From: Syntrophomonas sp.
GTDB taxonomy: Bacteria > Bacillota > Syntrophomonadia > Syntrophomonadales > Syntrophomonadaceae
Length of the DNA stretch: 64,000 nucleotides
Direction of reading: 5' to 3'
NCBI GenBank assembly: GCA_016841425.1
Contig: JAENZE010000015.1
Location: forward strand, 14,032-78,031
Part shown: piece by piece, positions 1 to 64,000 of the stretch
Layout of the letters: every line of letters begins with the position of its first letter
Position numbering within the stretch: the stretch's first letter is position 1
The notes under the pieces: generated by a model
What the model was told of the DNA's origin: nothing
What the model saw: the letters and a program-made list of their open reading frames with translations, nothing else
Database searches by the model: none
Position numbers and translations under genes: made by a program

Positions 1-1
1 A

Positions 2-2152
2 ATCCAGGCCGGCAAGGGCAAACAGCTTAAACAGGAACTAGCTTCCTGTATAAATCAGGCCATAGAAGCAGTAATAAATGCATTTGCAGGGGAAGAATAT
101 ACTGCCCAGAAAAACATTATATTTAATGATTTTGTAACGGAATCTAACGCTCTGTATCTGGACCTGGATCAGGAAGCACGAGCCCATGGTTTTTCTATTA
201 CTCAGAATCAGCAGGGCGGAGTAAACACTATCCCGATTAACAGAGATGGAGAAGTGATGGGGCAGGACGAGTATGTGGGATTGAGTGAAGAAGAGCGAGC
301 GATCATGATGACCAATAGTGCCCTAGTTCAAGAAAAGATGAACGAGGCCATGAGAAAATACCGCAATATGGAAAAAATTATGAAGGATAAGCTCAAGGTA
401 TTGGAACAGGAGACAGCAGGGCAGGTTACCAAGCCTCAGTTTGATAATTTATTCAGTAAATATCAGCGATACCAAGAAGTTTTGGAATATCTGGCTGCGG
501 TCCAGGAGGATTTTCTTGCTCATCTGGATGTCCTGGTGCATCATGAAGAAAATACTGCCTTGAGTTTTTTCCGGCATATTGATAAACGCTCCTTTTTACG
601 CCGTTATCAAATTAATCTGCTGGTGGATAACTCAGAATATCAATATGCGCCGGTTATTTTTGAAAATAACCCTACTTTTGCTAACCTTTTTGGACAAATA
701 GAATATGAAGGAGAGTTCGGGATCCTGGCTACTGACTTTTCAAAAATCAGAGCCGGATCTATACACCGGGCCAACGGTGGATACCTGGTGCTCAGGGTAT
801 ACGACCTGCTTAAAAATAATTTTGTATGGGATACCTTGAAAAGAATAATAAAAAACAAAGAAATATCAGTAGAAAATATATCCCGTATGATAGGTATTAC
901 TAATACCGAGACTCTGCAGCCGGAGCATATTCCTCTGGATATTAAAGTGATATTAATAGGTGAATCGATATATTACTATCTGCTGCATCATTATGATCAG
1001 GAATTTTCCAAGTTGTTTAAAATTAGGGCTGATTTTGATGACGAAATGAACCGGAGCCGACGGCACGTGAATGATTATGTTCGTCTGATCAGCTCGGTGT
1101 GTGAAACTCAAAACCTTAAGCATTTTAATCCCGAAGCAGTTGCGGGAATAGTAGAATATGGGAGCAGAATGACTGATGATCAACAGAAATTGAGTACCTC
1201 CTTCAATAAGCTAATGGAATTGATATATGAATCTAATTGTGTGGCAGAGTATGATGAGGCTGATTTAGTTACTGGAGAGCATGTGCAGAAAGCTATTGAA
1301 CAAAGGATATACAGGAGTTCGCTATTAGAAGAAAAGATTCAAGAGGCAATAAACCGGAACACATTGATAATCAATGTGGAGGGGAATTTGATCGGGGAGG
1401 TCAATGGTCTGGCAGTTTACCAGGCTGGGGAATATAGATTTGGCAGACCGGTAAGAATCACGGCTAAAACTTTTATGGGAGAAAAAGGACTGGTTAACAT
1501 CGAGAGGGAGATAGCCATGAGCGGCCGCATTCATAGTAAAGGCATATTAACGCTTAACGGCTATTTAGGACATCAATACGCTCAGGATAAGCCCCTTACC
1601 CTGTCAGCCAGCCTCACCTTTGAACAGAGCTATCAGGGAGTGGAAGGAGACAGTGCTTCCAGTGCAGAACTCTATGCCCTGATATCTAGTCTGGCCAGGG
1701 TACCAATAAACCAGAGAATAGCAGTAACTGGGTCAGTAAACCAGAATGGAGAAATACAACCGGTGGGCGGTGTAAATGAAAAAATTGAAGGTTTCTATAA
1801 AGTTTGCAAAGAAAAAGGATTAGTGGGCAGCCATGGAGTTATCATTCCCCGTAAGAACGTGCCTAATCTAATGCTGGATGAAGAAGTAGTGGAAGCAGTA
1901 CGGAGTAAGCTGTTTAATATATGGGCGGTCAGCCATATAGATGAGGGGCTGGAAATTCTAAGTGAAATGGCGGCAGGGGTTAAGGATGACAGAGGGGTCT
2001 TTCCACCCGGGACGGTTCATTATCTGGCCAATCGACAACTGGAGGAATGGAGCCTGAAAAATAAAAAGCATATCCAGGAAAAATCGCTGTCAATAAGCGG
2101 CAAGGCTAAAAATGCTGCGGCAAGCAGCCGAAGGAGGAGAAGGAAAAGATGA
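2..2152 (+). CDS. Lon-like ATP-dependent protease (COG1067 type, C-terminal S16 peptidase domain); 5' end lies outside the window
   Basis: The frame is open from nt 2 with no stop before the listed ORF, so the N-terminus is cut off. The C-terminal Lon protease catalytic region is present (GDSASSAELYALISS ... VGGVNEKIEGFYKVC). The protein ends in a poly-Arg tail (SSRRRRRKR). Confidence 0.85.
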   Translation: MQAGKGKQLKQELASCINQAIEAVINAFAGEEYTAQKNIIFNDFVTESNALYLDLDQEARAHGFSITQNQQGGVNTIPINRDGEVMGQDEYVGLSEEERAIMMTNSALVQEKMNEAMRKYRNMEKIMKDKLKVLEQETAGQVTKPQFDNLFSKYQRYQEVLEYLAAVQEDFLAHLDVLVHHEENTALSFFRHIDKRSFLRRYQINLLVDNSEYQYAPVIFENNPTFANLFGQIEYEGEFGILATDFSKIRAGSIHRANGGYLVLRVYDLLKNNFVWDTLKRIIKNKEISVENISRMIGITNTETLQPEHIPLDIKVILIGESIYYYLLHHYDQEFSKLFKIRADFDDEMNRSRRHVNDYVRLISSVCETQNLKHFNPEAVAGIVEYGSRMTDDQQKLSTSFNKLMELIYESNCVAEYDEADLVTGEHVQKAIEQRIYRSSLLEEKIQEAINRNTLIINVEGNLIGEVNGLAVYQAGEYRFGRPVRITAKTFMGEKGLVNIEREIAMSGRIHSKGILTLNGYLGHQYAQDKPLTLSASLTFEQSYQGVEGDSASSAELYALISSLARVPINQRIAVTGSVNQNGEIQPVGGVNEKIEGFYKVCKEKGLVGSHGVIIPRKNVPNLMLDEEVVEAVRSKLFNIWAVSHIDEGLEILSEMAAGVKDDRGVFPPGTVHYLANRQLEEWSLKNKKHIQEKSLSISGKAKNAAASSRRRRRKR

Positions 2153-2478
2153 GGGCACCAAAATGTATGATCGTCATTCTGATGCTGCTGTTTTTACTGC
2201 CACTGGGTGGATGCAGCTATGATTTTTCAGAGATATTAGGCATTCCCTCAGGAAGCAGTCAGCCTGAATTGATTAAGGCCAAAATATATTTTACCGATGG
2301 ACAGAGTCTGGAAACTTACATAAAGGATCTTGGAATACAACAGGATGGAAAAGTCTATGTAGGAGGTTCATCCCTTAATTATCTATATGATTCCAGAGGC
2401 AATATTGTGGGTTCATACAATTATCAGAGAGTATTATTCATCAAAGTTATTCCCAGTTCAGAGGAAGAACCTTCATAA
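2149..2478 (+). CDS. small lipoprotein, function unknown
   Basis: ATGA overlap with the Lon-like gene and a GGAGGAG RBS. Signal peptide with lipobox LPLGG-C. Confidence 0.7.
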   Translation: MRAPKCMIVILMLLFLLPLGGCSYDFSEILGIPSGSSQPELIKAKIYFTDGQSLETYIKDLGIQQDGKVYVGGSSLNYLYDSRGNIVGSYNYQRVLFIKVIPSSEEEPS

Positions 2479-2635
2479 AAAAACTTAAGAAAAAAAAAAT
2501 ATATTCGATAAATAAACAGGGGGTGTGGAAGAAATAACATCTCCTGTTTTCTTATGATATAAGGGACAATGGTGGGGGTTGAGAAGGAGGGAAGAGATTT
2601 AATAAAAGTTCTATCGAATCAGTGGAGGGATTAAA

Positions 2636-4354
2636 TTGAATTCTATTGAAAGCTTACTTCGTAAAATAAGTGTCAGGATACGCCTAATACTAGCATTTAC
2701 TCTTATTCTGGCATCTGTCACAGGAATTATGGGAATATATGCAACATCAGTGATGTCAGAAAAAATTACTAAATCAGCTCAGGAGAAGTTGAGTTCAGAT
2801 CTTGATATGGGCTGGCAGATGTTGGATTATTACTATCCCGGAGATTGGCAGATTAAGAACCAGCAGCTGTATAAAGGCCAGGTGTTGATGGAAGAAAACT
2901 ATGAACTGATTGATAAAATCGGTGAACTGACGGGTGGAGATACAGTTACCATCTTTAAAGGGGATACCCGGGTATCAACCAATGTAATGAATAATAATGA
3001 GAGGTGTGTTGGTACGCAGGTATCTGATGTGGTTGCTGAGACAGTATTGAAAAAGGGAGAAAAATATGTAGGCCGGGCTGAAGTGGTTGGAACCTGGAAT
3101 GAAACTGCCTATCAACCTATTCAGGATGATAAAGGAGAAATAATTGGTATATGGTATGTGGGTGTACCAGCTACTCCATATGATGATGCAGTAAACGAAT
3201 TCAGGAACACTATGGTAGTTTATTCCGGGATAGGCATACTGATAGGATTCCTGGCAGCCTTCTTGATTGCTTTTACTGTGTATACTCCTCTGAGGAGGAT
3301 AACAGAAGGTGTCGAAGTGATCAGCCAGGGTGATTTAACTTACAAGGTACCGGTCAAGGCTAATGACGAACCAGGTAAAGTAGCTGATATGGTTAATAAG
3401 ATGGTTGAGAGTATGTCTGCTTTGATAGGGGGGACCAGGCAGTTGTCAGAACAGGTGGGAAGAGCATCTTCCCACATAACCGGACTTATAGATAATAGTA
3501 CCAAAATGGTGGGAGATATGTCAGTGCAGGCAGAGAAGATGAATGATGAAGCAGTCCGCCAGGTCGAACTTGCTGAAGGTTCCAGAGTGGTATTAAGTGA
3601 AATGTCTGCTGCTATCCAGCAGGTAGCTGCCAATTCCAGCGATGTATCAAATTTTGTGGCAGATGCTACCTTCAAGGCTAAAGAAGGCGGCGAAGAAGTA
3701 GACAAGGCTATCAAGCAGATGGATGTCATTAGTGAAGCAGTTAATTCAACTGCAGTTATTGTAGAAGGTCTGGGAACAAAATCCCAGGAGATAGGCCAGA
3801 TCGTAGTTTTAATTACCGATATAGCCAACCAGACCAATTTGCTGGCACTGAACGCTGCTATCGAAGCAGCCCGGGCAGGAGAGCAGGGCAAGGGTTTTGC
3901 TGTAGTAGCTGAAGAAGTGAGGAAATTAGCAGAAGAATCAGGTGAAGCTGCCAATCGCATTTCAGAATTGATAAAAGAAATGCAGGCGGGAGCAGGTAAT
4001 GCAGTGCAAGCTATGCAGGAAGGAACCCGCGAAGTATCCAATGGCATACAGGTGGTGGCTCATGCTGGCAGTGCCTTTAAGGAAATTATCGATGCAGTGG
4101 GCACTGTGAATATGCAGATACAAGAAGTGTCGGCCGCCAGCGAAGAAATGGCTGCCAGTGCCCAGACTGCCTTTGAGTCTGTTCAAGAGACTGCCAGTGC
4201 AGCAGAAAAAAATTCTATATATGCCCGGGATATAACCCGTTTGACAGCAGAACAGATGGCCAGCATAGAAAACATGAATCAATCGGTGTCCGAATTAAAC
4301 CAGGTAGTTACCGAAATGAACAAGTCCATTAGATTTTTTAAAGTTCAAGATTAA
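2636..4354 (+). CDS. methyl-accepting chemotaxis protein with periplasmic Cache-type sensor and HAMP domain
   Basis: Two TM segments flank a roughly 160-aa Cache-like domain. The highly conserved MCP signalling hairpin is present ([37 protein letters not shown]). TTG start preceded by GGAGGGA. Confidence 0.9.
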
Positions 4355-4371
4355 TATAGTTTTTAATTCTG

Positions 4372-4417
4372 AGCCCATTTTATTCTATAATTAATAGAAT
4401 AGAATGGGCTTATTTTA
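4372..4417 (+). terminator. rho-independent terminator after the MCP gene
   Basis: AGCCCATTTTATTCTA / TAGAATAGAATGGGCT stem with one mismatch, followed by TATTTTA. Confidence 0.7.
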
Positions 4418-4429
4418 TGGGAGGATATT

Positions 4430-5086
4430 GTGAAAAAACTGCAAATAACCAAAAACACTATGCAGGGGCTTCCGGGCTATGAAATAAGTATAATAAACCA
4501 GAAGGTCAGCATTCAAGACTTGTTGGATGAATTAAACCGGTTTATTGAGGAAGGAAACTTGGAACGCCTGTGGCCAGTAGAACAGCACGGCTGTTATGGA
4601 TGCGACCTTTGCTGTCACGAACCCCTTCCCCTGACTTCGATAGATGTAAGAAACATATGTCAGGCCCGAGGGATCAATTTGATTGACGCTTATCAATATT
4701 TATGGGTAGAAGCACAGGATAATATAATTGATATAACTCTCAGACGAGTTCGGGGAGGTAAGTGTATCTTTCTGCAGTCCAATTCCATCTGTTCAATATA
4801 TGAGAATCGTCCTTTTCTATGCCAGACTTATATATGCTGTCAAACTGCTCCGTTATTTGAAGAATTAAGGAGCCAGGTGGTCAATACCGGGATGGATGAA
4901 TTGATACGGTCCAGTATTCATGAATTCTCATCTATTGGCCAAACTCTTCCTGTAAACCGGAGCCGTAATGCCAGGGTGAATATCAAGGATTGGGAAAAAA
5001 ATCAATTTACCGGCAAAAAGAATTATTCACAGATTCTAATAAAAAATGTATTATCTTCAGATTTATTCAAACACATGTTACTATAA
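4430..5086 (+). CDS. YkgJ-family zinc/iron-chelating Cys-cluster protein (CxxCxxCC)
   Basis: CYGCDLCC motif plus the downstream GKCIFL...CSIYENRPFLCQ pattern typical of the CxxCxxCC family. GTG start with GGGAGGA RBS. Confidence 0.7.
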   Translation: MKKLQITKNTMQGLPGYEISIINQKVSIQDLLDELNRFIEEGNLERLWPVEQHGCYGCDLCCHEPLPLTSIDVRNICQARGINLIDAYQYLWVEAQDNIIDITLRRVRGGKCIFLQSNSICSIYENRPFLCQTYICCQTAPLFEELRSQVVNTGMDELIRSSIHEFSSIGQTLPVNRSRNARVNIKDWEKNQFTGKKNYSQILIKNVLSSDLFKHMLL

Positions 5087-5114
5087 GGATGGAGATATAG
5101 TTGGGAGAGGAGGA

Positions 5115-5306
5115 ATGACCATGGGCATAACAATCTCTGCCAGATGCCTTCTGTGCGGCAAGAACTGGGATGTAGATGAAGATCACAAAGACTTCAAAAA
5201 ACTGGTAGAGCAGCAGAAAGAACTTCCGACCTTCATTTGTGATTTATGCAGTTATCGGGTAAGGCATGAATCAGAAGAAAAAAGCAAACCCCAGAAGCCT
5301 ATGTAA
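5115..5306 (+). CDS. small zinc-ribbon-like protein (two CxxC pairs)
   Basis: The internal ATG at 5115 follows GGAGAGGAGG. The longer listed ORF (from 5046) overlaps the previous gene and has no RBS. CLLCG ... CDLCS motifs. Confidence 0.55.
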   Translation: MTMGITISARCLLCGKNWDVDEDHKDFKKLVEQQKELPTFICDLCSYRVRHESEEKSKPQKPM

Positions 5307-5338
5307 GATCATAAGCTTATAAGAAGTGAGGGATGTTA

Positions 5339-6094
5339 GTGCAAACCCTGAAAATAATAAAGGAAAATCAGGAAAGAATAGCTGCCCTGATCTTCTTGCC
5401 GGACAGTTTTAATTATCTTTTAATAACCTGCCACGGATTCAGGGGAAGAAAAGAAAATAGTGATCGTATATGTGCATTTGCTGATCAAATAAATGAGCTT
5501 GGGTTAGGGGTTATAGCATTTGACTTTACCGGTTCAGGTGAGAGTGATGGTGAATTTAGTGAGATTACCCTGACCCGACAGGTGCAGGACTTAAAAACAG
5601 TAATTGACTATGCATATCGTACCTACAAAAAACCGATTATACTATTGGGCAGAAGTTTAGGCGGAAGTACCGTGCTGGCAGGCGGAGCAGAGGACAGCAA
5701 AGTGAAGGGCTTTATATTATGGTCTACTCCAGTTGAACTGCAGCAGACCTTTACTCGAGTTATGGAAGAAGCCTATGAAGACTTGATCAAAGGCAAAACA
5801 GTAAACATCAGTGACGAATCGGGTGCTTATCATATTAAACCAACTTTTGTTGAAGATTTTTATCAACATAATATGGATGACTACCTGAAGCAAATACGTA
5901 ATCGACCAGTTCTAATTGTACAGGGACAGGATGACAAGGTAGTAGCGGTTTATAATGCGCGATATATGTTCAATAGACTTTGTAATGCGGAAATGGTAAT
6001 AGTGGATGATGCCGATCACCGATTTGAAAATAAAATCAGGGATCGAGAAGAGATTACTATTAAGTGGCTGAGAAAACACTTCATAGATAAATAG
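5339..6094 (+). CDS. alpha/beta-fold hydrolase
   Basis: Nucleophile elbow GRSLGG, an HGF-type oxyanion region and a C-terminal DDADH. GTG 5339 has better RBS spacing than ATG 5333, which abuts GAGGG; either start is possible. Confidence 0.75.
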   Translation: MQTLKIIKENQERIAALIFLPDSFNYLLITCHGFRGRKENSDRICAFADQINELGLGVIAFDFTGSGESDGEFSEITLTRQVQDLKTVIDYAYRTYKKPIILLGRSLGGSTVLAGGAEDSKVKGFILWSTPVELQQTFTRVMEEAYEDLIKGKTVNISDESGAYHIKPTFVEDFYQHNMDDYLKQIRNRPVLIVQGQDDKVVAVYNARYMFNRLCNAEMVIVDDADHRFENKIRDREEITIKWLRKHFIDK

Positions 6095-6186
6095 AGGAGT
6101 GCTGGAAGATAGACTTTAGCAGTATTGACGTACTAGCAGCATATATTGGTAAATTTGGAGTTTATGGATCAATAGTAATAATAATA

Positions 6187-6699
6187 ATGTTCTTTATACA
6201 ATCCATTGTACCAGTTATACCATACGGAATACTGGCCGGGTCGGCCGGAATCATATATGGTAATGTAACCGGATTTGTTATGGCCTGGAGCGGTGCGTTT
6301 GCAGGTACTTTTAGCATCTACCTGTTGTCAAGATATGCTGGGAAGGGATTTTTCAAACACATATTGGACAAGAAGTATCAATTAGACTTTGAAAATATGA
6401 ACTCCAAAACAATTTTTTTGTTGCTGTTAATTGTTAGAGTGTTCCCGGTTGTACCTACCCCGGTAATAAATATAGGCTCTGGACTAAGCGGGGTACCTAT
6501 GAGTACATTTGTATCATCTTCAGCTCTGGGAATGGTACCCTGGGCTGCAGCTTACGTTGCTCTGGGCGATTACTTTAATCGCAGCCGCGATATCAGCATT
6601 ACCCTGGCTATTCTGGGGGCTTTATTAATTATCATTATAACCGGGGTTTTTTATCTGAGAAAACACATTCATATAGTAAAAGGGTCAGAGGAAAGATGA
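6187..6699 (+). CDS. TVP38/TMEM64 (DedA-related) family membrane protein; true start probably upstream or non-canonical
   Basis: Multi-TM protein with a VIPYGILAGSAGIIYG-type core and a VFPVVP motif. The frame is open back to 6091 but contains no ATG, GTG or TTG. The only RBS (GAGGAG, 6094-6099) is far upstream of the ATG at 6187. Confidence 0.65.
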   Translation: MFFIQSIVPVIPYGILAGSAGIIYGNVTGFVMAWSGAFAGTFSIYLLSRYAGKGFFKHILDKKYQLDFENMNSKTIFLLLLIVRVFPVVPTPVINIGSGLSGVPMSTFVSSSALGMVPWAAAYVALGDYFNRSRDISITLAILGALLIIIITGVFYLRKHIHIVKGSEER

Positions 6700-6866
6700 T
6701 TTCTTATAACAGAGTAAGGTTACGTAGAGATTGTACTTATTAGTATAATTAAGGTGTTAGTGAATACACATATATAAACGCAGGTATATTAAGATACCAA
6801 ATCAATTTTTTTACTGCAATACATACGCTTCACCTGGAGTTTATTATTAAATAGGGGGGTGAAGCA

Positions 6867-7058
6867 ATGGAATATGGAGATATAGTTATAGTTAATAACC
6901 CTGGTCATCCATTCTACAATTATGTAGGAAAAATAGTAGGCAGACGGGGTAAGAGAAATCCTGATGATATTTTAATGTTGGTATTAATCAATAATAGATC
7001 ATATATAATACCCGAATCCATGTTGAGCATATATTACCAAAACCAGGAGAATAATTAA
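6867..7058 (+). CDS. small hypothetical protein (63 aa)
   Basis: Strong RBS (AGGGGGGTGAAGCAATG). No family recognised. Confidence 0.5.
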   Translation: MEYGDIVIVNNPGHPFYNYVGKIVGRRGKRNPDDILMLVLINNRSYIIPESMLSIYYQNQENN

Positions 7059-7214
7059 AAGTGCTCTTAATACCTTCTGTTATAACCGGGGATTCTTTAA
7101 TAGCAGTAGAAATTATAAAAGGCAGCGTGTTGTGTAAGGCTTATAATTTTAAATATTCTCCAGGTTATAGAAGAATACCTTCGGTCAAAATTACCCTTAA
7201 AGGTGGGGGGCTTA

Positions 7215-7922
7215 ATGTGGTACATATACACCAGTCGGAAGGGTAATAATTACCCGCTGGAATTTGGTTACCGGGCTATTGAAACTGGAGAAATCAAGCA
7301 TAATTATGCACAGATTACTGACTTTTGTAAAAAAGGCTGCGAAAATTACGGTTCAGGTGGCTGTCCACCCTGGGCTCCCGCATTTGCAGATATTCAGACC
7401 CAATATAAGCATGGAATTCTAGTTTTTGCCAGGTTTTTTTCCAGGTATAAACCCGATAACTTCGCTGGCTGCGATATTCCATATCTACAATACAGCTTTC
7501 AGGACATTGTCTTATCCAGCTTATTAACTCAACTTGGATATCAAGTCAAAAAATTTATACCGGAAGATGTGTTGTTTCTAAACAGCGGACACTGCATGGG
7601 CTGTGGTTTGCTGACCTGTAGTTTCTTGAAAGGAGAGTTATACTGCAGAAACCCGCAGCGAAGGACTTACGCTATCGGGGCAACTGGGGTAGAGGTGATT
7701 TTCCTCCTGAACCACGCTTTTGGTATCAACCTGGAGTGGTATACTGCAGATAATCAGCAGCAGGTTAATTGTATCACTAAAACTATGGGGTTTTTCTGCC
7801 AGGGAAGAGCAGTTCAGAATCAAATTATGGATAACATGATATCTAATTTGAATGCCCTGCCGTGCAGCCGATTTGAAATACCAGGCGAAGAGTACCTGTT
7901 AACTTTGAAGAAGCTGTTATGA
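7215..7922 (+). CDS. Cys-rich predicted metal-binding protein (DUF2284-like)
   Basis: ATG 7215 follows AGGTGGGGGG. The CKKGCENYGSGGCPPWAP motif resembles the DUF2284 signature. Confidence 0.55.
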   Translation: MWYIYTSRKGNNYPLEFGYRAIETGEIKHNYAQITDFCKKGCENYGSGGCPPWAPAFADIQTQYKHGILVFARFFSRYKPDNFAGCDIPYLQYSFQDIVLSSLLTQLGYQVKKFIPEDVLFLNSGHCMGCGLLTCSFLKGELYCRNPQRRTYAIGATGVEVIFLLNHAFGINLEWYTADNQQQVNCITKTMGFFCQGRAVQNQIMDNMISNLNALPCSRFEIPGEEYLLTLKKLL

Positions 7923-7931
7923 ACCTGGATT

Positions 7932-9062
7932 TTAATAGGAGGGCTGGAAAGAAGGAACCCGGCCCCGGGTATTAATATATTCAGCTATTCTGTTACGTCC
8001 CATACGCTTGGCTTGATAAAGTGCATCGTCAGCCTTTTCGATAAAGCTTATAGCCGTGTCATCAATATCCAAATCCAACTCGGCAACTCCTCCGCTCAGC
8101 GTAACTTTGATGCCATCACCTATAATCAGATTTTCGATTTCCGTTATCAGCCGCTGGGCCAATGCAGACGCTTCCTGGACGCCTATCCCCGGGCATATTA
8201 CTATAAATTCCTCTCCTCCATATCGTCCTGCTAAATCCGAACTTCTAATATTATTTTTCAAGCTGCTGGCAACCTCAACTAACACTTTATTGCCAAATTC
8301 ATGGCCAAAGGTATCATTAATATTTTTAAAGTAATCCAGATCAAGCATAATAATGCTCAGTTTATCAGGGTTACGCCGGCTATCGATAATAATATCCTCC
8401 AGCAGTTTATATATATAAGAATGATTAAAGAGTCCAGTAAGTCCGTCGGTAATAGCCATTTCCTCCAACAGCTGTGAGTACTGCAGGACCCGGGCCCGTT
8501 CGTGATCATAGTTCCTTATATATACCAGAAAAAGCAGGATGGTTAATCCTATAGTGATAACCATGGAAGAAATTACATCGAAATACCTCAGTATACGTTT
8601 ATCAATATAATAAATCTGTTGGGGATAGAAATACTCAAAGATTCCCAGACCAATTACTATTAAGACCAGCAAGAAAATAAATAAATTACGTTTCCAATCC
8701 GAACATATGGCACATATTACCAGACCGTAAAACATGACGGTATAATGGGCTCCTCCATCGGTACCCCCATTAAAAATCCACGAGGCTGGAGTAAAAATAA
8801 GTATTAATAAAATGCAGGCGGCGGTAATAGATGGTTCTAAAATACATTTTAAGCGAGAAAGGTAATAAATTAAGATCATTAACATCGTGTAAACAAAAAT
8901 ACTGATATTAAGAAGAGGAGAAAGGTTCAAGAAAAGATTTTCAATCCCTACGATTAGTGCTACCACGATAGCAACAGCTGCAGTAATGTTGAAAATGCGG
9001 TGCTTTAGACTGAATGAATCGGGATTTCCACCTACTAATAGGGATAGTTTTTTTATATCCAT
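7932..9062 (-). CDS. membrane-anchored diguanylate cyclase (GGDEF domain)
   Basis: About six N-terminal TM helices, then a GGDEF domain with the active-site motif RYGGEEF and the LTGLFNH / DLDYFKNIND motifs. Confidence 0.9.
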   Translation of the reverse strand: MDIKKLSLLVGGNPDSFSLKHRIFNITAAVAIVVALIVGIENLFLNLSPLLNISIFVYTMLMILIYYLSRLKCILEPSITAACILLILIFTPASWIFNGGTDGGAHYTVMFYGLVICAICSDWKRNLFIFLLVLIVIGLGIFEYFYPQQIYYIDKRILRYFDVISSMVITIGLTILLFLVYIRNYDHERARVLQYSQLLEEMAITDGLTGLFNHSYIYKLLEDIIIDSRRNPDKLSIIMLDLDYFKNINDTFGHEFGNKVLVEVASSLKNNIRSSDLAGRYGGEEFIVICPGIGVQEASALAQRLITEIENLIIGDGIKVTLSGGVAELDLDIDDTAISFIEKADDALYQAKRMGRNRIAEYINTRGRVPSFQPSY

Positions 9063-9227
9063 GTATGTTACCTTCCTGCAAAAAGCAAAACTATTATATA
9101 TATTACTATCGGAAGGTGAGCATTAAATCATAAGATTTTTTAGCTTGAAAATATGCAACATGAGGTGAGGCATGCTTATAGTCAGAGACGGTACAGGGAT
9201 ATACAAAGAAAAGGATGATTATTAGAA

Positions 9228-9950
9228 TTAAAATTTTAATCGATTCATAATCTGCTTTTTGGTAGCCATATAATATCCCTGCTCAATCGCTTTGATTTCA
9301 TAATTACTCTGCTCCAATTGCTGTTCATAATGATTACTGAGCTTGATTATCTCTGGGCTAAAGACATATTTTCCCAAGAAGTTGAATAGTACGCCACTGG
9401 TCCTAGGTGTTATATTGAATAGAAGTATGAACAGAATTACGTTAGCCAGCAATAGGAGTAAATTAAGATATTCAATTTTGCTTAATACCAGCAAGCCCAG
9501 TATAAAAATGGCTAAACAAGTTATAAAGACCATTAAAGCTAAACCTTTGGCACTTTGTATACTGATTATTGCCCTCCTATAATACCGAATATGTATTTTT
9601 AATATGGACAACTGGGAGTCTACATCCAGCTTGCGAAAATCTTCATCCGGTATTTTTAACACGCCATAATCAATTTTTTGGATAGAATCAATAATAATGA
9701 TAAATAAAAAACGGACAGGATAATATAAAAAGAAGGTAAGAATAATGCCTGCCAGGGCCGGCCAGAGAAAGCCATAAATGCCTCCTAATACAGCATAGAG
9801 CAGCAGCGATGCGCCCGCAGTATATTGGGCCCACGATGGGTGGGGCTTTAAACGGTCAGATAATTTATAAAATATAAATGATAGAATGATCATTCCCACA
9901 AGAAACAGAACGGTATTAATATCGATAGTGAGTGGCGCTAAATCAAACAT
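9228..9950 (-). CDS. polytopic membrane protein, function unknown
   Basis: Hydrophobic segments throughout and a GGAGG RBS. No recognisable family. Confidence 0.55.
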   Translation of the reverse strand: MFDLAPLTIDINTVLFLVGMIILSFIFYKLSDRLKPHPSWAQYTAGASLLLYAVLGGIYGFLWPALAGIILTFFLYYPVRFLFIIIIDSIQKIDYGVLKIPDEDFRKLDVDSQLSILKIHIRYYRRAIISIQSAKGLALMVFITCLAIFILGLLVLSKIEYLNLLLLLANVILFILLFNITPRTSGVLFNFLGKYVFSPEIIKLSNHYEQQLEQSNYEIKAIEQGYYMATKKQIMNRLKF

Positions 9951-10160
9951 ATAACCTCCTATAATTGATGGAAATAAAACAACAATTAGGTACTATGGTC
10001 ATAAATTGATTATACAATATTCGGGTGTAAAACAAAAGTAAAATAATGATACAATTTTCTTAAAATTATTTACTGCATTATATTGATAATCATATGATAA
10101 CAAATTGATGAGCAAAAAAACGAATAAAAAATATATAATTTTTATTGAGGTGCTAATAAA

Positions 10161-11030
10161 ATGAAAACTTATTATGATTGTATTCCCTGTCTATTAAGAC
10201 AAACGGTTGAAGCTATGCACATGTTCGTAAAAGATGAGGGAATACAGGAGAAACTGATACGGTTCGTACTGCGTGAAATAGCAGATATGGATCTGAATGA
10301 AACCCCTCCTTATATGGCTGGATTGATTCACCGCCGGATAAGGGAAGTACTGCATGATACTGACCCTTATAAGGAGATAAAAGAGCATTTTAACCAATTG
10401 GCCTTAAACATGTATGAAAATTTGCATAAGCAGGTTGAAGAATCGGCTGATCCTTTTGACACAGCGGTACGTATTGCTATTGCAGGTAATATTATTGACT
10501 TTGGGGTTCGTGCTGATATTGGACCCCGGGAGGTAGAGGAAACCCTGCTAGAATGTCTGCAAAGACCTATCGCATTTAACGCTTCTGCGGAATTAAATCA
10601 CGCTATACTGCAGGCAGATAGAATTTTATTTCTGGGTGATAATGCCGGAGAAATAGTATTTGATCGCCTCTTGATTGAACAGATACCAGCGCAAAAAGTC
10701 TGTTATGTGGTTAAAGCAATGCCAGTAATAAATGATGCCATTATGGAAGATGCAGTTGCCACTGGCATGACTGAGCTGGTAAGAGTTATTGATAATGGCA
10801 GCGATGCACCAGGTACTAATTTTAATTTATGTTCACCACAGTTTATCGAGGAATTTCACCAAGCAGATCTTATTATCGCCAAGGGTCAGGCCAATTATGA
10901 GACTCTCAATGAGGTGAAGAACAAAGATATCTTTTTCTTATTGAAAGTTAAATGCCCGGTAATAGCCCGGGATTTAGGATGTGACACGGGTGCTGTAGTA
11001 CTCAAAAGCTGCTGTAGAAAAACGGTATAA
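10161..11030 (+). CDS. DUF89 / ARMT1-like damage-control phosphatase family protein
   Basis: N-terminal YYDCIPCLLRQ motif and a C-terminal AKGQANYE motif, both characteristic of DUF89. Confidence 0.75.
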   Translation: MKTYYDCIPCLLRQTVEAMHMFVKDEGIQEKLIRFVLREIADMDLNETPPYMAGLIHRRIREVLHDTDPYKEIKEHFNQLALNMYENLHKQVEESADPFDTAVRIAIAGNIIDFGVRADIGPREVEETLLECLQRPIAFNASAELNHAILQADRILFLGDNAGEIVFDRLLIEQIPAQKVCYVVKAMPVINDAIMEDAVATGMTELVRVIDNGSDAPGTNFNLCSPQFIEEFHQADLIIAKGQANYETLNEVKNKDIFFLLKVKCPVIARDLGCDTGAVVLKSCCRKTV

Positions 11031-11194
11031 ATACATCGGGTAGGGTGTCATCGGAGAAGGTCTGATTAGGCATAAGTAATTGGCAGGGTTCCCCAAATAT
11101 TTTGTTTATGAGATAATAAAAGGAAAAAAAGGCAGATGATAACTTGCTAACCAGAACATAAATTGAACTATTAGAATAAGAGAGGTGAAGCTCT

Positions 11195-12265
11195 ATGTAT
11201 GCTGTTATTTTAGCGGGAGGCAAGGGAGAAAGATTCTGGCCGCTGTCTCGTCGGGATAAACCTAAGCAGTTTTTATCTCTTCTGGGCAATCGTACTATGC
11301 TGCAGATGACTGTAGATAAACTCCAAGGACTGCTAACACCTGCTAACATTTATGTAATTACTGAGCGTATATATCTCGAACTGGTTAGAAAACAGCTGCC
11401 TGAGCTTCCATTGGAGAATATAATTTGTGAGTATTGTGGAAGAGACACAGCAGCAGCCGTTGGACTGGCCGCTGCTTATATCCAGCACCGCGATCCTGAG
11501 GGTATAATGATAGTACTGCCAGCCGATCATTTTATTGCCGATATCGAAGAATTTCAGCGGATAATACAGGTTGCTGTACGGTCTGCTGATTCTGGAGAGT
11601 ATGTGGTCACTATTGGCATCAGACCCTCCCGGCCGGAAACGGGATATGGCTATATACAGCAGGGTGAGGCGGTAGAGAATTTAGAAGGTATTAATGTTCA
11701 TAAGACGATTGCATTTCACGAGAAACCTGATCTACAGACAGCTGTTGACTATATAACCCAGGGTAGTTATTTATGGAACAGCGGTATGTTTGTGTGGCGA
11801 GTAGATTTACTCCTTGGATTAATTGCCAGGTACTTGCCGGAGCTGAACCGAGGTGTGGCTCTTATCTCAGAGGCTATAGGTACTGAGCGGGAAGCGGAGG
11901 TTATAAGGAACGTATACGAGAAGCTTCCACGGGTTTCTATTGATTATGGAATAATGGAGAAATGTGAACAGGTACTGGTAATTCCCGCCGCATTTGGCTG
12001 GGACGATGTAGGCAGCTGGACAGCTTTGGGACGCTACCGGGAATCTGATCCCCAGGGAAACATACTGGAAAGTCGCGGGGTTTTTGTTGATACCCATGAA
12101 TGTATGGTTTATGCGCCCCAAAGGGTAGTAGCTACTCTGGGGGTAGAAGGTCTAATAATCGTAGATAACCAGGATAGCCTGCTGATTTGCAGCAAAGACC
12201 GGGTCCAGGAAATCAAGAAAGTTGTGGAAGCTCTTAAGGAAGCAGGATACCGGGATATAGTTTAA
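11195..12265 (+). CDS. manC: mannose-1-phosphate guanylyltransferase (nucleotidyltransferase domain only)
   Basis: AVILAGGKGERFWPLSR N-terminus, the LPADH motif, and a length and layout typical of GDP-mannose pyrophosphorylase. Confidence 0.85.
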   Translation: MYAVILAGGKGERFWPLSRRDKPKQFLSLLGNRTMLQMTVDKLQGLLTPANIYVITERIYLELVRKQLPELPLENIICEYCGRDTAAAVGLAAAYIQHRDPEGIMIVLPADHFIADIEEFQRIIQVAVRSADSGEYVVTIGIRPSRPETGYGYIQQGEAVENLEGINVHKTIAFHEKPDLQTAVDYITQGSYLWNSGMFVWRVDLLLGLIARYLPELNRGVALISEAIGTEREAEVIRNVYEKLPRVSIDYGIMEKCEQVLVIPAAFGWDDVGSWTALGRYRESDPQGNILESRGVFVDTHECMVYAPQRVVATLGVEGLIIVDNQDSLLICSKDRVQEIKKVVEALKEAGYRDIV

Positions 12266-12328
12266 CAATTCGAGGTACAGCATGATTAACAATACTTGAG
12301 AAGTCTTCATGGGAGGGGAGGAAGACCT

Positions 12329-13696
12329 GTGATAAAGCATAATATTTTCAGGTTATACGATATCAGAGGCATCGTCGGGGAAGACTTGACCGAGCAAGCG
12401 GTTTATAAAATTGCCCGTGCCATAGCATCTAAGGCTGTTAGTAGAGGTTACAAGAAGATAGTGCTGGGAAGGGATAATAGAATGTCTTCACCCCGTTTGC
12501 GAGAAATCACAATAAAAGCTCTTCTCGAATCAGGCTGTGACATAGTAGACCTGGGGGTGGTAATAACCCCTATTTTCTACTTTGCAGCCCGACATTTGAA
12601 TATCAAAGCTGGTCTGATGATAACTGCCAGTCACAATTCTTCCGAATATAATGGTTTCAAGATGCTGTTAGGAGAAACTACTATCTACGGGGAGGAGATT
12701 CAAGAGATACGCCAGATCGCCGAAAGTGGTGAATATATCTCTGGCACAGATGGCAGATTGATAGAACTAGATATTATAAATGACTATATGGAAATGATAA
12801 AGGGAAAAATCCAGTTAGGATCCAAAAAACTTAAAGTAGTCGTAGACTGCGGCAGCGGCACTGCATCGCTTTTTGCTCCCCGTTTATTTCGAGAGCTGGG
12901 CTGTCAGGTGGTAGAATTGTACTGCGAATCCGATCCGACATTTCCTCATCATCATCCCGACCCGGTCGCAGTAGAAAACTGTCAGGATTTGATTCAGGTA
13001 GTGAAACAGGAACAAGCTGACCTGGGAATCGGCCTGGATGGAGATGGTGATCGCCTGGGTGTGGTTGACCGGGAAGGAAATATCATCTGGGGTGATATGC
13101 TGATGATTCTTTTCTGGCGGGAAATCCTTCCTCATCATCCTGGTACTGAGTGCATCGTGGAAGTGAAGTGTTCACAGAGCCTTATTGATGAAATCAGCCG
13201 CCTGGGAGGCAAGCCCTTGCTTTACAAAACCGGGCACTCTCTGATTAAAGGCAAGATGAAGGAAACCGGGGCAATATTTACCGGCGAGATGTCAGGTCAC
13301 ATGTTTTTTGCCGACGAATATTATGGCTTTGATGATGCTCTTTATGCTGCGGCCAGGCTTTTGCGCATTCTGTCTAATAGTGATAAGGATCTCACTGAAT
13401 TACTGGCCGATGTTAACAAGTATTATACTACCCCGGAAATAAGGGCAAAAAGTACTGATGAGGCTAAATTCGAGGTAGTAGAACAGGTATTACAGCACTT
13501 CCGTCCGCTATATGAAGTTCTGGATATAGATGGAGCACGTATTCTCTTTCCCGAGGGCTGGGGTCTGGTTCGGGCTTCCAATACTGGTCCAGAACTGATT
13601 GTAAGATGTGAAGGCAGTACCCCGGAAGCTCTGGAGAAAATTAGTGGAGAACTGTTCAGTTTCTTAGAAAATCTTGGTATAAGCATAAAAGGATAG
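12329..13696 (+). CDS. phosphomannomutase / phosphoglucomutase
   Basis: Active-site TASHNSSEYNGFK, metal loop GLDGDGDR and sugar loop GEMSGH. GTG 12329 follows GGGAGGGGAGG. Confidence 0.9.
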   Translation: MIKHNIFRLYDIRGIVGEDLTEQAVYKIARAIASKAVSRGYKKIVLGRDNRMSSPRLREITIKALLESGCDIVDLGVVITPIFYFAARHLNIKAGLMITASHNSSEYNGFKMLLGETTIYGEEIQEIRQIAESGEYISGTDGRLIELDIINDYMEMIKGKIQLGSKKLKVVVDCGSGTASLFAPRLFRELGCQVVELYCESDPTFPHHHPDPVAVENCQDLIQVVKQEQADLGIGLDGDGDRLGVVDREGNIIWGDMLMILFWREILPHHPGTECIVEVKCSQSLIDEISRLGGKPLLYKTGHSLIKGKMKETGAIFTGEMSGHMFFADEYYGFDDALYAAARLLRILSNSDKDLTELLADVNKYYTTPEIRAKSTDEAKFEVVEQVLQHFRPLYEVLDIDGARILFPEGWGLVRASNTGPELIVRCEGSTPEALEKISGELFSFLENLGISIKG

Positions 13697-13988
13697 CAGA
13701 TTTGGGCAGGTCACCCCGATAATTAAAGATGCTGCTAATTGGAAACCTGCCAGCAACCCGTCCCTTTGACATGTTGAAGATGACTCTACACCCCCGGCTC
13801 CCTGGCTTGCTGATGACTAAAATGTAAATATGTGTTAAAATTAGACTTAAGGGATACATTTTTATAGCAATAAATCAACTCCCCATTAACTTTTCTATTA
13901 CCCTTCCTACAAAAAAACTGCTGGAAAGATGCTGTTGCAAGTTAAGTGCTGCTATATTGTCAGTGCCTGAAAAGGAGGTGAATCAGGG

Positions 13989-15164
13989 ATGAATACGTCC
14001 TTGATCGTGAGTACCTATCCTCCCCGCCAGTGCGGAATTGCAACTTTTTCCAAAGACTTGAGGGATAATCTTATACATCTTATACCAGAAGTTCTGGTAG
14101 CTGCAATTAATGATCCCTTTCAATCCCACGACTATCCTTCCGAGGTAGTACTACAGCTTCAGCAGGAAAATAGACAGGATTATATCTCTTGCGCTACCTG
14201 GGCTAACCATCAGTCCAACCTGGATATGCTCATAATTCAACATGAATACGGCATATTTGGGGGGCTGGATGGGCAATACATAGTTGATCTGGCCGGCTGC
14301 CTCACCAAGCCTTTTCTGCTGGTTACTCATACTGTACTGCCCCAGCCATCTAAAAAGCAAAAGGAAATATTGTGCAGACTGGCAGGTCTGGCTGCTGGAG
14401 TCCTGTGTATGACTGAAAGATCCCGCAGGTTATTAGCTAATGTATATGAAGTGAAGTCAGAAAAGATATTTATAGTGCCTCATGGTGTACCCACTTTTAT
14501 CAAAAAGAGTAGACTGGATTTGAAAGATCAATACGGTCTGCGGGATCGCAGCATTATTACTACTTTCGGCTTAATAGGTCCAGGGAAAGGTCTGGAAATA
14601 GGTATTAAGGCTTTAGCCAGATTAGTTAAAGAACACCCTCAGCTGCTATATATAATTGCTGGTGCTACTCACCCAATCCTGCTGAGAAATGAAGGGGAGC
14701 GGTATAGGGAAAGCATCATAAAGCTGGTGGCTGAATTGCATTTGGATGATCATGTGTTGTTTGAAAATCGCTTTCTAGATGATGATGAACTAGGAGATTA
14801 TTTGTATATGACTGATATTTACCTGAGTCCCTACCCCAATCTGGACCAAGCGGTATCAGGGACTCTGGCTTTTGCGGTAGGTTGCGGTCGGGCTATAGTC
14901 TCCTCTCCCTACGAATATGCACGGGAAATTCTAGCCCAGGGCAGGGGCATGATAGCCCCGGAACCTACTCCTGAAGCGCTGGCAGACTTTCTGAACCTGG
15001 TTTTAAGAAATCCAGACCTCAAACAGGAATTAGAAACAAAAACGGCGGAATTTGGTCGTACTCTAACCTGGGCCAGCGTAGCAGAACTTTATAATGATAT
15101 AGGGGAAGAGATATTGGATATCAATAAAGCAAAATATTCCCAGGCCAGCGGAGGCAGGCCCTAG
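13989..15164 (+). CDS. GT4-family glycosyltransferase (GT-B fold)
   Basis: STYPPRQCGIATFSKDL N-terminus and a C-terminal GT-B (group 1) domain. AAGGAGG RBS. Confidence 0.8.
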   Translation: MNTSLIVSTYPPRQCGIATFSKDLRDNLIHLIPEVLVAAINDPFQSHDYPSEVVLQLQQENRQDYISCATWANHQSNLDMLIIQHEYGIFGGLDGQYIVDLAGCLTKPFLLVTHTVLPQPSKKQKEILCRLAGLAAGVLCMTERSRRLLANVYEVKSEKIFIVPHGVPTFIKKSRLDLKDQYGLRDRSIITTFGLIGPGKGLEIGIKALARLVKEHPQLLYIIAGATHPILLRNEGERYRESIIKLVAELHLDDHVLFENRFLDDDELGDYLYMTDIYLSPYPNLDQAVSGTLAFAVGCGRAIVSSPYEYAREILAQGRGMIAPEPTPEALADFLNLVLRNPDLKQELETKTAEFGRTLTWASVAELYNDIGEEILDINKAKYSQASGGRP

Positions 15165-15206
15165 GAAGCAAGGGGACGTCAGACTGTTACAAAATTCAGT
15201 CAATCG

Positions 15207-15491
15207 TCAAGGCTGTAGGTTAAAAATAGGCGCAACCTTGTAATTTGAGTAAAAATATGCTAAAAGTACCCTTGAGATTGAATTTATGGCCTCTAACCGG
15301 GCCATAAATTCTTTAACCCCCAATATGTTCAATACTCTTTTTAGGTTATGTCCCAAAAAGAGCAACGCCACTTCTACCCGCACCTTTCGTTGGCTTCGCA
15401 GGAGAAAATACCTCCCTCCCAGGTTGTGTTTTATTGTCCCGAACGAGTGCTCCACTATTTGCTGGTGCCTTTTTTATAGTGTTAGTTTGGC
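15207..15491 (-). pseudogene. C-terminal relic of an IS5/IS1182-superfamily DDE transposase
   Basis: The VEHSFGTIKHNLGGRYFLLRSQRKVRVEVALLFLGHNLKRV pattern matches the conserved C-terminus of these transposases. The frame is closed by a stop only about 12 codons upstream, so no catalytic domain remains. Confidence 0.65.
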
Positions 15492-15599
15492 TCTAACTTC
15501 AGGACTATTAATCGAAGTTGGGCAGTTTAAAAGGAAAGAAAAGGTTCTTGACACCTTTATTGCATAACTAATAATAATACATAAAATGCATAAAAGTTA

Positions 15600-15629
15600 T
15601 TGACCAAGTCAGTATATGTCGATTATAAT
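15600..15629 (+). promoter_or_regulatory. candidate sigma-A promoter for the PHP-ABC operon
   Basis: TTGACC, 18 nt, TATAAT, ending 40 nt before the ATG at 15669. Confidence 0.4.
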
Positions 15630-15668
15630 TGTGCAAACACCTTTTAGGAGAATTTTTGGAGAATTGCG

Positions 15669-16307
15669 ATGATAATTGACACCCATGTTCACGCTTACCC
15701 TACTTCGGATGACAGCGATATGACGCTGGAGCAGATTGTTGAGCAGGCATTGGAAATAGGACTTGATGGAGTATGCATCACTGACCATGATTCCCTGATT
15801 ATAAAGGAAAGGGCCAGGGATTATTCAAGAAAGGCCGGTTTTCCTATATTCGTAGGGGCGGAAGTGTTTACTTATGAAGGTGATGTGCTGGTGTTTGGTT
15901 TGGATAAACTTCCTGGTCAGAGGGTACACGCTGATTACCTGCTTGATTTAGTACAGGAAAGTGGGGGGATAGCAGTAAGCGCTCATCCTTTCCGCACCAA
16001 CAACCGGGGGATGGGGAACGTGGCCCGGCGACACTGTCTGCATGGTATAGAGGTATTTAATGGCAGCACTGACATGATCAACAATCTGAAAGCTGTTACT
16101 ATGGCTGAAGATATGAGATTGCCCCTGCTGGGAGCTAGTGATGCCCATAGAGTTGAAGCTCTGGGTAAATATTCTACCTGGTTCCCTGACGGTATGAGCA
16201 ATGAGAAGGACTTAATCAAAGCTGTTAAACAGGGAAATGTTTATCCAGTCAGATTGACTGATAAAGGATTTGAAAAGATCAGCCGGCAGATTATAAAGAG
16301 TACCTAG
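15669..16307 (+). CDS. PHP-domain metal-dependent phosphoesterase
   Basis: IIDTHVHAYP ... ITDHD ... SAHPF ... ASDAH His/Asp motifs of the PHP fold. Confidence 0.8.
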   Translation: MIIDTHVHAYPTSDDSDMTLEQIVEQALEIGLDGVCITDHDSLIIKERARDYSRKAGFPIFVGAEVFTYEGDVLVFGLDKLPGQRVHADYLLDLVQESGGIAVSAHPFRTNNRGMGNVARRHCLHGIEVFNGSTDMINNLKAVTMAEDMRLPLLGASDAHRVEALGKYSTWFPDGMSNEKDLIKAVKQGNVYPVRLTDKGFEKISRQIIKST

Positions 16308-16424
16308 ATCCTTTCTGGATTTTTTCAGGGGAGGGGATAAGCTATAGAGATATTATGATTCTTATGCTGATAATATCTGCACGAATTGCATGCGAAGGAT
16401 AAGAAATAGGGGGCGTTATTGGTA

Positions 16425-17465
16425 ATGAAACAGAAGTTACTGGCAATGTTAATGATTTTGTTTTTTGTGTTCAGCCTGGCGGGTTGTGCCGGGTCATCTG
16501 ATGATGATCAGCCGGCTCCAGAGGAAAAAATCGCAGCTGATTTAGCCGGCACCACTTTAAAGGTATTTGCTGCTTACGACGGAAAAGATGAAATATTCCA
16601 GGCATTTGAAGCAGATACCGGTATAAAGGTTGAATACCTGGACATGTCATCTGGTGAAGTTCTGGCCCGTATCCGGGCGGAGCAGGGAAAACCCCTGGGA
16701 GACATTTGGTTTGGCGGTGGAGTTGACAGCTTCATTGCCGCTCAAATTGATGGCTTGCTGGAAAGCTATCTGTCAGCGGGAGCCGAATTTGTGCCTGCCC
16801 AGTATAAAGATCCGGATGGATATTGGACGGGCATATCACTGGTAACAGTTAGTTTAATTGTAAATACTGATCGCTGTGCGGAGTTGGGGATGGAAGTTCC
16901 TCAGACCTGGCAGGATCTGCTTAAACCTGAGTTTAAAGGTGAAATATTAATGCCCAATCCCGCCATATCAGGTACTGCTTATACCATACTGAGCGGAATT
17001 CTTCAGACTATGGGCGAGGAAGAAGGGTGGGCTTACATGGATCAATTAAATGCCCAGATTCCATATTACGCCAAGCGGGGAGGAGAGCCGCCCCAGAAGG
17101 CAGCCCTGGGTGAAGTGGCGGTAGGGCTTGCACCTGACACCGGTGAAGAGCTGAAAGCCGACGGCTATCCCATCGTATCAGTATTTCCCCGGGATGGTAC
17201 CCCGTGGTGGCCGGCTCCGGTTGCTATTTTAAAGGGAGCTGAAAACCTGGAAGGTGCCAAGGTGTTTGTAGACTGGTGTTTGAGTGAAAAAGGCCAGCAG
17301 ATACTCAGGGATAATTGTGCCAGGGTTCCCGCCCGGGAGGGAATTGAATTGCCGGAATGCTTGTCGGAAATCAAAGATGCAGAACTGCAGGATATAGACT
17401 TTGTTGCTGCGGGTAACGCCAGGGATGGATTAGTTGAACAGTGGCAGACCCGGTATGGTCAATAA
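16425..17465 (+). CDS. ABC transporter substrate-binding lipoprotein (Fe3+ / polyamine / thiamine-type PBP2 family)
   Basis: Signal peptide with lipobox LAGC, followed by a solute-binding fold of about 320 aa. TTG 16419 is an alternative start. Confidence 0.8.
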   Translation: MKQKLLAMLMILFFVFSLAGCAGSSDDDQPAPEEKIAADLAGTTLKVFAAYDGKDEIFQAFEADTGIKVEYLDMSSGEVLARIRAEQGKPLGDIWFGGGVDSFIAAQIDGLLESYLSAGAEFVPAQYKDPDGYWTGISLVTVSLIVNTDRCAELGMEVPQTWQDLLKPEFKGEILMPNPAISGTAYTILSGILQTMGEEEGWAYMDQLNAQIPYYAKRGGEPPQKAALGEVAVGLAPDTGEELKADGYPIVSVFPRDGTPWWPAPVAILKGAENLEGAKVFVDWCLSEKGQQILRDNCARVPAREGIELPECLSEIKDAELQDIDFVAAGNARDGLVEQWQTRYGQ

Positions 17466-19155
17466 GTTTAAAGAAGGGGGGCCTTTTAAAGGCACCTCTT
17501 TTTCTGATTTGCTGGCAGGTTTAATTTATGTTCTAATAGCAGCCAGTGTTCTGGTTTTTATTTTGTGGCCCAGTATAACGATAATTGTGAAAAGCGTTTA
17601 TTATGACGGGCAATTCACCCTGGTTGAATACATTAAGCTTTTTACCCAAAACAAACAGCTGCTGTTAAACAGTATATTTGTATCGGTTGTTTCTACGGTG
17701 CTGGCGGTAGCTATTGGACTGTTTGTGGCATTGTTTATTAGTCATTCTCAGAATCGCGGCAAGAGACTGACTTTCGCGGTGCTGCTGCTGACCATGATTT
17801 CTCCTCCGTTTGTTTCTGCTTTATCATATATCATGCTGTTTGGCCGCCGAGGAATAATAACCTATTACCTGATGGGGCTAACGGTAAACCCTTATGGATG
17901 GCATGGGGTAGTTATTATGCAGGCTTTAAGCCATGCCTCTCTGGCCGCCCTGATTATTCTGGGTGTATTGCGGGGAATTGACAAAAGCCTGGAACAGGCC
18001 TCCCTGGACCTGGGGGCAGACAGCCTTAAGACTCTGTTGAAAATTTCCATCCCCCTGGCGAAACCAGGTGTTATTGCCGCCGCACTGATAGCCTTCATAC
18101 AATCACTTGCTGACTTTGGCACTCCGGCAATAATAGGTGGTAATTTTAGCGTACTGGCAACGGAAGCCTACATGAATGTGATAGGTATGTATAACTTGCC
18201 CAGAGCAGCAGCTATGGGCACACTTTTAATGATACCCGCCCTGCTTATGTTCATTATCTACCGGCGGACAGTGGAAAATTCAAAATATTTCTCCCTGCGG
18301 GTGAGTACCGAAAGTCCCCTGAAATTATCCAGGGGGGTTAACTATAGTCTGGCCCTGATAACAATCAGTTTTATATCATTCCAGTTAATACAATATATCA
18401 CCATACTCTGGGGAGCTTTCGCGAAAACCTGGGGGGTGGATTTCTCTTTCAGCCTAAGGCACATTCAGGCTGTGGAAGCAAGCCGATTAGCCGCCTTTGG
18501 CCGCAGCCTGGAATACGCATTGATCGCAGCCCTGGTTGGGACTCTGCTAGGAATGATAATTGCCTACATGATAGAAAGGAAGAAGTTTCCCGGCTACAGG
18601 ATTTTGGACTTTTTGGTCACACTGCCCTATATGATACCCGGTCCATTTCTGGGAATTGCCTATGTCCTGGCATTTCACAATAAACCCTTGATTCTTACCG
18701 GTACTGCTTTTATAGTAGTGGTAAACTGTATCTATCGCCAGTTGCCTATCAGTACCAGAGCGGGTACAGCAGTGCTTACCCAGCTCAACCCGGAGACCGA
18801 GTACAGTGCTCGGGACCTGGGGGCAAGTGAGATAACCGTTTTCAAGGATATAATATTGCCTTCATTAAAACCAGCTTTTCTGCTGGGATTTGTAAATACT
18901 TTTACCACCACCATGACAACTATCGGAGCAATAATATTTCTGGTGGTGCCAGGAGCTGAAGTGGCTACGGTACAAATGTTTACTACCATAAAAACCGGGC
19001 AGATAGGAGTAAGTACAGTTCTAGCCAATATGATAATACTGGTTACCCTGGCCATAAATCTAGTATTTTCTTACTTTATTTTGCGTTCCCCCAAATATGG
19101 TGGCAGCGAAAAAAGGGAGGGAGCCTATGTACCTGCAATTGATGGGATTAAGTAA
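17455..19155 (+). CDS. ABC transporter permease, duplicated (two-module) type
   Basis: About 12 TM segments with two EAA-like loops (LDLGAD..., ARDLGAS...). Overlaps the substrate-binding gene. The start is uncertain (17434 or 17455). Confidence 0.8.
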   Translation: MVNKFKEGGPFKGTSFSDLLAGLIYVLIAASVLVFILWPSITIIVKSVYYDGQFTLVEYIKLFTQNKQLLLNSIFVSVVSTVLAVAIGLFVALFISHSQNRGKRLTFAVLLLTMISPPFVSALSYIMLFGRRGIITYYLMGLTVNPYGWHGVVIMQALSHASLAALIILGVLRGIDKSLEQASLDLGADSLKTLLKISIPLAKPGVIAAALIAFIQSLADFGTPAIIGGNFSVLATEAYMNVIGMYNLPRAAAMGTLLMIPALLMFIIYRRTVENSKYFSLRVSTESPLKLSRGVNYSLALITISFISFQLIQYITILWGAFAKTWGVDFSFSLRHIQAVEASRLAAFGRSLEYALIAALVGTLLGMIIAYMIERKKFPGYRILDFLVTLPYMIPGPFLGIAYVLAFHNKPLILTGTAFIVVVNCIYRQLPISTRAGTAVLTQLNPETEYSARDLGASEITVFKDIILPSLKPAFLLGFVNTFTTTMTTIGAIIFLVVPGAEVATVQMFTTIKTGQIGVSTVLANMIILVTLAINLVFSYFILRSPKYGGSEKREGAYVPAIDGIK

Positions 19156-20059
19156 AAGTTATAATAACATAACGGCAGTAGATGATTTACACCTGGAGCT
19201 GGATAAAGGAGAACTGTTATCCATTCTGGGCCCTTCCGGTTGCGGGAAAACCACTACCCTCAGGATGATTGGAGGGTTTACTCCGGCCGAGAGCGGTAAG
19301 GTTATCCTGGAAGGCCGGGATATAAGTACAACTCCGCCTAATCTGCGGCCTACTGCCACTGTATTTCAAAGCTATGCCTTGTTTCAGCATATGAACGTTA
19401 TCCAAAACGTCTGCTACGGGCTAAAATTTCAAAAGCTGGGGAAAAAAGAGATGCTGGGGCAAGGGGAAGAGATGCTGGAAATGGTAGGATTGAAGCACTA
19501 CAGAAATAAGCCGGTGAATCAGCTGTCAGGAGGTGAACAGCAAAGGGTGGCTCTGGCCCGGGCTATGGTTATGAATCCGAAAGTCTTGCTGCTGGACGAA
19601 CCTTTGAGCAACCTGGATGCTAAATTACGGCAAAAAATGCGCAAAGAAATCAGAGATATTCAGAAAGAATTGGGTATCACCACCCTGTATGTTACTCATG
19701 ACCAGGAGGAAGCCCTGAGTATATCAGATCGTATAGCGGTTATGAACCACGGTAGGCTGGAACAGGTGGGCACTCCCAGAACCGTTTATAACTCACCGGC
19801 CAGTCGATTTGTTGCAGAATTTATTGGCAGGATAAACTTCCTGGCAGGAAAAGGGGAGCAGATACTGGCAGTAAGACCAGAGCGGATTACCATGTCAGAG
19901 GTATCAGGCTCCCTGCTGGGTACCATTGCACAAAAGCAATTTACCGGTGCGTATACCACCTACTTTGTCAGGGTTAGTGACCATACCATTGAAGTCGATG
20001 TACCATCCCTTGAAGATCGGGAATGGAACCCCGATGACGTAGTTTACCTTTCGTATTAA
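19127..20059 (+). CDS. ABC transporter ATP-binding protein (PotA/FbpC-like)
   Basis: Walker A GPSGCGKTT, signature LSGGEQQR and Walker B LLLDEP. ATG 19127 follows GGGAGGGAG. Confidence 0.9.
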   Translation: MYLQLMGLSKSYNNITAVDDLHLELDKGELLSILGPSGCGKTTTLRMIGGFTPAESGKVILEGRDISTTPPNLRPTATVFQSYALFQHMNVIQNVCYGLKFQKLGKKEMLGQGEEMLEMVGLKHYRNKPVNQLSGGEQQRVALARAMVMNPKVLLLDEPLSNLDAKLRQKMRKEIRDIQKELGITTLYVTHDQEEALSISDRIAVMNHGRLEQVGTPRTVYNSPASRFVAEFIGRINFLAGKGEQILAVRPERITMSEVSGSLLGTIAQKQFTGAYTTYFVRVSDHTIEVDVPSLEDREWNPDDVVYLSY

Positions 20060-20225
20060 GAAGGCATGGAGAGGTCAGGCTGTGTGAAGAGTCACCAGAA
20101 ACAAACTGAAAAAGCATATCAAAAAGGGATATCGGCACATAATGGTTTGATCAATAAAGAAAAGAGGTGCTGATATTGGCTTTCAGCATCAGTGGTCTCG
20201 GACCGTCTCCTTGCTTCCCTTAATC

Positions 20226-23200
20226 TTATCTGCGGTATTGTTCAGGAATTAGGTCCGCCAGTGTTGCTGTAGCCACACCGATGTGAGTATCTGCAGCTCC
20301 ATAATAAACCAGTATTTCGTCATCATCTTCCAGGATTTCCTTGTTGGAAGCTGCTACTGCTCCACAGGTAAAAACAACGTTGGGTACCCATGAGCCTGAA
20401 CCAGAGCCAATTTCATAGTCTTCTTCAGGCTGCAGTATACTGTTGGGGGAACGATAAATCAGAAGTTCCGGATTGTTAAGATCGACCAGGATCACGCCCA
20501 GACGATAAACCAGCTGCCGGTCTACTCCATGATATATCATCAACCAGCCGTAACGGGTTTTAATAGGCTGGGTACCGGAACCGATTTTCAAAGAATCCCA
20601 CATCCGACCAGAACGGGGCCCTATGATAATGGCATGCCTTTCCCGGGGTACCGGAAATTCTAATTTATCCAGGTAGGAAACCCATATACTGGGTTCAATG
20701 CGATGATAAATAACGTATTTTCCCTGTATTTTTTCTGGAAACAGTATGGCATCTTTGTTCCATACATCTTTAAAGGCCAGTCCCTTTCTCATCCATTTAT
20801 CAAACCTGCGTTCCAGAAAGTCTGCTACCTTTATGGAAGCAGCTGAAATTTGAGCGATAACCCCATCATAAGCAGTGTACATCATATAAATTTCGTCATC
20901 TATAATAACAGCTCGCGGATCTTCACAGCCCCGCTTCTCTTTTTCATTTACCGGTATAAATATCGGATCTGGCAGCCTTTCAAGAATGTTAAAGCCATCG
21001 CTTACCGCCATACCGATACGGGAGACTTCATCGTCTCCATAAGCCCGGTACAGAATATAGACGCGGTCATCAAGCCTTAGTGCTGCAGCATTCAGTACAT
21101 ATTTACTTTCCCAGAAATGATCTTTGATGGGATTTAGTATTGGATTACCTGTATATCTAACCAGGGGTTTAGCAGGCGGATATGCAATGGCTTCCTGAGC
21201 GACCACCGTTACATCTTTGGGTCTAATACCCAGAAGGGAATCCAGAACGTTTTCACTGGCTCTTCCTTCACCGATAAGCTGCTGTACTCCAGACTCGATG
21301 CTGAAGATATCGTAACCGAGTTCCTTATAAATATCCTCCAGCAAATCCTGGTTAAACCATTTTTCTTCTACATGACTGGAAAGAGGCGTAGGTACCCCTT
21401 TTCCTCCCTTATAATTATAGCTGGACCAACTCCAGGCCGAGAGGGGAAGAAAAGTGCCATTGTCTAGCACCTGGCTTAAGCCATAACTGTCACACATTAT
21501 TCGTATAATATTAGCTTCTTCAACTAGCCCCTGGTCCTGAAGCTTATCTGCCAGACCCCGAAAGTTGTTTACCAGAGTACGGTGATGAAGATTTTCAAAA
21601 ATATTATGGGCTGAAAAAGCCGTAGTTTCATAGCGTCCAATCAAGGAATTGCGTATCTTGGTTCCTAAATTTTTGCGTTCCCGGGCAAAAGTTCTCCACA
21701 GCTGGGCATAGTTTTCGGCAATAGTAATGTGCCGGGCTATGAATAAACAGAATCGGAGTCTGGGAAATTCACCTCCCATACCTTTATTAAAAGGAGTAGT
21801 AACGATCCTGGTAGTAAGCTTATTAAGATTGGAAATATTGCCCAACCTGGCTATCTGACCAAACCTTGGCTCTAATACAATATATTGAATATCTACTTCT
21901 TCCAGACCTTCAGGACGGATGTTGTCTAATATCCATAATAATGCCCGGTCAGCGTATTTGCGAGTCTCGATCAAGTTAGCCAAACTTACTGCATCCCTGA
22001 TATTCATTTGCTCGATCAGATCGCGGGTACTCTGGCATCCGGCCGGTATCATGACATTTACCGGGGGAAATCTGACTACCATTTCTTTAAATGTCTCATC
22101 CTTAACCGAATACATCCTCCTGTACGGGAGCAGTTCGAAAAGATGCTGCAAGACCTGCTCAACCCCGTCCTCGCTATACAGGTCGCCGGGAAAGAGTGAT
22201 TCCATAGTCCTTTCCAATTGGTTCATGTACTCTTTGAAGCGGGCAAATATGGTATCAGGTTCCGCATCGCGGGCCACTCCCAAAGAATTGTGAATTACAT
22301 CTTCGAATGCTTCCTGATAACGTTTTTGAAGACGGTTGAAGACTTCTTCCGTGTATACTACTTTACCCCCCTTACCGATAATGGTATTTGGCAGAACTAT
22401 GGGTATTCCCGGAACATACTCCAGATAGCGGGAAGGAGTAAGGGGTGGAGTAACCTCGAGCAGTGTTTTTTCCCACTTATCGTTAAATCTATCCCGTATC
22501 CTAAGAAAACACCTGCGCTGTTCAGCTTTCATGGCCGATGCTTCGAGTTCGGGCAAATGGCTGGCGTTAATACCCCCCATACCTTCCAGCTGTTCCTGTA
22601 AAAGCTGCATATGCAATACATAACTGGCTATTCTTCCATTAAATGCTGAAGTAAGGGTATTTAATATATCGTCTCGATTCAATTCTTGGGAAAAGCAGTA
22701 CTCAAACAGCAGTGAGAGAACGAGTTCAGCCCAGCTCTCAGGTTTGAACTTGAATTCTTTGCTGGGAGTCAGAACCGAGTTCTGTATGTCTTTATATACG
22801 GTTCCCTTCACAGCGGTTTCGTATATGCTGGCATACTGATTAAAGTTTCGTTTAAAAAACAGCACCATCTCTTCAGCACAGAAGATTACCTCTACTGGTT
22901 CTTCTTCATTTCGAACCCCATATATATCTGGAACTCGCGAGATAATCTGGTTTTTTAACCAGTACTCCTCATCTCTTTTAATACATTCAAACAAGGCCCG
23001 TGCTATTTCCTTGAAAACATAATTAACCTTCTCCAGGGAGAATCGCTCTAATTTCGCTCCCAGTGAAACTTCGCACATATCCTTGTTCCACATCATCACC
23101 CGGGTTAATATCCAGGGGTCGATTCCGTAGCTTTTCGTTATTTCCGGCCAGAATTTGAATTCCAGGCACAAATCTTCTACCAGATTATGCGAGAGGGCAT

Positions 23201-23789
23201 AAATGCCGCTCAAAGCTCCTTCTATTCTGTAACCATAAAAATGTTCCAGCAGCGGCGCCACTAGAAAACTGTTAACAATGTTATCGAAATAGTGCTGCCG
23301 ATAGGTGGTTAATACAAAGTCATATTTTAAACCCAGGGGCTCCGCTATTCTGCTTATCCAGTCTGCCTTTAAGCCCCTGTGCTCTTCACTGGCCAGGTCG
23401 GCTGCAAAGATTATTATATCGGAGGTTAAATGATCTGCTATTTCCAGCATCGCCCGTATACTAGCTCCTCGACCGTTGCTGCCTGGCAGCATAAGGAATT
23501 CATAGTGGGGGAAATTAAACTCCATCTCTTGAATACGTTCAATAGCTTCACTGCCTTCAGGGTCACCTGCGCATAGAATTAAAGGGTTCTTGTAGTTTTG
23601 GCCGTTGAATAGTGCTTCCTCTATAGTCTTGAGTATAATGGGCAGTGTATCTTTTTCATTATAGAAAGGAACCCCGATAATCAAATCGGCCTGGTAAGAT
23701 TCTAATTCCTGCCAGGCTTTATGCAAAGTCTCATTAAAAATAACTTCACTTTTTTCTAAATGCTCACAATCGGCTGGTATAAATTCCAT
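20226..23789 (-). CDS. 1187-aa multidomain protein: N-terminal GT-A-like glycosyltransferase region, about 550 aa of unassigned middle, and a C-terminal GH130-like (beta-mannoside phosphorylase family) beta-propeller
   Basis: The N-terminus (IIGVPFYNEKDTLPIILKTIEE ... IIIFAADL) looks like a GT-A fold. The last 330 aa or so (GNPILNP ... GCEDPRAVIIDDEIYMMYTAYDG ... YHGVD ... VYYGAADT) carry GH130/DUF377 signatures. GGGAGGGG RBS. Confidence 0.7.
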   Translation of the reverse strand: MEFIPADCEHLEKSEVIFNETLHKAWQELESYQADLIIGVPFYNEKDTLPIILKTIEEALFNGQNYKNPLILCAGDPEGSEAIERIQEMEFNFPHYEFLMLPGSNGRGASIRAMLEIADHLTSDIIIFAADLASEEHRGLKADWISRIAEPLGLKYDFVLTTYRQHYFDNIVNSFLVAPLLEHFYGYRIEGALSGIYALSHNLVEDLCLEFKFWPEITKSYGIDPWILTRVMMWNKDMCEVSLGAKLERFSLEKVNYVFKEIARALFECIKRDEEYWLKNQIISRVPDIYGVRNEEEPVEVIFCAEEMVLFFKRNFNQYASIYETAVKGTVYKDIQNSVLTPSKEFKFKPESWAELVLSLLFEYCFSQELNRDDILNTLTSAFNGRIASYVLHMQLLQEQLEGMGGINASHLPELEASAMKAEQRRCFLRIRDRFNDKWEKTLLEVTPPLTPSRYLEYVPGIPIVLPNTIIGKGGKVVYTEEVFNRLQKRYQEAFEDVIHNSLGVARDAEPDTIFARFKEYMNQLERTMESLFPGDLYSEDGVEQVLQHLFELLPYRRMYSVKDETFKEMVVRFPPVNVMIPAGCQSTRDLIEQMNIRDAVSLANLIETRKYADRALLWILDNIRPEGLEEVDIQYIVLEPRFGQIARLGNISNLNKLTTRIVTTPFNKGMGGEFPRLRFCLFIARHITIAENYAQLWRTFARERKNLGTKIRNSLIGRYETTAFSAHNIFENLHHRTLVNNFRGLADKLQDQGLVEEANIIRIMCDSYGLSQVLDNGTFLPLSAWSWSSYNYKGGKGVPTPLSSHVEEKWFNQDLLEDIYKELGYDIFSIESGVQQLIGEGRASENVLDSLLGIRPKDVTVVAQEAIAYPPAKPLVRYTGNPILNPIKDHFWESKYVLNAAALRLDDRVYILYRAYGDDEVSRIGMAVSDGFNILERLPDPIFIPVNEKEKRGCEDPRAVIIDDEIYMMYTAYDGVIAQISAASIKVADFLERRFDKWMRKGLAFKDVWNKDAILFPEKIQGKYVIYHRIEPSIWVSYLDKLEFPVPRERHAIIIGPRSGRMWDSLKIGSGTQPIKTRYGWLMIYHGVDRQLVYRLGVILVDLNNPELLIYRSPNSILQPEEDYEIGSGSGSWVPNVVFTCGAVAASNKEILEDDDEILVYYGAADTHIGVATATLADLIPEQYRR

Positions 23790-23827
23790 AATTACACCCC
23801 TCCCTGCAATTATAATTATACGTTGGC

Positions 23828-23843
23828 AGCCATCATAATGCCA
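23828..23843 (-). promoter_or_regulatory. possible sigma-54 -24/-12 element upstream of the 1187-aa gene (weak)
   Basis: The minus strand reads TGGCATTATGATGGCT. GG and GC have the correct spacing, with one mismatch in the -12 box (TGGCT vs TTGCW). It lies about 40 nt upstream of the ATG. Confidence 0.3.
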
Positions 23844-23897
23844 GGTATATTGAAAGCATATGCTTGAACATAACTATAATGCAGGCTAGTTGAGTCA

Positions 23898-23994
23898 GGG
23901 GACACAGGGGGACGGGGGACACAGGGGGACGTTTCTGTTGTGTCCTTTTATTTTGTGGTAGGAAGGACACAACAGAAACGTCCCCCTGTGTCCC
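23898..23994. repeat. 32-bp perfect inverted repeat (arms 23916-23947 and 23963-23994, 15-nt loop), preceded by a tandem copy of GGGGACACAGGGGGAC
   Basis: Read directly: GGGACACAGGGGGACGTTTCTGTTGTGTCCTT, loop, AAGGACACAACAGAAACGTCCCCCTGTGTCCC. The 16-mer occurs at 23898-23913 and again at the start of the left arm. Confidence 0.9.
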
Positions 23995-24228
23995 TTAAAT
24001 TAACTTCGATACTTACGTCTCTTAAATAGCGAGGCAAAGAGGACTCCTGCCCGAAGCCGGAATGGAAATACCACGTTTATCGTAGAACTGCCTAAATAAG
24101 TAAGTCTGGCGGGTCTTTCGCGACACTTTTTAACGAATTGAGTTGGATGGTTATCTTAAGAATATCAGGGATTAGCACAGCTCTCCTCGGATAATAAAGT
24201 CATGGTTGAATTGAAAAATGAATACCAG

Positions 24229-24264
24229 CAAAAAGAAAGACCGTCCCCATGCCTGGAGACGGTT
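24229..24264 (-). terminator. probable rho-independent terminator of sleB
   Basis: On the minus strand, an ACCGTC ... GACGGT stem is followed by CTTTCTTTTTG, about 50 nt after the sleB stop. Confidence 0.5.
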
Positions 24265-24310
24265 CTCGGTTATGTTTTCTAATTATGCTGTACCACGTCT
24301 ATGGCTTAAT

Positions 24311-25015
24311 TTAAAGAGCAAAAACATGTCGCCCAATTTGGGTTATTATATTTCTGCTCCATACCCACTTACTAGTTGCCGTTACTGGATTCCAATAGTA
24401 TAAAGCCCCCCCGGTGGGATCCCATCCCTTTAGAGCGGCCTCTGCGGCTTGTCTGGAAACCTTGTCGGGCTGCAAATAGAATTGACCATCACTGACAGCA
24501 GTGAAGGCAAGGGGTTCAAAAATAACGCCTCTTAAGGTGTTGGCAAATTTCTTTGATTCGAGCCGGTTAAGGACAACTGCAGCAACTGCTACCTGACCCA
24601 CATAAGGTTCCCCCCTGGCTTCACCATACACTATCCTGGCCAAATCAAAAACATCCTGACTTGAAAAGGATAGAAATCCGCGAGAAGGAGTAGTGGTATT
24701 CACAGATCCATGACTTACTCCATTTATAATAGCCATTGCTGTTGCTTTACCAACTATGCCGTCAACATTTAGTCCGTTATCTGCTTGAAAATTACGAACT
24801 GCGGTCAAGGTTTGCCACCCAAATACGCCGTCAACGGAGCCTGCTGAATATCCCAGATAGTTTAAATCTTTTTGTAATTGATTGACATCATAACCCTGCA
24901 TTCCTATTTTGAGTGTCCTATCTCCCAGGTAAGCATCAGCCTGGGCTGGAATAAGTAAATGTGCAAACATAACTATGAATGTAATAAGTAACACGGCAGC
25001 TATCTTATTTTTCAT
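24311..25015 (-). CDS. sleB: spore cortex-lytic enzyme SleB (peptidoglycan-binding domain plus SleB hydrolase domain)
   Basis: Signal peptide, a PG_binding_1 repeat (GYDVNQLQKDLNYLGY ... DGVFGWQTLTAVRNFQ) and the SleB catalytic-domain motif (YGEARGEPYVGQVAVAAVVLNR). Confidence 0.85.
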   Translation of the reverse strand: MKNKIAAVLLITFIVMFAHLLIPAQADAYLGDRTLKIGMQGYDVNQLQKDLNYLGYSAGSVDGVFGWQTLTAVRNFQADNGLNVDGIVGKATAMAIINGVSHGSVNTTTPSRGFLSFSSQDVFDLARIVYGEARGEPYVGQVAVAAVVLNRLESKKFANTLRGVIFEPLAFTAVSDGQFYLQPDKVSRQAAEAALKGWDPTGGALYYWNPVTATSKWVWSRNIITQIGRHVFAL

Positions 25016-25251
25016 TACTTCTTATCCTTTCACTGTCAGATTTCTTTTATTGTATCCATAAAAGGTGTGCAGTGGCAAAAGAGCTTATCCTTCCCCTTTA
25101 ATGAAACAAGCCCCTGAGAAGGGTTAATTCATGAAACTGATAGATTTATATATATTGTGAGCCATACCTTTCACTTATTAGCCCGATTCTAGATTGTACC
25201 TGTATTACCAGCTGTTCCAACCCTAAAGGAGAGACTTATGGAACGGTCTGA

Positions 25252-25542
25252 TTATCTCGCATTTTGTCCCAGAGGAAATCGTGGGAACAGGGATGTTCTT
25301 AAATAGTCTAAATAACATTTAAATGATTCTCTAGTTGATGGGTCCAGTGCAGATAACGGTTCGTCCAGAAGCAGTATGCGGGGAGAACATATCAGGGCCC
25401 GGGCCAGGGCTGTTCTCTGCTTTTCTCCTCCGCTCAAGGCGGATGGATAACGGGAAAGATATCTTTGGGCATGCTTTGCCAATTGCGCAGGATTCTTCAT
25501 CGCCCAGGGCAAGTTTGATCCCTGGTTTAGCCAAATCACCAA
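25252..25542 (-). pseudogene. internal fragment of an ABC transporter ATPase (relic)
   Basis: Only the signature to Walker B segment survives ([15 protein letters not shown] ... [12 protein letters not shown]). There is no Walker A and no partner permease. Confidence 0.7.
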
Positions 25543-25702
25543 GTCCTGTTAATTTAAGGCTAAAAGTTGGGAGAAAACAGATAGCAGTTAGAAATCAAGA
25601 AACACTTAGCCCACAGAAAGTTCTGAAATAGCTTAAATTATATTGTAAGAAATGTTAAGCTTTTAACATAGTATTTATAAAATAATGGAAAGGAGATTGG
25701 GT

Positions 25703-26950
25703 ATGATTAATACGAAAAAAGGTATTATTGTTTTGCTTACTTTAATGTTCCTTCTGCTTATGGCGATTCCAGCTTGTGGTCAGACTCAACTGGATTATAA
25801 TGGTAAAGGCTATAATAACTCCAGCGGAATCGTGCTTCAGAATGGAGCAAGTTTTTTTTCCACAGGTGCTATAGCCAATATGCTGGGTTGTGATGTTGTA
25901 ATAGAAGGCAATACTGTTACTCTGCAGGAAAATAATGATGTATTGATACTTGAGGTCGGAAGCAAAGTTGCTTTTCTGAACGGTGTGGAGAAGCAAATGT
26001 CTGCTGCCCCCTTGTTAGTGGAAAACCAAGTGCTTGTGCCAATTCGTTTTGTCTTTGAAAGTTTTGGAGCAACTGTATCATGGAATGACCTGGAGAAAAA
26101 AATTCTGGTCAATTACACCGAAACTCGTAACGGAATGAATGCCGAAGAACTGATTGTCAAGTCTTCAGAGAAAATGATAGAGGCCAACACTTATAAGATG
26201 TTCATGGACATGGTAATGAATATGGATATGTCAGGTCAGGAGAATGGTGAACCAGTTGAAGGTTTGCAAGTAAATACCCATAGTAATGTTGAGTGCTGGG
26301 TTCAGTATGACCCGCTGCTCATGTACATGGTTCAAAATGTTGAAATGCCTGGAAACGATCAAATACCTGCACAAACTTTGCAAACTGAAATATTGATAAA
26401 AGATAATGCTATGTATATGACCATGCCGGAAATGGGCTGGGTTAAAATGGATATGCCCGGATTGGATATGGAGGAGTTGATGAGTCAGTCTATGTCTCTC
26501 GACCCAGCTGCTTATCTAAAAATGTGGGGCGATATGGGTATTTTAGCATCTATTGCTAATGATAGTGAGAAAGATGGTCAGAACTATTGGATAGTAAACT
26601 ATACTATGGGTAAGGAAATACTGGAGAGCGATTACTTCCAGCAGATAATCCAGTCAATGTCTACCCTCGGAACCGCGGAAGGAATGGATTTACAGAGTCT
26701 ATTAAACAGTTTGGACTTCGATCTTTACTCTTCTACCTGGATTAACCCGAATACTCTTCAAACCGATTACATGGATATCACTGGAACAATCAAAATGAAT
26801 ATTGATATGTCTAATCAGGGAATACCTGGCAATATGTCAATTAATATGTTTATGGACGGCAGTTATTCAATATCAGATTATGGCATAGAGTTTGAGGTTC
26901 CCGATGTGAGCAGTGCGGTGGATTTTAGCAATATGACCACACAGCTGTAA
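25703..26950 (+). CDS. secreted protein with a copper-amine-oxidase N-terminal-like domain and a Met-rich C-terminal domain of unknown function
   Basis: Signal peptide, then a stalk domain (VLVPIRFVFESFGATVSWN) typical of Cu_amine_oxidN1. ATG 25703 follows GGAAAGGAG. Confidence 0.7.
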   Translation: MINTKKGIIVLLTLMFLLLMAIPACGQTQLDYNGKGYNNSSGIVLQNGASFFSTGAIANMLGCDVVIEGNTVTLQENNDVLILEVGSKVAFLNGVEKQMSAAPLLVENQVLVPIRFVFESFGATVSWNDLEKKILVNYTETRNGMNAEELIVKSSEKMIEANTYKMFMDMVMNMDMSGQENGEPVEGLQVNTHSNVECWVQYDPLLMYMVQNVEMPGNDQIPAQTLQTEILIKDNAMYMTMPEMGWVKMDMPGLDMEELMSQSMSLDPAAYLKMWGDMGILASIANDSEKDGQNYWIVNYTMGKEILESDYFQQIIQSMSTLGTAEGMDLQSLLNSLDFDLYSSTWINPNTLQTDYMDITGTIKMNIDMSNQGIPGNMSINMFMDGSYSISDYGIEFEVPDVSSAVDFSNMTTQL

Positions 26951-26957
26951 ATAAACT

Positions 26958-26997
26958 AAACCCTCGCTAAAATCATGTTTTAGTGAGGGTTTTTTTG
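26958..26997 (+). terminator. rho-independent terminator
   Basis: AAACCCTCGCTAAAA / TTTTAGTGAGGGTTT stem followed by TTTTTT. Confidence 0.8.
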
Positions 26998-27218
26998 CAA
27001 GCTGTCAGCCGGGAGTCTCTCCCGGCTGTTATAATATATTGCGTTTTCTGTATTGGAATACTAATTGTGGATTAGATTCAATGCTCCAGCTGAACTAAGA
27101 CATAAAGAAGTATTAAACTCAAATAATCCTTACCGCAAGCGCCTAGATGTCAGCTAAAATTCGTTTTGAATCCCTGGATGGTAAACATCACCTATAAGGT
27201 ACCATATTTACGACGCTG

Positions 27219-27779
27219 TTAGACATCCTTCTTTGCTTTTAAATGCTCATATATAACCTGAGCAATCATTCTGGCAGCATTGCCAATAACGGCAGGGCAT
27301 TTTTCTGAGGTATGGGCACCAGCGTCACAAAAGGCAGGATAGTCTATTACTGCATCGGTCAAATCATAAGATCTCCCAAAAATACAAGTTTGTACTTCTT
27401 TGCAATTAATCCCACCGTACTCTTTTATGAACTTCTCTCTAATTTGCTGAACCAGGCGACAGGCTTCCCGGTACTTGTTTTTGCCTTCTTCAATATCACC
27501 CTGCAAATCATCAAAGCTACGTCCAACCAGGCTTCCAATTAGAATAGCCCCACCGTTATAAGCGCCACATGCATCTCCCTTCATCCCGATACCGCCGGCC
27601 AGGCCCGATCCTGCTTTAAACAGCAGGGGATCAAAACCAAGGTATTCGATAAAAGGTACGAGAACGCACTGACCGCAGTTAAAATATACCACTTCGGCCT
27701 CATTAGCACGATCGAAAAGCTTTTGAAAATTGTCTTTGTTCATTTCCTCAAGTTGGTAAAGAAGATCATTTGTATTCAT
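27219..27779 (-). CDS. C_GCAxxG_C_C family putative redox-active protein
   Basis: NCGQCVL ... GDACGAYNGG ... C motifs of the family. AAGGAG RBS. Confidence 0.75.
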   Translation of the reverse strand: MNTNDLLYQLEEMNKDNFQKLFDRANEAEVVYFNCGQCVLVPFIEYLGFDPLLFKAGSGLAGGIGMKGDACGAYNGGAILIGSLVGRSFDDLQGDIEEGKNKYREACRLVQQIREKFIKEYGGINCKEVQTCIFGRSYDLTDAVIDYPAFCDAGAHTSEKCPAVIGNAARMIAQVIYEHLKAKKDV

Positions 27780-27944
27780 AATTTTCGCTCCTTAAATAGA
27801 TTAGCTATTTTATCAGCAACGGTTCTGATCCACTTCCATTCTTCCAGGGCTACCCCCCGAAGGTTACTGATGCGGTATGACATAATACCGCTGCTACTAT
27901 TCTTTTAACCTCCAATTTCACTCCAACTAAATAAAAAAGCATAC

Positions 27945-29366
27945 TTATACATTTTTTAAATATTTATGCATAGCCGCAGCCGCTTTACGACCGGCTCCCA
28001 TTGCTAAAATTACCGTAGCCGCCCCGGTAACTATATCTCCCCCGGCGAATATGCCCATACGTGAAGTCTGACCATCAGAATCAGCCTCTATGGTACCATA
28101 TCTGCCAGTATTTAGTCCCTGAGTGGTTGTTTGAATCAGGGGGTTCGGACTTTGCCCGATTGCGACCACTACGGTGTCAACTGGGATGCCGTATTCGGAG
28201 CCAGGAATATTGATGGGAGAACGACGTCCAGAAGCATCAGGCTCACCCAGCTCACATTTAACGCAAACTAGTTCCCTGACCCAGTTTTGCTCATCTCCCT
28301 GGATTTCAACCGGCTGGGTGAGCAGGTGGAAGTGAATTCCTTCTTCACGGGCATGTTCGACTTCTTCTGCTCGGGCCGGCATTTCTTTCTCCGAGCGGCG
28401 GTAAACAATATATACTTCTTCAGCCCCCAGCCGTTTAGCACAGCGAGCCGAATCCATTGCCACGTTGCCGGCTCCTAGAATGGCTGCTCGTTTACCAATG
28501 CGCACAGGGGTTAAATATTCAGGGAAACGATAACCTTTCATTAAATTAACCCGGGTCAAGAACTCGTTAGCGGAATAAACGCCGTTGAGGTTTTCACCCG
28601 GGATGCCCATGAAGTTAGGAAGGCCTGCTCCAGTCCCAATGAATATGGCCTTATAGCCCTGCTCCATCAGTTCATCCACCTTCATAGTTCGGCCAATTAT
28701 TACGTTAGCTTGAATATCGACTCCCAACTGGCGGACATAATCGATGTCAGCCTGTACGATATCCTTGGGAAGCCTGAATTCTGGAATCCCATACATTAAT
28801 ACTCCGCCCGCGACATGCAGGGCTTCGAAAATAGTAACCGAGTAGCCCAATTTGGCAAGTTCTCCAGCACAGGTCAGCCCGGCGGGGCCGGACCCCACTA
28901 TTGCTACTTTAATGCCGTTGGCGGGAGCTATATCCGGTATCTCAATTGCTCCCTGAGCACGTTCATAATCGGCTGCGAACCGCTCCAAACGACCTATACC
29001 TACCGGTTCGCCTTTCTTGCCGCGCACGCAGTATTGTTCACATTGGCTTTCCTGGGGACAAACCCGACCGCAAATAGCTGGCAGGCTGCTGGTCTCCTTG
29101 ATTTTTAAAGCAGCAGCCACATAGTCCCGCTCCTTAATCTTCTTAATAAAATCAGGGATAGCGATATCTACCGGGCAGCCTTGACGGCATTCTTCAGTTT
29201 TGCATCCAAGGCAGCGGGCGGCTTCAAGCAGCGCGTCTTCTTCGGTGTAGCCCAGAGCTACTTCATTAAAATTATTTACTCGCTCCTTCGCATTTTGGGA
29301 GGGCATAGGTTTCTTCTGAGTATTCTTTATGGCTTTTTTTAGTTCTTCTGCTGATGGCAACTGCAT
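27945..29366 (-). CDS. nfnB: NADH-dependent reduced ferredoxin:NADP+ oxidoreductase subunit B (GltD-like, 2x[4Fe-4S] plus FAD/NAD(P))
   Basis: N-terminal Cys clusters (CLGCKTEECRQGCP, CGRVCPQESQCEQYC), then GSGPAGL and GAGNVAMD dinucleotide folds. Paired with nfnA. ATG 29366 lies 9 nt after GGAGG. Confidence 0.8.
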   Translation of the reverse strand: MQLPSAEELKKAIKNTQKKPMPSQNAKERVNNFNEVALGYTEEDALLEAARCLGCKTEECRQGCPVDIAIPDFIKKIKERDYVAAALKIKETSSLPAICGRVCPQESQCEQYCVRGKKGEPVGIGRLERFAADYERAQGAIEIPDIAPANGIKVAIVGSGPAGLTCAGELAKLGYSVTIFEALHVAGGVLMYGIPEFRLPKDIVQADIDYVRQLGVDIQANVIIGRTMKVDELMEQGYKAIFIGTGAGLPNFMGIPGENLNGVYSANEFLTRVNLMKGYRFPEYLTPVRIGKRAAILGAGNVAMDSARCAKRLGAEEVYIVYRRSEKEMPARAEEVEHAREEGIHFHLLTQPVEIQGDEQNWVRELVCVKCELGEPDASGRRSPINIPGSEYGIPVDTVVVAIGQSPNPLIQTTTQGLNTGRYGTIEADSDGQTSRMGIFAGGDIVTGAATVILAMGAGRKAAAAMHKYLKNV

Positions 29367-30205
29367 CTGCAAACACCTCCTTCGTTATGGTGTTCGAGCA
29401 TGGCTAGCTTTTCTTCCTCGGCGAACATAAGCGATCTCTGGCGAGCCAGGGTCCAATTAATCTTGTGGCCATCAAACTCAGGTCCGTCAACACAAGCAAA
29501 TTTGGTGTTGTTTCCGACTTCGATGCGGCACGCGCCACACATACCAGTACCATCAACCATGATCGGGTTTAAACTAACCACGGTGGAAATACCAACCTTC
29601 TCAGTTACTTCGCAGACTGCCTGCATCATTATCATCGGACCAATTGCTACGACCAGGTCGATTTTCCCTCGCTCATTAATTAGTTCTTTCAAAACTTCGG
29701 TAACCATGCCAGTTCGGCCATACGAACCATCATCAGTCGTGATAATGACTTCAGAACTGACTTTTTTCATCTCTTCTTCCAGGATCAGCAGGTCATGGGT
29801 TCGAGCACCTAAAATGCTTATTACTTCGTTTCCAGCTAATATCATTTCCCTGGCGATAGGATGAATAGGCGCAACCCCAACCCCACCGCCAATCATTATT
29901 ACTCGTCCCAAACGCTCAATATTTGAGGGTTGTCCCAGAGGGCCTGCAAAATCCAACAGGCAGTCTCCTGCTTCCATCGTAGCCATTAGCTCAGTACTTT
30001 TACCAACTACCTGGAAAATAATAGTAATGGTACCTTTTTCCCGGTCAAAGTCGGCGATGGTCAGCGGAATTCTCTCTCCCACTTCGTCCTTGCGCACCAT
30101 TACGAACTGGCCTGCCTGGCAACTGCTGGCAACCAAAGGTGCTTTTACCTCAAACAAGATCATAAGATCATTAACGAGTACCTGCTTCTTGAGTATCTGA
30201 TACAA
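29339..30205 (-). CDS. nfnA: NfnA / sulfide-dehydrogenase-type FAD- and [2Fe-2S]-binding subunit
   Basis: Ferredoxin-NADP reductase-like fold with a C-terminal CGACRI...C cluster. TTG start after GGAGG. Its 3' end overlaps nfnB by 28 nt. Confidence 0.8.
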   Translation of the reverse strand: MYQILKKQVLVNDLMILFEVKAPLVASSCQAGQFVMVRKDEVGERIPLTIADFDREKGTITIIFQVVGKSTELMATMEAGDCLLDFAGPLGQPSNIERLGRVIMIGGGVGVAPIHPIAREMILAGNEVISILGARTHDLLILEEEMKKVSSEVIITTDDGSYGRTGMVTEVLKELINERGKIDLVVAIGPMIMMQAVCEVTEKVGISTVVSLNPIMVDGTGMCGACRIEVGNNTKFACVDGPEFDGHKINWTLARQRSLMFAEEEKLAMLEHHNEGGVCRCSCHQQKN

Positions 30206-30649
30206 GTCCTATACCTCCTTAAATTATATTAACTACATGGGAATCACTACTATCTATCAGGCAATTATGCTGCAAGAAACGTGCCGATGTATGTTTATAT
30301 TAACCTCAACTCATTTTTGGAAATTGGCAGAGTAATGCAACTGACTGGTTTTTTCAACCCGGAGGAAATGAAGGTATTAGAAAATAGCATAAGATAAGGT
30401 TGTACCAAATTGAGTTTGGGGATCGAAACCATATCTATTTTAAAATGAGTCAGATTTGATCAGAAATTAGTTAAAAATTAACGGGTGCGAGCGAGGGCTA
30501 TTTAGCTGGTGTATAAAGTGAAATTGTTCAAACCTTGATTTTAGGCTTTTTACTGGTTTTAATGGTTTTTAACATTAACTCTTAGCAAGTAAACTTAACA
30601 GGCAACCCATAAATGACTTGATGTGCAAAAGTTGAATTATCAGGGGTTT

Positions 30650-30681
30650 ACACGGGATTTGAGATAACCCCGTGTTTTTTT
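30650..30681 (+). terminator. orphan plus-strand rho-independent terminator in the nfnA / SDR intergenic region
   Basis: ACACGGG, 11-nt loop, CCCGTGT, then TTTTTTT. No annotated plus-strand gene lies upstream of it. Confidence 0.55.
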
Positions 30682-30819
30682 AAACCGAAAATGACTTATA
30701 AAGCATACTGAATTTACATCTGCTTACAATCAATTATATCCAACCTGGATGATAGAAAATGAACTGGCTAGCCATTAAAGAGAAGTTCCAGAGATGCGCA
30801 AAACCCCTTAATAAGGCAC

Positions 30820-30835
30820 TGGCATAGTATTTGCA
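30820..30835 (+). promoter_or_regulatory. sigma-54 promoter (-24 TGGCA / -12 TTGCA), operon 1
   Basis: TGGCATAGTATTTGCA has exact consensus spacing and lies 54 nt upstream of ATG 30889. The 21-mer TGGCATAGTATTTGCAATTTA is repeated at 41889. Confidence 0.85.
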
Positions 30836-30888
30836 ATTTATAAGGCAAAGTCCATATGCTTTAGAAATATTTTTGAGGAGGATAAAGA

Positions 30889-31722
30889 ATGTCGGAAAAG
30901 AAATTTGTCGATCCCTACGGTGTATTCACAACACGCATTGATGTTCCTGACACATTCCCTTCCAATTCAGATTTGTCAGGGAAAAAGGTCTTAGTAACGG
31001 GAGGTGGAAGAGGTCTCGGGGTAGGAATAGCTTTAGCATTTGCCGCTGCAGGTGCAGATGTTGCCGTTTCTGCTAGAACAGAGACTGATGTTAAAGAGAT
31101 TGCTAAGCGTATCGAAGCTAAAGGAGTTAAGGGTCTTGCCGTGGCCGGTAATGTTAAAGATGCTAAAAGTGTTCAAGAGATGATAGCTGCAGTGGTTGCG
31201 GAATTTGGCAGGATTGATGTTCTGGTCAACAATGCAGGCATCAGTCCATGGGTATTGCGCCCCGAAAAGTATACCGAAGAACAGTGGGATGAAATGATGG
31301 GTATTAACCTGAAGGGATGCTGGCTTTGTGCTAAAGAAGCATTTCTGCAATCAATGAAAGATCTTGATAAGGGCAGAATCATTAATACTGGTTCAGCTTT
31401 TGGTATGATTGGTGACCACCGCGTACTTCCTTATTGCTCCAGTAAAGGTGCGGTATTAAACTTTGCCCGGGCACTGGCGATAGACTGGGCTCCGTATAAT
31501 ATTACGGTAAACAACGTAGCTCCAGGATTTTTTGATTCCCCCCTCATCGAAGGCTATAAGAACAACGAAGCATTAGGTCAACAGATTCTGGACCGGGTAC
31601 CGCTGGGCCGCTGGGGAAGGATTGAAGAGCTGGTAGGAACTTATATATTTCTGGCATCAGATGCATCCAGCTTCATAACTGGCCAGACCATTTATGTTGA
31701 TGGCGGTATGACCATAATCTAA
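30889..31722 (+). CDS. short-chain dehydrogenase/reductase (SDR)
   Basis: TGGGRGLGVGIA cofactor motif, NNAG, and the catalytic YCSSK. Confidence 0.9.
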   Translation: MSEKKFVDPYGVFTTRIDVPDTFPSNSDLSGKKVLVTGGGRGLGVGIALAFAAAGADVAVSARTETDVKEIAKRIEAKGVKGLAVAGNVKDAKSVQEMIAAVVAEFGRIDVLVNNAGISPWVLRPEKYTEEQWDEMMGINLKGCWLCAKEAFLQSMKDLDKGRIINTGSAFGMIGDHRVLPYCSSKGAVLNFARALAIDWAPYNITVNNVAPGFFDSPLIEGYKNNEALGQQILDRVPLGRWGRIEELVGTYIFLASDASSFITGQTIYVDGGMTII

Positions 31723-31804
31723 TTCTAAGTACTTTCACAAGCAGAAGAATAATATGCACCAAGTAACAAGGCGAAATATTTAAGGAAAGGCAGGAAATTT
31801 TTAT

Positions 31805-32965
31805 ATGAACTTCGAGTTAACAGAAGAAGAACGATTAATAAAAAATATGACCAGGGTTTTTGCGAATGAAGTGATCATTCCTCAAATTGACGAATCATAT
31901 GAAACCAAAGAGTTTCCTCTTGGAATATTCCAGCAGATGGCTGACCTGGGTTTGATGGGGCTGAAGTATCCGGAAGAGTATGGCGGCAGTGGTGCAAGCA
32001 ATATGGCTTATATAACTGCTATGGAGGAAATAGCCAGGGGTGACTGTGGTGTAGGTCTAACCTGGGGAGTACATCAGACTTTAGGCAGCGTTTCGATCAT
32101 CAAGTTCGGAACTGAACAGCAAAAGGAAAAATATCTCCCCAAGATGGCTGCCGGGGAATGGCTGGGTGCCTTCGGGCTTTCTGAAGCTAATGCCGGTTCG
32201 GATAACCAGGGCATGGAATGTAAGGCCGAGCTTCAGGATGATGGAACATGGAAAGTCAATGGCACCAAGATGTTCATCAGCAACACCGGCACTCCCTTGA
32301 GCTTCGGGGGAATCTTCCTGTTTGTTACTGGCAAAACTCCAAGCGGAAAAAAGGAATTTACATCATTTATCGTAGATAAAGATACACCTGGATACAGCAT
32401 TGGAACGAAGTTTAAGAAAATGGGTTTTGACTGGGGCGACACCCGGGAGCAGATCTTCGAGGATTGTATTCTTTCCGATGAGCAGCGTTTAGGACCACGC
32501 GGTAACGGCTTTAAACAGATCATGGATACTCTTGATGCTGCCAGAATCGGATATGCTGCTAACAGCTTGGGTATGGCCGTACGTTGCTATGATGAAGCAC
32601 TAAAATATGGTAATGAACGCAAGCAGTTTGGACAAACCATTAACAGTTTCCAGGTTACCTCCTTTAAATTAGCCAATATGGCTACTAAAATCGAGCTGGC
32701 CAGACTTATGGTTCAAAAAGCAGCCTGGATGCGTGACAACAATATACCGCATACCAAAGAAGCGGCTATGGCCAAATATTATGCCTCTAAAATCTGTATG
32801 GAGGTAGCCAGCGAAGCGGTTCAGATCCATGGTGGCTATGGATTCTCGGAAGAATACCCGGTTTGCCGTTATTTCAGATATGGCAAGATGATGGAGATTG
32901 GTGAAGGTACCAATGAGATCAATCAGATAGTTATTTCTCGTCACCTTGGTATTGCTGGACTATAG
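31805..32965 (+). CDS. acyl-CoA dehydrogenase
   Basis: Full-length ACAD layout (GLSEANAGSD ..., a C-terminal catalytic Glu region IGEGTNEI). Confidence 0.9.
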   Translation: MNFELTEEERLIKNMTRVFANEVIIPQIDESYETKEFPLGIFQQMADLGLMGLKYPEEYGGSGASNMAYITAMEEIARGDCGVGLTWGVHQTLGSVSIIKFGTEQQKEKYLPKMAAGEWLGAFGLSEANAGSDNQGMECKAELQDDGTWKVNGTKMFISNTGTPLSFGGIFLFVTGKTPSGKKEFTSFIVDKDTPGYSIGTKFKKMGFDWGDTREQIFEDCILSDEQRLGPRGNGFKQIMDTLDAARIGYAANSLGMAVRCYDEALKYGNERKQFGQTINSFQVTSFKLANMATKIELARLMVQKAAWMRDNNIPHTKEAAMAKYYASKICMEVASEAVQIHGGYGFSEEYPVCRYFRYGKMMEIGEGTNEINQIVISRHLGIAGL

Positions 32966-32984
32966 ATGGAGAGGAGAGAGTCAC

Positions 32985-34307
32985 TTGAAAAGACCGTACA
33001 GGTATACTCATGACTGGAAAGAGGAATATAACAGAAAACTGGTATCTGCAGAAGATGCGGTTAAGGTAGTGAAGTCATTTGATCGGGTTTTTCTGCCTGG
33101 GTTTGGGGGAGATCCTCCAACTCTTTTAAATGAGTTAGCCAAACGTGGCAATGAGTTAGATGCAGTCGAGATTGTCAGCTGCAACCCGGTTATTCCATTT
33201 GAACACAGCAAACCGGAATACAACGGAATATTTATTGATAATCCGTGGTTTGTTGGTGCTGGAGCACGCAAAGCGGTTATGGAAGGAAGAGGAACCTATA
33301 CTCCAGTTAACTTTGGACATTATGCAAGATTCATGAAAGATGTCGAAATCAATGTGGGTATGATCATGGTTTCGCCTCCTGACAATTTCGGATACATGAG
33401 CTTTGGAATTATGACTGGTTATTCCCGCGCTATTATCGAAGAAGCAGATATCGTGATTTTGCAAATATCCGAACAACAGCCTAGATGTCTCGGAGACTGC
33501 TTTGTTCACGTTTCTGAAGTTGATTATATTGTAGAGGCTAACGATTCTATTCCAGCATTTTCAAAAGCACAAGCCTCAGAAATCGATAAAACGATGGCTG
33601 AAATTATTGCAGCAGAAATTGAAGATGGATCTACTATTCAGTTAGGAGTGGGGGGGACACCGAATACTGTAGGAATGCTTCTGGCCAGCAAACGCGAACT
33701 CGGTGTTCATTCGGAAATGATGATTGATGCATTTATTGATCTGCTGGAAGCTGGAGCTATCACCAATACCAAGAAGACCATGCATCCTGGCAAGTTCATC
33801 TGCACCTTCGCTGGTGGTACCCGTAAACTGTATGACTGGATGGATAATAACCCCCTGGTTGAAAATCATCCGGTTGGCTACACCAATGATCCTTATATAA
33901 TCGGCCAGCAATATAAGCAGGTCTCCATTAACGCTACCTTAGAGGTCGATTTGACTGGACAAGCCTGTTCAGAAAGTATTGGAACACGTCAATACAGCGG
34001 TTTTGGCGGACAGCTGGACTTTGTCAGAGGCTGTATGTTATCTCCCGGCGGCAAATCATTCTTAGTGGTACCTTCCACAGCTAACACCAAGGATGGAGTG
34101 GTATCCAGTATTGTGCCAACACTTAAACCCGGCGCAGGAGTGACAACACCCCGAGGTGACATACATCATGTAGTTACTGAATACGGTATGGTCAACTTGA
34201 GAGGCAAAAGTGTCAGACAGAGGGCCATGGATTTAATATCCATTGCTCATCCTGATTTCCGTGCGGAATTGAAAAAAGAAGCCCAACGCCTGTTGATGAT
34301 GCCCTAG
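32985..34307 (+). CDS. acetyl-CoA hydrolase/transferase family CoA-transferase (4-hydroxybutyrate / butyryl-CoA:acetate type)
   Basis: The family-typical blocks are present (GVGGTPN, GVHSEM, GFGGQLDF, VTEYG). The TTG start at 32985 lies 4 nt downstream of GGAGAGGAGAG. Confidence 0.8.
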   Translation: MKRPYRYTHDWKEEYNRKLVSAEDAVKVVKSFDRVFLPGFGGDPPTLLNELAKRGNELDAVEIVSCNPVIPFEHSKPEYNGIFIDNPWFVGAGARKAVMEGRGTYTPVNFGHYARFMKDVEINVGMIMVSPPDNFGYMSFGIMTGYSRAIIEEADIVILQISEQQPRCLGDCFVHVSEVDYIVEANDSIPAFSKAQASEIDKTMAEIIAAEIEDGSTIQLGVGGTPNTVGMLLASKRELGVHSEMMIDAFIDLLEAGAITNTKKTMHPGKFICTFAGGTRKLYDWMDNNPLVENHPVGYTNDPYIIGQQYKQVSINATLEVDLTGQACSESIGTRQYSGFGGQLDFVRGCMLSPGGKSFLVVPSTANTKDGVVSSIVPTLKPGAGVTTPRGDIHHVVTEYGMVNLRGKSVRQRAMDLISIAHPDFRAELKKEAQRLLMMP

Positions 34308-34708
34308 TTGTTGGGAACTTACAAATAAAATCCTTATTCAAATAATGATATGCAGCCATCTCGAAAATGTATGGTTGTGATCGCTTGGTCCACCAGGAGT
34401 TTAATCTGAAGACGGGGATAGGTTTCCTATCTGGGAAAATAATATATACAGAATTTATTGATTAAACGGACCAAATTAAATTTGAGGGAGAGGGGTGAGA
34501 GACGTTCACAAATCAATGCGATGTAAAATACCTGCTAACGGTAAATAAAGGAGGGATACACCAATAAATGGAGGTTATCGCTAATAATACAACTAGAGCC
34601 CGGTAGGGCAGGATATAAGTTAAGAGCGTAGCAAGTATTGAAATTCGAAATTGGTTTGCTTTGAATCAGGATAGGGTTCGCTGAAAAATGAAAGGGAGGA
34701 AGCTATCT

Positions 34709-36064
34709 ATGGAGAGAACTGTAACTCAGGAATTAGCCCGGTTTGCTGTAAATCTTAAATACGAGGACATTCCCCTTAATGTAATAGACAAGGTGAAAAC
34801 CTGTATTTTGCATGGTACTTGTATCGGCCTGGCAGGAATGGATATTATATTTGGCAAAATTGCCCGGGCTCAGATCAGTAAAGCTCCCACTGCAATTGGA
34901 AATGGGTCTGTAACACTCCTTGGAGATGGTGCCAAGGTAGCAGTCATGGATGCAGCCTTTGCCACCAGTGTTTTGTATCATGGCAGGGTTCAGGAAGATA
35001 CCCATGGCACAACTCATATAGGAGCTATCAGCATTCCTCTGGCAATTGCCCTCGCCGAAATGAACGGTCAGACTGGAAAGGATGTTATTACTGCCCTTGC
35101 CGCAGCCTACGAGGTAGGAGGTGCACTGGGCAAAGATTACACTGCCCTGACAACTCCCAGAGGGTGGAGAGCCAGCTCTATTTATGGCATTTTTAGTGCT
35201 GCCACCGTTGCCGGTGTTTTAATGGGACTTAATGAAGAGGAGATGACTAATGCATTAGGCCTGGCCAGTGCATTTGCATTTGGAACTACGGAGAGTTTTA
35301 AAGCCGCAACTATGGAATGGCGGTTCGAAGTTGGACTGGCCGCAAGAAATGGTTATCTGGCAGCAGTATTGGCCAAAGAGGGTGCACTAGCCGCGGCTAA
35401 TGCAATGGAAGGCGACATGGGTTTCTTCAGAGCTTTTGCGGGAACTCGTGAGAACCTTGATAAGATCACCGAAAATCTCGGCAAGGTGTGGGAGACCAAC
35501 AACGTAACCTTCAAGCTTTATCCGGTGTGTGCATTCAACCAGACCCAGGTTATAAACAGCATCTCATTGGCGTCAGAAAATGACCTTGATCCGGCTAAGA
35601 TTACTTCAATAGAAGTTAATATGAGTGAATATGAGGCTAATTATCCCGGGCAGATGAATTGGGGCCCCTTTTCTGCCCATGCCGGAACATTAATGAGCGC
35701 ACCGTTTTGTGTAGCAGCTTCCTTATTAAATAGAAGATTGACTTTATCTGATCTGCATCAGTTTGAGGATTCTACTATTCTGGAGCTGGTCAACAAAACC
35801 AAAATAATTCCCAATCCCGAAATTGGATTCCTTTGTTCACGCATTGTGGTTACCCTGGAAGATGGAACGGTAGTAGAACGTCCTATGAATGTTACAGAAC
35901 AGTACTATAATTTGGATTTTGCCAGGGATGTTGAAATGATGAGGACTATGAAGGACGAAATTGCAATTTCGGATGAGAAATTGGAAGATCTTATCGCTAT
36001 TGTAGGCACTCTAGAACAGCAAGAAAACATGAACGCATTTGTCAATGCAACACTAGTAGATTAA
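34709..36064 (+). CDS. MmgE/PrpD family protein (2-methylcitrate dehydratase superfamily, specificity unknown)
   Basis: N-terminal ELARFAVNLKYEDIP, and a length and layout typical of PrpD-family proteins. ATG follows GGGAGGAAG. Confidence 0.8.
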   Translation: MERTVTQELARFAVNLKYEDIPLNVIDKVKTCILHGTCIGLAGMDIIFGKIARAQISKAPTAIGNGSVTLLGDGAKVAVMDAAFATSVLYHGRVQEDTHGTTHIGAISIPLAIALAEMNGQTGKDVITALAAAYEVGGALGKDYTALTTPRGWRASSIYGIFSAATVAGVLMGLNEEEMTNALGLASAFAFGTTESFKAATMEWRFEVGLAARNGYLAAVLAKEGALAAANAMEGDMGFFRAFAGTRENLDKITENLGKVWETNNVTFKLYPVCAFNQTQVINSISLASENDLDPAKITSIEVNMSEYEANYPGQMNWGPFSAHAGTLMSAPFCVAASLLNRRLTLSDLHQFEDSTILELVNKTKIIPNPEIGFLCSRIVVTLEDGTVVERPMNVTEQYYNLDFARDVEMMRTMKDEIAISDEKLEDLIAIVGTLEQQENMNAFVNATLVD

Positions 36065-36107
36065 TATGGGTCAGGTTCCTGAAATAGCTTGGTAGGAGTG
36101 ATAACTT

Positions 36108-36635
36108 GTGGGTTTGTATCAATTTGAAAACTATGTACCCAGGGTCGACTCATCGGCATACGTTCATCCGGAGGCAGTACTAATTGGTGATGTCAGTATC
36201 TCCAGGAATTGTTATATTGGACCGGGTGCATCGATACGGGCTGATTGGGGGAGCATCACTATAGGACCGGGTTCTAATATTCAGGACCGAGTTGTTATTC
36301 ACGTTAAACCAGAACACTCAGTAATCCTTGGAGCTAATTCACACATTGGACATGGTGCTATCCTGCATGGACCATCTCTGGGATTCCATGTTTTTATAGG
36401 CATGGGTGCCATCATAATGGACGGAGCAGAATTGGGTGACAATTGCTGCATAGCTGCAGGGACTCTTATCCCTGGTGGAATGAAAATACCAGCTAACAAA
36501 CTTGTTAAAGGCGTTCCCGGCAGGATTGTTTCAGACGTATCCTTGGAAATGGCGGCAGCATTAGAAACAGCAACAAAGCACTATCAAACCCTGACTGAAC
36601 GGTGCCTTAAGGGAATGAGAAGAGTCAACTTTTAG
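36108..36635 (+). CDS. gamma-carbonic-anhydrase-like / PaaY-CaiE hexapeptide-repeat protein
   Basis: Left-handed beta-helix repeats. The N-terminus YVHPEAVLIGDVSI resembles PaaY/CaiE. GTG start 9 nt after AGGAG. Confidence 0.75.
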   Translation: MGLYQFENYVPRVDSSAYVHPEAVLIGDVSISRNCYIGPGASIRADWGSITIGPGSNIQDRVVIHVKPEHSVILGANSHIGHGAILHGPSLGFHVFIGMGAIIMDGAELGDNCCIAAGTLIPGGMKIPANKLVKGVPGRIVSDVSLEMAAALETATKHYQTLTERCLKGMRRVNF

Positions 36636-36690
36636 TTAAACAGTTGGTGGGGAATTAATAATATTGTTATTTATAGAGGAGGTTTTACAT

Positions 36691-38022
36691 TTGTCTACTA
36701 AAGTTGCGGAAAAAGCTTGGGGATATCGCCACATAATACTGCTGGTAGTATGGGGATTATATCTGATAAATTACCTGGATAGGATAGCAGTTCTGACATT
36801 TCTGCCTTATATTAAAGAAGATCTAAACCTAACTACGGTTCAGGTCGGGTGGTTAGGATCAATATTCTTCTTTGGATATGCTTTAGCCCAATTTTCAGCA
36901 GGTTTCTTAAGTGATAAAATTGGTGCTAAAAAAACCATGGGCATTGCCATAACGGTCTTCACTGGAGTTACCTTTTTGACTGGTTTAGTTCAGAATTTCA
37001 CACAATTCATTATACTGCGTCTTGGTCTGGCTCTGGGTGAAGGTCACCATTATACCCCTGCAATTAGAGCACTTGCCGACTGGATGCCTAACCATGAGAA
37101 AGGAAGAGCCAGTGGTTTCTTTGCTACTGTTTTTGGATTCGCTCCTATGCTGACTCCATTAATAGTAACCTCTATTGCAGTCGCATGGTTTGGTGGTGCA
37201 TGGAGACCGGTATTCTTCTGCCTGGCAGTACCCGGTGTTATTGGAATATTCATACTTTGGAAGTTTATGCATAATACACCGAGCGAAGGACTTGCGAAAG
37301 GCGTTGTAAGACAAGGCGAATACGATATGATCGTAGATTCTATTGGCCAGGATCAAAAAATCACTGGTGTTAACTACAGTACCAAATTGATCTTTGGAGA
37401 TAGTAAATTTTATTTATATTCCATTGCCTGGTTCATGCAGCTGATGATTTACTGGGGAATGACCACCTGGGTGGCATTTTTCCTGGTAACTGCGCATGGA
37501 TTTAATATCAAAACTATGGGTATCCTGGCAGGTGTTCCCTACGCTGCCGCCATTTTGGCCCAATTTTTGGGTGGGATTGTTGCGGATAAATGGTTCCAGG
37601 GACGCCCCCGCATTGTCTGCGTTATAGCTTTCCTGGGCTGCATCCCATCTCTGTATTTCCTGGGTCAGGTGCCCTCGGGCAGCATAACTCCATTGGTAAT
37701 ACTGTTGGCACTTTGCGGGTTCTTCATTAACTTCAACTGGGGTGTTATCCAGTCATATCCTTCTTATAGATATCCCAGAGAAATCGTAGGACGCGCTATG
37801 GGTATTGCCAACGGGGTTGGTCAGTTTGGTTCCTTTGTTTCCCCTATGATTGCTTCATACCTGATCATTACCAATGCCGCTGGTGTTAGTGACTTTTCCC
37901 GGGTTTTCTTCTTCTGGGCAATAGCTGCAGCAGTAGCAGCAACCGCATTCTTCTTCCTGAAGGAAGAAGCTATCGATGCAGAACCATACAAAATTGTTAG
38001 CGAGAAGAAATTAGCTTCCTAA
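36691..38022 (+). CDS. MFS transporter (anion:cation symporter-like)
   Basis: 12 TM segments and a DRIAVLTFLP ... SDKIGAKKT loop motif. TTG 36691 follows GAGGAGG. Confidence 0.8.
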   Translation: MSTKVAEKAWGYRHIILLVVWGLYLINYLDRIAVLTFLPYIKEDLNLTTVQVGWLGSIFFFGYALAQFSAGFLSDKIGAKKTMGIAITVFTGVTFLTGLVQNFTQFIILRLGLALGEGHHYTPAIRALADWMPNHEKGRASGFFATVFGFAPMLTPLIVTSIAVAWFGGAWRPVFFCLAVPGVIGIFILWKFMHNTPSEGLAKGVVRQGEYDMIVDSIGQDQKITGVNYSTKLIFGDSKFYLYSIAWFMQLMIYWGMTTWVAFFLVTAHGFNIKTMGILAGVPYAAAILAQFLGGIVADKWFQGRPRIVCVIAFLGCIPSLYFLGQVPSGSITPLVILLALCGFFINFNWGVIQSYPSYRYPREIVGRAMGIANGVGQFGSFVSPMIASYLIITNAAGVSDFSRVFFFWAIAAAVAATAFFFLKEEAIDAEPYKIVSEKKLAS

Positions 38023-38042
38023 ACGCAGTTTGATATCCTGTT

Positions 38043-38090
38043 ATGTATTGTGCAGCTAAAAGTGCTGCACAATACATATCTTTGTATTTA
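38043..38090 (+). terminator. rho-independent terminator ending operon 1
   Basis: Perfect 14-bp stem ATGTATTGTGCAGC / GCTGCACAATACAT followed by a T-rich tail. Confidence 0.8.
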
Positions 38091-38130
38091 GGAAGGAAAT
38101 AATAGAAAAGGGACGAGAGGTGTAATACTA

Positions 38131-38358
38131 ATGTCAGAATTAATATTTTCTTCATCATTTGTAGTCGCTACAGTTCTTTTAATTACTTCTGTAGTGGTAG
38201 TCTTTGTTTGGGATAGGAAGTACATTACTAGAACCTGTGATCAATGTAATCGTGCTAATTTTATTCCTAAACGGGATCCTTTTTTTAATTGTAAATATTG
38301 TGGGTATGATTTGGATGCCAGAGCTAAGGAAGCATTGCTTAAAGAAAGCATTGGATAG
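38131..38358 (+). CDS. small membrane-anchored zinc-ribbon protein (75 aa)
   Basis: One N-terminal TM helix, then CDQC ... CKYC. A GAGAGG-type RBS lies upstream. Confidence 0.5.
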   Translation: MSELIFSSSFVVATVLLITSVVVVFVWDRKYITRTCDQCNRANFIPKRDPFFNCKYCGYDLDARAKEALLKESIG

Positions 38359-38472
38359 CAGTAATAATTATCATTCTAGAATAAACTTATTTTGCTTGTA
38401 AATTGACGGAATAGCTGTAATATTATAATTAAATGTCGATTGTTGAAAACAGGTATTAAGCGGGGTGGAAAA

Positions 38473-40503
38473 ATGCTAAGTGCTATTGATTTTAGGGATG
38501 CTACCTACCCAACATTTACTCCAGATGTACCAGTATATGAAGCAATAGACATACTAAGTGATGTAAATGAATCAATTGGGTTTGTTGTTCAGGATGGCAA
38601 ACATTTAGGAACCTTCAGGCTGACAAGGAATAAAATTGAACAACTACCAGCTAACTCTCGTGTTTCCGATATCATTATTCGTAATTATCCTACCATTTTA
38701 CCAGATACCCCCATTTACCAGCTCGGTTTAAAGAGTCTGCTTCCGGTGCCTCTTGTGAGTGCGCAGGGATTTTTCTATGGGGTAATCCAACCTGCTACAG
38801 TATTTTCCTTCTTTCAGATGTTTGGTGCAACACAATACGGAGAAATTCATAATCAACTGAGCGTTGGGGTGATCTTTGAAAGTGCGGAAGGATTAATCAC
38901 ACAGATCAACAGCACGGCCATTAAACTGCTTGGTGTTGAAGCTAAAGATGTTCTGTTTCAACCTCTAGCCCAGGTTATTCCAGAAGTCGATCATGATGAA
39001 TTGTGCAAGATACGAAAAAATATACAGAGGCATGGAAAGGTAATTGATCTGAAAAGAAATATGGTGGAATTAAAAGGGCGTCAAATAGGATGGATGACTT
39101 TATTGGAGGACATCTCCAGCCTGGTTAATGTTACAGCTGAGCTGTCAGGTTTCCATAATCTCACGGAGGAGATTGAAACAATTTTTCGGTATGCCAGTGA
39201 AGGACTGTGTATAATCAATAATAATGGCGTGATTTTGAAGAGTAATGATGCTTTATGTAATGTTATGGGAGCGCCTCAAGATCATATTGAAAATCGACAT
39301 GTAAAAGAATTGAAAATGGATGGAATTATTGATAAATCGATTGCTGAGACAGTATTATCTAAAAAAGCCGAAGTAACCATCACCCAAAAATCAAAAAAGC
39401 AAAATCAATGGTTAACTACTGGAAGGCCAGTTTTTAATAAAGAAGGGAATATAATCTATGTAGTTTCAACTGCCAGAGACGTAATTAAGACGAATAGAAT
39501 GTATCGAGCGGCCGGGGTAAAGCGGGATAAGTACACGTTTCTTGACATTGAAACCAGGCAGGTACTTGATAAGGTTGGCATCATAGGTGAAAGCAAAAGT
39601 ATGTCCAACATTATAGGTGTGGTTTCCCGAATTGCTAATTCTTCCGCAACAGTACTTATTCAAGGTGAGTCTGGTACGGGGAAAGAATTGATTGCCAGGC
39701 TCATTTATGAACTAAGCGACAGGAGATTCGGTGGAAAATTTATAGGCGTGAACTGTGGAGCCTTGCCCAGAGAACTTCTGGAGGCTGAACTCTTCGGATA
39801 TGTGGGAGGAGCTTTTACCGGTTCCAAAAAAGAAGGTAAAAAAGGCCTTTTTGAACAAGCCAACAAAGGGACGATATTCCTGGATGAAATCGGTGATATG
39901 CCTTATGACTTACAGGTTAAACTTTTGAAAGCCGTTGAATATGGGGAAATCGCCAAGGTTGGAAGTGCTGAAACGATAAAGGTAGATACCAGAATCATTG
40001 CTGCTACCAATCAAAATTTACAGAGTATGGTTGCCGATGGAACCTTCCGGGAAGATCTTTTTTATCGGCTCAATGTAATCCCCATATTTGTACCGCCGTT
40101 AAGGGAGCGGCGAGAAGATATAGTAAGCCTGTACGCTTACTTCATTGATATGTTTAACAAAAAGTATAATAGCGACAAAGAGTTTTCTGTTAGAGCTCAA
40201 AATATACTGCAGAACTATAAATGGCCCGGAAATATCCGGGAAATGAAGAATCTGGTAGAAAGGTTGGTTCTTACAACGGAAGCTGATATTATATGTGAGG
40301 AAGATTTACCGATTCAAATACTTGAGACACGGGAAATCTTTGAAAAACAACCAGAATGCTCGCTGAGGCAAGCAATGGAAGATGTTGAACGTCGTATTAT
40401 TTTAGATGCCTACAATCGTTATGGCAGCACTTATAAGGTTGCCGAGGCATTGGATATCAGTCAAACATCCGTTGTTCGAAAACTGAATAAATATCTTCAA
40501 TAG
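38473..40503 (+). CDS. sigma-54-dependent transcriptional activator (CBS pair, two PAS, AAA+ sigma-54 interaction domain, Fis-type HTH)
   Basis: Walker A GESGTGKE, a GAFTGS sigma-54 contact loop, Walker B FLDEIG and a C-terminal HTH (STYKVAEALDISQTSVVRKL). Confidence 0.9.
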   Translation: MLSAIDFRDATYPTFTPDVPVYEAIDILSDVNESIGFVVQDGKHLGTFRLTRNKIEQLPANSRVSDIIIRNYPTILPDTPIYQLGLKSLLPVPLVSAQGFFYGVIQPATVFSFFQMFGATQYGEIHNQLSVGVIFESAEGLITQINSTAIKLLGVEAKDVLFQPLAQVIPEVDHDELCKIRKNIQRHGKVIDLKRNMVELKGRQIGWMTLLEDISSLVNVTAELSGFHNLTEEIETIFRYASEGLCIINNNGVILKSNDALCNVMGAPQDHIENRHVKELKMDGIIDKSIAETVLSKKAEVTITQKSKKQNQWLTTGRPVFNKEGNIIYVVSTARDVIKTNRMYRAAGVKRDKYTFLDIETRQVLDKVGIIGESKSMSNIIGVVSRIANSSATVLIQGESGTGKELIARLIYELSDRRFGGKFIGVNCGALPRELLEAELFGYVGGAFTGSKKEGKKGLFEQANKGTIFLDEIGDMPYDLQVKLLKAVEYGEIAKVGSAETIKVDTRIIAATNQNLQSMVADGTFREDLFYRLNVIPIFVPPLRERREDIVSLYAYFIDMFNKKYNSDKEFSVRAQNILQNYKWPGNIREMKNLVERLVLTTEADIICEEDLPIQILETREIFEKQPECSLRQAMEDVERRIILDAYNRYGSTYKVAEALDISQTSVVRKLNKYLQ

Positions 40504-40549
40504 GAAAATTAACTCTGCAATATCCCTCTGAATCTGTATGGTTGGTCTT

Positions 40550-41365
40550 TTAAATAATACTGTGCCAGGTATGGTTAATTTTCTTAGCCAGGCCAATCCT
40601 ATCCATATTTATAATATTAATGTTTTTTTCTGATTTTTCAATTAACACCCGTTCCTCTTTGTTCAGGCAACGGATATTTTCTCCATCCAGGGATATATCT
40701 GTAGTAAATTCACAGTATGAGGATATGGTCACTTGAGTGTCTGAATTTACTATCAGAGCTCGGCCAGAGGACAAGAGGGGACAAATAGGTGTGAGAACCA
40801 GCGCTTTAACATTTTCAGCCAGCACCGGACCACCTGCTGAATATGAATAAGCTGTTGATCCGGCAGGTGTTGCGCAGATCAGTCCATCCCCCCTATAGAT
40901 GGAGCAGGTCTGATTATCGATGGAAATACCTATGGTGATTGGACGCACGGCCTTAGATCTAATAACCACCTCGTTAAGAGCCACACCCAACTCTACCCGC
41001 TGCCCTCCGCTTATAAGCTCAGCCTTAATCAGTAGGTATTTATCGAGAGTATATTGAAACTTTATGAGTTTGTCCAAAGCCATTGACCAATCATCTGGTT
41101 CTATGCTGCTTAAAAATCCAATTTTACCCAGATTAACTCCTAATAGAGGAATTCCCGTCCCGGCCAGGTGATGGGCAGTTTTTAGAATAGTTCCATCTCC
41201 CCCTAAAACTAAAATTATATCATTACTGCTAAGATCGATATGGTCACTTATTTTACGACTTTCCAAGGCAGATACTATAGCTCCTTTATCTGCCAGGTCT
41301 TCACTAAAACGCTGGCTCAGTTGATATGCTCGTAAGTCGCTTTTATGGATTATCAAGACTTTCAC
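40550..41365 (-). CDS. nadK: NAD kinase
   Basis: GGDGT motif, the NE...I region and the ATPAGSTAYSYSAGGP motif. GTG start. Confidence 0.9.
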   Translation of the reverse strand: MKVLIIHKSDLRAYQLSQRFSEDLADKGAIVSALESRKISDHIDLSSNDIILVLGGDGTILKTAHHLAGTGIPLLGVNLGKIGFLSSIEPDDWSMALDKLIKFQYTLDKYLLIKAELISGGQRVELGVALNEVVIRSKAVRPITIGISIDNQTCSIYRGDGLICATPAGSTAYSYSAGGPVLAENVKALVLTPICPLLSSGRALIVNSDTQVTISSYCEFTTDISLDGENIRCLNKEERVLIEKSEKNINIINMDRIGLAKKINHTWHSII

Positions 41366-41888
41366 GATTAAACACCTTTCTTTATATCCATTTTTATTTA
41401 CCGATAATGACTTAGGAGGTTCGGTATGATTAAAATCTTAATAATTGTTTCTGTTTATTGGATGTGCAATAAATGTGCCAATCCCAATGATTGAAGGTCT
41501 GCACAACTGCTTTATATTCGAGGTCCAAGCAGGGGGTTTTATCAGATATCTGCTTGGAGCATACCCGGCGAGGATCATTCTATTAGTCTGCACCTATGAT
41601 TAGGAAAGAGGGAAATACAGGTTCTTATGAAGTAACCCAAAAACGACTTGGGCCGAAAAAGCACGAATCTTTGGGAGTTTAGACAATATTAAGGATAAGT
41701 TGATCAGTTAGCAAACCGACTTTGACTCGGTACCGAAACTTAAAAATAGATTTTCATCTCCTCTCTGTTGTTGATGAGAATAACCTGCAAATCAAACAGA
41801 TTATGAAAGGCCCGTAAAAGGCTATTTATAGGGAAAGTCATGAAAGAGTGAGGACTGTTTTTACTGCAGTTTTCACTCTTTTTGGATT

Positions 41889-41904
41889 TGGCATAGTATT
41901 TGCA
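41889..41904 (+). promoter_or_regulatory. sigma-54 promoter (-24/-12), operon 2
   Basis: The same TGGCATAGTATTTGCA, extended to an identical 21-mer, lies 53 nt upstream of ATG 41957. Confidence 0.85.
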
Positions 41905-41956
41905 ATTTAAAGTACAAGAGAGCGACTACAGTAAAAAACGCAGAAAGGAGCCAGTC

Positions 41957-42925
41957 ATGAAAGATATCAGGTATATATTCGCTATTAAGGAGGCCATGCA
42001 AGAAGAAATGGAGAGAGACGAAAACGTTTTTCTCATGGGTGAAGATGTAGGTCTTGCAGGCGGGTCATTTGGAGCAAGTAAGGGTCTTTTTGAGAAATTT
42101 GGAGAGAAAAGGGTCATTGATACTCCCATCAGTGAGGCCGGTTTTACATCATTGGCGGCAGGAGCCGCATCCTGTGGGCTAAGGCCGATTATTGAGATTA
42201 TGTTCATGGATTTCGTTACCTGTTGTATGGACAGCGTGGTCAACCAAATTGCTAAGATGCGTTATATGTTTGGAAATCAATATGCTATGCCAATCGTTGT
42301 AAGAATGCCAGAAGGAGGCGGGCAAAACGCAGGCCCACAGCATTCCCAGTGTTTAGAAGCCTGGTTTGCACATGTGCCGGGGCTTAAAGTGGTTATGGCT
42401 GCCAACCCTTATGATGTAAAAGGGCTTCTTAAATCGTCTATTCGCGATGATAACCCGGTTATTTTTATCGAAAATAAGACCCTGCATGCTATGAAAGGTC
42501 AGATTCCGGAAGAAGATTATCTGATTCCCCTTGGTAAAGCGGATGTAAAAAGAGTGGGTAGTGATGTAACTGTTGTCACAGCATCGCGCCTGGTAAACGA
42601 TTCGCTAAAAGCTGCAGAACAGCTTGAGAAAGAGGGTATTAGTGTTGAGGTTGTAGATCTTATGACTATTCAGCCCTGGGATAGGGAAACTGTTTTTGAT
42701 TCGATAGGAAAGACTCACCGATTGGTGGTAGCGCACGAGGCAGTTAAACAGTTTGGGTTCGGAGCCGAGATATCAGCAGCTGTCAATGAAGAATTGTTTG
42801 ACGAATTGGATGCTCCAATTTTCAGGGTAGGTGCACCCTTTGTTCCGATTCATTACAGTCTTGAGAAAGCTTATGTGCCGGGAGTTGAAGATATTAAAAA
42901 AGCTGTCATAGCTGCTATGGGGTAA
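41957..42925 (+). CDS. thiamine-diphosphate-dependent dehydrogenase E1 component, beta subunit (acetoin / 2-oxoacid dehydrogenase type)
   Basis: Transketolase-like pyrimidine-binding and C-terminal domains (GEDVG ... DTPISE ...). ATG follows AAGGAG. Confidence 0.85.
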   Translation: MKDIRYIFAIKEAMQEEMERDENVFLMGEDVGLAGGSFGASKGLFEKFGEKRVIDTPISEAGFTSLAAGAASCGLRPIIEIMFMDFVTCCMDSVVNQIAKMRYMFGNQYAMPIVVRMPEGGGQNAGPQHSQCLEAWFAHVPGLKVVMAANPYDVKGLLKSSIRDDNPVIFIENKTLHAMKGQIPEEDYLIPLGKADVKRVGSDVTVVTASRLVNDSLKAAEQLEKEGISVEVVDLMTIQPWDRETVFDSIGKTHRLVVAHEAVKQFGFGAEISAAVNEELFDELDAPIFRVGAPFVPIHYSLEKAYVPGVEDIKKAVIAAMG

Positions 42926-42963
42926 GTCTCTGTATATTAGGAGAATATTAGGAGGTAATAATA

Positions 42964-44016
42964 ATGAAAGCTGCCGTTTGGTATGGTAAGGAAGACGTCA
43001 GAATAGAAAATTATCCTGAACCCTCGGTGGAAAAAGGACAGGTTAAACTCAAGATAAAAGCTTGTGGTATCTGTGGGTCAGATCTACATGAGTACAAAGA
43101 TGGCCCCTTCGTTATTCCCGCCAGACCTCACCCCCTAACCGGAAGGGCACTGGGACCAGTTGTAGTAGGACACGAATTTGCCGGTGAGGTAGTTGAGATT
43201 GGTGAAGGCGTGACAAACTGCAAAGTCGGAGATCGGGTTACTGTAAATCCTTTAGTATATTGTGGTGAATGTCACTATTGTAAAAAAGGCGAGTATATCA
43301 TGTGTACCAAGCTAGGTACAGCAGGATTCGCCTGCGATGGCGGTTTTGCTGAGTATGGAGTTTTCCCGGAATACGGAATACACAAACTGCCAGATTCAGT
43401 CAGTGATGACGTGGGGTGCTTTGTCGAACCTGTAGCTGTTGCACTGCATGCCGTTAATCGGAGTCGTATGAAGGTTGGAGCTAGTGTGGCGGTAATCGGA
43501 GCAGGACCCATAGGGCTATTAGTATTGCAATGCTGTCTGGCAGCTGGTGCCAAGGAGGTTTTTGTCAGTGAACCCATGCAGGCGCGGCGTGAATTGGCAG
43601 CCAAATTGGGCGCAACAGCGGTCTTTGATCCTACCCAATGCGATGTAGGAAAAGAGATCGGCAAGTATACCGATGGTCTTAAAGCGGATTGGGTTTTTGA
43701 ATGCGTAGGAAACCAGATCACTTTTGATACAGCGGTTAAGGTAGGCGGCAGAAGAGCAATCATTTGTATTGTAGGCCTGGCATTAAAACCCATCGAAGTG
43801 CCGTTCTTACGCTTATGGGGACAAGAAAAGGAGATAGTATTTTCTTCAGGTTATAATGATGAGTTTCCCACCTGCATAAGTTATCTAGCTGACGGTAGGG
43901 TGAAGGTGGAAGAAATGATAACGGCCAGGATTGGTTTGGATGACTATGTGGAAAAGGGAGTTAAGGAACTTATCAATAATGGGGACCAGCAAATTAAAAT
44001 ACTGGTCACCATGTAA
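42964..44016 (+). CDS. zinc-dependent medium-chain alcohol/polyol dehydrogenase (butanediol/sorbitol dehydrogenase-like)
   Basis: GICGSDLH, GHEFAGEV, a structural-zinc Cys cluster (CGECHYCKKGEYIMC) and GAGPIGL. Confidence 0.85.
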   Translation: MKAAVWYGKEDVRIENYPEPSVEKGQVKLKIKACGICGSDLHEYKDGPFVIPARPHPLTGRALGPVVVGHEFAGEVVEIGEGVTNCKVGDRVTVNPLVYCGECHYCKKGEYIMCTKLGTAGFACDGGFAEYGVFPEYGIHKLPDSVSDDVGCFVEPVAVALHAVNRSRMKVGASVAVIGAGPIGLLVLQCCLAAGAKEVFVSEPMQARRELAAKLGATAVFDPTQCDVGKEIGKYTDGLKADWVFECVGNQITFDTAVKVGGRRAIICIVGLALKPIEVPFLRLWGQEKEIVFSSGYNDEFPTCISYLADGRVKVEEMITARIGLDDYVEKGVKELINNGDQQIKILVTM

Positions 44017-44114
44017 AAACAAATAAAATCTATCCAGCTTTGTTGTCCAGATCATCCAATCATATGCAAGACTGACTAATGATACAACTTAGCTGGTTGG
44101 AGAGGAGGAAGGCC

Positions 44115-44897
44115 ATGAAAGCATATAAAACAATCATTGTAGAAAAAAAGGAAGGCATCGGTATTCTAACTCTTAATCGTCCCGAGGTTTTCAATGCCAT
44201 TAGTCAGGAATTAATCGATGAAATGCGAGATGCATTGCGGAATATAAATCTGGATGATGAAATAAAGGTTCTCATTATAACTGGTGCCGGCAAGGGATTC
44301 CAGGCTGGAGCCGATATCAAGGAATTGAGTGAAATGGCTCCTATAAATATACTTCGTTGGAATGAAGGACTGGTAAGAGTTATAGCAGCATTAGAGAAGT
44401 TAAGACAACCTGTTATCGCAGCGATTAATGGCTTGGCTCTGGGTGGCGGACTTGAACTTGCTTTAGGATGCCAGATTCGTATTGCAGTTACTGGAGCCAA
44501 ACTCGGACTTCCCGAGGTTAAGCTTGGCATAATACCGGGAACGGGTGGAACACAGCGACTTCCACGGATCATTGGAAAAGGTCTGGCTTATCAAATGCTG
44601 CTGACTGGTGATCCTATAGATGCTGAGGAAGGATTACGCATCGGCTTAATCAACAAGGTAGTTCCTAAAGGGGAAGTACTGAAGGCAGCAGAAGAGATGG
44701 CTCAAAAGATCGTATGCAATGGTCCGATAGCCCTGGAACTCTGCAAGGACGCAGTTGAGATTGGTATGGATTTGCCTCTGGAACAAGCCGTACAGTATTC
44801 CCAGAAGAATTGCGTAACCTGTTTTAGCACGGAAGACATGAAAGAGGGGACCACTGCCTTCATTGAGAAACGTAAAGCCGAGTTTAAGGGAAAATAA
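44115..44897 (+). CDS. enoyl-CoA hydratase/isomerase (crotonase) family protein
   Basis: The GAGKGFQAGADI oxyanion motif and the GGGLELALGCQIRIA plus PEVKLGIIPG motifs. Confidence 0.9.
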   Translation: MKAYKTIIVEKKEGIGILTLNRPEVFNAISQELIDEMRDALRNINLDDEIKVLIITGAGKGFQAGADIKELSEMAPINILRWNEGLVRVIAALEKLRQPVIAAINGLALGGGLELALGCQIRIAVTGAKLGLPEVKLGIIPGTGGTQRLPRIIGKGLAYQMLLTGDPIDAEEGLRIGLINKVVPKGEVLKAAEEMAQKIVCNGPIALELCKDAVEIGMDLPLEQAVQYSQKNCVTCFSTEDMKEGTTAFIEKRKAEFKGK

Positions 44898-44916
44898 TAG
44901 TAAAGGAGTAAAACAA

Positions 44917-46170
44917 ATGCCTATAAATATCGTAATGCCTAAATTAGGTTTAACCATGGAAGAAGGATTAATTACGGAATGGGTTAAGAAAGAAGGCGAT
45001 TCCGTTACCAAGGGCGATATCCTTTTTATCATGGAAACAGAGAAGATTACTCAGGAGGTTGAAGCCCCTCAGGATGGTATATTAGCCAAAATAGTAGCAC
45101 AGGCACAGGAAACAGTTCCGGTTGGTGAAACAGTAGCTTATATGCTGGAACCCGGAGAAGATCCTGCCAGTATTCCAGCTGCGGGCGCAGCACAAGCAGT
45201 AAGTGCAGCTGTAGAAGAAAAACCAACGATAATCGAAAATATACCCCAGAATCAGTCTGCAGCGGGTGCGGGTTCCAGAATTAAAGCTAGTCCGCTGGCC
45301 AGGAAAATAGCTAAATCCTATAATCTGGATCTATCTCAAGTTATAGGAACAGGTCCCTCAGGCAGAATCGTTGCAGCAGACGTTGAAAAAGCTTACGAGT
45401 CAGGAACATTAACACCTGCAGCATCTGCAGCAGCGGCACCAATGGCAACTACACCAGCTGAGTCTGATGTTGAGCTTGAGGCTGGACAAACCCTGGTTCC
45501 TTTCACCGGTATGCGGAAGGCTATAGCAAAGAATATGCTCGCCAGCAAGCATGAGGCAGCTTCGACTTATATGTACAATACGGTGGATGCCAGCAAGATC
45601 CAGGAAATGCGTGAAACACTATTGCCTTATGTGGAGAAAAAGTATGGTGTACGTATCACTGTTACAGATTTGATGATGAAAATTACAGCTATTGCACTTC
45701 GCGAACATCCGGTTCTCAATACCCGCTGGACTGAAAAAGGGATCATCTATAATTCTAAAGTGAATATGGGTATGGCAATGGCTCTTGACGAAGGATTAAT
45801 CGTGCTTTCTATTAAGGATATAAACTCCAAGAGTATAGGACAGATAGCATCAGACAGAGTTGCTTTAATTAATAAGGGTAAAACTAATAGCTTTGGCCCG
45901 GACGATATATCAGGCAGTACCTTTACGCTGTCATCATTAGGCATGACCGGCCTGGAGCAATTTGTAAGCATTATCAATCAGCCGGAAAATGCCATTTTAG
46001 CAGTAGCGGCCATCATTGATAAACCGGTTGTGGTTGACGGTGAGATCGTGATCCGGCCTATGATGAATGTCAATCTGACCTATGATCACAGGGTGATCGA
46101 TGGGGCAGAAGCAGCCAAGTTTATGATGACCCTTAAAGAGTATATCGAAAATCCGATATTGGCTGTGTAA
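44917..46170 (+). CDS. dihydrolipoamide acyltransferase E2 component
   Basis: Lipoyl domain (METEKITQEVEAP), an Ala/Pro linker, a peripheral subunit-binding domain (ASPLARKIA) and a catalytic DHRVIDG. Confidence 0.9.
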   Translation: MPINIVMPKLGLTMEEGLITEWVKKEGDSVTKGDILFIMETEKITQEVEAPQDGILAKIVAQAQETVPVGETVAYMLEPGEDPASIPAAGAAQAVSAAVEEKPTIIENIPQNQSAAGAGSRIKASPLARKIAKSYNLDLSQVIGTGPSGRIVAADVEKAYESGTLTPAASAAAAPMATTPAESDVELEAGQTLVPFTGMRKAIAKNMLASKHEAASTYMYNTVDASKIQEMRETLLPYVEKKYGVRITVTDLMMKITAIALREHPVLNTRWTEKGIIYNSKVNMGMAMALDEGLIVLSIKDINSKSIGQIASDRVALINKGKTNSFGPDDISGSTFTLSSLGMTGLEQFVSIINQPENAILAVAAIIDKPVVVDGEIVIRPMMNVNLTYDHRVIDGAEAAKFMMTLKEYIENPILAV

Positions 46171-46259
46171 ACAACATTAATCTCATTAAAATTCCATAAT
46201 AAGTTGAGGTCAATTCTTGAAGGGAAGGAATTTAATGAAATGTGCTTAGGAGGATGGAA

Positions 46260-47642
46260 ATGTCTGAAAAAACTAAGATAATAATCGTTGGCGGTGGTGT
46301 AGGAGGATATCCTGCTGCCATACGGGCGGCTCGCATGGGTGCAGAAGTAACATTGATTGAAAGGGCTGACCTCGGGGGGACATGCTTAAACCGTGGTTGT
46401 ATACCGACTAAAGCACTTTTGCAGGCTGGCAATGTAATTGAGACCATGAAAGAATCCGAACTATATGGTATCAAGTGTAAGGGTTACGAGTTGAATTTTG
46501 GTGCCGCTATGGCCAGGAAAGACGCGGTTGTGTCGCAGTTATGTAATGGAGTTAAATCTTTGCTGGGAGCCAAGAAGGTAAAGGTTATTAAGGGAACCGC
46601 TTCGTTTGTTGATGCCAAGACATTACAGATAGCAGAAACCGGGGAAAAAGTTAAAGGAGATAAAATCATCATCGCATCAGGATCTATTCCATCCAAAATT
46701 CCCATCGAAGGAATAGATCATCCCGATGTAATGGACTCAGATAAGGTGCTGGAGATGGCGGCCCTGCCAAATAGTGTGGTTATTATCGGAGGAGGCGTAA
46801 TAGGAGTTGAATTTGCCCAGTATCTTAACTCCATGGGATGTGCTGTAACCATTATTGAAATGATGCCTCATCTGGTATTCGGCGTGGATAAGGAAATCGC
46901 AGAACTTCTGCAAAAACTGGTTGTTAAATCTGGAATTAAAGTGATTACCAGTGCATCGGTAAAGAGTATAGCTCACAAAAAGGCGGAGAATATTGTAACT
47001 TATGCTGTGGGAGACAAAACCAAGACTGTAAGTGCTGAAAAAGTAATTCTAACGGTAGGAAGAAAGCCAGACTTTTCACTTCTTAATATTGAAAAGATTG
47101 GCGTGAAGACTGAAAAAGGCGCTATAGTAGTTAACGATTACATGGAGACCAATGTCCCCAACGTATATGCCGTAGGCGATGTGATCGGCGGTATAATGCT
47201 GGCACATCTAGCATCTGCCGAAGGTGAATGCGCGGTTCACAATGCTCTGGGCGAGAAACAAGCCATGAAGTATAAAGCAGTTCCTGCCTGTATATATACA
47301 ACTCCTGAGGTAGCTTCAGTCGGGCTTACGGAAGAAAAAGCCCGGGAGTCTTATGATATACAAGTGGGTCGTTTTCCGATGCGGGGTGTCGGTAAGGCCC
47401 TGGTTGTAAACGAAGTTGATGGGATGGTCAAGATTGTGGCCGATAAGAAATATGGTGAAGTATTAGGAGTTCATATAATTGGTCCTCATGCAACAGATAT
47501 GATTGCAGAAGCAGTACTGGGAATGAACATGGAAATGACGGTTGAAGAACTGGCTCATACCATTCATCCCCATCCGACTATATCAGAGGCTGTTATGGAA
47601 GCCGCCTTGACGCTATGCGGTGGTGCCATTCATATGCCATAA
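46260..47642 (+). CDS. lpd: dihydrolipoyl dehydrogenase E3
   Basis: GGGVGGYPAA FAD fold, the redox disulfide GGTCLNRGCIPTK and a C-terminal HPHPT interface motif. Confidence 0.9.
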   Translation: MSEKTKIIIVGGGVGGYPAAIRAARMGAEVTLIERADLGGTCLNRGCIPTKALLQAGNVIETMKESELYGIKCKGYELNFGAAMARKDAVVSQLCNGVKSLLGAKKVKVIKGTASFVDAKTLQIAETGEKVKGDKIIIASGSIPSKIPIEGIDHPDVMDSDKVLEMAALPNSVVIIGGGVIGVEFAQYLNSMGCAVTIIEMMPHLVFGVDKEIAELLQKLVVKSGIKVITSASVKSIAHKKAENIVTYAVGDKTKTVSAEKVILTVGRKPDFSLLNIEKIGVKTEKGAIVVNDYMETNVPNVYAVGDVIGGIMLAHLASAEGECAVHNALGEKQAMKYKAVPACIYTTPEVASVGLTEEKARESYDIQVGRFPMRGVGKALVVNEVDGMVKIVADKKYGEVLGVHIIGPHATDMIAEAVLGMNMEMTVEELAHTIHPHPTISEAVMEAALTLCGGAIHMP

Positions 47643-47820
47643 GAATCAACTAGATTCTAAATAGATAATAATAGCAAAGAGCGACATTGTATAACGGTAG
47701 GTATCCTTGATCTTATATTTGTTATAGAGCAAATCTAGAATGGGTGCCTATCAAATAGCAACACAAGTGAGAGTATCGAAACAACAGGATTGTATATGCA
47801 AAATGGAAGGAGAATATTTC

Positions 47821-48780
47821 ATGAAGAAGCTTAGCAATGAACAGTTAATTGAATTCTACAAAAATATGCTAAGAATTCGGAGAACAGAAGAAAAATTAAT
47901 GGAAGTCTTTTCGGCCGGTGAGATTCAAGGTTTTCTCCATGTAAGTGTGGGGCAGGAATCAGCACCGGTGGCAATATGTGCCAACCTCAACGATGATGAT
48001 TATATCGGCACTACCCACCGGGGTCATGGTTATGCAATTGCCAAAGGAATCGACCTGAATCGAGCAATGGCTGAATTGTTTGGCAGAAAGGCAGGTTATT
48101 GCATGGGCAGGTCAGGTTCTATGCATTTAGCTGACCTTTCGAAGGGTGTTATGGGTGCTAATGGTATCGTGGGTGGTGGAATACCTATCGTAGTTGGAGC
48201 AGGCTTTGCAGCTAAATACAAAGGAACCACACAAGTAGCGGTATCTACTTTTGGTGACGGTGCTACCAATGAAGGAGCTTTCCATGAAGCTATGAATCTG
48301 GCCGCAGTCCTAAATCTGCCGGTAATCTTCCTTTGTGAGAATAACGGGTGGGCAGAATTTTCACCAAGACCAATCCATTGCAAAATTGAAAATCTGGCTG
48401 ATCGGGCTGCTTCTTATGGTATTCCGGGAGTAATCGTCAGCAACGATGTAATAGAAATTTATCAGGCTTGTGCTGAAGCAGTTGCACGGGCACGTGCTGG
48501 TGAAGGACCAACCTTTATTGAAGTTAAAAATGATCGCTGGCATGGACATTTCGTAGGAGATGCCCAAAAATACCGGGGTAAAGAAAACGTCGATATTGCC
48601 ATGACAAAAGACTGTATAAAGGATTTAGAGACCTTGCTGTTAAAAGAAAAAGCCCTGAAGAAACAAGATGTTGAAAATATTGAAAACTCAATTGCAGCTG
48701 AATTAGATTCTGCAGTTGCTTACGCACGCGAATGTGCTTATCCAGACCCATCTGAGATGGCAGACGGACTATACGTATAA
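47821..48780 (+). CDS. thiamine-diphosphate-dependent dehydrogenase E1 component, alpha subunit
   Basis: ThDP-binding GDGATNEG ... NN motif. ATG 47821 follows GGAAGGAG. Separated from E1-beta by four genes. Confidence 0.85.
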   Translation: MKKLSNEQLIEFYKNMLRIRRTEEKLMEVFSAGEIQGFLHVSVGQESAPVAICANLNDDDYIGTTHRGHGYAIAKGIDLNRAMAELFGRKAGYCMGRSGSMHLADLSKGVMGANGIVGGGIPIVVGAGFAAKYKGTTQVAVSTFGDGATNEGAFHEAMNLAAVLNLPVIFLCENNGWAEFSPRPIHCKIENLADRAASYGIPGVIVSNDVIEIYQACAEAVARARAGEGPTFIEVKNDRWHGHFVGDAQKYRGKENVDIAMTKDCIKDLETLLLKEKALKKQDVENIENSIAAELDSAVAYARECAYPDPSEMADGLYV

Positions 48781-48828
48781 GACATCACCCCCCTGGTGAC
48801 CGGAAGAGAGTAATCCATAACGGATAAT

Positions 48829-48870
48829 GGCAGGCCGGAATAGGAGCACCGGCTTGCCTGCCTTTCCGGT
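48829..48870 (+). terminator. probable terminator of operon 2
   Basis: GGCAGGCCGG ... CCGGCTTGCCTGCC imperfect stem followed by TTTCCGGTTT. Confidence 0.45.
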
Positions 48871-49328
48871 TTGGGCTTGGCAGTAAAGAGAGACGATTTT
48901 ATGGTTAAGCTTTTGAGCTGTTAATAATGAATTCAACCAGCATAGCAACAATGGTAAAGGAAATACAGGCAAAACTTGATCAAAATACCCACTATGCCGT
49001 ACAGGTTAGAAATGGTATGGATAAGGCAAATAAGTATGTAGAGCATCAAAACCGGGTAACTCAAGAGATAGCAGAAGCTTGTGTACATTTGGAATCTACA
49101 TCTTTAAAGGTGTTTTCAATGGCCAAAGAAATGGTGATTTATAGTTAATAGCATAGTAATAGAGTATAGGGGTTTGAGCCTTATTTATGGATTAATCAAC
49201 AAATGATAATGCTTGGTATGAACATATTAGTTTATTAGTATATGGTATCACAGTCTATCGGACTCAAAGTTTGCTAACGAAAAATCGAACTGCTTATTTC
49301 TATAACGAATGCAAAAGGGTGGAATGGG

Positions 49329-50312
49329 ATGATCAGAATAATTAATAACTCTCGGGATCCTTATTATAATCTTGCCCTGGAGGAGTATGTCGTTACAGCA
49401 ATGCCGGAGGGAGAAGATTATTTTATTCTATGGCAAAATGAGCCCACGATCGTAGTGGGAAGAAACCAGAACACTATCGAAGAAATAAACCTTGCTTTCG
49501 TAGAGCGCAGGGGCATCAAAGTGGTAAGAAGAATGTCGGGCGGAGGTGCAGTATATCACGATCATGGTAACCTTAACTATACATTTGTAGTTCAGGAAGA
49601 AGGGCGTTTTCATAAATTTGATGTTTTCACCCGTTATTTAATAGATACTCTTAGAAAGTTAGGAATTCAAGCGGAGAATAGCGGTAGAAATGATATAACT
49701 ATTAATGGCAGAAAATTTTCCGGTAATGCACAGTTTAAACGTGGAAAACGGCTGCTTCATCATGGGACTATTCTCTTTAATTCGAGTTTAGATGTCATGG
49801 TTGAGGCTTTAAATGTTAATCCGGAAAAAATAATATCCAAAGGGATAAAATCGGTCAAAAGCCGTGTAACCAATATAAAGGAGCATCTGAACATGCCGCT
49901 GGATATCATTGAGTTTAAAGAACTCTTATATGCAACAGTGTTTGAAGCTGAGAACGAGATCTCAACGTATTATTTATCTGATACAGATCAGAAAGCGATA
50001 TCCAATTTGAGAAATACTAAATATGACTCCTGGGATTGGGTTTTTGGCAGCTCACCACCTTTTACTGTTCAGAAAAAAGGTGGCTTTGATTGGGGCAATA
50101 TCGATATTAGGCTGAGTATAAACCAGGGATATATCACTGAATGCAAAATATACGGCGATTTCTTTGCAGCACAGGATATAGAAGGACTTGAAATGAGATT
50201 TGCAGGACTGGCTTATAGAAAAGATGTTTTTCATAAGAATATTACCTCAGAGATCATAACAGCCTACTGGCCATCTGCAAAAGTTGATGAGATAATACAG
50301 CTTCTATTTTGA
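49329..50312 (+). CDS. lplA: lipoate-protein ligase A
   Basis: The RRMSGGGAVYHDHGN motif and the GRKFSGNAQ lysine motif. Full length of about 327 aa. Confidence 0.9.
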   Translation: MIRIINNSRDPYYNLALEEYVVTAMPEGEDYFILWQNEPTIVVGRNQNTIEEINLAFVERRGIKVVRRMSGGGAVYHDHGNLNYTFVVQEEGRFHKFDVFTRYLIDTLRKLGIQAENSGRNDITINGRKFSGNAQFKRGKRLLHHGTILFNSSLDVMVEALNVNPEKIISKGIKSVKSRVTNIKEHLNMPLDIIEFKELLYATVFEAENEISTYYLSDTDQKAISNLRNTKYDSWDWVFGSSPPFTVQKKGGFDWGNIDIRLSINQGYITECKIYGDFFAAQDIEGLEMRFAGLAYRKDVFHKNITSEIITAYWPSAKVDEIIQLLF

Positions 50313-50366
50313 TATGAAACATGCTGTTTTTAGCTAGAAGGTCCATGAAGAGATGGGGGGATTCAA

Positions 50367-51113
50367 ATGGATAGTGCAATTAAAGGATTAGACGATCTCG
50401 ATAACCATAGGCTGTCTGAATTAATAATAAATATGTTTCATCAGATCATGGTTCATCATACCATATACTTTTTGGAGGTAGAACATCAATTTGGTATGCC
50501 CAATGCACTCGAGATTATGGGACAGGTATTTCCTCAGAGTTACAGTGCACAGATGAAACGATTAGGAAAAACGCTGGGAATAGAAATGGAGGATTCTGTT
50601 CCTAAGGCTTTAATAGATATGCCCAGGGAGCAGTTGCTGGCATTAATCAAGTCTTTAGGCTCAAACTGGTTAGCGGGCGACGGTATCTGGTTTCAGGCTG
50701 TTGAACAAAACTACAGTGTTTTGGATGCGCAGCGTTGCGCGGGTGGTGCAGTAGGGAAATTTTGTGCTTTTGAAGCAAGTTCAATTAAGAAGTTTTTAGG
50801 TCTGCCGGAATTAGCTGGATTAGAAGGTCTTAAACAGGCACTTAAATTCAGACTATATCATCAGGTTAATGTGCAGTCTATTATTGATGAAAGCCCGAAT
50901 AGCATCATTTTTTATATGAATGAATGTGTTGTACAAACTACAAGAAAACGCAAAGGTCTAGATGACTATCCCTGCAAATCAACTGGAATGATGGAATATA
51001 GATCTTTTGCTTCTGCAATCGATCATCGAATTATAACGGAATGTTTAGGCTGTCCACCAGATTCTCATCCCGAGGAATGGTATTGCGCCTGGCGGTTTTC
51101 TATTGTCCCTTAA
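50367..51113 (+). CDS. hypothetical protein with a Cys-containing C-terminus (possibly DUF6125-like)
   Basis: Good RBS (GGGGGGA). No confident family. The C-terminal pattern C...C...CxxC...C suggests metal binding. Confidence 0.45.
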   Translation: MDSAIKGLDDLDNHRLSELIINMFHQIMVHHTIYFLEVEHQFGMPNALEIMGQVFPQSYSAQMKRLGKTLGIEMEDSVPKALIDMPREQLLALIKSLGSNWLAGDGIWFQAVEQNYSVLDAQRCAGGAVGKFCAFEASSIKKFLGLPELAGLEGLKQALKFRLYHQVNVQSIIDESPNSIIFYMNECVVQTTRKRKGLDDYPCKSTGMMEYRSFASAIDHRIITECLGCPPDSHPEEWYCAWRFSIVP

Positions 51114-51921
51114 ATAGAATAAAGGGCTTAAAGCATACTACGTGAAGGCTCTCTTATACCTATTATCGGGTTACCTGGGTTTATCGTTTGGTAAAATGGC
51201 TATTTCGAGACCCCCTCCTCGATTTTAGCCATCAAATGATAAACTCAGTTTTAATAAACTATAGTCCATACCGGATTATTAAGTAATGTATGGGAGTCAG
51301 TAAAAACTTTGTCATTAAATGAATAGTGAATTAATGGGAGCCTAAAATACCATGTCTTAGCATCTCGAACTACCAAATCTTTGTAATCATTTTAGCAACC
51401 TGCATGGCTCTTTACCTATCCAATACGTGCGATATCAAGTCGTTTAAAGTGTTTTCTTCCTTGTAATATTATGGAAAATACAGAAAAAGGGGGTCACTGA
51501 ATATATCAGTAACCCCAAAAGGAAGAGTTTAAATGTTAAATGAACTTGTAAGCAAATTGATTGCTTTCTCTTATTGTTTATGCAATTTGTATGCCAAATA
51601 AAATGGATTAATCACCTTGCCAGGTTAGTATTCAAGAAGCCTTAATCGATTATCAGGCGATATCGATTATGTTGTTCCAGAAGAAAAATCTTAAAGCTTA
51701 GCATTTGTCACGATTGTAAATGTAATATGTCATGGATAATGCATATTTATACATTGTTGAAGCAGCAAACAAGGCATTAATGACTTGGTTAGATCGCAGT
51801 TATTTAAACATAATTGGCGAAACAGAGAATAATAAACCGATATTGACTTGCTTGCTTGTATAAGTCCTGTCATGATGCTGAGCCAAAACAGAAAAGAGTA
51901 CATTTTATGGAGGTTTGTGAC

Positions 51922-52281
51922 ATGTTTGGGGTAAGAATTGTAGAACAAAATGTATTAATAATATCAGGTCGTCATAAATGGATAAGTCGGAATATTGGTA
52001 AATATTATGCTGATCTGGGTGCTATGGTAATATTAGTTGATATTAATTTGGAGGAGCACCGAATTATCATTGAGAGTCTTAATGAAAAAGGTATAAAATA
52101 TGCTTCAATATCCAGGGAAGTTTGTAATGATGATGAAGCTAGACAAGTACTGAATAATTGGCTGGAAGACTGTACAAAATTTAGAGTGGTAATTAATTTA
52201 ATGGGCGAAGAGGTTTTTATTACAAGTAGATTAAAAGATATTCTGGAGTCTCAAGGTGGGATTCTATACACAGCTGTATGA
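51922..52281 (+). CDS. truncated or degenerate SDR-like Rossmann fragment (possible pseudogene)
   Basis: The VLIISGRHKWISRNIG...VILVDIN...VVINLMG pattern mimics an SDR N-terminus with a degenerate Gly motif. It ends before the catalytic YxxxK. GGAGG RBS. Confidence 0.4.
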   Translation: MFGVRIVEQNVLIISGRHKWISRNIGKYYADLGAMVILVDINLEEHRIIIESLNEKGIKYASISREVCNDDEARQVLNNWLEDCTKFRVVINLMGEEVFITSRLKDILESQGGILYTAV

Positions 52282-52367
52282 CGAGATCATATAAGGGAAC
52301 CTGAAGGGAACCTAATGGTTCTGGTTTACTTAATATTTTGGCGAAATAACTCCTGGTCTGACTCTTC

Positions 52368-52637
52368 CTATGTACTCTCGGTTCTTTGAAGTCTGCTATT
52401 TCTTAGATATAAAAGGATATCAATTGACACCATAGTCATATTAGTAATATAAAGGTATATTACATAGTCATAGCTGTAAAAAACCTTATGAAGTATGCTG
52501 AATACATATCCTGACCAGGCTATCAATAAGAAAACCAGGCTCTTGCCTTTAGTAGATCTGGAAGTATATGATTTGTGGATGGAAAACGGCCAGGCAGATC
52601 CCCAGCATATTAACATTAGAATTTCAAAAATACTCAT
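52368..52637 (-). CDS. small 3-TM PQ-loop/SemiSWEET-like membrane protein
   Basis: 89 aa with three hydrophobic helices. The WPFSIHKSYTSRSTKGKS loop resembles bacterial PQ-loop proteins. Confidence 0.5.
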   Translation of the reverse strand: MSIFEILMLICWGSAWPFSIHKSYTSRSTKGKSLVFLLIAWSGYVFSILHKVFYSYDYVIYLYITNMTMVSIDILLYLRNSRLQRTEST

Positions 52638-52687
52638 AAAATTATAGTCCCTCCATTAATATTCTCATCAACATTTACTTTTTAAGT

Positions 52688-53458
52688 TTAAATATATATA
52701 CAATCACCAATATCTTCAAAAAAAACCGTATCAATAAAGTCTTTTTCTACCCTCTGAAAGCTTTTCCTGGTTGCATCTATCCATCCACCGCTATCCAACT
52801 CTCGGTATGGAAAATGAACTACAGCAATCTTTTGTGGATTGATATATTTTTTGATTATCCGTCTGGCTGCAGACAGGCCTACATATGGAAAGGGTGCTAT
52901 GAGTAAGTCCAAGTTTTTATCGGTCAGATTAAGATCAGCATAATTTTCACCGACGGGTTTGGCATCTCCTACATGTAAGATTCTCTTTCCATCTGCTTCA
53001 ATAAGATAGGCAAAATTTTGAATATCTCTGTATTTATCTCCATCATGTAAAAGAGGAATGGCCTGGATTTTAACTCCATCTATTATATGCAAATTCTCAC
53101 TTAATCCCATTGGAGCACCTGCCTGGATTAATTGGATGTTTGCCAACCCTGATTGCTGTTTGCGTATTTCTCTAATTGCGTCATTATTTGTAATAACAAC
53201 AGTATTAGGATTATGCTTTAAAAATTTTACTGTGGTTTGGGGATCAAAGTGATCACTATGATGATGGGTAAAAAGAATAATGTCGATGTTTTTATCCGGG
53301 GAAATACCTCCGATAAATTGAGTTTTCAATTCAACAGGCGGATTTTTGAATATTGGAACTACTGAATTACAGAAGCCATCAATAAGTATATTTTTTTTAT
53401 CAAAACTTAATAAAACCCCAGCATTTGAGACGTAGGATATCCTGCAAAATTGTTTCAT
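52688..53458 (-). CDS. MBL-fold metallo-hydrolase
   Basis: HHHSDH metal motif and a downstream HVGD. Confidence 0.8.
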   Translation of the reverse strand: MKQFCRISYVSNAGVLLSFDKKNILIDGFCNSVVPIFKNPPVELKTQFIGGISPDKNIDIILFTHHHSDHFDPQTTVKFLKHNPNTVVITNNDAIREIRKQQSGLANIQLIQAGAPMGLSENLHIIDGVKIQAIPLLHDGDKYRDIQNFAYLIEADGKRILHVGDAKPVGENYADLNLTDKNLDLLIAPFPYVGLSAARRIIKKYINPQKIAVVHFPYRELDSGGWIDATRKSFQRVEKDFIDTVFFEDIGDCIYI

Positions 53459-54220
53459 TTATTATCCTAAACCTTCCTCATTATTTTTATTACACAATGT
53501 TTGCAATAAATAGTGAGACTTTTTTGGTACTATATTTTGCAAAAATCATGCCATTTAGGATTTAGAATAAAGCAATTTAAGCTGCTTGCCAGATTATCTC
53601 CTCACACCAGCCCCAAAAAATACCCGCAGGCGCTGGTCCTGCGGATGATATAAGAAAAAAGAGTTAAATGAAAGATTAAGGATTCCTATGGATAAAAATG
53701 GTTATTTTTGGTTTAGCGGAGGCGCTGCTCAAAAGCAAGATTTCAGACAGTGTTATGAGATGGCTGAATATGTTATTTTAGAAATTAATGAACGTATTCT
53801 GGAAGGCAGCGATCAAGAACAGGAATGTATTCATATTTCTCAAGCAGATATGGTTGTGGCAGTAATAATGATGAGCTGATACCGGGTTTCAGAAAATCTG
53901 TTAAGCACTACCAATATGCAAAGAAAAATGGAACACCTTTTAATAAGGCAGTGTAAAAGGCGAAGCTCTTTACGATGAACCGTAGTCGATAATTTAAATT
54001 TTCAGATTCGTACCATTGTATCAGCATTACCAAATAGAAAAAAACCAACTTGTTTAAGGAACCCGGATTACAGGACAACCATCCTAGCCAAAAGCCTGTT
54101 GCTATTTACTATCTAAATTAGCTGTCCAGGGCTCTGCTCTCTACATGTGTCCAATTTTAATACTGATAAGTTATTTGTTATACTGGCAAGAGTTAGTTTT
54201 ATAGTATTAGAGGGCTGATA

Positions 54221-55594
54221 ATGATAAAGAAAATTGCTGAAGCTATCGCTTCTTGCGGTGGCAGAGCTTATTATGTGGGAGGATACATACGGGACCTGTT
54301 ATTAGGCATAGATAACAAAGATATTGATGTGGAAGTATTAGGTATATCTCTGCTGGAACTCACTGATGTATTAAGTGAATTCGGCAAAGTTGAAGTAATA
54401 GGTAAATCATTTAGAGTACTTAAGGTTGGAAAAATTGATGCAGATTTCTGCTTGCCTCGCTGCAATGGAGATTCTGACCTGAATCAGTGCAATCCATACC
54501 TTTCAACCGAACAAGCTGCTAAAAGACGGGACTTTACAATTAACTCAATAATGCAGGATATTGTAACCGGACAAATTATAGATTTTTTCGGGGGTCAAGC
54601 TGATTTGCATCAAGGAATTATCAGACACGTGGATGATGAAACCTTTATTGAAGATCCGCTTAGAGTCTACCGGGCTTTTCAATTTGCCGCCAGATTTTCT
54701 TTTGATATTGCCGACGAGACCTGTAAGCTGATGCAAAACATCAATCTAATAGGTATAGCTAAAGAAAGAGTTTACGAGGAATTCAGGAAACTATTGTTGG
54801 GAGCTGATAAACCTTCAATAGGCTTTAGATATATGCAGCAGATGGGAATATTAGATACTATGCACCCTTTATTAGCACAGATGGTGGGTTGCCCCCAGGA
54901 GCCCAGGCACCATCCCGAAGGAGATGTCTGGAATCACACCCTGCTGGTGGTGGACCAGGCTGCCAGCCAAAAAGAACAGGCTAGTAATCCTGAAGCCTTT
55001 ATGTGGGCTGCTCTATTACATGATATCGGTAAGCCTTGTGTAACCCGCATAAATGAAAATGGCTATACAGCTTATGGACATGATACTAAAGGAGAAGAAC
55101 TGGCCATACAATTTATGAAAAGCCTGACCGACAATAGAGACCTAAAGAAAGAAGCAGGAGCATTAGTAAGGGAGCATATGAAACCTCTGCTTTTATACAA
55201 AGAACGTAAATATGTAAGTGACGGGGCCCTGCGTAGATTGGCCCGCCGGGTAAATATCAATGACATATTATTGCTGGCCGAAGCTGACCACAAGGGTAGA
55301 GACGGAGAATATGGCGCAGAGAGATTTGAGCCTATTAAAGATTGGTTTATTGAGAAAATCGATGCTTTGAAGCTGGATAAGATAGTTGAACCCTGCATAC
55401 AGGGCAGAGATCTAATTAATATGGGTTATAAACCGGGGCCGTATTTCGGAAAGGTGCTGCGTTACGCTCTTGAACTTCAGTTAGACGGCCTTTCTGCCGA
55501 AGAGATCTATCTTCAGGTTAGGTCGTATATGTCAGAACAAGGATTTGACAATCAACATAGAGAAATAACCCCTGAGACTGGTAAACAGAATTAG
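54221..55594 (+). CDS. cca: CCA tRNA nucleotidyltransferase with HD domain
   Basis: GGYIRDLLLG ... DIDVEV nucleotidyltransferase head, RRDFTINS, and an HD region (HPEGDVWNHT ... LHDIGK). Confidence 0.85.
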   Translation: MIKKIAEAIASCGGRAYYVGGYIRDLLLGIDNKDIDVEVLGISLLELTDVLSEFGKVEVIGKSFRVLKVGKIDADFCLPRCNGDSDLNQCNPYLSTEQAAKRRDFTINSIMQDIVTGQIIDFFGGQADLHQGIIRHVDDETFIEDPLRVYRAFQFAARFSFDIADETCKLMQNINLIGIAKERVYEEFRKLLLGADKPSIGFRYMQQMGILDTMHPLLAQMVGCPQEPRHHPEGDVWNHTLLVVDQAASQKEQASNPEAFMWAALLHDIGKPCVTRINENGYTAYGHDTKGEELAIQFMKSLTDNRDLKKEAGALVREHMKPLLLYKERKYVSDGALRRLARRVNINDILLLAEADHKGRDGEYGAERFEPIKDWFIEKIDALKLDKIVEPCIQGRDLINMGYKPGPYFGKVLRYALELQLDGLSAEEIYLQVRSYMSEQGFDNQHREITPETGKQN

Positions 55595-56065
55595 AACGAA
55601 TCTTAGTATGTAATCGCAGGCATAACTTCCCTTCAAACGGGAAGGACCAACCGCCAACACAATTCCGATACACATTTTATAACAATATAGCCAATAAATA
55701 CTATTTGCTTTGGTATTGCCCCCTTTCACCAGTACCGTTCTTATGTTTGCTTGATTTAGAGTAGCTATTATCCTGGTTTTATAGGATATTAAGGCTTTAA
55801 ATAATTTTCTGTTGAGGATAGCGGCAAGTATGATCAAGTTAAAAGCAGGGAAGCAGTACTTATTTGCATAATGTATACATTGGTGAAACCTATTTAATTT
55901 GTATACAAATATGATAAAATGTATTTTATGTATCTCGGATGAGGTTCTTGGATGATAGAACCAACAACTGGAAAACTATACACTCAAAGGCAAGCTGCCT
56001 GTACCTTTAGTGTTAATTAGTTGCACCCTCATATGACATCTAAATCCGTGTTGGATAGAGATAAT

Positions 56066-56300
56066 ATGAAATCACGGAATGTCTATATGCAATTCTTAAT
56101 CGTCCCTGGTCAAGGAAGCTCCCTTTGATGCATCCCGCATGACGCATTTCCGTAAACAGAGGATCGAATCGTGAGCTTGCATATGCCGTTTTGTCAGACC
56201 TCACGGCCGTGGCAAAGCCAGTGCTAATGTGGAATTTTTAACCATACTGGCAGTATCGCTGATGGTGCAGATTCACACACGGAAGAAATTAGATTATTGA
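56066..56300 (+). pseudogene. frameshifted N-terminal relic of an IS5/IS1182-like transposase (DUF772-type region)
   Basis: NVYMQFLIVPGQ (one frame) and KEAPFDASRMTHFRKQRI (next frame) resemble the conserved ENPYMQYFxGL...PFDxSxxxxFRKR block. Stops interrupt all frames. Confidence 0.4.
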
Positions 56301-56418
56301 ATGAAGGGGCAATATGTAGGAATAATAATCCAGGTGGTGGGACTGTATTAAATAAAAATTTATTGGCTTTTAATCAAACCCTGATTAATATAAAAATAGC
56401 GCGGAATGGAGTGGGGTT

Positions 56419-57795
56419 ATGAAAGTAAATATCACAGAAACTGTCTTAAGAGACGCCAACCAATCTCTGATTGCAACAAGATTGCCTTTCAGCGATTTTG
56501 AAGGAATTCTTGAAAAAATCGATAATGCTGGATACCATTCAGTTGAATGCTGGGGAGGAGCAACGTATGACTCCTGCCTCAGGTACTTGAATGAAGATCC
56601 CTGGGAGAGACTTAGGAAAATTAAATCCAAGATAAAGAAGACCAGGCTTCAGATGCTGCTGCGGGGCCAAAACCTCATAGCCTATAAGCATTACCCGGAC
56701 GATGTGGTCAGGAAGTTTGTAGAGCATGCCATCCAAAATGGTATAGATATCATGAGGATATTTGATGCCCTTAATGATTTCCGAAATATTGAAGTAGCTG
56801 TGGACCAGACCTTGAAAAGTGGGGGTCATGCACAGGGAACCATTTGCTATACCATAAGCCCCATCCATAACCTGGCAAACTATGTAAAATGGGGCAAACA
56901 GCTGGAAGAGATGGGTGTAGATTCTATCTGCATCAAGGACATGTCAGGCATCATGGGGCCTCAGGAGGCCTATGATTTGATAAAAGCATTGAAGGACACG
57001 GTTACCAAGCCGGTGGTACTACATACCCACTGTACAACAGGTCTGGGGCCCATGACTTATTATAAGGCTATTGAAGCTGGCGTTGATGTAATCGACTGTG
57101 CCATTTCCGCTTTCTCAGGCGGAACATCCCAGCCTCCTACTGAATCCTTGCATTTTGCATTAAAGCAGGCAGGCTATGAAACGGGCCTTAACGAAGACAT
57201 TCTTAAAGAGATCAATGATTTCTTCAAACCTGTTAAAGATAAATTCCTTGAATCAGGTGTACTGGACCCGTATGTGCTGGGCTCAGATACAGATGCCCTG
57301 GTTTACCAGGTGCCTGGAGGCATGCTTTCCAATCTCCTATCTCAATTGAAGCATAGTAATTCTCTGGACAGACTCCAGGAAGTGCTGCAGGAAATCCCCC
57401 AAGTCAGAAAAGAACTGGGTTACCCGCCGCTTGTTACTCCTATGAGCCAGATCGTTGGCGTGCAGGCAACTACCAATGTGCTGATGGGGGAAAGATACGA
57501 GAATATATCTTCGGAAGTCAGGTCCTATTTTAAAGGTGAATATGGCCGGGCCCCTGGTGAAGTAGATACGGAAATTATGAAGAAGGTTCTGGGAGACGAA
57601 AAGCCAATCACCCAGAGGTTTGCAGATACCCTGGAACCTGGTTTTGAAAAAGCCAGACAAGAGATAGGCAACCTGGCTAAAAACGATGAGGATGTACTTT
57701 CCTATATCATCTTTCCGCCGATTGCTGAAAAGTTCTTCCAATACCGAGAAGAAAGCGCTGCTTTGAAGGTGAACTATACCATAATGAAAGTTTAA
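56419..57795 (+). CDS. oadA: oxaloacetate decarboxylase alpha subunit, carboxyltransferase (5S-type TIM barrel) without a biotin domain
   Basis: ITETVLRDANQSL start and HTHCTTGL metal site. It ends without a biotinyl domain, which is encoded separately at 58194. Confidence 0.85.
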   Translation: MKVNITETVLRDANQSLIATRLPFSDFEGILEKIDNAGYHSVECWGGATYDSCLRYLNEDPWERLRKIKSKIKKTRLQMLLRGQNLIAYKHYPDDVVRKFVEHAIQNGIDIMRIFDALNDFRNIEVAVDQTLKSGGHAQGTICYTISPIHNLANYVKWGKQLEEMGVDSICIKDMSGIMGPQEAYDLIKALKDTVTKPVVLHTHCTTGLGPMTYYKAIEAGVDVIDCAISAFSGGTSQPPTESLHFALKQAGYETGLNEDILKEINDFFKPVKDKFLESGVLDPYVLGSDTDALVYQVPGGMLSNLLSQLKHSNSLDRLQEVLQEIPQVRKELGYPPLVTPMSQIVGVQATTNVLMGERYENISSEVRSYFKGEYGRAPGEVDTEIMKKVLGDEKPITQRFADTLEPGFEKARQEIGNLAKNDEDVLSYIIFPPIAEKFFQYREESAALKVNYTIMKV

Positions 57796-57807
57796 AGGAG
57801 GGTGTTT

Positions 57808-58161
57808 ATGAGTTTAGCGGACAGCTTGATAGTATCCTTGATCGGCATAGCTGTTGTTTTTTCGGTGCTGATCCTGCTGAGCTTTTTTATAAAGCTGCAA
57901 TCTGTGATTGTGGAATATGTTATGGAATATAACATCAAAGCAGCCACGAGAAAAAACGATACCGAAAATATTCCGGCACAGGCCGAAACAGCGGCTACGG
58001 GAGAAGGCCCTGCAGAAGCTGGCGGAGGATGGACTGCAGGTGAGTTGAAGCTTGTGGGTGTTGATGAGAAAACGGCGGCCATGATCATGGCTATCGTCAG
58101 CCATGAGAGCCAGATTCCTCTGTCTGAGCTGCAATTTAAGATAATAAAAGCCATTGATTAA
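57808..58161 (+). CDS. oadG: OadG-family sodium-pump decarboxylase gamma subunit
   Basis: N-terminal TM helix (LIVSLIGIAVVFSVLILL) and a C-terminal AAMIMAIV motif. AAGGAGGG RBS. Confidence 0.75.
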   Translation: MSLADSLIVSLIGIAVVFSVLILLSFFIKLQSVIVEYVMEYNIKAATRKNDTENIPAQAETAATGEGPAEAGGGWTAGELKLVGVDEKTAAMIMAIVSHESQIPLSELQFKIIKAID

Positions 58162-58193
58162 TATACAAATCCTACTATAGAGGGGTAATGCAA

Positions 58194-58586
58194 ATGAAAT
58201 ACATAGTAACCATAAACGATAAAAATTATGAAGTTGAAGTTGAGAGAGGACAGGCAACCATAGTGAAAACTACTCAGGCTGCTGTGGCACCTGAACCAGA
58301 AACAGTACCCGTATCCATTGCACCTGCTGCCCCGGTAGCACCTGCTGCGCCGGCAGCTCAGGCTGGTGTGTCCGGAGAGCCCTTGAAATCTCCCTTGCCC
58401 GGCAACATCCTGGATATTAAAGTTAATCCAGGTGCCTCAGTAAATAAAGGTGATGTTTTGTTTGTTCTTGAAGCCATGAAGATGGAAACCCAGGTAAAAG
58501 CTCCGAGAGATGGGGTGGTTTCTCAGATCTTGGTTGCTAAAGGAGCGTCTGTAGCTACAGGTGACATCCTTCTTACGCTGCAATAG
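58194..58586 (+). CDS. biotin carboxyl carrier protein
   Basis: Ala/Pro linker, then a biotinyl domain with EAMKME. Confidence 0.85.
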
Positions 58587-58600
58587 TGGGGGGAATTATA

Positions 58601-59749
58601 ATGTCTTTCTCTTTATATGATACATTCTTAAAAATATGGAACACTTCGGGTTTTCCAGCCATGACCTGGCAGCAGCTGCTGATGATCTGTGTAGCGGTGG
58701 TCCTGATTTATATGGCCATCGTCAAAAAGTATGAACCCTTGTTGCTATTGCCTATTGCGTTTGGGGTGCTGCTGGCTAACCTGCCTATGGCTGACCTGAT
58801 GGCGCCGCCGCCTGATGACCATTCCGCACCAGGTGGACTTCTTTATTACATTTATCAAGGAGTAAAGCTAGGTATTTATCCTTCTCTGATATTCCTGGGA
58901 ATTGGAGCCATGACGGATTTCGGCCCCCTGCTGGCAAGGCCCTCCAGTTTATTTCTGGGAGCCGCGGCACAGATGGGTATTTACATCGCCTTTATAGTTG
59001 CGATCCTGCTGGGCTTTAATCCTCAGGAGGCTGCATCTATTGGGATTATCGGCGGTGCTGACGGTCCGACTGCAATCTACCTTACCACCAAGCTGGCACC
59101 CGAATTGCTCCCGGCCATTGCTATCGCAGCATATTCCTATATGGCCCTGATACCTTTGATTCAACCGCCTATCATGAGGCTTCTCACTACCCAAAAGGAA
59201 AGGGAAGTGGAGATGGTACAGCTCAGAGAAGTGTCCCAGGTTGAAAAAATCGTATTTCCTATACTGGTAACTATCGTGGTCTGTTTGATGCTTCCCTCAG
59301 TTGCACCGCTGATTGGTATGCTGATGCTGGGCAATCTCTTCCGGGAATGCGGTGTCGTGGAAAGGCTTAATAATACCGTGCAAAACGCACTGATCAACAT
59401 CGTAACTATCTTCCTTGGAACAACCGTGGGGGCTACCGCTGTTGCAGAAACATTCTTGAGGCCGGAGACCATTAAGATTGTGGCTTTGGGACTGATGGCG
59501 TTTATAGTCAGCACTATGGGCGGTTTGCTGTTAGGCAAGCTCATGTACTTGCTGTCTGGAGGAAAAGTGAATCCTCTCATCGGTTCCGCAGGTGTTTCTG
59601 CCGTTCCTATGGCTGCCAGAGTATCACAGTCGGAGGGGCAAAAAGCCAATCCGGACAACTTCCTGCTCATGCATGCGATGGGACCCAATGTCGCAGGGGT
59701 TATCGGATCGGCAGTGGCTGCAGGGTTCCTTATGGCCATGTTTGGGTAA
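58601..59749 (+). CDS. oadB: sodium ion-translocating decarboxylase beta subunit
   Basis: Polytopic protein with the conserved GADGPT and AYSYMAL blocks of OadB/GcdB/MmdB. Confidence 0.9.
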
Positions 59750-59786
59750 TACAAGCTGGTAATTCTGCAAAAATAAATAATGCAAA

Positions 59787-59824
59787 GAGCAGGAGGACGG
59801 GAACCCTGTCCTCCTGCTCCTTTG
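59787..59824 (+). terminator. rho-independent terminator of the decarboxylase operon
   Basis: GAGCAGGAGGACGGG / CCTGTCCTCCTGCTC stem followed by CTTTG. Confidence 0.7.
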
Positions 59825-59986
59825 ACTATCAATGGAACAACAGAATAGCAGGTGGGAATTACATTCTTGCATATGCAATACAAGAACTCGTCCTCTAACT
59901 AGAAACTATAGTACAATTATAGAAGAAGGTTCGCAGGTCTGAATTTATGATAGTCATAGAGACAATAAAGTAAAGGATAGTGAAGT

Positions 59987-60796
59987 TTGAATATATCAGA
60001 CAAGGACTATATGTATAATATTGAACAAGGTAGAGATTTGGAATTTAGCAGAAGCATCATAGAAGGTGTGGAAATCAAGCTGTGCAGAAATAACCCCCAT
60101 GTTTATAAGCCTCATGTTCATAATGAACTTTCATTAGGGTATATCGTAGAAGGATCCACTGACTTAACACTGAACGACAGGACTATCCATTATAGATCAG
60201 GTGACGGTGTCATTATACCACCATTAATGACTCACAGATGTGCGCCGAATGATATTAATCAGTGGGCATATGTTATGTTATTTGTTGATTCCGCTTACTA
60301 CAGTAATTTAGTAAGTTTCAGTCAAGCAAAAAAGTTGCCAGGCAATCAAACCCGGAAATTAATAGGCTTTATTGAACAACTGTTAATAGAAAAGATTCCA
60401 GACACATTGGAAAATATACTTATTGAATTGTTGCTGGAGTTTGGAGATAAAGGCATTACAGAGACTACTGCGGCAAACAGTGATATCATCAACAAGATTC
60501 ATGATTATATATTAAATCACGTGAATGAAGATATAACATTAGATAAGCTTCAGCAAATATCAGGTTTAAATAAATTTTCGATAATCAGGAATTTTAGAAA
60601 ATTATATATAACCACACCTGCTGCATACCACTTACAGTATCGGGTTGCTGAAGCAAAAAGATTATTAAGTAAAGGGGCAGATGTACTTGATATTTGTCAA
60701 GAATTAAGATTTTATGATCAGGCCCATTTAATTCGGGAATTTAAAAAAATGTATGGAATTACGCCAGGGATATATATAGAGCAATTAAAGAGATAG
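59987..60796 (+). CDS. AraC-family transcriptional regulator (cupin sensor plus HTH)
   Basis: Cupin-like N-terminus and a C-terminal double HTH (ICQELRFYDQAHLIREFKKMYGITP). The start is uncertain (TTG 59987 or ATG 60011). Confidence 0.85.
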   Translation: MNISDKDYMYNIEQGRDLEFSRSIIEGVEIKLCRNNPHVYKPHVHNELSLGYIVEGSTDLTLNDRTIHYRSGDGVIIPPLMTHRCAPNDINQWAYVMLFVDSAYYSNLVSFSQAKKLPGNQTRKLIGFIEQLLIEKIPDTLENILIELLLEFGDKGITETTAANSDIINKIHDYILNHVNEDITLDKLQQISGLNKFSIIRNFRKLYITTPAAYHLQYRVAEAKRLLSKGADVLDICQELRFYDQAHLIREFKKMYGITPGIYIEQLKR

Positions 60797-60866
60797 TGTC
60801 AATTTTATACAATACAGATCCTTATCATTTAGCTAATCTGAGCTTAGCAAAGATAAGGAGTTGTAT

Positions 60867-61748
60867 ATGAATAGAATTAAAATAGTGCTTGTTATGGTTA
60901 TTTGGGGGAGCCTGGGCGTATTTACTCGATCCATTCCATTGTCTGCTTTAAGTCTGGCATTCCTAAGGGCATTCATTGCATTGCCGGTCCTTTTTACTGC
61001 AATGAAAATGAAAAAAACAAATAAAGTGAAGTGGCAGCTTTTAATGCCTTATTTTATTTCAGGCGTATTACTGGGTTTCGGTTGGTTAACTTTGTTCTAT
61101 GGGTTCAAGCATACGAGTATCTCATCTGCTGTTATCATCTATAATATGTGCCCGGTATATGTAATGATATTTGCACCGCTGATATTGAAAGAGAGTATCT
61201 CTAAGATTCAAATTGCAGTGATTTTCATCTCATTTGTTGGGCTCTTTCTAATTGTTAGCCAGAGTTTATCAGAAGGCTACGGAAACTTGGGGTTGATACT
61301 GAGTGCTATTTCAGGGATGCTTTATGCAGCCATTGTGCTTATTAACCGCAGCATAAAAATCAGGGCGGATAATCAAACAGCAACCTTTGTGCAAATATTT
61401 ACGGCGATGATTGTATTGCTGCCATTTGTATTGATTGATGGAAATATTTTTAAGGTTGTACACCTGGATGCCATGGCTATTACATTTATCATTCTATTGG
61501 GTGTATTGCATACAGGTGCAGCCTATACCATATTCTTTTCCCTTTATGAACATATGAAATCTGTTGAAATAGTGTCCTATAGTTTTCTAGAGCCTTTATT
61601 CGGTATTTTATTCAGTGTGATTTTTGTCGGAGAGATATTAACATTTCCCCAAATTATTGGCGGGATTTTAATATTGGGTTCGACCTATATTGGGCAAATG
61701 ATGAAGGATAGAAAAATATCTCAAGAAAAAGATTCCATTCAGATATGA
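60867..61748 (+). CDS. EamA/DMT-family transporter
   Basis: 10 TM segments with two EamA repeats. ATG follows AAGGAG. Confidence 0.8.
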   Translation: MNRIKIVLVMVIWGSLGVFTRSIPLSALSLAFLRAFIALPVLFTAMKMKKTNKVKWQLLMPYFISGVLLGFGWLTLFYGFKHTSISSAVIIYNMCPVYVMIFAPLILKESISKIQIAVIFISFVGLFLIVSQSLSEGYGNLGLILSAISGMLYAAIVLINRSIKIRADNQTATFVQIFTAMIVLLPFVLIDGNIFKVVHLDAMAITFIILLGVLHTGAAYTIFFSLYEHMKSVEIVSYSFLEPLFGILFSVIFVGEILTFPQIIGGILILGSTYIGQMMKDRKISQEKDSIQI

Positions 61749-61827
61749 GGGTAAACGTCAAAAGAAGTTTTTATTGTTTATAATATCTTAGGTGGATTTG
61801 AAAACAAGATAGTAAGGATGAGTAGTT

Positions 61828-62289
61828 ATGGATGAAATAAAAATTATTGAATGGGATGATAAATACAGTAAAGATTTTGTGTCGCTTTCTATCGAATGGC
61901 TTGAAAAATATGTTTCCGTTGAGCCTTCGGATTTGGAAATATTATATCATCCTCATGCTGTTATTCTGGATAAAGAAGGTAATATATTTTTTGCAAAACG
62001 TGCAGACAGAGTTATTGGTACTGTTGCGATGATTAAGTTTGATGCTGATACCTTCGAGTTAGCAAAGCTGGCTGTTACAGAAGAATTTAAAGGCCTAAAA
62101 ATTGGTGAGATGCTTATGAAAAAGTGCATACAGTTTGCAAAGGAAAATGATGCAAAAAAGATAATACTCTATACTAATCATAAATTGATACCAGCTATTG
62201 GCTTGTATAAAAAATATGGGTTTAAAGAGGTGGTTCTTAAACATAATAAATATTTGGAGTCAGATATGAAAATGGAACTTGTTCTCTGA
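61828..62289 (+). CDS. GNAT-family N-acetyltransferase
   Basis: Acetyl-CoA-binding motif (FKGLKIGEMLMKK) and a C-terminal YKKYGF. Confidence 0.8.
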   Translation: MDEIKIIEWDDKYSKDFVSLSIEWLEKYVSVEPSDLEILYHPHAVILDKEGNIFFAKRADRVIGTVAMIKFDADTFELAKLAVTEEFKGLKIGEMLMKKCIQFAKENDAKKIILYTNHKLIPAIGLYKKYGFKEVVLKHNKYLESDMKMELVL

Positions 62290-62300
62290 AAGAAAATATA

Positions 62301-62458
62301 AAACCAAAGGGGACGGTTTGCCCCTGGTTTATTAACTAATATTGTTACCCTGAGCTGTCTTGCAAAATCAAGAATTTGCAGTTCCATCCCGAACTTGTGT
62401 GATCCATAACCAACAAATACAACCAGTGGCCAAACCACAAGAACCGTCCCCTTGGTTT
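62301..62458. repeat. MITE-like unit bounded by 17/18-nt inverted repeats
   Basis: AAACCAAAGGGGACGGTT (62301-62318) and AACCGTCCCCTTGGTTT (62442-62458) are reverse complements apart from one extra A. There is no credible ORF between them. Confidence 0.6.
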
Positions 62459-62750
62459 GGGTTTGACAAGTCACAAAGAATTCTATATCATAACTATACA
62501 ATATCATATTTATTTATGACGACAATAGCACACCATCCGAAAGGTTGGGCCGCAAAGTCATGGGTCTAAAGCTGTTTGCTATGATTGCCAGACTGCCGAA
62601 ACATAGATGAAATCCTTTAACAAGCATCTATGATTCAGAACCTGCTTGTTTTTTGTTTTCCATTTGTAAAAACAAAGCATGTTGCCGCATTTATAGCATT
62701 ACCGAGCAAATAGGCCTCATAAGCACGTATTTAGTTTATGGAGGTGTATC

Positions 62751-63551
62751 ATGAAAAGATGCTTGCTAAATGTAATTGTATCAATGGTAGTAGTGGCAGT
62801 ATGTCTTGTTTTGTCGCCACTATACGCCCTGGCGCATACTTCGCACGATGTATCGCCTGATAAGGTAACGTTGCGTTCGAGTTTTCGATGGGGTCACATT
62901 TCAGGAATGTCTTATGAGAAAATTAGCATGCGAAAAAATCAGGAGGAATTATTAGCTATTTATAATAAGAGTTGGAGAAATGACAGTGAGAGGAGAGAAT
63001 ATAAGCGCTCTTTTCAGCAAGAATTTATAGATCCACTTTTAAAGCTCGGATATACTGATGAAAAGTATGCATTAGTCTTTGGGTCTTTGGATAATGATGT
63101 GTATCAGAGCAATACAGAAGCATCCGCAAATATGGTTAACATCACCATCGATGTTTGGCAGCTAGGTGCGGCCGGAGAAAAATATCAAGCTCAGCGCAGC
63201 TTAACGGTAAATAGGGCCATTGCCGACAGAGTTCAAGCAGTATTCAAGGAAATATTCGAAGGCCCAGAGCAATTCCCTATTTATTGTGCTCAAGGGTATG
63301 CCTGGCGCCCGGAAAACACCTCTGAGCATAGATGGGGTCTGGCGATTGATATTAACCCTAATGAAAATTATATGGTGACCAATAGTGGGGCGATTGTTGC
63401 GGGCTCCTTCTGGGATCCGGATAAGAGCCCATATTCCATACCGGTGGAAGGTGATGTAGTCACCGCGTTTAATAAATATGGTTTTACCTGGGGAGGAAAT
63501 GCCTGGAGGTCGGCAAATGATTATATGCATTTTTCTTATCTGGGAAGGTAA
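62751..63551 (+). CDS. secreted M15-family (VanY/D-Ala-D-Ala carboxypeptidase-like) metallopeptidase
   Basis: Signal peptide, plus zinc ligands in SEHRWGLAIDINP and FTWGG...DYMHFSY. Confidence 0.8.
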   Translation: MKRCLLNVIVSMVVVAVCLVLSPLYALAHTSHDVSPDKVTLRSSFRWGHISGMSYEKISMRKNQEELLAIYNKSWRNDSERREYKRSFQQEFIDPLLKLGYTDEKYALVFGSLDNDVYQSNTEASANMVNITIDVWQLGAAGEKYQAQRSLTVNRAIADRVQAVFKEIFEGPEQFPIYCAQGYAWRPENTSEHRWGLAIDINPNENYMVTNSGAIVAGSFWDPDKSPYSIPVEGDVVTAFNKYGFTWGGNAWRSANDYMHFSYLGR

Positions 63552-63629
63552 CAGAAACGATACTTACACTGATGGTGAGTCTATCGCCCATTTGTAAAGA
63601 GTTGGGCTTTATATGATATAAACGACATA

Positions 63630-63658
63630 GGAGAGGGGTAAACCCTCTCTTATTTTTG
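63630..63658 (+). terminator. rho-independent terminator after the M15 peptidase gene
   Basis: GAGAGGG, GTAAA loop, CCCTCTC, followed by TTATTTTT. Confidence 0.6.
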
Positions 63659-63701
63659 CTGACACTCTATTTCGGCTTGAATATTATTGCCGGTATTAAT
63701 G

Positions 63702-64000
63702 CTAAATCGTAATTTTTGCCCGTTCCCGCATGAAAGCGATCTCGCGATCGATGTCGCCTTGAATTTCGGCGATGCGCTGAGTTGCATCAGGGCCTTTAAG
63801 CAGGCGGTTGAAGCGACCTTGCTTCATTACGTATTCATCCACCGGGGCAGGGTCTTTTTTGCCGCTGATGATATGTGAGCTGGGGTTATTAAAGCTGATC
63901 TTGCCATTTTCCGCTTCCCATAACAGCCAGGCACCGCTGCGCACAGCCATACGGCTCATCTGCACGGTTTCAGGCATATCAAACTGCCAGCCCAAATAGC
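63702..64000 (-). CDS. 2-oxoacid:ferredoxin oxidoreductase beta (ThDP-binding) subunit, C-terminal part only; the gene continues past the window end
   Basis: RMAVRSGAWLLWEAENGK ... PVDEYVMKQGRFNRL matches the conserved PorB/VorB C-terminus. The frame is open to nt 64000. Confidence 0.7.
   Translation of the reverse strand, partial: YLGWQFDMPETVQMSRMAVRSGAWLLWEAENGKISFNNPSSHIISGKKDPAPVDEYVMKQGRFNRLLKGPDATQRIAEIQGDIDREIAFMRERAKITI

Follow-up and report, generated by a model that had tools for sequence, protein, structure and literature searches.

A GT-A-like/GH130 fusion protein of anaerobic Bacillota and its possible part in an endogenous mannoside cycle

The analyzed DNA (the window, meaning the whole stretch of 64,000 nucleotides from Syntrophomonas sp.) contains a long gene whose product joins a region resembling a nucleotide-sugar transferase to a phosphorylase-like domain of the GH130 family. 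The question raised by this locus is what a single polypeptide with a putative synthase at one end and a putative phosphorylase at the other could do in the cell. A sequence-only reading had suggested a self-contained enzyme that makes and breaks an intracellular glycoside or oligomannan.

The fusion gene is a real and complete minus-strand ORF of 1187 codons whose ATG start lies at 23789 and whose end lies at 20226 (Table 1); the strand was missing from the sequence-only reading. No signal peptide or membrane segment was found in a hydropathy scan of all 1187 residues (Kyte-Doolittle maximum 1.19 over 19-residue windows), and the N-terminus is acidic. The protein is predicted to be soluble and cytoplasmic. 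The searched protein collection contains one protein (P0001) that is 100% identical to the fusion, along with more than 100 full-length homologues with lengths of about 1190 aa. Public records name the protein merely "glycosidase".

Relatives of the fusion were found in 329 species-level genomes, with anaerobic Bacillota as hosts. A single ORF of 1100–1350 aa with the same architecture is present in 71 of 84 related loci, among them that of the complete genome of Syntrophothermus lipocalidus, and the G+C content is even over the three modules (0.425–0.449). These data speak against an artefact in which two or three genes were merged via misassembly or sequencing error, an explanation that we consider extremely improbable. 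A few database relatives are indeed annotated as split genes, but one of these (L004) has a run of N at the junction, another (L003) shows a frame change in a contig with a long-read style name, and in L002 the ManC and GT4 genes are likewise called in pieces; the split relatives are themselves artefacts. Misassembly, which had been named as a possible refutation, was ruled out by the comparative data on single-ORF loci and species-level genomes. The architecture had also been called unusual; it is rare inside GH130, yet it is the norm throughout one clade of anaerobic Bacillota. Modular proteins of a "GH130-GT81" type are reportedly already present in CAZy (PMC7660257), and these entries may be the fusion family.

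Table 1. Features of the fusion gene and its surroundings, in window coordinates
Feature	Position	Strand	Basis
Three-module fusion gene, complete ATG-started ORF, 1187 aa and stop	20226..23789	(-)	ORF list and translation
GH130 domain, predicted β-1,2-mannoside phosphorylase type, residues 876–1187	20229..21164	(-)	Pfam, PDB sequence matches, Foldseek, residue mapping
Middle module, mostly α-helical, residues 446–875	21165..22454	(-)	Stand-alone model and conservation
Helical subdomain, residues 296–445, counterpart of the mannosylglycerate synthase C-terminal helical domain	22455..22904	(-)	Model, Foldseek, hhalign
GT-A catalytic subdomain, residues about 30–295	22905..23702	(-)	Family profile, Foldseek, hhalign, conservation in 72 members
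Ribosome-binding site AGGGAGGGG of the fusion gene, downstream of the promoter-like site	about 23797–23805	(-)	Sequence itself
Promoter-like site CTGGCA, 18 nt, TATAAT	23815..23844	(-)	Consensus scan, 10/12 matches; consensus match only
Mannose-1-phosphate guanylyltransferase (ManC)	11195..12265	(+)	Pfam NTP_transferase and ManC β-helix
Phosphomannomutase/phosphoglucomutase (PMM)	12296..13696	(+)	Four PGM_PMM domains
GT4 glycosyltransferase	13989..15164	(+)	Pfam Glycos_transf_1
SleB-type spore cortex hydrolase, neighbour of the fusion gene	24311–25015		Own terminator

The C-terminal assignment to GH130 was borne out. The Pfam domain PF04041 matches residues 891–1180 with E 3e-53 and 181.3 bits against a cut-off of 26, which by profile score is far beyond chance, and the signatures noticed earlier were located at residues 954–959 (GCEDPR), 1086–1090 (YHGVD), and 1162–1167 (YYGAAD). 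The PDB sequence search returned 7fip (E 4.5e-57) and 9fj8 (E 7.5e-54), and Foldseek gave TM 0.84–0.88 against the Thermoanaerobacter phosphorylases. The key residues R915, E956, D957, K1012, R1030, K1068, H1087, and D1167 show no variation among 72 family sequences; thus, the catalytic Asp and the phosphate-binding residues, which had been singled out for checking, are all intact. D957, K1012, R1030, and K1068 align to D137, K184, R202, and R242 of Uhgb_MS, and H1087 aligns to the conserved His. The catalytic Asp and the basic phosphate-holding residues (K1012, R1030, and K1068) distinguish phosphorylases from hydrolases of this family (PMC12814180; PMC4599007). The determinants of β-1,2 specificity are a Glu before the catalytic Asp, a conserved Lys, and an Arg of the +1 subsite (PMC12814180; PMC4599007). 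E956 and K1012 are counterparts of the first two, and R915, assigned solely through the 7fip alignment, of the third, as expected for the β-1,2-specific subfamilies GH130_4 and GH130_6. The C-terminal module is therefore predicted to be a GH130 phosphorylase of the β-1,2-mannoside type with a complete active site. With the NCBIfam equivalog for β-1,2-mannobiose phosphorylase (NF052550) it scored 254.7 bits against a cut-off of 450, and by this comparison it is related, not equivalent, to that enzyme.

The N-terminal resemblance to GT-A transferases holds at the fold level and is weak at the sequence level. The Pfam family Glycos_transf_2 has no match in the fusion. A family profile searched against PDB sequences matched the GT2 enzymes ArnC, GtrB, and DPMS weakly (E 1e-4 to 1e-3, residues 26–201); neither mannosylglycerate synthase nor any GT81 sequence was among the matches. 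With Foldseek, the N-terminal model matched mannosylglycerate synthase at E about 1e-12 and TM 0.74–0.76 over the whole synthase of 377–380 residues, so both parts of the GT78 fold, the GT-A catalytic domain and the C-terminal helical domain, are represented. The second-best structural class was GT81 (GpgS/MpgS), with E about 1e-7 and TM 0.56–0.62. The predicted model of residues 296–445 is entirely helical, and the hhalign alignment is colinear through residue 355 of the synthase. The sequence similarity in this alignment is not significant (E 0.045, probability 1.2%, identity about 14–16%), and for this reason a glycerate acceptor is only a guess. As modelled, the N-terminal module folds like the retaining GT-A transferases that make mannosylglycerate or glucosyl-3-phosphoglycerate.

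Conserved motifs of the GT-A subdomain were found in the fusion at residues 41–45 (PF(Y)xE), 106–108 (G-R-G), and 221–224 (YGID). The expected equivalent of the DXD motif is replaced by AAD. In mannosylglycerate synthase, D102 of the DXD motif (D100-A-D102) and His217 bind the metal (PMC2581804). The fusion has A129-A130-D131 at this place, as far as can be aligned at such low identity; 67 of 72 sequences retain the second Asp (D131), all of them have D157 and D224, and no conserved His equivalent to His217 was found in the aligned region of the 72 sequences. Judged from these residues, the GT-A module may be metal-independent, may have another chemistry, or may be inactive.

Between the two ends, about 550 residues had been described as matching nothing. 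An unmatched stretch does exist, but it comprises about 430 residues (446–875), with residues 296–445 belonging to the synthase-like helical subdomain. The structure prediction recommended for this region yielded a confident stand-alone model (pLDDT 88.2, pTM 0.88), for which no similar fold was found in the PDB with Foldseek (best E 0.097, TM <0.17) and no match in BFVD. Neither Pfam nor NCBIfam contains a matching family, and the profile of the module gave no match below E 0.3 among PDB sequences. The module has the motifs RFPPxN, KGMGG, FSAHNIFEN, and WxWxSYxYKGG, and 54 positions of residues 446–889 are at least 97% conserved in the 72 sequences. Distant relatives include stand-alone proteins of about 420 aa and fusions to sugar-1-phosphate nucleotidyltransferases. 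In a TreT-like variant of 1314 aa (P0121/P0292), found in Syntrophaceae-type metagenome bins, the GT-A, helical, and middle modules are homologous to those of the fusion (28% identity over 862 residues), whereas the C-terminus is a TreT_GT1 and GT4 transferase instead of GH130. Since this variant swaps GH130 for a TreT-like GT4, the N-terminal and middle modules appear to be a cassette that pairs with a second glycosyl-transfer enzyme. The middle module probably binds a shared intermediate or supplies a third activity.

Contrary to what had been supposed, the fusion is not self-contained: its gene belongs to a conserved group that also includes ManC, PMM, and GT4. In the window, ManC scored 326.6 bits with NCBIfam GMP_PMI (under the cut-off of 372.95) and PMM scored 480 bits with PgmG (under the cut-off of 600). 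Among the 33 well-flanked related loci, i.e., those with at least 6 kb on each side, ManC and GT4 were each found in 31, an (α/α)6-like protein in 27, PMM in 20, and a second GH130 in 9. The window GT4 is 48–87% identical to the GT4s adjoining the fusion in related loci. One GT4 relative carries the name PslF in its source record. In the nearest Syntrophomonas genomes, the GT4 gene directly adjoins the fusion gene. An ABC transporter, with a binding protein of the phosphonate (phnS2) type, sits between them in the window; this cassette was found in none of 80 related genome loci, among them the 7 nearest, in which GT4 adjoins the fusion gene. In Syntrophothermus, the fusion gene stands alone, without ManC, PMM, or GT4 neighbours. 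Record titles identify the hosts as clades of syntrophs that oxidise fatty acids and acetate. Such hosts live close to the thermodynamic limit.

The same neighbourhood could serve the salvage of imported β-1,2-mannooligosaccharides, phosphorolysed by GH130 to mannose-1-phosphate and converted by ManC to GDP-mannose, which the GT-A module and GT4 would spend on an unrelated glycoconjugate. The corresponding partnership of GH130 β-1,2 phosphorylases, ManC, and GT4 was so interpreted for the Thermoanaerobacter cluster (PMC4264767), and the ABC transporter of the window would fit an import route. However, its binding protein is of phosphonate type and the cassette is absent from the related loci; no sugar transporter or secreted mannanase was found among the called genes of six related loci; and PMM is conserved, an enzyme that either de novo supply or catabolic return would require. 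The host clades are not known as sugar users or to live on imported sugars, which also weighs against salvage and is a reason for favouring an endogenous cycle. We consider salvage the least probable of the functional alternatives. An envelope, S-layer, or spore glycan is also improbable, if less so. Here, ManC, PMM, the PslF-like GT4, and the fusion would build a mannose-rich surface polymer, with GH130 acting as a β-mannosyltransferase; sets of ManC, PMM, and GT4 are typical for polysaccharide loci, and GH130_6 enzymes such as Teth514_1788 accept GDP-mannose as a donor, weakly (PMC12814180). Among the genes called in the six related loci, neither a flippase nor a polymerase, exporter, or priming phosphoglycosyl transferase was found, the fusion lacks a membrane segment, and the residues for phosphate binding, a defining trait of phosphorylases, do not vary. 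The adjoining SleB-type gene might point to the spore, but it has its own terminator and is not among the conserved neighbours.

Another alternative concerns the protein itself. The GH130 end alone could be catalytic, with the GT-A module reduced to a degenerate domain that binds nucleotide sugar or sugar; its role, shared with the middle module, would be to regulate, oligomerise, or target the phosphorylase. The loss of the first DXD Asp and of a conserved metal-binding His, the marginal similarity to active synthases, and the conservation of the modules (mean identity 0.73 for GH130, the highest, 0.52 for GT-A, and 0.35 for the helical subdomain, the lowest) are in line with this view. On the other hand, P41, F42, E45, R107, D131, D157, and D224, all donor-site residues, are kept even where overall identity has fallen to about 30%, a pattern suggestive of selection on a site for binding or catalysis, and GT-A enzymes that work without metal exist. 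A solely GH130-based activity is unlikely, although it ranks above the two alternatives discussed before.

The make-and-break idea is compatible with all observations and is the preferred reading. It describes the fusion as a soluble enzyme of the cytoplasm, catalytic at both ends and uncharacterised in between, that acts in an endogenous mannoside cycle, to which we assign an even chance. In this cycle, GDP-mannose would be supplied by PMM and ManC. The GT-A module, possibly with GT4, would move a sugar from a nucleotide sugar to a small acceptor, the leading guess being a glycerate-like acid, giving an α-glycoside primer. The GH130 module would reversibly convert mannose-1-phosphate and an acceptor to a β-1,2-mannoside and phosphate. 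The net effect would be the formation of β-1,2-mannosides from GDP-mannose on the primer and their recovery through phosphorolysis. Given a reversible GH130 step, the stored mannose would be recovered as mannose-1-phosphate without ATP cost and would re-enter metabolism via PMM. The product may be a short oligomannoside reserve or a compatible solute of the oligomannosyl-glycerate type. Such a cycle would do for mannose what the glycogen cycle (GlgC/GlgA/GlgP/Pgm) does for glucose.

In favour of the cycle are the intact GH130 site, the synthase-like fold over both subdomains, the conserved synteny with ManC, GT4, and PMM, and the lack of a signal peptide or membrane segment. Further points in favour are the Thermoanaerobacter GH130 pair, which has ManC and GT4 neighbours as well (PMC4264767), the use of GDP-mannose as a donor by GH130_6 enzymes (PMC12814180), and the pairing of the N-terminal and middle cassette with a TreT-like GT4 in the variant. 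Against it are the altered metal site of the GT-A module and the solitary gene of Syntrophothermus; moreover, a synthase fused to a phosphorylase could risk a futile cycle unless regulated. The searched literature contains no report of a β-1,2-mannoside or mannosylglycerate from the host organisms. In its fullest form, the proposal is that a bacterial version of the Leishmania mannogen cycle operates in syntrophic and related anaerobic Bacillota. One polypeptide would make and recall a soluble β-1,2-oligomannoside, primed on a glycerate-like aglycone, that would act as an osmolyte or would buffer carbon and energy while sparing ATP, and the centre of 430 residues would be a new fold having a catalytic or substrate-channelling role of its own. 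This fuller version is doubtful.

Biochemical work has established β-1,2-mannoside phosphorylases without settling what they act on naturally in free-living bacteria; for Thermoanaerobacter, no source of β-1,2-oligomannan is known in the genus (PMC4264767). In the fusion family, such a phosphorylase is part of the same polypeptide as a synthase-type transferase and is linked, via synteny, to GDP-mannose supply. If the fusion does make and recall an internal mannoside, this would place GH130_6 enzymes in their physiological setting, show that syntrophs have a compound for storage or stress, give a first function to a large domain without structural relative, and offer a one-protein route to β-mannosides, which are chemically difficult to make (PMC4264767).

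Among known systems, the proposed cycle resembles that of Leishmania mannogen, an intracellular β-1,2-mannan made from GDP-mannose and phosphorolysed to mannose-1-phosphate (PMC10913872; PMC4264767). This comparison is an analogy, with no mannogen-like polymer known in the host bacteria of the fusion, and the Leishmania enzymes are single-domain GT108 dual mannosyltransferases/phosphorylases, whereas the fusion has three modules. The GT81 glucosyl-3-phosphoglycerate and mannosyl-3-phosphoglycerate synthases (PDB 5jqx, 7pd5) have the retaining GT-A fold in common with the N-terminal module, with a weaker structural match than that to mannosylglycerate synthase. For the Rhodothermus marinus mannosylglycerate synthase (GT78; PDB 2bo4, 2y4j-m), the PFxxE, G-(K/R)-G, and (W/Y)GID motifs and the second DXD Asp align with the fusion. 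Unlike this enzyme, the fusion has Ala for the first DXD Asp, no conserved equivalent of His217, and 740 further residues after the module. The closest relatives of the GH130 module are Teth514_1788 and Teth514_1789 of Thermoanaerobacter sp. X-514 (GH130_6; PDB 9fj8, 7fip), which are β-1,2-oligomannan and β-1,2-mannobiose phosphorylases, respectively. The module shares with them the five-bladed propeller at 39–42% identity and identical catalytic Asp, preceding Glu, β-1,2 Lys, and phosphate-binding residues. Teth514_1789 has a chain-length-limiting Trp, where the fusion has a 4-residue insertion. Each Thermoanaerobacter enzyme is a separate protein with a length of about 300 residues, whereas GH130 here forms the C-terminal quarter of a 1187-residue protein; the genomic partnership with ManC and GT4 is common to both systems (PMC4264767).

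The fusion protein is encoded by a single ORF of 1187 codons with an ATG start, as given by the ORF list and the translation. The encoded sequence contains neither a signal peptide nor a membrane segment. The GH130 signatures quoted in the sequence-only reading were located in this translation at residues 954-959 (GCEDPR), 1086-1090 (YHGVD), and 1162-1167 (YYGAAD). The initial Met is omitted in the family alignment A1 and in the full-length model, so positions there equal the protein numbering minus one. More than 100 full-length homologues of ~1170-1230 residues, with identity down to 36%, were found by a protein-collection search, one of them in the complete genome of Syntrophothermus lipocalidus (ADI02530.1, UniProt D7CP95, recorded as "glycosidase-related protein"). 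When one genome per species was scanned, relatives were found in 329 genomes. The best 80 of these loci are nearly all titled Syntrophomonadaceae, Pelotomaculum, Desulfotomaculaceae, Peptococcaceae, Thermacetogeniaceae, Syntrophaceticus, or Syntrophothermus; a few are labeled otherwise, for example as Actinomycetota, Deltaproteobacteria, or Negativicutes bins. The closest relative among the matches listed belongs to a Syntrophomonas bin (89% identity in the middle module). A single ORF of 1100-1350 residues was found in 71 of 84 loci. Together with the complete S. lipocalidus genome, this excludes an assembly error, that is, the misassembled fusion of two genes considered earlier.

Split versions of the gene (proteins P0109-P0112, loci L002-L004) were considered as naturally separate modules and rejected as artefacts. 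The L004 split coincides with a run of N at the junction of the N-terminal and GH130 parts (~5694-5709), the L003 split with a frame change between the two matched segments (~6570-6664) on a contig with a long-read-style name, and in L002 the adjacent ManC and GT4 are likewise called in pieces. In loci L005 and L080, two paralogous fusion genes flank the ManC-PMM-GT4 operon; L028 likewise has two fusion genes.

The C-terminal module (residues 876-1187) matches the Pfam GH130 family (E 3e-53), as had been read from its motifs. Its top solved relative is the β-1,2-mannobiose phosphorylase Teth514_1789 (7fip; E 4.5e-57), followed by the β-1,2-oligomannan phosphorylase Teth514_1788 (9fj8); identity to these enzymes is 39-42%, and the predicted structure aligns with them in Foldseek at TM 0.84-0.88. 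Functional residues were counted along the alignment with Uhgb_MS, with roles taken from the literature (PMC12814180; PMC4599007). E956-D957 corresponds to E136-D137, the β-1,2 determinant and the catalytic Asp; K1012 to K184, the β-1,2 lysine involved in phosphate binding; R1030 to the phosphate-binding R202; K1068 to the phosphate-binding R242, a position at which Teth514_1789 also has Lys; and H1087 to the conserved His of the phosphate site. None of these residues varies among 72 family members, nor do R915 and D1167; the catalytic Asp and the phosphate-binding residues are retained. From these invariant residues, the GH130 module is predicted to be an active phosphorylase of β-1,2-mannosides. 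With 254.7 bits, short of the cut-off of 450, the module does not qualify as an equivalog of the mannobiose phosphorylase, and its chain-length preference is not readable from sequence.

The N-terminal module (~30-445) has no match in Pfam or NCBIfam. Its family profile reaches the GT2 enzymes ArnC, GtrB, and DPMS at E 1e-4 only, and a profile built from alignment A3 of this module retrieved only fragments of its own family, with no distant named relatives, from a collection of 5.8 billion proteins. AlphaFold modelled the full-length protein confidently (mean pLDDT 86.5). In Foldseek, the next match after the GH130 ones is the mannosylglycerate synthase of Rhodothermus marinus (E ~1e-12, TM 0.74-0.76), aligned over all 377-380 target residues; thus, both the GT-A and the helical subdomains are matched. 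Glucosyl-3-phosphoglycerate synthases come next in the list (E ~1e-7). The proposed GT-A resemblance therefore stands at the level of fold, whereas at the level of sequence it is marginal.

The synthase sequence, verified against PDB, was compared with the family profile. Although the alignment is not significant (E 0.045), it is colinear over 267 columns and pairs the synthase PFKHE, GKG, D102, and WGID with PFYNE, GRG, D131, and YGID of the fusion protein, respectively. The DxD equivalent is thereby half retained: the second Asp is D131, whereas the first (D100 in the synthase) is replaced by Ala. H217 of the synthase is a metal ligand (PMC2581804), and no conserved His equivalent to it was found in the family alignment. 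As modelled, the N-terminal module has a synthase-class fold and appears to keep much of the donor site; by its motifs, it would fall outside GT78. We infer a glycosyltransferase activity for this module.

The middle module (446-875) was modelled confidently by itself (pLDDT 88.2, pTM 0.88) as a largely helical domain that contains a few short sheets. No structural relative was found by Foldseek in PDB (best E 0.097, TM <0.17) and no match in BFVD; Pfam, NCBIfam, and profile searches of PDB sequences also returned nothing. Mean identity is higher here than in the GT-A module (0.59 vs. 0.52), and 49 positions between residues 446 and 860 are invariant. Since many of these are charged (E457, R598, E608, R661, E704, K711, E732, R737, K794, and E808 among them), conservation points to a site of binding or catalysis, not to a linker.

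An exhaustive profile search for the middle domain retrieved 211 representative proteins, the fusion family included. A further tier consists of stand-alone proteins of ~400-430 residues, which contain its first two-thirds and a PPPNLL motif and for which no Pfam or NCBIfam family was found. This tier, with its variants, is represented by P0175, P0179, P0182, and P0193 (loci L087-L090). One version adjoins a ribulose-phosphate 3-epimerase. Another forms a fusion with a sugar-1-phosphate nucleotidyltransferase in a glycan-type locus, where its neighbors are a 1100-residue 2-hydroxyacid dehydrogenase/aminotransferase fusion, a TagF-like glycerophosphotransferase, methyltransferases, and GT4s.

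A sister architecture was found in a 1314-residue variant (P0121 and P0292), which retains the GT-A, helical, and middle cassette with 28% identity over 862 residues and carries at its C-terminus TreT_GT1 plus a TreT-like GT4 transferase in place of GH130. Independent assemblies containing this variant number at least 15, and a Syntrophaceae bin is the source of one cluster member. Because the cassette is kept while GH130 is swapped for a TreT-like GT4, the cassette is an evolutionary unit to which a second glycosyl-transfer enzyme is joined. At a distance of about 5 kb from the variant gene in L092, a protein with PHP and PHP_C domains and a cupin mannose-6-phosphate isomerase are encoded.

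Coordinates of the fusion gene, its surroundings in the window, and selected genes of related loci
Feature	Location	Position	Strand	Remark
ARMT1-like (ARMT1/DUF89-type damage-control) phosphatase	Window	10161-11030	plus	Directly upstream of ManC
ManC	Window	11195-12265	plus	
PMM	Window	12296-13696	plus	
GT4	Window	13989-15164	plus	
PHP phosphoesterase and phosphonate-type (phnS2-like) ABC transporter	Window	15669-20059	plus	Between GT4 and fusion gene
PHP phosphoesterase	Window	15669-16307	plus	
Fusion ORF	Window	23789-20226	minus	
Promoter-like site CTGGCA / 18 nt / TATAAT	Window	23844-23815	minus	5' of fusion ORF
Perfect 32-bp hairpin	Window	23914-23996 (and 23900-23913)		
Terminator of SleB-like gene	Window	24263-24240		Upstream of fusion ORF
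(α/α)6-like gene	L005	4794-5882	minus	Between GT4 and fusion gene
(α/α)6-like gene	L006	8966-9988	plus	Between GT4 and fusion gene
TreT-type variant gene	L091	1431-5375		
TreT-type variant gene	L092	8001-11945		

The plus-strand series from 10161 to 20059 is convergent with the fusion gene, which, because its downstream gene is convergent, appears monocistronic. The ORF is preceded by the ribosome-binding site AGGGAGGGG, and G+C content is even along the gene (0.425-0.449). The hairpin (-67.7 kcal/mol, z -13), which separates the terminator of the SleB-like gene from the promoter-like site, is built from the word GGACACAGGGGGAC, of which three copies occur there and none elsewhere in the window; a U-tract is absent 3' of it. 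Its candidate roles are a repeat element, an insulator, or a regulatory stem. A riboswitch at this position was rejected, as the Rfam matches are microRNA families on both strands, an artefact of the perfect hairpin.

Neighbors were counted in those related loci, 33 in all, where the fusion gene has 6 kb or more on either side. ManC and GT4 were each found in 31 of these loci, PMM in 20, and a separate GH130 in 9. A protein of 340-362 residues with weak GH88/GH127-like (α/α)6 signals was found in 27, its gene lying between GT4 and the fusion gene; it has no homologue within the window and is a candidate hydrolase of the fusion-protein pathway. In Pelotomaculum- and Desulfotomaculaceae-type loci (L017, L018, L020, L025, L026, and similar; ~4200-6200), the separate GH130 is ~35% identical to the fused domain, and the order is separate GH130, GT4, (α/α)6-like gene, fusion gene. 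For the window GT4, the search of PDB sequences gave no hit down to the threshold of E 0.001, and its 1555 homologues have no informative names save one "PslF." As GT4 directly abuts the fusion gene in all seven of the nearest Syntrophomonas-type loci, the PHP-ABC cassette seems to be an insertion specific to the window genome. Its PHP phosphoesterase was considered as the missing phosphatase of a two-step synthase route and rejected, not being a conserved neighbor (none within reach in 86 loci). The position of the ARMT1/DUF89-type phosphatase beside ManC is kept only in the nearest related locus, L007 (78% identity).

Each end of the fusion protein resembles a known enzyme class. The juxtaposition of GH130 with a GpgS-type transferase is already catalogued, since, according to a review of GH130, six of the 1592 sequences listed by CAZy were multi-modular, either GH130-GT81 or GH130-GH130 (PMC7660257); these entries only possibly belong to the fusion-protein family. 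No characterisation of the fusion protein was found in the searched literature, and its homologues in public records are named only "glycosidase" or "GH130 family protein." The synthase-like fold of the N-terminal module, the 430-residue domain without structural relative, the tight synteny, and the TreT-type sister architecture appear new to description.

Taken together, the parts could form a cytoplasmic mannoside cycle, a reading to which we give an even chance. GDP-mannose would be supplied by PMM and ManC, and the glycoside would be made by the synthase-type transferase, perhaps with GT4. The reversible β-1,2-mannoside phosphorylase would then extend or recall the glycoside via mannose-1-phosphate, which PMM would return to central metabolism. 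The glycerate-like acceptor is a guess, far less certain than the cycle. In the searched literature, no report was found that connects mannosylglycerate with Syntrophomonas, Pelotomaculum, Syntrophothermus, or Desulfotomaculum, and the relevant terms are absent from the S. wolfei proteome paper.

Some weight is also given to salvage of external mannosides and to assembly of a surface glycan. Similar weight falls on a non-catalytic GT-A module, with the Ala at the first Asp position on one side and the matched donor-site motifs on the other. The host organisms are not known to feed on sugars. ATP-sparing reactions are at a premium in them, and the mannoside cycle suits such hosts. Glycogen metabolism and the mannogen of Leishmania (PMC10913872) share its logic. 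The characterised Thermoanaerobacter phosphorylases likewise are located with ManC and a GT4, as the fusion gene is (PMC4264767).

Follow-up and report, generated by a model that had tools for sequence, protein, structure and literature searches.

What joins two operons that are preceded by the same 21 nucleotides, 11 kb apart, when the gene for a sigma-54 enhancer-binding protein lies between them? We asked this of a 64,000-nt stretch of a Syntrophomonas sp. contig (JAENZE010000015.1; hereafter the window). The answer that we consider probable is that one activator (38473-40503) controls a local sigma-54 regulon in this Syntrophomonas-like bacterium, a reading that draws on a small comparison sample of five related organisms.

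The shared promoter element

The 21-nt element, TGGCATAGTATTTGCAATTTA, has two exact copies in the window, at 30820-30840 and 41889-41909, both on the + strand; no further match was found in the window with up to 3 mismatches allowed, and 100 shuffles gave none. An exact search thus returned just the two elements that the initial annotation had reported, and the promoter features that it had described stand as well. GG and GC are 10 nt apart in both copies, which is the -24/-12 spacing, and the 16-nt core ends 54 nt before the ATG of operon 1 (30835 to 30889; RBS GAGGAGG) and 53 nt before that of operon 2 (41904 to 41957; RBS AAAGGAG), with predicted transcription starts at about 30846 and 41915. 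The pattern TGGCAY-N5-TTGCW has 6 exact matches in the window against 0.24 expected, a 25-fold enrichment, and these include 30820, 41889 and, on the - strand, 41480 and 51596. Of the GTDB representative genomes, only that of Syntrophomonas sp. B5_bin.5 contains the 21-mer, in exactly two copies.

Both promoters are present in every syntenic locus; these loci come from four relatives, represented by MAGs of Syntrophomonas or by metagenome contigs. The full 21-mer is unchanged in 6 copies from 3 genomes and its flanks diverge (intergenic identity 72-82%). The operon 1 copy is unchanged in relatives L001 and L002 and takes the form TGGCATATTAATTGCA in L005; in L004 and L005, 2 positions distinguish the two promoter copies, both of which retain GG-N10-GC, and the more distant L012 carries the identical 16-mer. 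These comparisons support the view that both copies behave as sigma-54 promoters; among the genes of the window no rpoN was found. Identity beyond the core had been ascribed to duplication or strong co-selection. We could detect no duplication beyond the motifs: identity ends sharply at 21 nt, where the flanking bases differ (c/t on the left, t/a on the right), and the regions upstream of the two operons give no significant local alignment with each other. That positions -11 to -6 are conserved accords with a role in the promoter.

The - strand match at 41480 is TGGCACATTTATTGCA (41465-41480), a putative sigma-54 promoter of an NAD-kinase-family gene that is divergent from operon 2 (40550-41365, - strand, 271 aa). 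This promoter has exact matches in L001 and L002, forms an invariant block in the intergenic alignment, and shares with operon 2 its intergenic region and both of the predicted activator sites described below.

A one-component activator with a degenerate CBS pair

The gene at 38473-40503 (+ strand; ATG 38473 is the most likely start) is the sole gene of its kind in the window. Its 676-aa product carries a degenerate CBS pair (residues ~11-118), PAS1 (~128-225) and PAS2 (~233-340), followed by a sigma-54 AAA+ domain (370-538), an AAA lid and HTH_50 (629-674). Profiles match throughout (Sigma54_activat PF00158 at 2e-66, AAA_lid_14, two PAS regions, HTH_50 at 2e-12), the Walker A motif GESGTGKE and GAFTGS are both present, and 21 homologues all keep G446, F448, T449 and G450. 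Judged by its Pfam and NCBIfam profiles, motifs and structure model, the protein is an intact one-component sigma-54 enhancer-binding protein, as first annotated, but the helix-turn-helix called Fis-type then matches HTH_8 at 20.4 bits, slightly below the 22-bit cut-off. Among 5.8 billion proteins, only four regulator clusters reach at least 54% identity; below them, identity drops to 35% in the closest remaining relatives. The recognition helix ISQ(T/S)S(V/A)VRKL is kept within this orthologue clade and differs in paralogues. The best NCBIfam match for residues 229-674, and for these residues only, is PrdR (NF041552), which at 416 bits misses its equivalog cut-off of 795; the predicted targets bear no relation to proline reductase.

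The sensor had been read as a CBS pair plus two PAS domains, taking a nucleotide or small ligand as input instead of a phosphorelay. Profile searches agree on the PAS regions and found no receiver domain in the activator, but over the N-terminal part CBS (PF00571), whose cut-off is 24 bits, reaches just 20.7; 19 of the 21 full-length homologues do match it. An AF2 model of residues 1-122 (pLDDT 82.6, from an alignment that includes CBS-matching homologues) has only CBS pairs as its top Foldseek matches (TM 0.65-0.76). As modelled, then, the N-terminal domain does adopt the CBS-pair fold, but in a degenerate form: it scores 12.8 bits against the profile of its own paralogues, and the ribose-phosphate motif G-h-h-T/S-x-x-D/N is deleted or replaced in both repeats (GLFTKSH and GIITRSD in paralogues, GTF---RLT and GVI-QPAT in the activator clade). 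Because both canonical ligand-binding motifs are lost, nucleotide input via the CBS pair is doubtful. PAS2 is the sensor domain with the highest conservation.

Directly 5' of the regulator gene, we read from the sequence a small ORF of 75 aa (38131-38358, + strand) whose product has a hydrophobic helix at its N-terminus and ends in a zinc-ribbon-like tail, CxxC...CxxC. Its counterparts are called as genes in L001 (75 aa), L002 (75 aa) and L004 (73 aa), and its conservation pattern looks like that of a coding sequence.

Upstream sites and the extent of the regulon

The common upstream element of the two predicted promoters is a conserved pair of 19-mers, and not the TCATCT...GATGA inverted half-sites that the initial annotation had proposed as binding sites. 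The 19-nt motif, [GA]YAAMCCRANAWYGACTYR, is asymmetric and contains no dyad. Operons 1 and 2 have it in every case as a direct pair spaced by 76-79 nt, whose proximal member lies 124-176 nt upstream of -24 across genomes; with one pair per promoter, 4 genomes and 2 operons give 16 sites in all. The putative activator sites of operon 1 are site A, GCAACCCATAAATGACTTG (30602-30620, + strand, 216 nt upstream of -24), which does not vary across the alignment of 4 genomes and has a PWM score of 27.1 bits, and site B, TTAAACCGAAAATGACTTA (30680-30698, + strand), 78 nt after A and 138 nt upstream of -24. Those of operon 2 are site A, GTAACCCAAAAACGACTTG (41632-41650, + strand), 255 nt upstream of the operon 2 -24 and 154 nt from the divergent NAD-kinase-like promoter, and site B, GCAAACCGACTTTGACTCG (41711-41729, + strand), 79 nt after A and 176 nt upstream of -24. 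When 128 kb of strand were scanned with the PWM, the operon sites and one at about 51832-51834 came up, and no other position exceeded 11 bits. Exact matches to the motif number 5 in the window against 0.15 expected, a count made on the same loci from which the motif was derived; independent support comes from the fifth site, from its orthologue, and from conservation in a clade whose regulator is just 54% identical.

The fifth site belongs to a third module (51478-51596, - strand), a candidate small RNA with a putative sigma-54 promoter. The promoter, TGGCATACAAATTGCA (51596-51581, - strand), would yield a transcript of ~90 nt (51478-51569) with a 5' hairpin, single-stranded ACAUUUAAACUCUUCCUU and an intrinsic terminator (51516-51490, - strand), and folding predicts this same order with z = -4.8. 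The ACAUUUAAACUCUUCCUU stretch is pyrimidine-rich and resembles an anti-Shine-Dalgarno sequence. Promoter, core sequence and terminator are kept in two genomes (L011/L032); the candidate RNA matches no Rfam family. The putative activator-site pair (51769-51850, + strand) combines a weak site, GCAAGGCATTAATGACTTG, beginning at 51769, with a strong one, ATAAACCGATATTGACTTG, at 51832-51850, which scores 21.6 bits; the two are spaced by 63 nt, and their distances from the 51596 promoter are 175 and 238 nt. Their orthologues in L011 reach 15.6 and 21.8 bits. Because the sites also lie 73 nt from a conserved 124-aa + strand ORF, the target strand of this module is ambiguous; the candidate small RNA is probably a regulon member. 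A "two-operon regulon" is therefore too small: the conserved divergent promoter at 41480 belongs to the predicted set as a third, and the conserved motif and promoter module at 51581-51850 probably contributes a fourth.

Could something other than the neighbouring activator bind the 19-mer? The promoters might be sigma-54 dependent and the 19-mer bound by a repressor, an architectural protein or a second activator, with the regulator using other sites or genes. An asymmetric direct-repeat motif is indeed unusual for enhancer-binding proteins (PMC6615313), and the 19-nt motif is absent from the window's sigma-54 promoters at 53553 and 30286, which must therefore clearly answer to different activators. 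But the motif accompanies this regulator gene in every genome, lies within the 100-250 nt zone typical for activator sites and tracks the clade-specific recognition helix, and the gene orders of L001, L002, L004 and L005 hold no other conserved regulator gene; we think such a division of labour unlikely. Less probable still is the arrangement first annotated, taken literally: exactly two operons, TCATCT...GATGA sites and a nucleotide sensed by CBS. The TCATCT and GATGA words do occur at 30714-30757 and 41753-41778, those of operon 2 are retained in L001, and the N-terminus does have a CBS-pair fold. Yet the half-sites are lost in L002 (TAATA...GCTGA) and in L004, those of operon 1 are gone in L001, L002 and L005, and the 19-nt motif is far better conserved; the third and probable fourth promoter, the CBS motifs missing from both repeats and the low score against the paralogues' profile weigh against it too. 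Hardly credible is that the 21-mers are duplication or site-specific recombination repeats around an 11-kb insert, and not promoters: identical direct repeats do bracket 11 kb, but no integrase or transposase lies between them, their flanks are unrelated, both fit the -24/-12 consensus at equal distance from RBS-preceded starts, the diverged copies of L004/L005 still keep GG-N10-GC, and the arrangement is syntenic in all relatives.

We therefore return to control by the single local activator, for which we propose the following model. The activator would be made constitutively and act as a one-component regulator, its clade-specific HTH_50 binding two direct copies of the 19-mer per target. 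By analogy with its family, a small-molecule signal, most likely received by PAS2, would free the AAA+ domain, and the activator hexamer would loop to sigma-54 holoenzyme sitting at TGGCATAGTATTTGCA; ATP hydrolysis via the GAFTGS loop would then open the AT-rich -11 to -6 stretch, which would account for the additional conservation within the 21-mer. The targets would be operon 1, operon 2, the divergent NAD-kinase-like gene and probably the ~90-nt small RNA, a set that might jointly import a short-chain hydroxy-, oxo- or diol compound and oxidise it to acyl-CoA.

Gene content and relation to known systems

Operon 1 (30889-38022, + strand), as assigned by Pfam, NCBIfam and PDB matches, encodes an SDR (30889-31722), an acyl-CoA dehydrogenase (31805-32965), a 4-hydroxybutyrate/butyryl-CoA:acetate-type CoA-transferase (32946-34307) and, after a conserved 380-nt gap, a divergent MmgE/PrpD-family protein (34688-36064), a PaaY/CaiE-like hexapeptide protein (36108-36635) and an MFS anion transporter (36664-38022), all on the + strand and in the same order in L001, L002 and L005. 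It would be closed by an intrinsic terminator with a 15-bp stem and a T-rich tail (38042-38078, + strand), conserved in L001 and L002. Profile matches assign to operon 2 (41957-48780, + strand) E1 beta (41957-42925), a Zn-dependent alcohol dehydrogenase (42964-44016), an enoyl-CoA hydratase (44079-44897), lipoyl E2 (44863-46170), the E3 dihydrolipoyl dehydrogenase (46242-47642) and E1 alpha (47740-48780), all on the + strand, in an order identical in L001, L002, L004 and L012. The NAD-kinase-family gene is present in L001 and L002 and missing from L004 and L012.

The enzyme content is suggestive of a catabolic route for an acetoin-like compound, for a 2-oxoacid or for a short-chain acyl-CoA. 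With PDH_E1_alph_y (cut-off 394), E1 alpha reaches 319 bits, and with the 'x' type 226 bits; the acetoin E2 model NF011457 reaches 101 of 307 bits on the lipoyl E2, over the lipoyl part only; the best plasmid matches bear only a generic name; and no AcoR model stands among the best 25 of 26 NCBIfam matches for the regulator. NCBIfam equivalog cut-offs are reached only by the generic E3 and the lipoate ligase, and no enzyme of the set reaches one that names a substrate-specific enzyme, so that any pathway assignment is a guess.

Sigma-54 control of acetoin catabolism is familiar from acoABCL-acoR of Bacillus subtilis. Our locus resembles aco in its sigma-54 promoter with a dedicated activator, its TPP-dependent E1 alpha/beta, lipoyl E2 and E3, its NAD-kinase-family gene, and a Zn-dependent alcohol dehydrogenase, possibly one for butanediol. 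It differs in that the regulator's best matches are PrdR- and TyrR-type and not AcoR-like, E1 and E2 fall short of every specific cut-off, and neither the order E1beta-ADH-ECH-E2-E3-E1alpha nor the second operon has a counterpart. In Cupriavidus necator and Pseudomonas putida, acoXABC is likewise under sigma-54 (PMC10107126), and AcoX is a predicted NAD kinase (PMC9676059). The NAD-kinase-family protein here resembles ordinary NadK (32-36% identity) and stays below all NadK equivalog cut-offs. A second parallel is BkdR with sigma-54 (SigL) of B. subtilis, which controls the branched-chain keto-acid dehydrogenase operon. Shared with it are a PAS-containing activator, sigma-54 and an E1-E2-E3 2-oxoacid dehydrogenase with acyl-CoA-handling enzymes, but E1 alpha is nearer the pyruvate/acetoin 'y' type, ptb/buk and leucine dehydrogenase are absent here, and the sensor architecture is different.

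The third module can be compared with the Gram-negative sigma-54-dependent small RNAs Qrr1-4, under LuxO, and GlmY/GlmZ. Like them, the candidate would have a -24/-12 promoter and upstream activator sites before a short terminated non-coding transcript; unlike them, it has a Firmicute host and no Rfam family, and occurs in two genomes only. All sigma-54-dependent small RNAs described so far come, to our knowledge, from Gram-negative bacteria. Tentatively, and with less confidence than in the regulon itself, we raise the possibility of a trans-acting, activator-dependent sRNA in the catabolic regulon of a Gram-positive syntroph, together with an activator that recognises an asymmetric 19-mer in phased direct repeats.

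Clostridiales have one-component PAS-type sigma-54 activators such as PrdR, CrbR, AcoR and LeuR (Nie et al. 2019, PMC6615313), whose genes as a rule adjoin their catabolic target operons, whose sensors are PAS and sometimes CBS domains with no receiver domain, and whose regulons have several sites 100-250 nt from a TTGGCAT-N5-TTGC promoter (PMC6615313). Our locus shares the adjoining regulator, the PAS/CBS sensor, the missing receiver and, as predicted, the upstream sites. Most known activator sites there are TGT-N10-12-ACA dyads, in contrast to the asymmetric direct-repeat 19-mer here; none of the 39 reconstructed regulons has the gene content of the Syntrophomonas locus, and Syntrophomonas is absent from the distribution column of the regulon table (PMC6615313).

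Overall, the locus is well supported as a catabolic regulon of a fatty-acid-degrading anaerobe, and it appears ordinary in kind: its regulatory logic is textbook sigma-54 biology, and it changes nothing fundamental. Its value is as a testable regulatory unit for the genetically difficult Syntrophomonas, comprising a regulator, a 19-nt site, three to four promoters and a gene set. A pyruvate/acetoin-dehydrogenase-type lipoyl complex is unexpected in a strict beta-oxidising anaerobe, and here it would be tied to an inducible pathway, whose substrate the inducer of the PAS sensor, once known, would reveal. Operon 2 may extend to the lipoate-protein ligase gene (49329-50312, + strand) and a DUF6125 gene (50367-51113, + strand), which follow it after a 549-nt gap in which L001 has an inserted MCP gene.

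Predicted sigma-54 promoters at the two operons and beyond

The 21-mer TGGCATAGTATTTGCAATTTA, placed by the initial annotation at 30820 and 41889 (+), is present at both positions and has no third copy in the window. Allowing up to three mismatches still leaves these two sites only, shuffles gave zero matches, and the identity between the copies is exactly 21 nt. The geometry described for them also holds: GG and GC show the -24/-12 spacing in both copies, and the 16-nt core ends 54 nt before the ATG of operon 1 (30889; RBS GAGGAGG) and 53 nt before the ATG of operon 2 (41957; RBS AAAGGAG). The window contains six exact matches to TGGCAY-N5-TTGCW where 0.24 would be expected, and five of the six are intergenic; the match at 59094 lies inside an oxaloacetate decarboxylase beta gene and was taken as chance.

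A search of 5.8 billion proteins with the regulator encoded between the promoters returned only three other close clusters (88, 87 and 54% identity), the next relatives being at 35%. The contigs of these close relatives are syntenic with the window and come from Syntrophomonas sp. MAG B5_bin.5 (L001), a hydrocarbon metagenome (L002/L011) and sequencing runs (L004/L005 and L012). Both operons are preceded by a -24/-12 promoter in every syntenic relative. The six copies from the window, L001 and L002 agree over the full 21-mer, where the surrounding intergenic DNA is 72-82% identical; L004/L005 carry the variants TGGCATAGTAATTGCA and TGGCATATTAATTGCA, and in L012 the operon 2 16-mer is the same as in the window, with an identical 16-mer at a second promoter. 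Of the GTDB representative genomes, only that of the Syntrophomonas MAG contains the 21-mer, in exactly two copies.

Identity beyond the core had been read as a sign of duplication or strong co-selection. The five bases past the 16-nt core occupy -11 to -6, where the sigma-54 holoenzyme must open the DNA, so that their conservation fits promoter function and no recent duplication is needed. Duplication of the whole regulatory region is not borne out, as outside the motifs the two upstream regions show no significant similarity: local alignment without the 21-mer scores 24, against 18.8 +/- 2.4 for shuffled sequences (maximum 27), and the spacer identity of 23/62 was equalled by 91 of 2000 shuffles.

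Further sigma-54 promoters surround the operons. On the minus strand of the operon 2 upstream region, TGGCACATTTATTGCA (41480..41465) lies ~100 nt before an NAD-kinase-like gene and forms an invariant island in L001 and L002. Another promoter, at 53538-53553 (-), precedes an MBL-fold hydrolase gene (52688-53458, -) and is conserved in L011 (13111, -). In distant relatives the MBL-fold gene (L004 8609-9373; L012 1467-2228) replaces the NAD-kinase-like gene, divergent from operon 2, and has a weak TGGTAT-N5-TTGCA upstream; there are hints that it is functionally linked with the regulon. A sigma-54-type promoter at 30271-30286 (-) stands before a sulfide/dihydroorotate-dehydrogenase-like and gltD-like (NfnAB-type) gene pair; its sequence in the window is CGGCAC..., and L001 (1154-1169, -) and L002 (1714-1729, -) have an exact TGGCACG-N4-TTGCA. 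Such a pair recalls the 'YglR: hyp-gltD' regulon (PMC6615313). We found no activator sites of the kind described below at the promoters at 53553 and 30286, which are therefore presumably served by other activators. The window contains neither rpoN nor a second activator gene.

A putative paired activator site and a third module

Alignment of the upstream regions (operon 1 from four genomes, operon 2 from three) reveals two sharply conserved blocks in each, and these share one 19-nt motif, [GA]YAAMCCRANAWYGACTYR, the putative activator site. All 16 instances have the same (+) orientation and come in pairs 76-79 nt apart; measured from -24, the proximal copy lies 124-176 nt upstream and the distal copy 200-255 nt. 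At operon 2 both sites sit between the divergent promoters. Exact matches to the degenerate pattern number five in the window, against 0.15 expected, and a weight matrix built from the 16 sites and run over both strands gives one further site above 11 bits, at 51834 (21.6 bits). The TCATCT...GATGA half-sites proposed earlier as binding sites do not persist, being lost in L002 (operon 2), in L001, L002 and L005 (operon 1), and in L004. We also considered the 19-mer as a dyad: partial palindromes are seen in two operon 2 sites (CCCAA-N7-TTGGG and ACCGA-N7-TCGGT) but not in those of operon 1, so we treat the motif as asymmetric. In the regulator, the C-terminal recognition helix ISQ(T/S)S(V/A)VRKL is constant within the orthologue clade and unlike that of the paralogues, which fits a clade-specific site.

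Between the distal and proximal sites of operon 1, a hairpin followed by a T-run (ACACGGG...CCCGTGTTTTTTT) lies at 30650-30681 (+). L001 and L002 have hairpins at the same position with different stem sequences. It may be an insulator against upstream transcription, or a structural element of the enhancer region. In the distant relatives L004 (7933-7948, +) and L012 (754-769, +), a further sigma-54 promoter precedes a 60-aa membrane-protein gene located between the regulator and MBL genes, with a partial activator motif (ATAATGACTTG, 15.5 bits in L012) 230-290 nt upstream. It is this promoter of L012 that shares its 16-mer with operon 2.

The regulon had been described as one of two operons, but it probably has more targets, namely the divergent promoter of the NAD-kinase-like gene and a motif-bearing third module, both conserved. 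This module, at 51478-51596 (-) with sites at 51769-51850 (+), consists of a promoter, a predicted ~90-nt terminated transcript and a site pair; its counterpart in L011 lies at 11100-11224 (-), with sites at 11378-11463. The fifth activator site, at 51834, and a weaker partner at 51771 are 238 and 175 nt from an exact promoter, 51596..51581 (-); downstream of this promoter there is an intrinsic terminator (51516..51490) and no ORF. L011 keeps the promoter, both sites, an 18-nt pyrimidine-rich core and the terminator. Both versions of the RNA fold into a 5' hairpin, a ~32-nt single strand and the terminator (z = -4.8 in the window and -2.7 in L011), with ACAUUUAAACUCUUCCUU as the single-stranded stretch. 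We regard the transcript as a candidate small RNA that would be activator-dependent. Rfam searches gave no match in the locus, candidate small RNA included, either at gathering thresholds over the whole window or at E <= 1 over 30000-54000. A metagenome scan with the 18-nt core returned 28 matches, 27 of them chance and one the organism of L002. A 124-aa ORF at 51907-52281 (+), also present in L011 (11514-11888; 77% identity), resembles only the N-terminal Rossmann part of an SDR and has no Pfam or NCBIfam match; it begins 73 nt past a third-module site, which leaves the target strand of the site pair ambiguous.

The regulator and its sensor

The gene between the 21-mers (38473-40503) encodes a sigma-54 activator, as proposed, with the Pfam sigma-54 AAA+ domain, AAA lid and HTH_50, and with GESGTGKE and GAFTGS. 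A receiver domain is absent, and the protein is thus a one-component activator. Of the claimed sensor, a CBS pair plus two PAS domains, both PAS regions are recognized by Pfam and the CBS-pair fold is supported, but the CBS match is sub-threshold in Pfam (20.7 against a cut-off of 24 bits). CBS is matched in 19 of 21 co-linear full-length homologues (best 5e-27), a profile of the family N-termini retrieves solved CBS pairs, and the AF2 model of residues 1-122 (pLDDT 82.6) matches CBS pairs only (TM 0.65-0.76). The domain scores 12.8 bits against the profile of the paralogues, and the G-h-h-T/S-x-x-D stretch is deleted or replaced in both repeats; judged by its sequence, the CBS domain is degenerate. 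Among the 54%-identical orthologues PAS2 is the best conserved domain (65% identity, against 42% for CBS and 35% for PAS1), and is therefore most likely the ligand sensor. The regulator gene is preceded by a conserved TATAAT-type box, which suggests expression via sigma-70.

Directly 5' of the regulator gene, a 75-aa ORF (38131-38358, +) with a hydrophobic N-terminal helix and a CxxC...CxxC zinc-ribbon-like tail is kept in 4/4 orthologous loci, and its product may be a partner of the regulator. The nearest paralogues, Syntrophomonadaceae proteins of 35% identity with a canonical CBS pair (L008 8001-17679; L009 8001-17240), are CBS-PAS-PAS regulators that adjoin thl-hbd-crt-acd-CoA-transferase operons (thiolase, 3-hydroxyacyl-CoA dehydrogenase, crotonase, acyl-CoA dehydrogenase); in L008, Com-like zinc-ribbon ORFs come after them. 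No canonical -24/-12 pattern was found before these neighbouring operons, so we make no claim on the paralogues' targets.

Operon content and comparison with known systems

Operon 1 (30889-38022, +) begins with genes for an SDR, an acyl-CoA dehydrogenase and a CoA-transferase, the last a close relative of 4-hydroxybutyrate and butyryl-CoA:acetate transferases. After a gap it continues with a divergent MmgE/PrpD protein, weakly similar to IRG1/IDS epimerase (65 bits), a PaaY/CaiE-like hexapeptide protein and an MFS anion transporter, and a strong terminator follows. The gap, 380 nt of non-coding DNA (34307-34688) between the CoA-transferase and PrpD-like genes, is present in all relatives and carries strongly conserved blocks, e.g. 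GAGAGACG.TCACAAATCAATG.GATGTAAAATACCTGCTA.CGG; we found no structure or covariation (RNAalifold), no Rfam match and no conserved ORF in it. Operon 2 (41957-48780, +) comprises genes for E1 beta, a Zn-dependent alcohol dehydrogenase, a crotonase, lipoyl E2, E3 and E1 alpha; genes for lipoate-protein ligase and DUF6125 lie beyond a gap. The E1 subunits belong to the pyruvate/acetoin 'y' type, and the best relatives of E1 alpha carry generic names and sit in another genomic context. No operon enzyme reaches an NCBIfam equivalog cut-off naming a substrate-specific enzyme, those passed being generic E3 and lipoate ligase only. Together, the SDR, acyl-CoA dehydrogenase, crotonase and CoA-transferase make up a short-chain acyl-CoA branch. 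Our best guess is that the operons serve to import and break down a short-chain hydroxy-, oxo- or diol compound; for any particular substrate our confidence is low.

The E1-E2-E3 set, Zn-dependent alcohol dehydrogenase, NAD-kinase-family gene (40550-41365, -) and sigma-54 control recall aco clusters. In aco clusters, AcoX is a predicted NAD kinase (PMC9676059), and AcoR and RpoN are required (PMC10107126). As a candidate AcoX, the NAD-kinase-like gene product resembles ordinary NadK, and orthology is not established. The regulator scores 416 bits against a 795-bit PrdR cut-off and is not a PrdR member. In Clostridiales, one-component PAS (sometimes CBS) activators as a rule lie beside catabolic operons that depend on sigma-54 and carry several sites at a distance of 100-250 nt upstream (PMC6615313). 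None of the 39 regulons published there has the gene content or motif of this locus, and Syntrophomonas is absent from that regulon table. The less ordinary features would be the putative activator site, an asymmetric, phased direct repeat, and possibly the activator-dependent small RNA. The observation from which this analysis started is confirmed, and its interpretation partly supported. Elsewhere in the window, a c-di-GMP-I riboswitch at 62517-62600 (+) scores 69 bits (Rfam gathering score 35); the gene downstream of it (62751-63551) encodes a peptidase M15 (D-Ala-D-Ala carboxypeptidase-like).

Follow-up and report, generated by a model that had tools for sequence, protein, structure and literature searches.

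The window analysed here, the whole stretch of 64,000 nucleotides of Syntrophomonas sp. DNA, contains two operons on the + strand, operon 1 and operon 2, with the gene of a sigma-54 activator sitting between them (Table 1). A preliminary description of this DNA had defined operon 1 as a block of six genes from 30889 to 38358. All six are present as uninterrupted + strand ORFs spanning 30889-38022, and each assignment was verified. The end at 38358, in contrast, takes in a 75-aa ORF past the terminator, for which a Pfam search gave no match.

Table 1. Features of operon 1, operon 2 and their flanks (positions in the window).
Feature	Position	Strand	Basis
NfnAB-like pair (GltD-like + DHODB-FeS/NAD-binding subunits)	27945..30205	-	Pfam domains of L001 orthologues, 83-90% identical
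Sigma-54-like site of NfnAB-like pair	30271-30286	-	1 mismatch here
Sigma-54 -24/-12 promoter, operon 1	30820..30835	+	TGGCATAGTATTTGCA, exact consensus match
SDR oxidoreductase (FabG / gluconate 5-dehydrogenase-like)	30889..31722	+	Pfam adh_short_C2 1.6e-60
Acyl-CoA dehydrogenase, Bcd (butyryl-CoA dehydrogenase) type	31805..32965	+	Complete set of ACAD domains
Family-I CoA-transferase, 4-hydroxybutyrate / butyryl-CoA:acetate type	32985..34307	+	Pfam AcetylCoA_hydro N + C
Intra-operon spacer, 400 nt	34308..34708	+	No feature assigned
MmgE/PrpD-family protein	34709..36064	+	Pfam MmgE_PrpD N + C domains
Left-handed beta-helix protein, PaaY/CaiE/gamma-carbonic-anhydrase-like	36108..36635	+	Hexapep 1e-19
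MFS transporter, anion:cation symporter type	36664..38022	+	MFS_1 1e-68
Terminator-like hairpin closing operon 1	38042..38078	+	15-bp stem, then T-rich tail
Conserved 75-aa ORF, one TM helix + CxxC...CxxC	38131..38358	+	Same position in L001, L084, L085
Sigma-54 enhancer-binding activator (PAS, AAA+, HTH)	38440..40503	+	Sigma54_activat 2e-66, PAS_9, HTH_50
NAD kinase paralogue	40550..41365	-	NCBIfam NAD kinase models up to 1e-53
Sigma-54 promoter of NAD kinase gene	41465-41480	-	Exact match
Sigma-54 promoter, operon 2	41889..41904	+	Exact match
E1 beta, lipoamide-dependent dehydrogenase complex	41958..42925	+	NCBIfam PRK09212 383 bits vs cut-off 321
Zn-dependent alcohol dehydrogenase, (R,R)-2,3-butanediol dehydrogenase-like	42964..44016	+	PDB 6ie0 5.6e-75
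Crotonase-type enoyl-CoA hydratase	44079..44897	+	PDB C. acetobutylicum Crt 9e-69
E2 dihydrolipoamide acyltransferase	44863..46170	+	Top NCBIfam match PDH E2, 312 bits vs cut-off 445
E3 dihydrolipoyl dehydrogenase	46242..47642	+	TIGR01350 547 bits vs cut-off 409
E1 alpha subunit, probable 319-aa form	47740..48780	+	TIGR03182 319 bits vs cut-off 394
Lipoate-protein ligase LplA	49329..50312	+	TIGR00545 423 bits vs cut-off 280

The SDR matches FabG and 2-deoxygluconate 3-DH in the PDB (~1e-49) and scores 247 bits against NCBIfam PRK08213 (cut-off 279). For the acyl-CoA dehydrogenase (ACAD), C. difficile Bcd leads the PDB matches (5ol2, 1e-93; also 4l1f and 1buc) and AcrC those in NCBIfam (367 bits vs a cut-off of 640). 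The CoA-transferase had been assigned to the 4-hydroxybutyrate type, and the searches place it in the 4-hydroxybutyrate / butyryl-CoA:acetate type: its top PDB match is a 4-hydroxybutyrate CoA-transferase (3e-111), and its top NCBIfam match is TIGR03948, butyryl-CoA:acetate CoA-transferase (385 bits vs 675). Its ORF opens at 32946, the 440-aa form being the one that agrees with the closest relative, L001. The 400-nt spacer that follows is 87% identical to L001 and is kept only in part in L084 and L085; it yielded no Rfam match and no terminator, and its fold z-score is -0.45. The MmgE/PrpD-family (PrpD-like) protein has 451 aa, the length of its relatives, and its listed ORF opens 7 codons upstream. 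The hexapeptide protein scores 171 bits for PaaY (cut-off 320), 154 for CaiE (305) and 130 for gamma-CA (250); since it falls under both equivalog cut-offs, its PaaY/CaiE-like designation stands at the family level and not beyond. In L086 it is reduced to a 67-aa remnant. The MFS transporter is closest to subfamily TIGR00893, of the D-galactonate-transporter type, and is 57-58% identical to the MFS genes adjoining the PrpD-like gene in L086 and the E1 module in L093. As noted before, etfAB genes are absent from the window (all ORFs of at least 150 aa were scanned), and no thiolase or lyase was found among its ORFs.

Operon 2 encodes a lipoamide-dependent dehydrogenase complex together with its own lipoylation gene. 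The start codon of E1beta is preceded by an RBS, and its PDB matches are PDH and BCKDH E1beta (~1e-89). Homologues of E1alpha at 57-96% identity have a length of 319 aa and occur frequently in anaerobe metagenomes, and the L001 orthologue of E2 (90% identical) contains lipoyl, E3-binding and 2-oxoacid_dh catalytic domains. For both E1 subunits, PDH and BCKDH structures score equally and homologues are variously named 'pyruvate' or 'acetoin', so that acetoin-type chemistry is not established. The Zn-dependent alcohol dehydrogenase (Zn-ADH) makes the complex look more acetoin-type than generic 2-oxoacid, since its second PDB match (4.6e-51) comes far behind (R,R)-butanediol dehydrogenase; its NCBIfam scores are all under the cut-offs. 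The crotonase (ECH) also matches M. sedula 3-hydroxypropionyl-CoA dehydratase (1e-67, PDB) and has both catalytic Glu motifs; by its sequence it looks like an ordinary short-chain hydratase. On the - strand, the name NfnAB is our reading of a domain pair. An oxaloacetate-decarboxylase-type Na+-decarboxylase operon lies 18 kb downstream.

An exact -24/-12 element stands 54 nt upstream of the SDR start, in line with the sigma-54 control originally proposed for operon 1. The promoters of operons 1 and 2 are identical over 21 nt. In the window, 15 sigma-54 matches with at most 1 mismatch were found against 5.8 expected, and none of 100 shuffles reached at least 15. All four sites of Table 1 are exact in L001, with unchanged positions, including that of the NfnAB-like pair; the NAD kinase site is retained in a 1-mismatch version in the rearranged L085. 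Identical promoters before both operons and the activator gene between them argue for one regulon. The activator, whose top NCBIfam match is PrdR (416 bits vs a cut-off of 795), probably turns on both operons; we infer its action on these particular promoters, and a search of the two upstream regions for a common activator-binding repeat found none.

PrpD-family subgrouping showed that none of the known subgroups fits the PrpD-like protein. It has no NCBIfam equivalog, the PrpD model reaching 30 bits (cut-off 950), and PrpD itself, CAD, IDS-epimerase and methylsuccinate isomerase were all rejected. The clade retains H103, K269, T98 and Y312, of which H103 and K269 form the catalytic pair of the family. 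The equivalents of IDS D88, Y145, H150 and K198 are V/A94, T/S149, R154 and W204; of the six residues that coordinate carboxylate throughout the family three are substituted, the epimerase Tyr is missing, and R93, Q95 and Y134 are added as invariant residues. Judged from these alignments, the protein belongs to an unstudied MmgE/PrpD branch in which the catalytic His/Lys is retained and the substrate pocket appears rebuilt. Relatives at 50-60% identity occur in differing contexts (TRAP + MBL-fold; hydantoinase-like; 2-hydroxyacyl-CoA-dehydratase-like), so that the clade may not be isofunctional.

Synteny with the operon 1 block extends to a Syntrophomonas sp. MAG (proteins 88-98% identical) and to two metagenome contigs (PrpD-like protein 89% identical). 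Across 80 loci, counted at species level and drawn from many phyla, the PrpD-like gene keeps the company of E1, ECH, E2, ACAD and ligase genes. E1alpha/beta lies within 10 kb of it in 51 of the 80 loci (38 of 51 when only full-length loci are counted), and ECH, E2, ACAD and a CoA ligase are then usually there too. E1beta and ECH occur together in 47 loci, with contiguous E1beta-ECH-E2 in 28. The most frequent neighbour is an AMP-ligase (45 loci; 4-nt overlap in Azospirillum), and an acid transporter typically adjoins, MFS or TRAP in Firmicute relatives and ABC in proteobacteria. Aerobic Alpha-, Beta- and Gammaproteobacteria, Chloroflexota and Terriglobia hold E1alpha-E1beta-ECH-E2-ACAD-ligase-PrpD together; at 25-43% identity to that of operon 1, the ACADs of other phyla's clusters may be analogues rather than orthologues. 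In two Thermodesulfobacteriota MAGs (L013 and L014), E1alpha, E1beta, Zn-ADH, SDR, ECH, E2, two ACADs, the PrpD-like protein and a CoA ligase are encoded in one same-strand array, the AMP-ligase taking the place of the CoA-transferase. This array indicates that operons 1 and 2 serve one pathway, and together with the identical promoters it carries their connection beyond adjacency.

Our preferred explanation, to which we give slightly less than an even chance, is that operons 1 and 2 are the two halves of one regulon for breaking down a single imported organic acid. The anion-type MFS would import the acid, and the PrpD-like protein would carry out a proton transfer on the free acid, most likely an epimerisation or isomerisation, yielding the form accepted by the CoA-activating enzyme. 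Such a pairing with CoA activation and transport is suggested by the AMP-ligase as commonest neighbour, by the adjoining transporters and by the methylsuccinate isomerase (Msi) precedent. The CoA-transferase would then form the thioester, the ACAD and the crotonase would install a 3-hydroxyl, and the Zn-ADH and/or the SDR would act on an adjacent hydroxyl or oxo group. C-C cleavage may fall to the lipoamide complex (E1alpha/beta, E2, E3) in lieu of a thiolase or lyase, a role supported by the lack of both in the window. Uptake, CoA activation and oxidation of an organic acid, as previously proposed, are supported overall. The direction of the oxidation is less certain, since the ACAD and the crotonase are near clostridial Bcd and Crt, whose homologues usually work reductively in anaerobes. 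This reductive habit, the lack of EtfAB nearby and the ordinary-looking hydratase count against our explanation.

The likeliest specific version, which on its own we still regard as doubtful, starts from an acid with a gamma-oxo or gamma-hydroxy group, such as those of the levulinate / 4-hydroxyvalerate type. A CoA-bound alpha-hydroxyketone (3-hydroxy-4-oxoacyl-CoA) would be cleaved by the complex in the manner of acetoin dehydrogenase, giving acetyl-CoA or another acyl-CoA plus 3-oxopropanoyl-CoA. The acetoin-type reading is suggested by a Zn-ADH closest to (R,R)-butanediol dehydrogenase, by an own lipoylation gene in an anaerobe, by the ECH gene embedded between E1 and E2 genes, and by sigma-54 AcoR-type control, which is classical for aco operons (PMC3543383). 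The type of CoA-transferase, the HpaB/AbfD-family gene adjoining the E1 module in L093 (beside an MFS 58% identical to that of operon 1), and the MBL-fold hydrolases and hydantoinase A/B-type enzymes adjoining PrpD-like genes in related loci point to a gamma-substituted substrate. Against this scheme, the PrpD-like protein is left without a defined reaction.

Two co-regulated functions could also explain the locus: acetoin / 2,3-butanediol utilisation by operon 2 (BDH, E1/E2/E3, LplA, AcoR-like activator) and, in operon 1 plus crotonase, a butyrate-type reductive branch for reducing equivalents. Acetoacetyl-CoA reductase, Crt, Bcd and butyryl-CoA:acetate CoA-transferase would form this branch, NfnAB and NAD kinase would balance NADPH, and accessory parts would be left to the PrpD-like, hexapeptide and MFS proteins. 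The nearest matches of the Zn-ADH, ACAD, ECH and CoA-transferase fit this arrangement, as do the sigma-54 sites at the NfnAB-like and NAD kinase genes and the aco cluster of Pelobacter carbinolicus, in which AcoR and dedicated lipoylation genes are accompanied by unexplained acyl-CoA enzymes (PMC3543383). We nonetheless hold it to be unlikely: neutral substrates leave nothing for a PrpD-family enzyme or an anion importer to do, thiolase and EtfAB are missing from the window, and the grouping in aerobic phyla and the single array of L013 and L014 are left unaccounted for. Improbable too is an alkylsuccinate/methylsuccinate-type route like Msi/Ict/Mcd, in which the PrpD-like protein would epimerise a 2-substituted succinate, the CoA-transferase activate it, the ACAD form a substituted fumaryl-CoA and the crotonase hydrate it, a pyruvate/2-oxobutyrate-type 2-oxoacid being released to PDH-like E1/E2/E3. 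Characterised MmgE/PrpD enzymes use a 1,4-dicarboxylate backbone in every case, and Msi adjoins ACAD and CoA-transferase genes (PMC12290011); E1beta exceeds the cut-off of the NCBIfam PDH E1beta subfamily, and the anion-type transporter, the TRAP DctPQM transporters beside some relatives and the downstream Na+-decarboxylase operon are in keeping with such substrates. Yet the carboxylate-coordinating residues and the epimerase Tyr are altered as described, neither the window nor the recurrent neighbour families showed a citramalyl-CoA-type lyase (CitE/HpcH), the crotonase with both hydratase Glu is not hydratase/lyase-like, and the Zn-ADH and SDR are left without a role.

We consider rather remote an oxidative route in which the PrpD-like protein would racemise an imported 2-hydroxy acid, SDR/Zn-ADH would give the 2-oxoacid, E1/E2/E3 would convert it to an acyl-CoA one carbon shorter, and ACAD, crotonase and SDR would perform beta-oxidation, the CoA-transferase recycling CoA or admitting free acid. 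It would suit the most constant pairing, that of the PrpD-like protein with E1alpha/beta, and the similarity of E1/E2 to 2-oxoacid complexes. It would also suit the setting of those relatives found next to an FAD-linked oxidase, ETF and 2-hydroxyacyl-CoA-dehydratase-like genes; systems of this kind are stereospecific. However, E2 would already make the thioester, which would render the tight ligase-PrpD coupling of most loci superfluous; many proteobacterial clusters contain no dehydrogenase able to form the 2-oxoacid, and the scheme offers no reason for the embedding of ECH between the E1beta and E2 genes. Furthermore, strict anaerobes normally oxidise 2-oxoacids by other enzymes, the ferredoxin-dependent 2-oxoacid oxidoreductases.

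The block had been described as one without a known pathway. Orthology to a characterised cluster was sought as the refuting case, and no such cluster matching the whole block was found in NCBIfam 2026, the PDB, the RefSeq annotation of Azospirillum operons (among them D9621_RS26145-26175) or the literature searched. The PrpD-like branch is unstudied and recurs with these partner genes across many phyla, so that it is probably the marker of a breakdown pathway not yet described. Its parallel in the PrpD family is methylsuccinate isomerase, which has the free acid as its sole substrate form and supplies a stereoselective CoA-transferase, the ACAD coming next (PMC12290011). Msi serves itaconate CoA-transferase as the PrpD-like protein would serve the CoA-activating enzyme under our preferred explanation.

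The six open reading frames of operon 1 lie at the coordinates claimed for them in the preliminary description, uninterrupted on the forward strand, and Pfam and NCBIfam upheld their assignments. The same description ended the block at 38358. The six genes are indeed there, and the stretch past the terminator-like hairpin is a separate conserved ORF of 75 aa, kept between the transporter and activator genes in the closest relative, a Syntrophomonas sp. MAG (L001), and in two metagenome contigs (L084 and L085). Its product, with one predicted membrane helix and a CxxC...CxxC motif, had no Pfam match and could be a partner of the sigma-54 activator. The CoA-transferase ORF had been listed from 32946; the 440-aa form used here agrees with its relatives. 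The hexapeptide family of the PaaY/CaiE-like protein stands, while its closer naming does not: scores stay below the NCBIfam equivalog cut-offs (PaaY 171 bits against 320, CaiE 154 against 305), and there are no paa or cai genes near its gene. A scan of all window ORFs of at least 150 aa, in DNA of about 42% G+C, found no thiolase or lyase and, as had been stated, no etfAB: the acyl-CoA dehydrogenase stands without any ETF-family gene in the 64-kb window.

The untranslated spacer of 400 nt that separates the CoA-transferase gene of operon 1 from the PrpD-like gene is 87% identical in L001 and shortened in L084 and L085. A structured RNA in it was ruled out, since it gave no Rfam match and no stable fold (z-score -0.45) and is poorly conserved in these two contigs; nor does it hold a terminator.

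Coordinates of features in the window and at related loci in other genomes
Feature	Coordinates	Strand	Remarks
1187-aa protein	20226-23789	-	GH130 domain
NfnAB-like pair	27945-30205	-	divergent from catabolic operons
Sigma-54 site, NfnAB-like pair	30271-30286	-	
SDR	30889-31722	+	Pfam/NCBIfam
Acyl-CoA dehydrogenase	31805-32965	+	Pfam/NCBIfam; closest to clostridial Bcd, 1e-93
Family-I CoA-transferase	32985-34307	+	closest to 4-hydroxybutyrate CoA-transferases, 3e-111
Spacer	34308-34708		within operon 1
MmgE/PrpD protein (PrpD-like)	34709-36064	+	451 aa, as in all relatives
Hexapeptide PaaY/CaiE/gamma-carbonic-anhydrase-like protein	36108-36635	+	Pfam/NCBIfam
MFS transporter, anion type	36664-38022	+	Pfam/NCBIfam
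Terminator-like hairpin	38042-38078	+	3' of MFS gene; 15-pair stem, T-rich tail
75-aa ORF	38131-38358	+	
NAD kinase paralogue	40550-41365	-	divergent from catabolic operons
Sigma-54 site, NAD kinase	41465-41480	-	
Operon 2	from 41958 (true start of E1beta)	+	E1beta, Zn-ADH, crotonase, E2, E3, E1alpha, LplA
DUF6125 protein	50367-51113	+	after LplA
Sigma-54 site	51581-51596	-	exact
MBL-fold hydrolase	52688-53458	-	
Sigma-54 site, MBL-fold hydrolase	53538-53553	-	exact
Na+-translocating decarboxylase operon	56419-59749	+	alpha carboxyltransferase without biotin domain, 119-aa membrane subunit, 132-aa biotin carrier, beta subunit
Hydantoinase A/B with PrpD-like, L002	10001-16003		
Hydantoinase A/B with PrpD-like, L003	10001-15937		
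Hydantoinase A/B with PrpD-like, L007, L009-L012, L030			
E1-BDH-ECH-E2-E3 module, L092	6599-18092		anaerobe MAG
E1-BDH-ECH-E2-E3 module, L093	4983-17751		anaerobe MAG
DUF6125 homologue, L093	8603-9130		47% identical
E1-BDH-ECH-E2-E3 module, L094	3866-18973		anaerobe MAG

Operons 1 and 2 form one sigma-54 regulon. The SDR start is preceded at 54 nt by an exact sigma-54 element, TGGCATAGTATTTGCA, the operon 2 promoter is identical to it over 21 nt, and the gene of an enhancer-binding activator (PAS, AAA+, HTH) is placed between the two operons. The window contains 15 matches to the element where 5.8 are expected, a number that none of the shuffles reached. Beyond the promoter core, no upstream repeat common to both promoters was found that could serve as the activator-binding site. 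The block is syntenic in L001, with proteins 88-98% identical and four exact sites, each placed as in the window: before the SDR operon, the E1beta operon, the divergent NAD kinase gene and a divergent pair that, by its domains, looks like NfnAB. Synteny extends to L084 and L085, where the PrpD-like protein is 89% identical. L085 is rearranged so that the NAD kinase gene now adjoins the SDR operon; the site upstream of the SDR gene is still exact there, and that of the NAD kinase gene has one mismatch. Because the sites of the NfnAB-like pair and the NAD kinase gene are exact in L001, and the NAD kinase link survives the rearrangement in L085, our results suggest that the regulon also covers NADP(H) supply. 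Its design is unusual in that dedicated genes for an NAD kinase and an NfnAB-like pair stand beside the two operons, each with a sigma-54 site of its own.

Two further exact sites were observed on the reverse strand. The one at 51581-51596 is followed on that strand by no ORF of at least 50 aa before the end of the DUF6125 gene, and may be an orphan, an antisense or a small-RNA promoter. The other precedes the MBL-fold hydrolase gene. In L084 a homologue of it (50% identical) is found close to the activator gene, and MBL-fold genes unrelated to it adjoin PrpD-like genes in three loci (L003, L087 and L089).

We mined gene neighbourhoods with a profile of the PrpD-like clade, which retrieved 80 species-level loci in GTDB genomes, 51 of them with full flanks. 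Comparison of the window proteins with these loci by tblastn and de novo clustering of all neighbour ORFs agreed: the PrpD-like gene recurs with E1alpha/E1beta, crotonase (ECH), E2, acyl-CoA dehydrogenase and a CoA-activating enzyme, which together constitute one conserved gene association. E1alpha or E1beta lies within 10 kb of the PrpD-like gene at 51 of the 80 loci (38 of the 51 with full flanks), E1beta and crotonase occur together at 47, and E1beta-ECH-E2 are contiguous on one strand at 28. The commonest neighbour is an AMP-forming CoA ligase (45/80 loci), which replaces the CoA-transferase. Two Thermodesulfobacteriota MAGs (L013 and L014) carry E1alpha, E1beta, Zn-ADH, SDR, ECH, E2, two acyl-CoA dehydrogenases, PrpD-like and ligase genes as one same-strand array; most of the proteins are 42-67% identical to those of the window, the SDR and the acyl-CoA dehydrogenases only 28-37%. 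The usual proteobacterial order is E1alpha-E1beta-ECH-E2-ACAD-ligase-PrpD-TetR, and on plasmid p3 of Azospirillum brasilense Sp7 the ligase gene overlaps the PrpD gene by 4 nt. The taxa comprise Bacillota, Chloroflexota (Thermogemmatispora), Thermodesulfobacteriota, Alpha-, Beta- and Gammaproteobacteria and Terriglobia. Operons 1 and 2 thus serve one pathway. Contig P0004, considered as a further link between PrpD-like and E1alpha genes, was rejected, no link being present there.

Furthermore, the PrpD-like protein is coupled to transport and CoA activation. In Firmicute relatives of 52-60% identity its gene directly adjoins a transporter gene, in the order LplA-LipA-PrpD-(hexapeptide remnant)-MFS in L086, with an MFS protein 57% identical to that of the window, or PrpD-TRAP(DctPQM)-MBL-fold hydrolase in L087 to L089. 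Hydantoinase A/B-type genes adjoin it in Paenibacillus, Jeotgalibacillus, Thermogemmatispora and Streptomyces, mostly with E1/E2; the hydantoinase B subunit has an Acetone_carb_G-like region, and the Paenibacillus loci also carry molybdenum-hydroxylase and Moco-biosynthesis genes. The module E1alpha-E1beta-BDH-like-(SDR)-ECH-E2-E3-LplA/LipA is also common in anaerobe MAGs with no PrpD gene in view. Its neighbours there are HGD-D/BcrAD radical-dehydratase-like and HpaB/AbfD-family genes, TRAP or MFS transporters (one MFS protein being 58% identical to that of the window) and CoA ligases or transferases. Neither the dehydratase-like neighbours (L089, L092 and L094) nor the HpaB-family gene (L093) reached a curated equivalog.

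To which subgroup of its family does the PrpD-like protein belong? Our assignment places it outside every characterised one. It reached no curated equivalog, its sole NCBIfam match being PrpD_hiGCgrampos at 30 bits against a cut-off of 950, and its nearest sequences are those of B. subtilis 'IRG1', iminodisuccinate (IDS) epimerase and cis-aconitate decarboxylase (CAD). The clade profile gave partial matches to PrpD structures (1e-10 to 1e-12) and matched CAD at 1e-43. Genes of the citrate-synthase and isocitrate-lyase families, which would supply methylcitrate synthase and methylisocitrate lyase, were absent among window ORFs of at least 150 aa. Across 24 sequences, down to 31% identity, the clade keeps the catalytic histidine H103 together with K269, H91, T98 and Y312, and adds R93, Q95 and Y134, all invariant. 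The active-site set of CAD we take to be D93, T97, H103, H159, K207, K272, H277 and Y318; against it T98, H103, K269 and Y312 are kept, and D93, H159, K207 and H277 are replaced by V/A94, R154, W204 and C274. H103 of CAD is named in PMC12290011, which also gives H85, D88, H99, Y145, H150, K198 and K266 for IDS epimerase. Here H91, H103 and K269 are kept, and D88, Y145, H150 and K198 correspond to V94, T149, R154 and W204, positions where the clade holds V/A94, T/S149, an invariant R154 and W204. The residues of methylsuccinate isomerase (Msi), H88, E91, H102, Y148, H152, K202 and K266, are described as equivalent to the IDS-epimerase set (PMC12290011), and four of these seven positions differ when compared through the IDS-epimerase alignment, not through the Msi sequence. 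Curated scores and active-site residues hence rule out PrpD, CAD, IDS epimerase and Msi as the identity of the protein. The residues kept and replaced point to a protein that retains the proton-transfer machinery of the family in a binding pocket predicted to be altered.

According to PMC12290011, MmgE/PrpD homologues, mostly of unknown function, occur in about one fifth of sequenced prokaryotic species, and the family shares six conserved residues that coordinate a 1,4-dicarboxylate. In the window, one such clade, with its active site rebuilt, is represented by a clean and regulated case.

In operon 2, the structure most similar to the Zn-ADH is, by a wide margin, that of (R,R)-2,3-butanediol dehydrogenase (6ie0, 5.6e-75; next structure, 4.6e-51). 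For the crotonase, the match to C. acetobutylicum Crt reached 9e-69. Its sequence includes both catalytic (hydratase) Glu motifs and its nearest structures are ordinary crotonases, so a hydratase/lyase role was ruled out. E1beta matched pyruvate and branched-chain dehydrogenase structures (PDH and BCKDH) equally well, and no solved AcoA/AcoB structure was among the matches. Subtyping E1 by the names of E1alpha homologues was dropped, since these mix pyruvate and acetoin and are not decisive. The DUF6125 protein encoded after LplA may be a pathway member, as its homologue in L093 lies beside the same module and an orthologous MFS gene. Elsewhere in the window we observed a four-gene Na+-translocating decarboxylase operon of the oxaloacetate-decarboxylase type, and a 1187-aa protein in which only a C-terminal GH130 mannoside phosphorylase domain was recognised, some 890 N-terminal residues having no assignment.

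We tentatively favour, at somewhat less than even odds, a general scheme in which the PrpD-like protein would prepare an imported acid, the CoA-transferase would activate it, the acyl-CoA dehydrogenase would desaturate it and the crotonase would hydrate the product, after which Zn-ADH and/or SDR would adjust the intermediate and the lipoamide complex would cleave it. By analogy with Msi, the preparation would most likely be an epimerisation or isomerisation. The cleavage looks acetoin-like because the alcohol dehydrogenase is butanediol-dehydrogenase-like, the E1 and E2 genes enclose that of the crotonase, the complex has its own lipoylation gene in an anaerobe, and control is of the AcoR type (PMC3543383). 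A more specific version, which employs every enzyme, we regard as rather unlikely: a gamma-oxo or gamma-hydroxy acid would yield a 3-hydroxy-4-oxoacyl-CoA, which is an analogue of acetoin bound to CoA and would be split into an acyl-CoA and 3-oxopropanoyl-CoA. It fits the 4-hydroxybutyrate-type transferase and the AbfD-family, MBL-fold and hydantoinase-type neighbours found elsewhere, and also a 1,4-dicarboxylate-binding pocket that has been remodelled at one of its carboxylate sites.

Of the Msi-type gene context, an acyl-CoA dehydrogenase and a CoA-transferase adjoin the PrpD-like gene; the transferase is of family I. An alkylsuccinate-type route ending in a PDH-like step is improbable, given that there is no lyase and that the pocket is changed. 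E1alpha, E1beta, E2 and E3 stand together under a sigma-54 activator of the AcoR type, as in acetoin dehydrogenase systems; use of acetoin or butanediol with a butyrate-type electron sink would account neither for the cluster in aerobes nor for the same-strand arrays of L013 and L014, and we give it equally little credence. A 2-hydroxy or 2-oxo acid route with a racemase, which leaves the ligase coupling and the embedded crotonase unexplained, is slightly less probable still.

The cluster is CoA-dependent acid catabolism, of a known kind, in which the enzyme combination has no assignment and the PrpD clade is uncharacterised. No characterised cluster orthologous to the whole block was found in NCBIfam release 20, RefSeq annotation, the PDB or the literature, where our search on PrpD/MmgE gene clusters returned no paper describing it. 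The Azospirillum and Thermodesulfobacteriota operons bear only generic RefSeq/NCBIfam names and no pathway, one of their ligases barely reaching the unnamed equivalog PRK06145. Solving the pathway would give names to generically annotated clusters, possibly for lactone-, lactam- or keto-acid-type compounds, and would bring the PrpD family a fifth type of reaction or class of substrate. It could also show a lipoamide complex performing the C-C cleavage of a beta-oxidation-like sequence, a possible new use. The most far-reaching version, for which we see only a slim chance, is a widespread undescribed route with an acetoin-dehydrogenase-type complex instead of thiolase. Its target would be a CoA-bound alpha-hydroxyketone (3-hydroxy-4-oxoacyl-CoA) formed from gamma-oxo or gamma-hydroxy acids by a CoA-activating enzyme, an acyl-CoA dehydrogenase and a crotonase. 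Gamma-lactones and gamma-lactams would join the route after ring opening of the lactonase or hydantoinase type, and a new MmgE/PrpD class would prepare free 1,4-keto-acids, not 1,4-dicarboxylates.

Among known systems, mmgABCDE-yqiQ of Bacillus subtilis is a Firmicute operon joining beta-oxidation enzymes to an MmgE/PrpD-family protein; unlike it, the present cluster has no methylcitrate synthase or methylisocitrate lyase, and its protein scores 30 bits against 950 for the PrpD model. The clostridial butyryl-CoA module consists of Hbd, Crt, Bcd-EtfAB and But. Our acyl-CoA dehydrogenase, crotonase and CoA-transferase are closest to Bcd, Crt and But/4-hydroxybutyrate CoA-transferases, but here EtfAB and thiolase are missing, an SDR takes the place of Hbd, and the genes are spread over two sigma-54 operons with a lipoamide complex. 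The levulinate operon lvaABCDEFG of Pseudomonas putida, with its sigma-54 activator LvaR, is summarised in PMC6692424. It resembles ours in that sigma-54 activates the breakdown of a short keto acid by way of CoA esters and that an SDR, an enzyme of the acyl-CoA dehydrogenase family and transporters take part; a lipoamide complex and the PrpD-like protein stand here in place of the LvaA/LvaB kinase pair. No phosphotransferase-family gene, as in that pair acting on 4-hydroxyvaleryl-CoA, occurs in operons 1 or 2, which excludes a 4-phosphoacyl-CoA route.

The itaconate/methylsuccinate cluster of Pseudomonas aeruginosa and Cupriavidus necator comprises the CoA-transferase Ict, the acyl-CoA dehydrogenase Mcd, Msi, Ich and Ccl (PMC12290011). 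Its PrpD-family protein is the methylsuccinate isomerase of Gonner et al., which works on the free acid only and feeds a stereoselective CoA-transferase and then the acyl-CoA dehydrogenase (PMC12290011). Both clusters combine a PrpD-family gene with a CoA-transferase and an acyl-CoA dehydrogenase for an imported acid, and the catalytic His and Lys are kept. On the other hand, the transferase here belongs to family I (4-hydroxybutyrate type) and that of the itaconate cluster to family III, the counterparts of Msi E91, Y148, H152 and K202 are substituted in our clade, and the window contains no MaoC-type hydratase and no CitE/HpcH-type (citramalyl-CoA) lyase; it has instead the lipoamide E1/E2/E3, a crotonase and the butanediol-dehydrogenase-like enzyme. 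The acetoin systems with AcoR, acoABCL-acoR of Bacillus subtilis and the acoABCSL cluster of Pelobacter carbinolicus (PMC3543383), likewise place E1alpha/E1beta, E2 and E3 under a sigma-54 activator with a butanediol-dehydrogenase-type gene in the cluster. In an anaerobe they share dedicated lipoylation genes, and the Pelobacter cluster also has acyl-CoA-active genes of unclear role. Contrary to these systems, the order here runs from E1beta to E1alpha with an embedded crotonase, and the complex is tied to an acyl-CoA dehydrogenase, a CoA-activating enzyme, the PrpD-like protein and an anion transporter.
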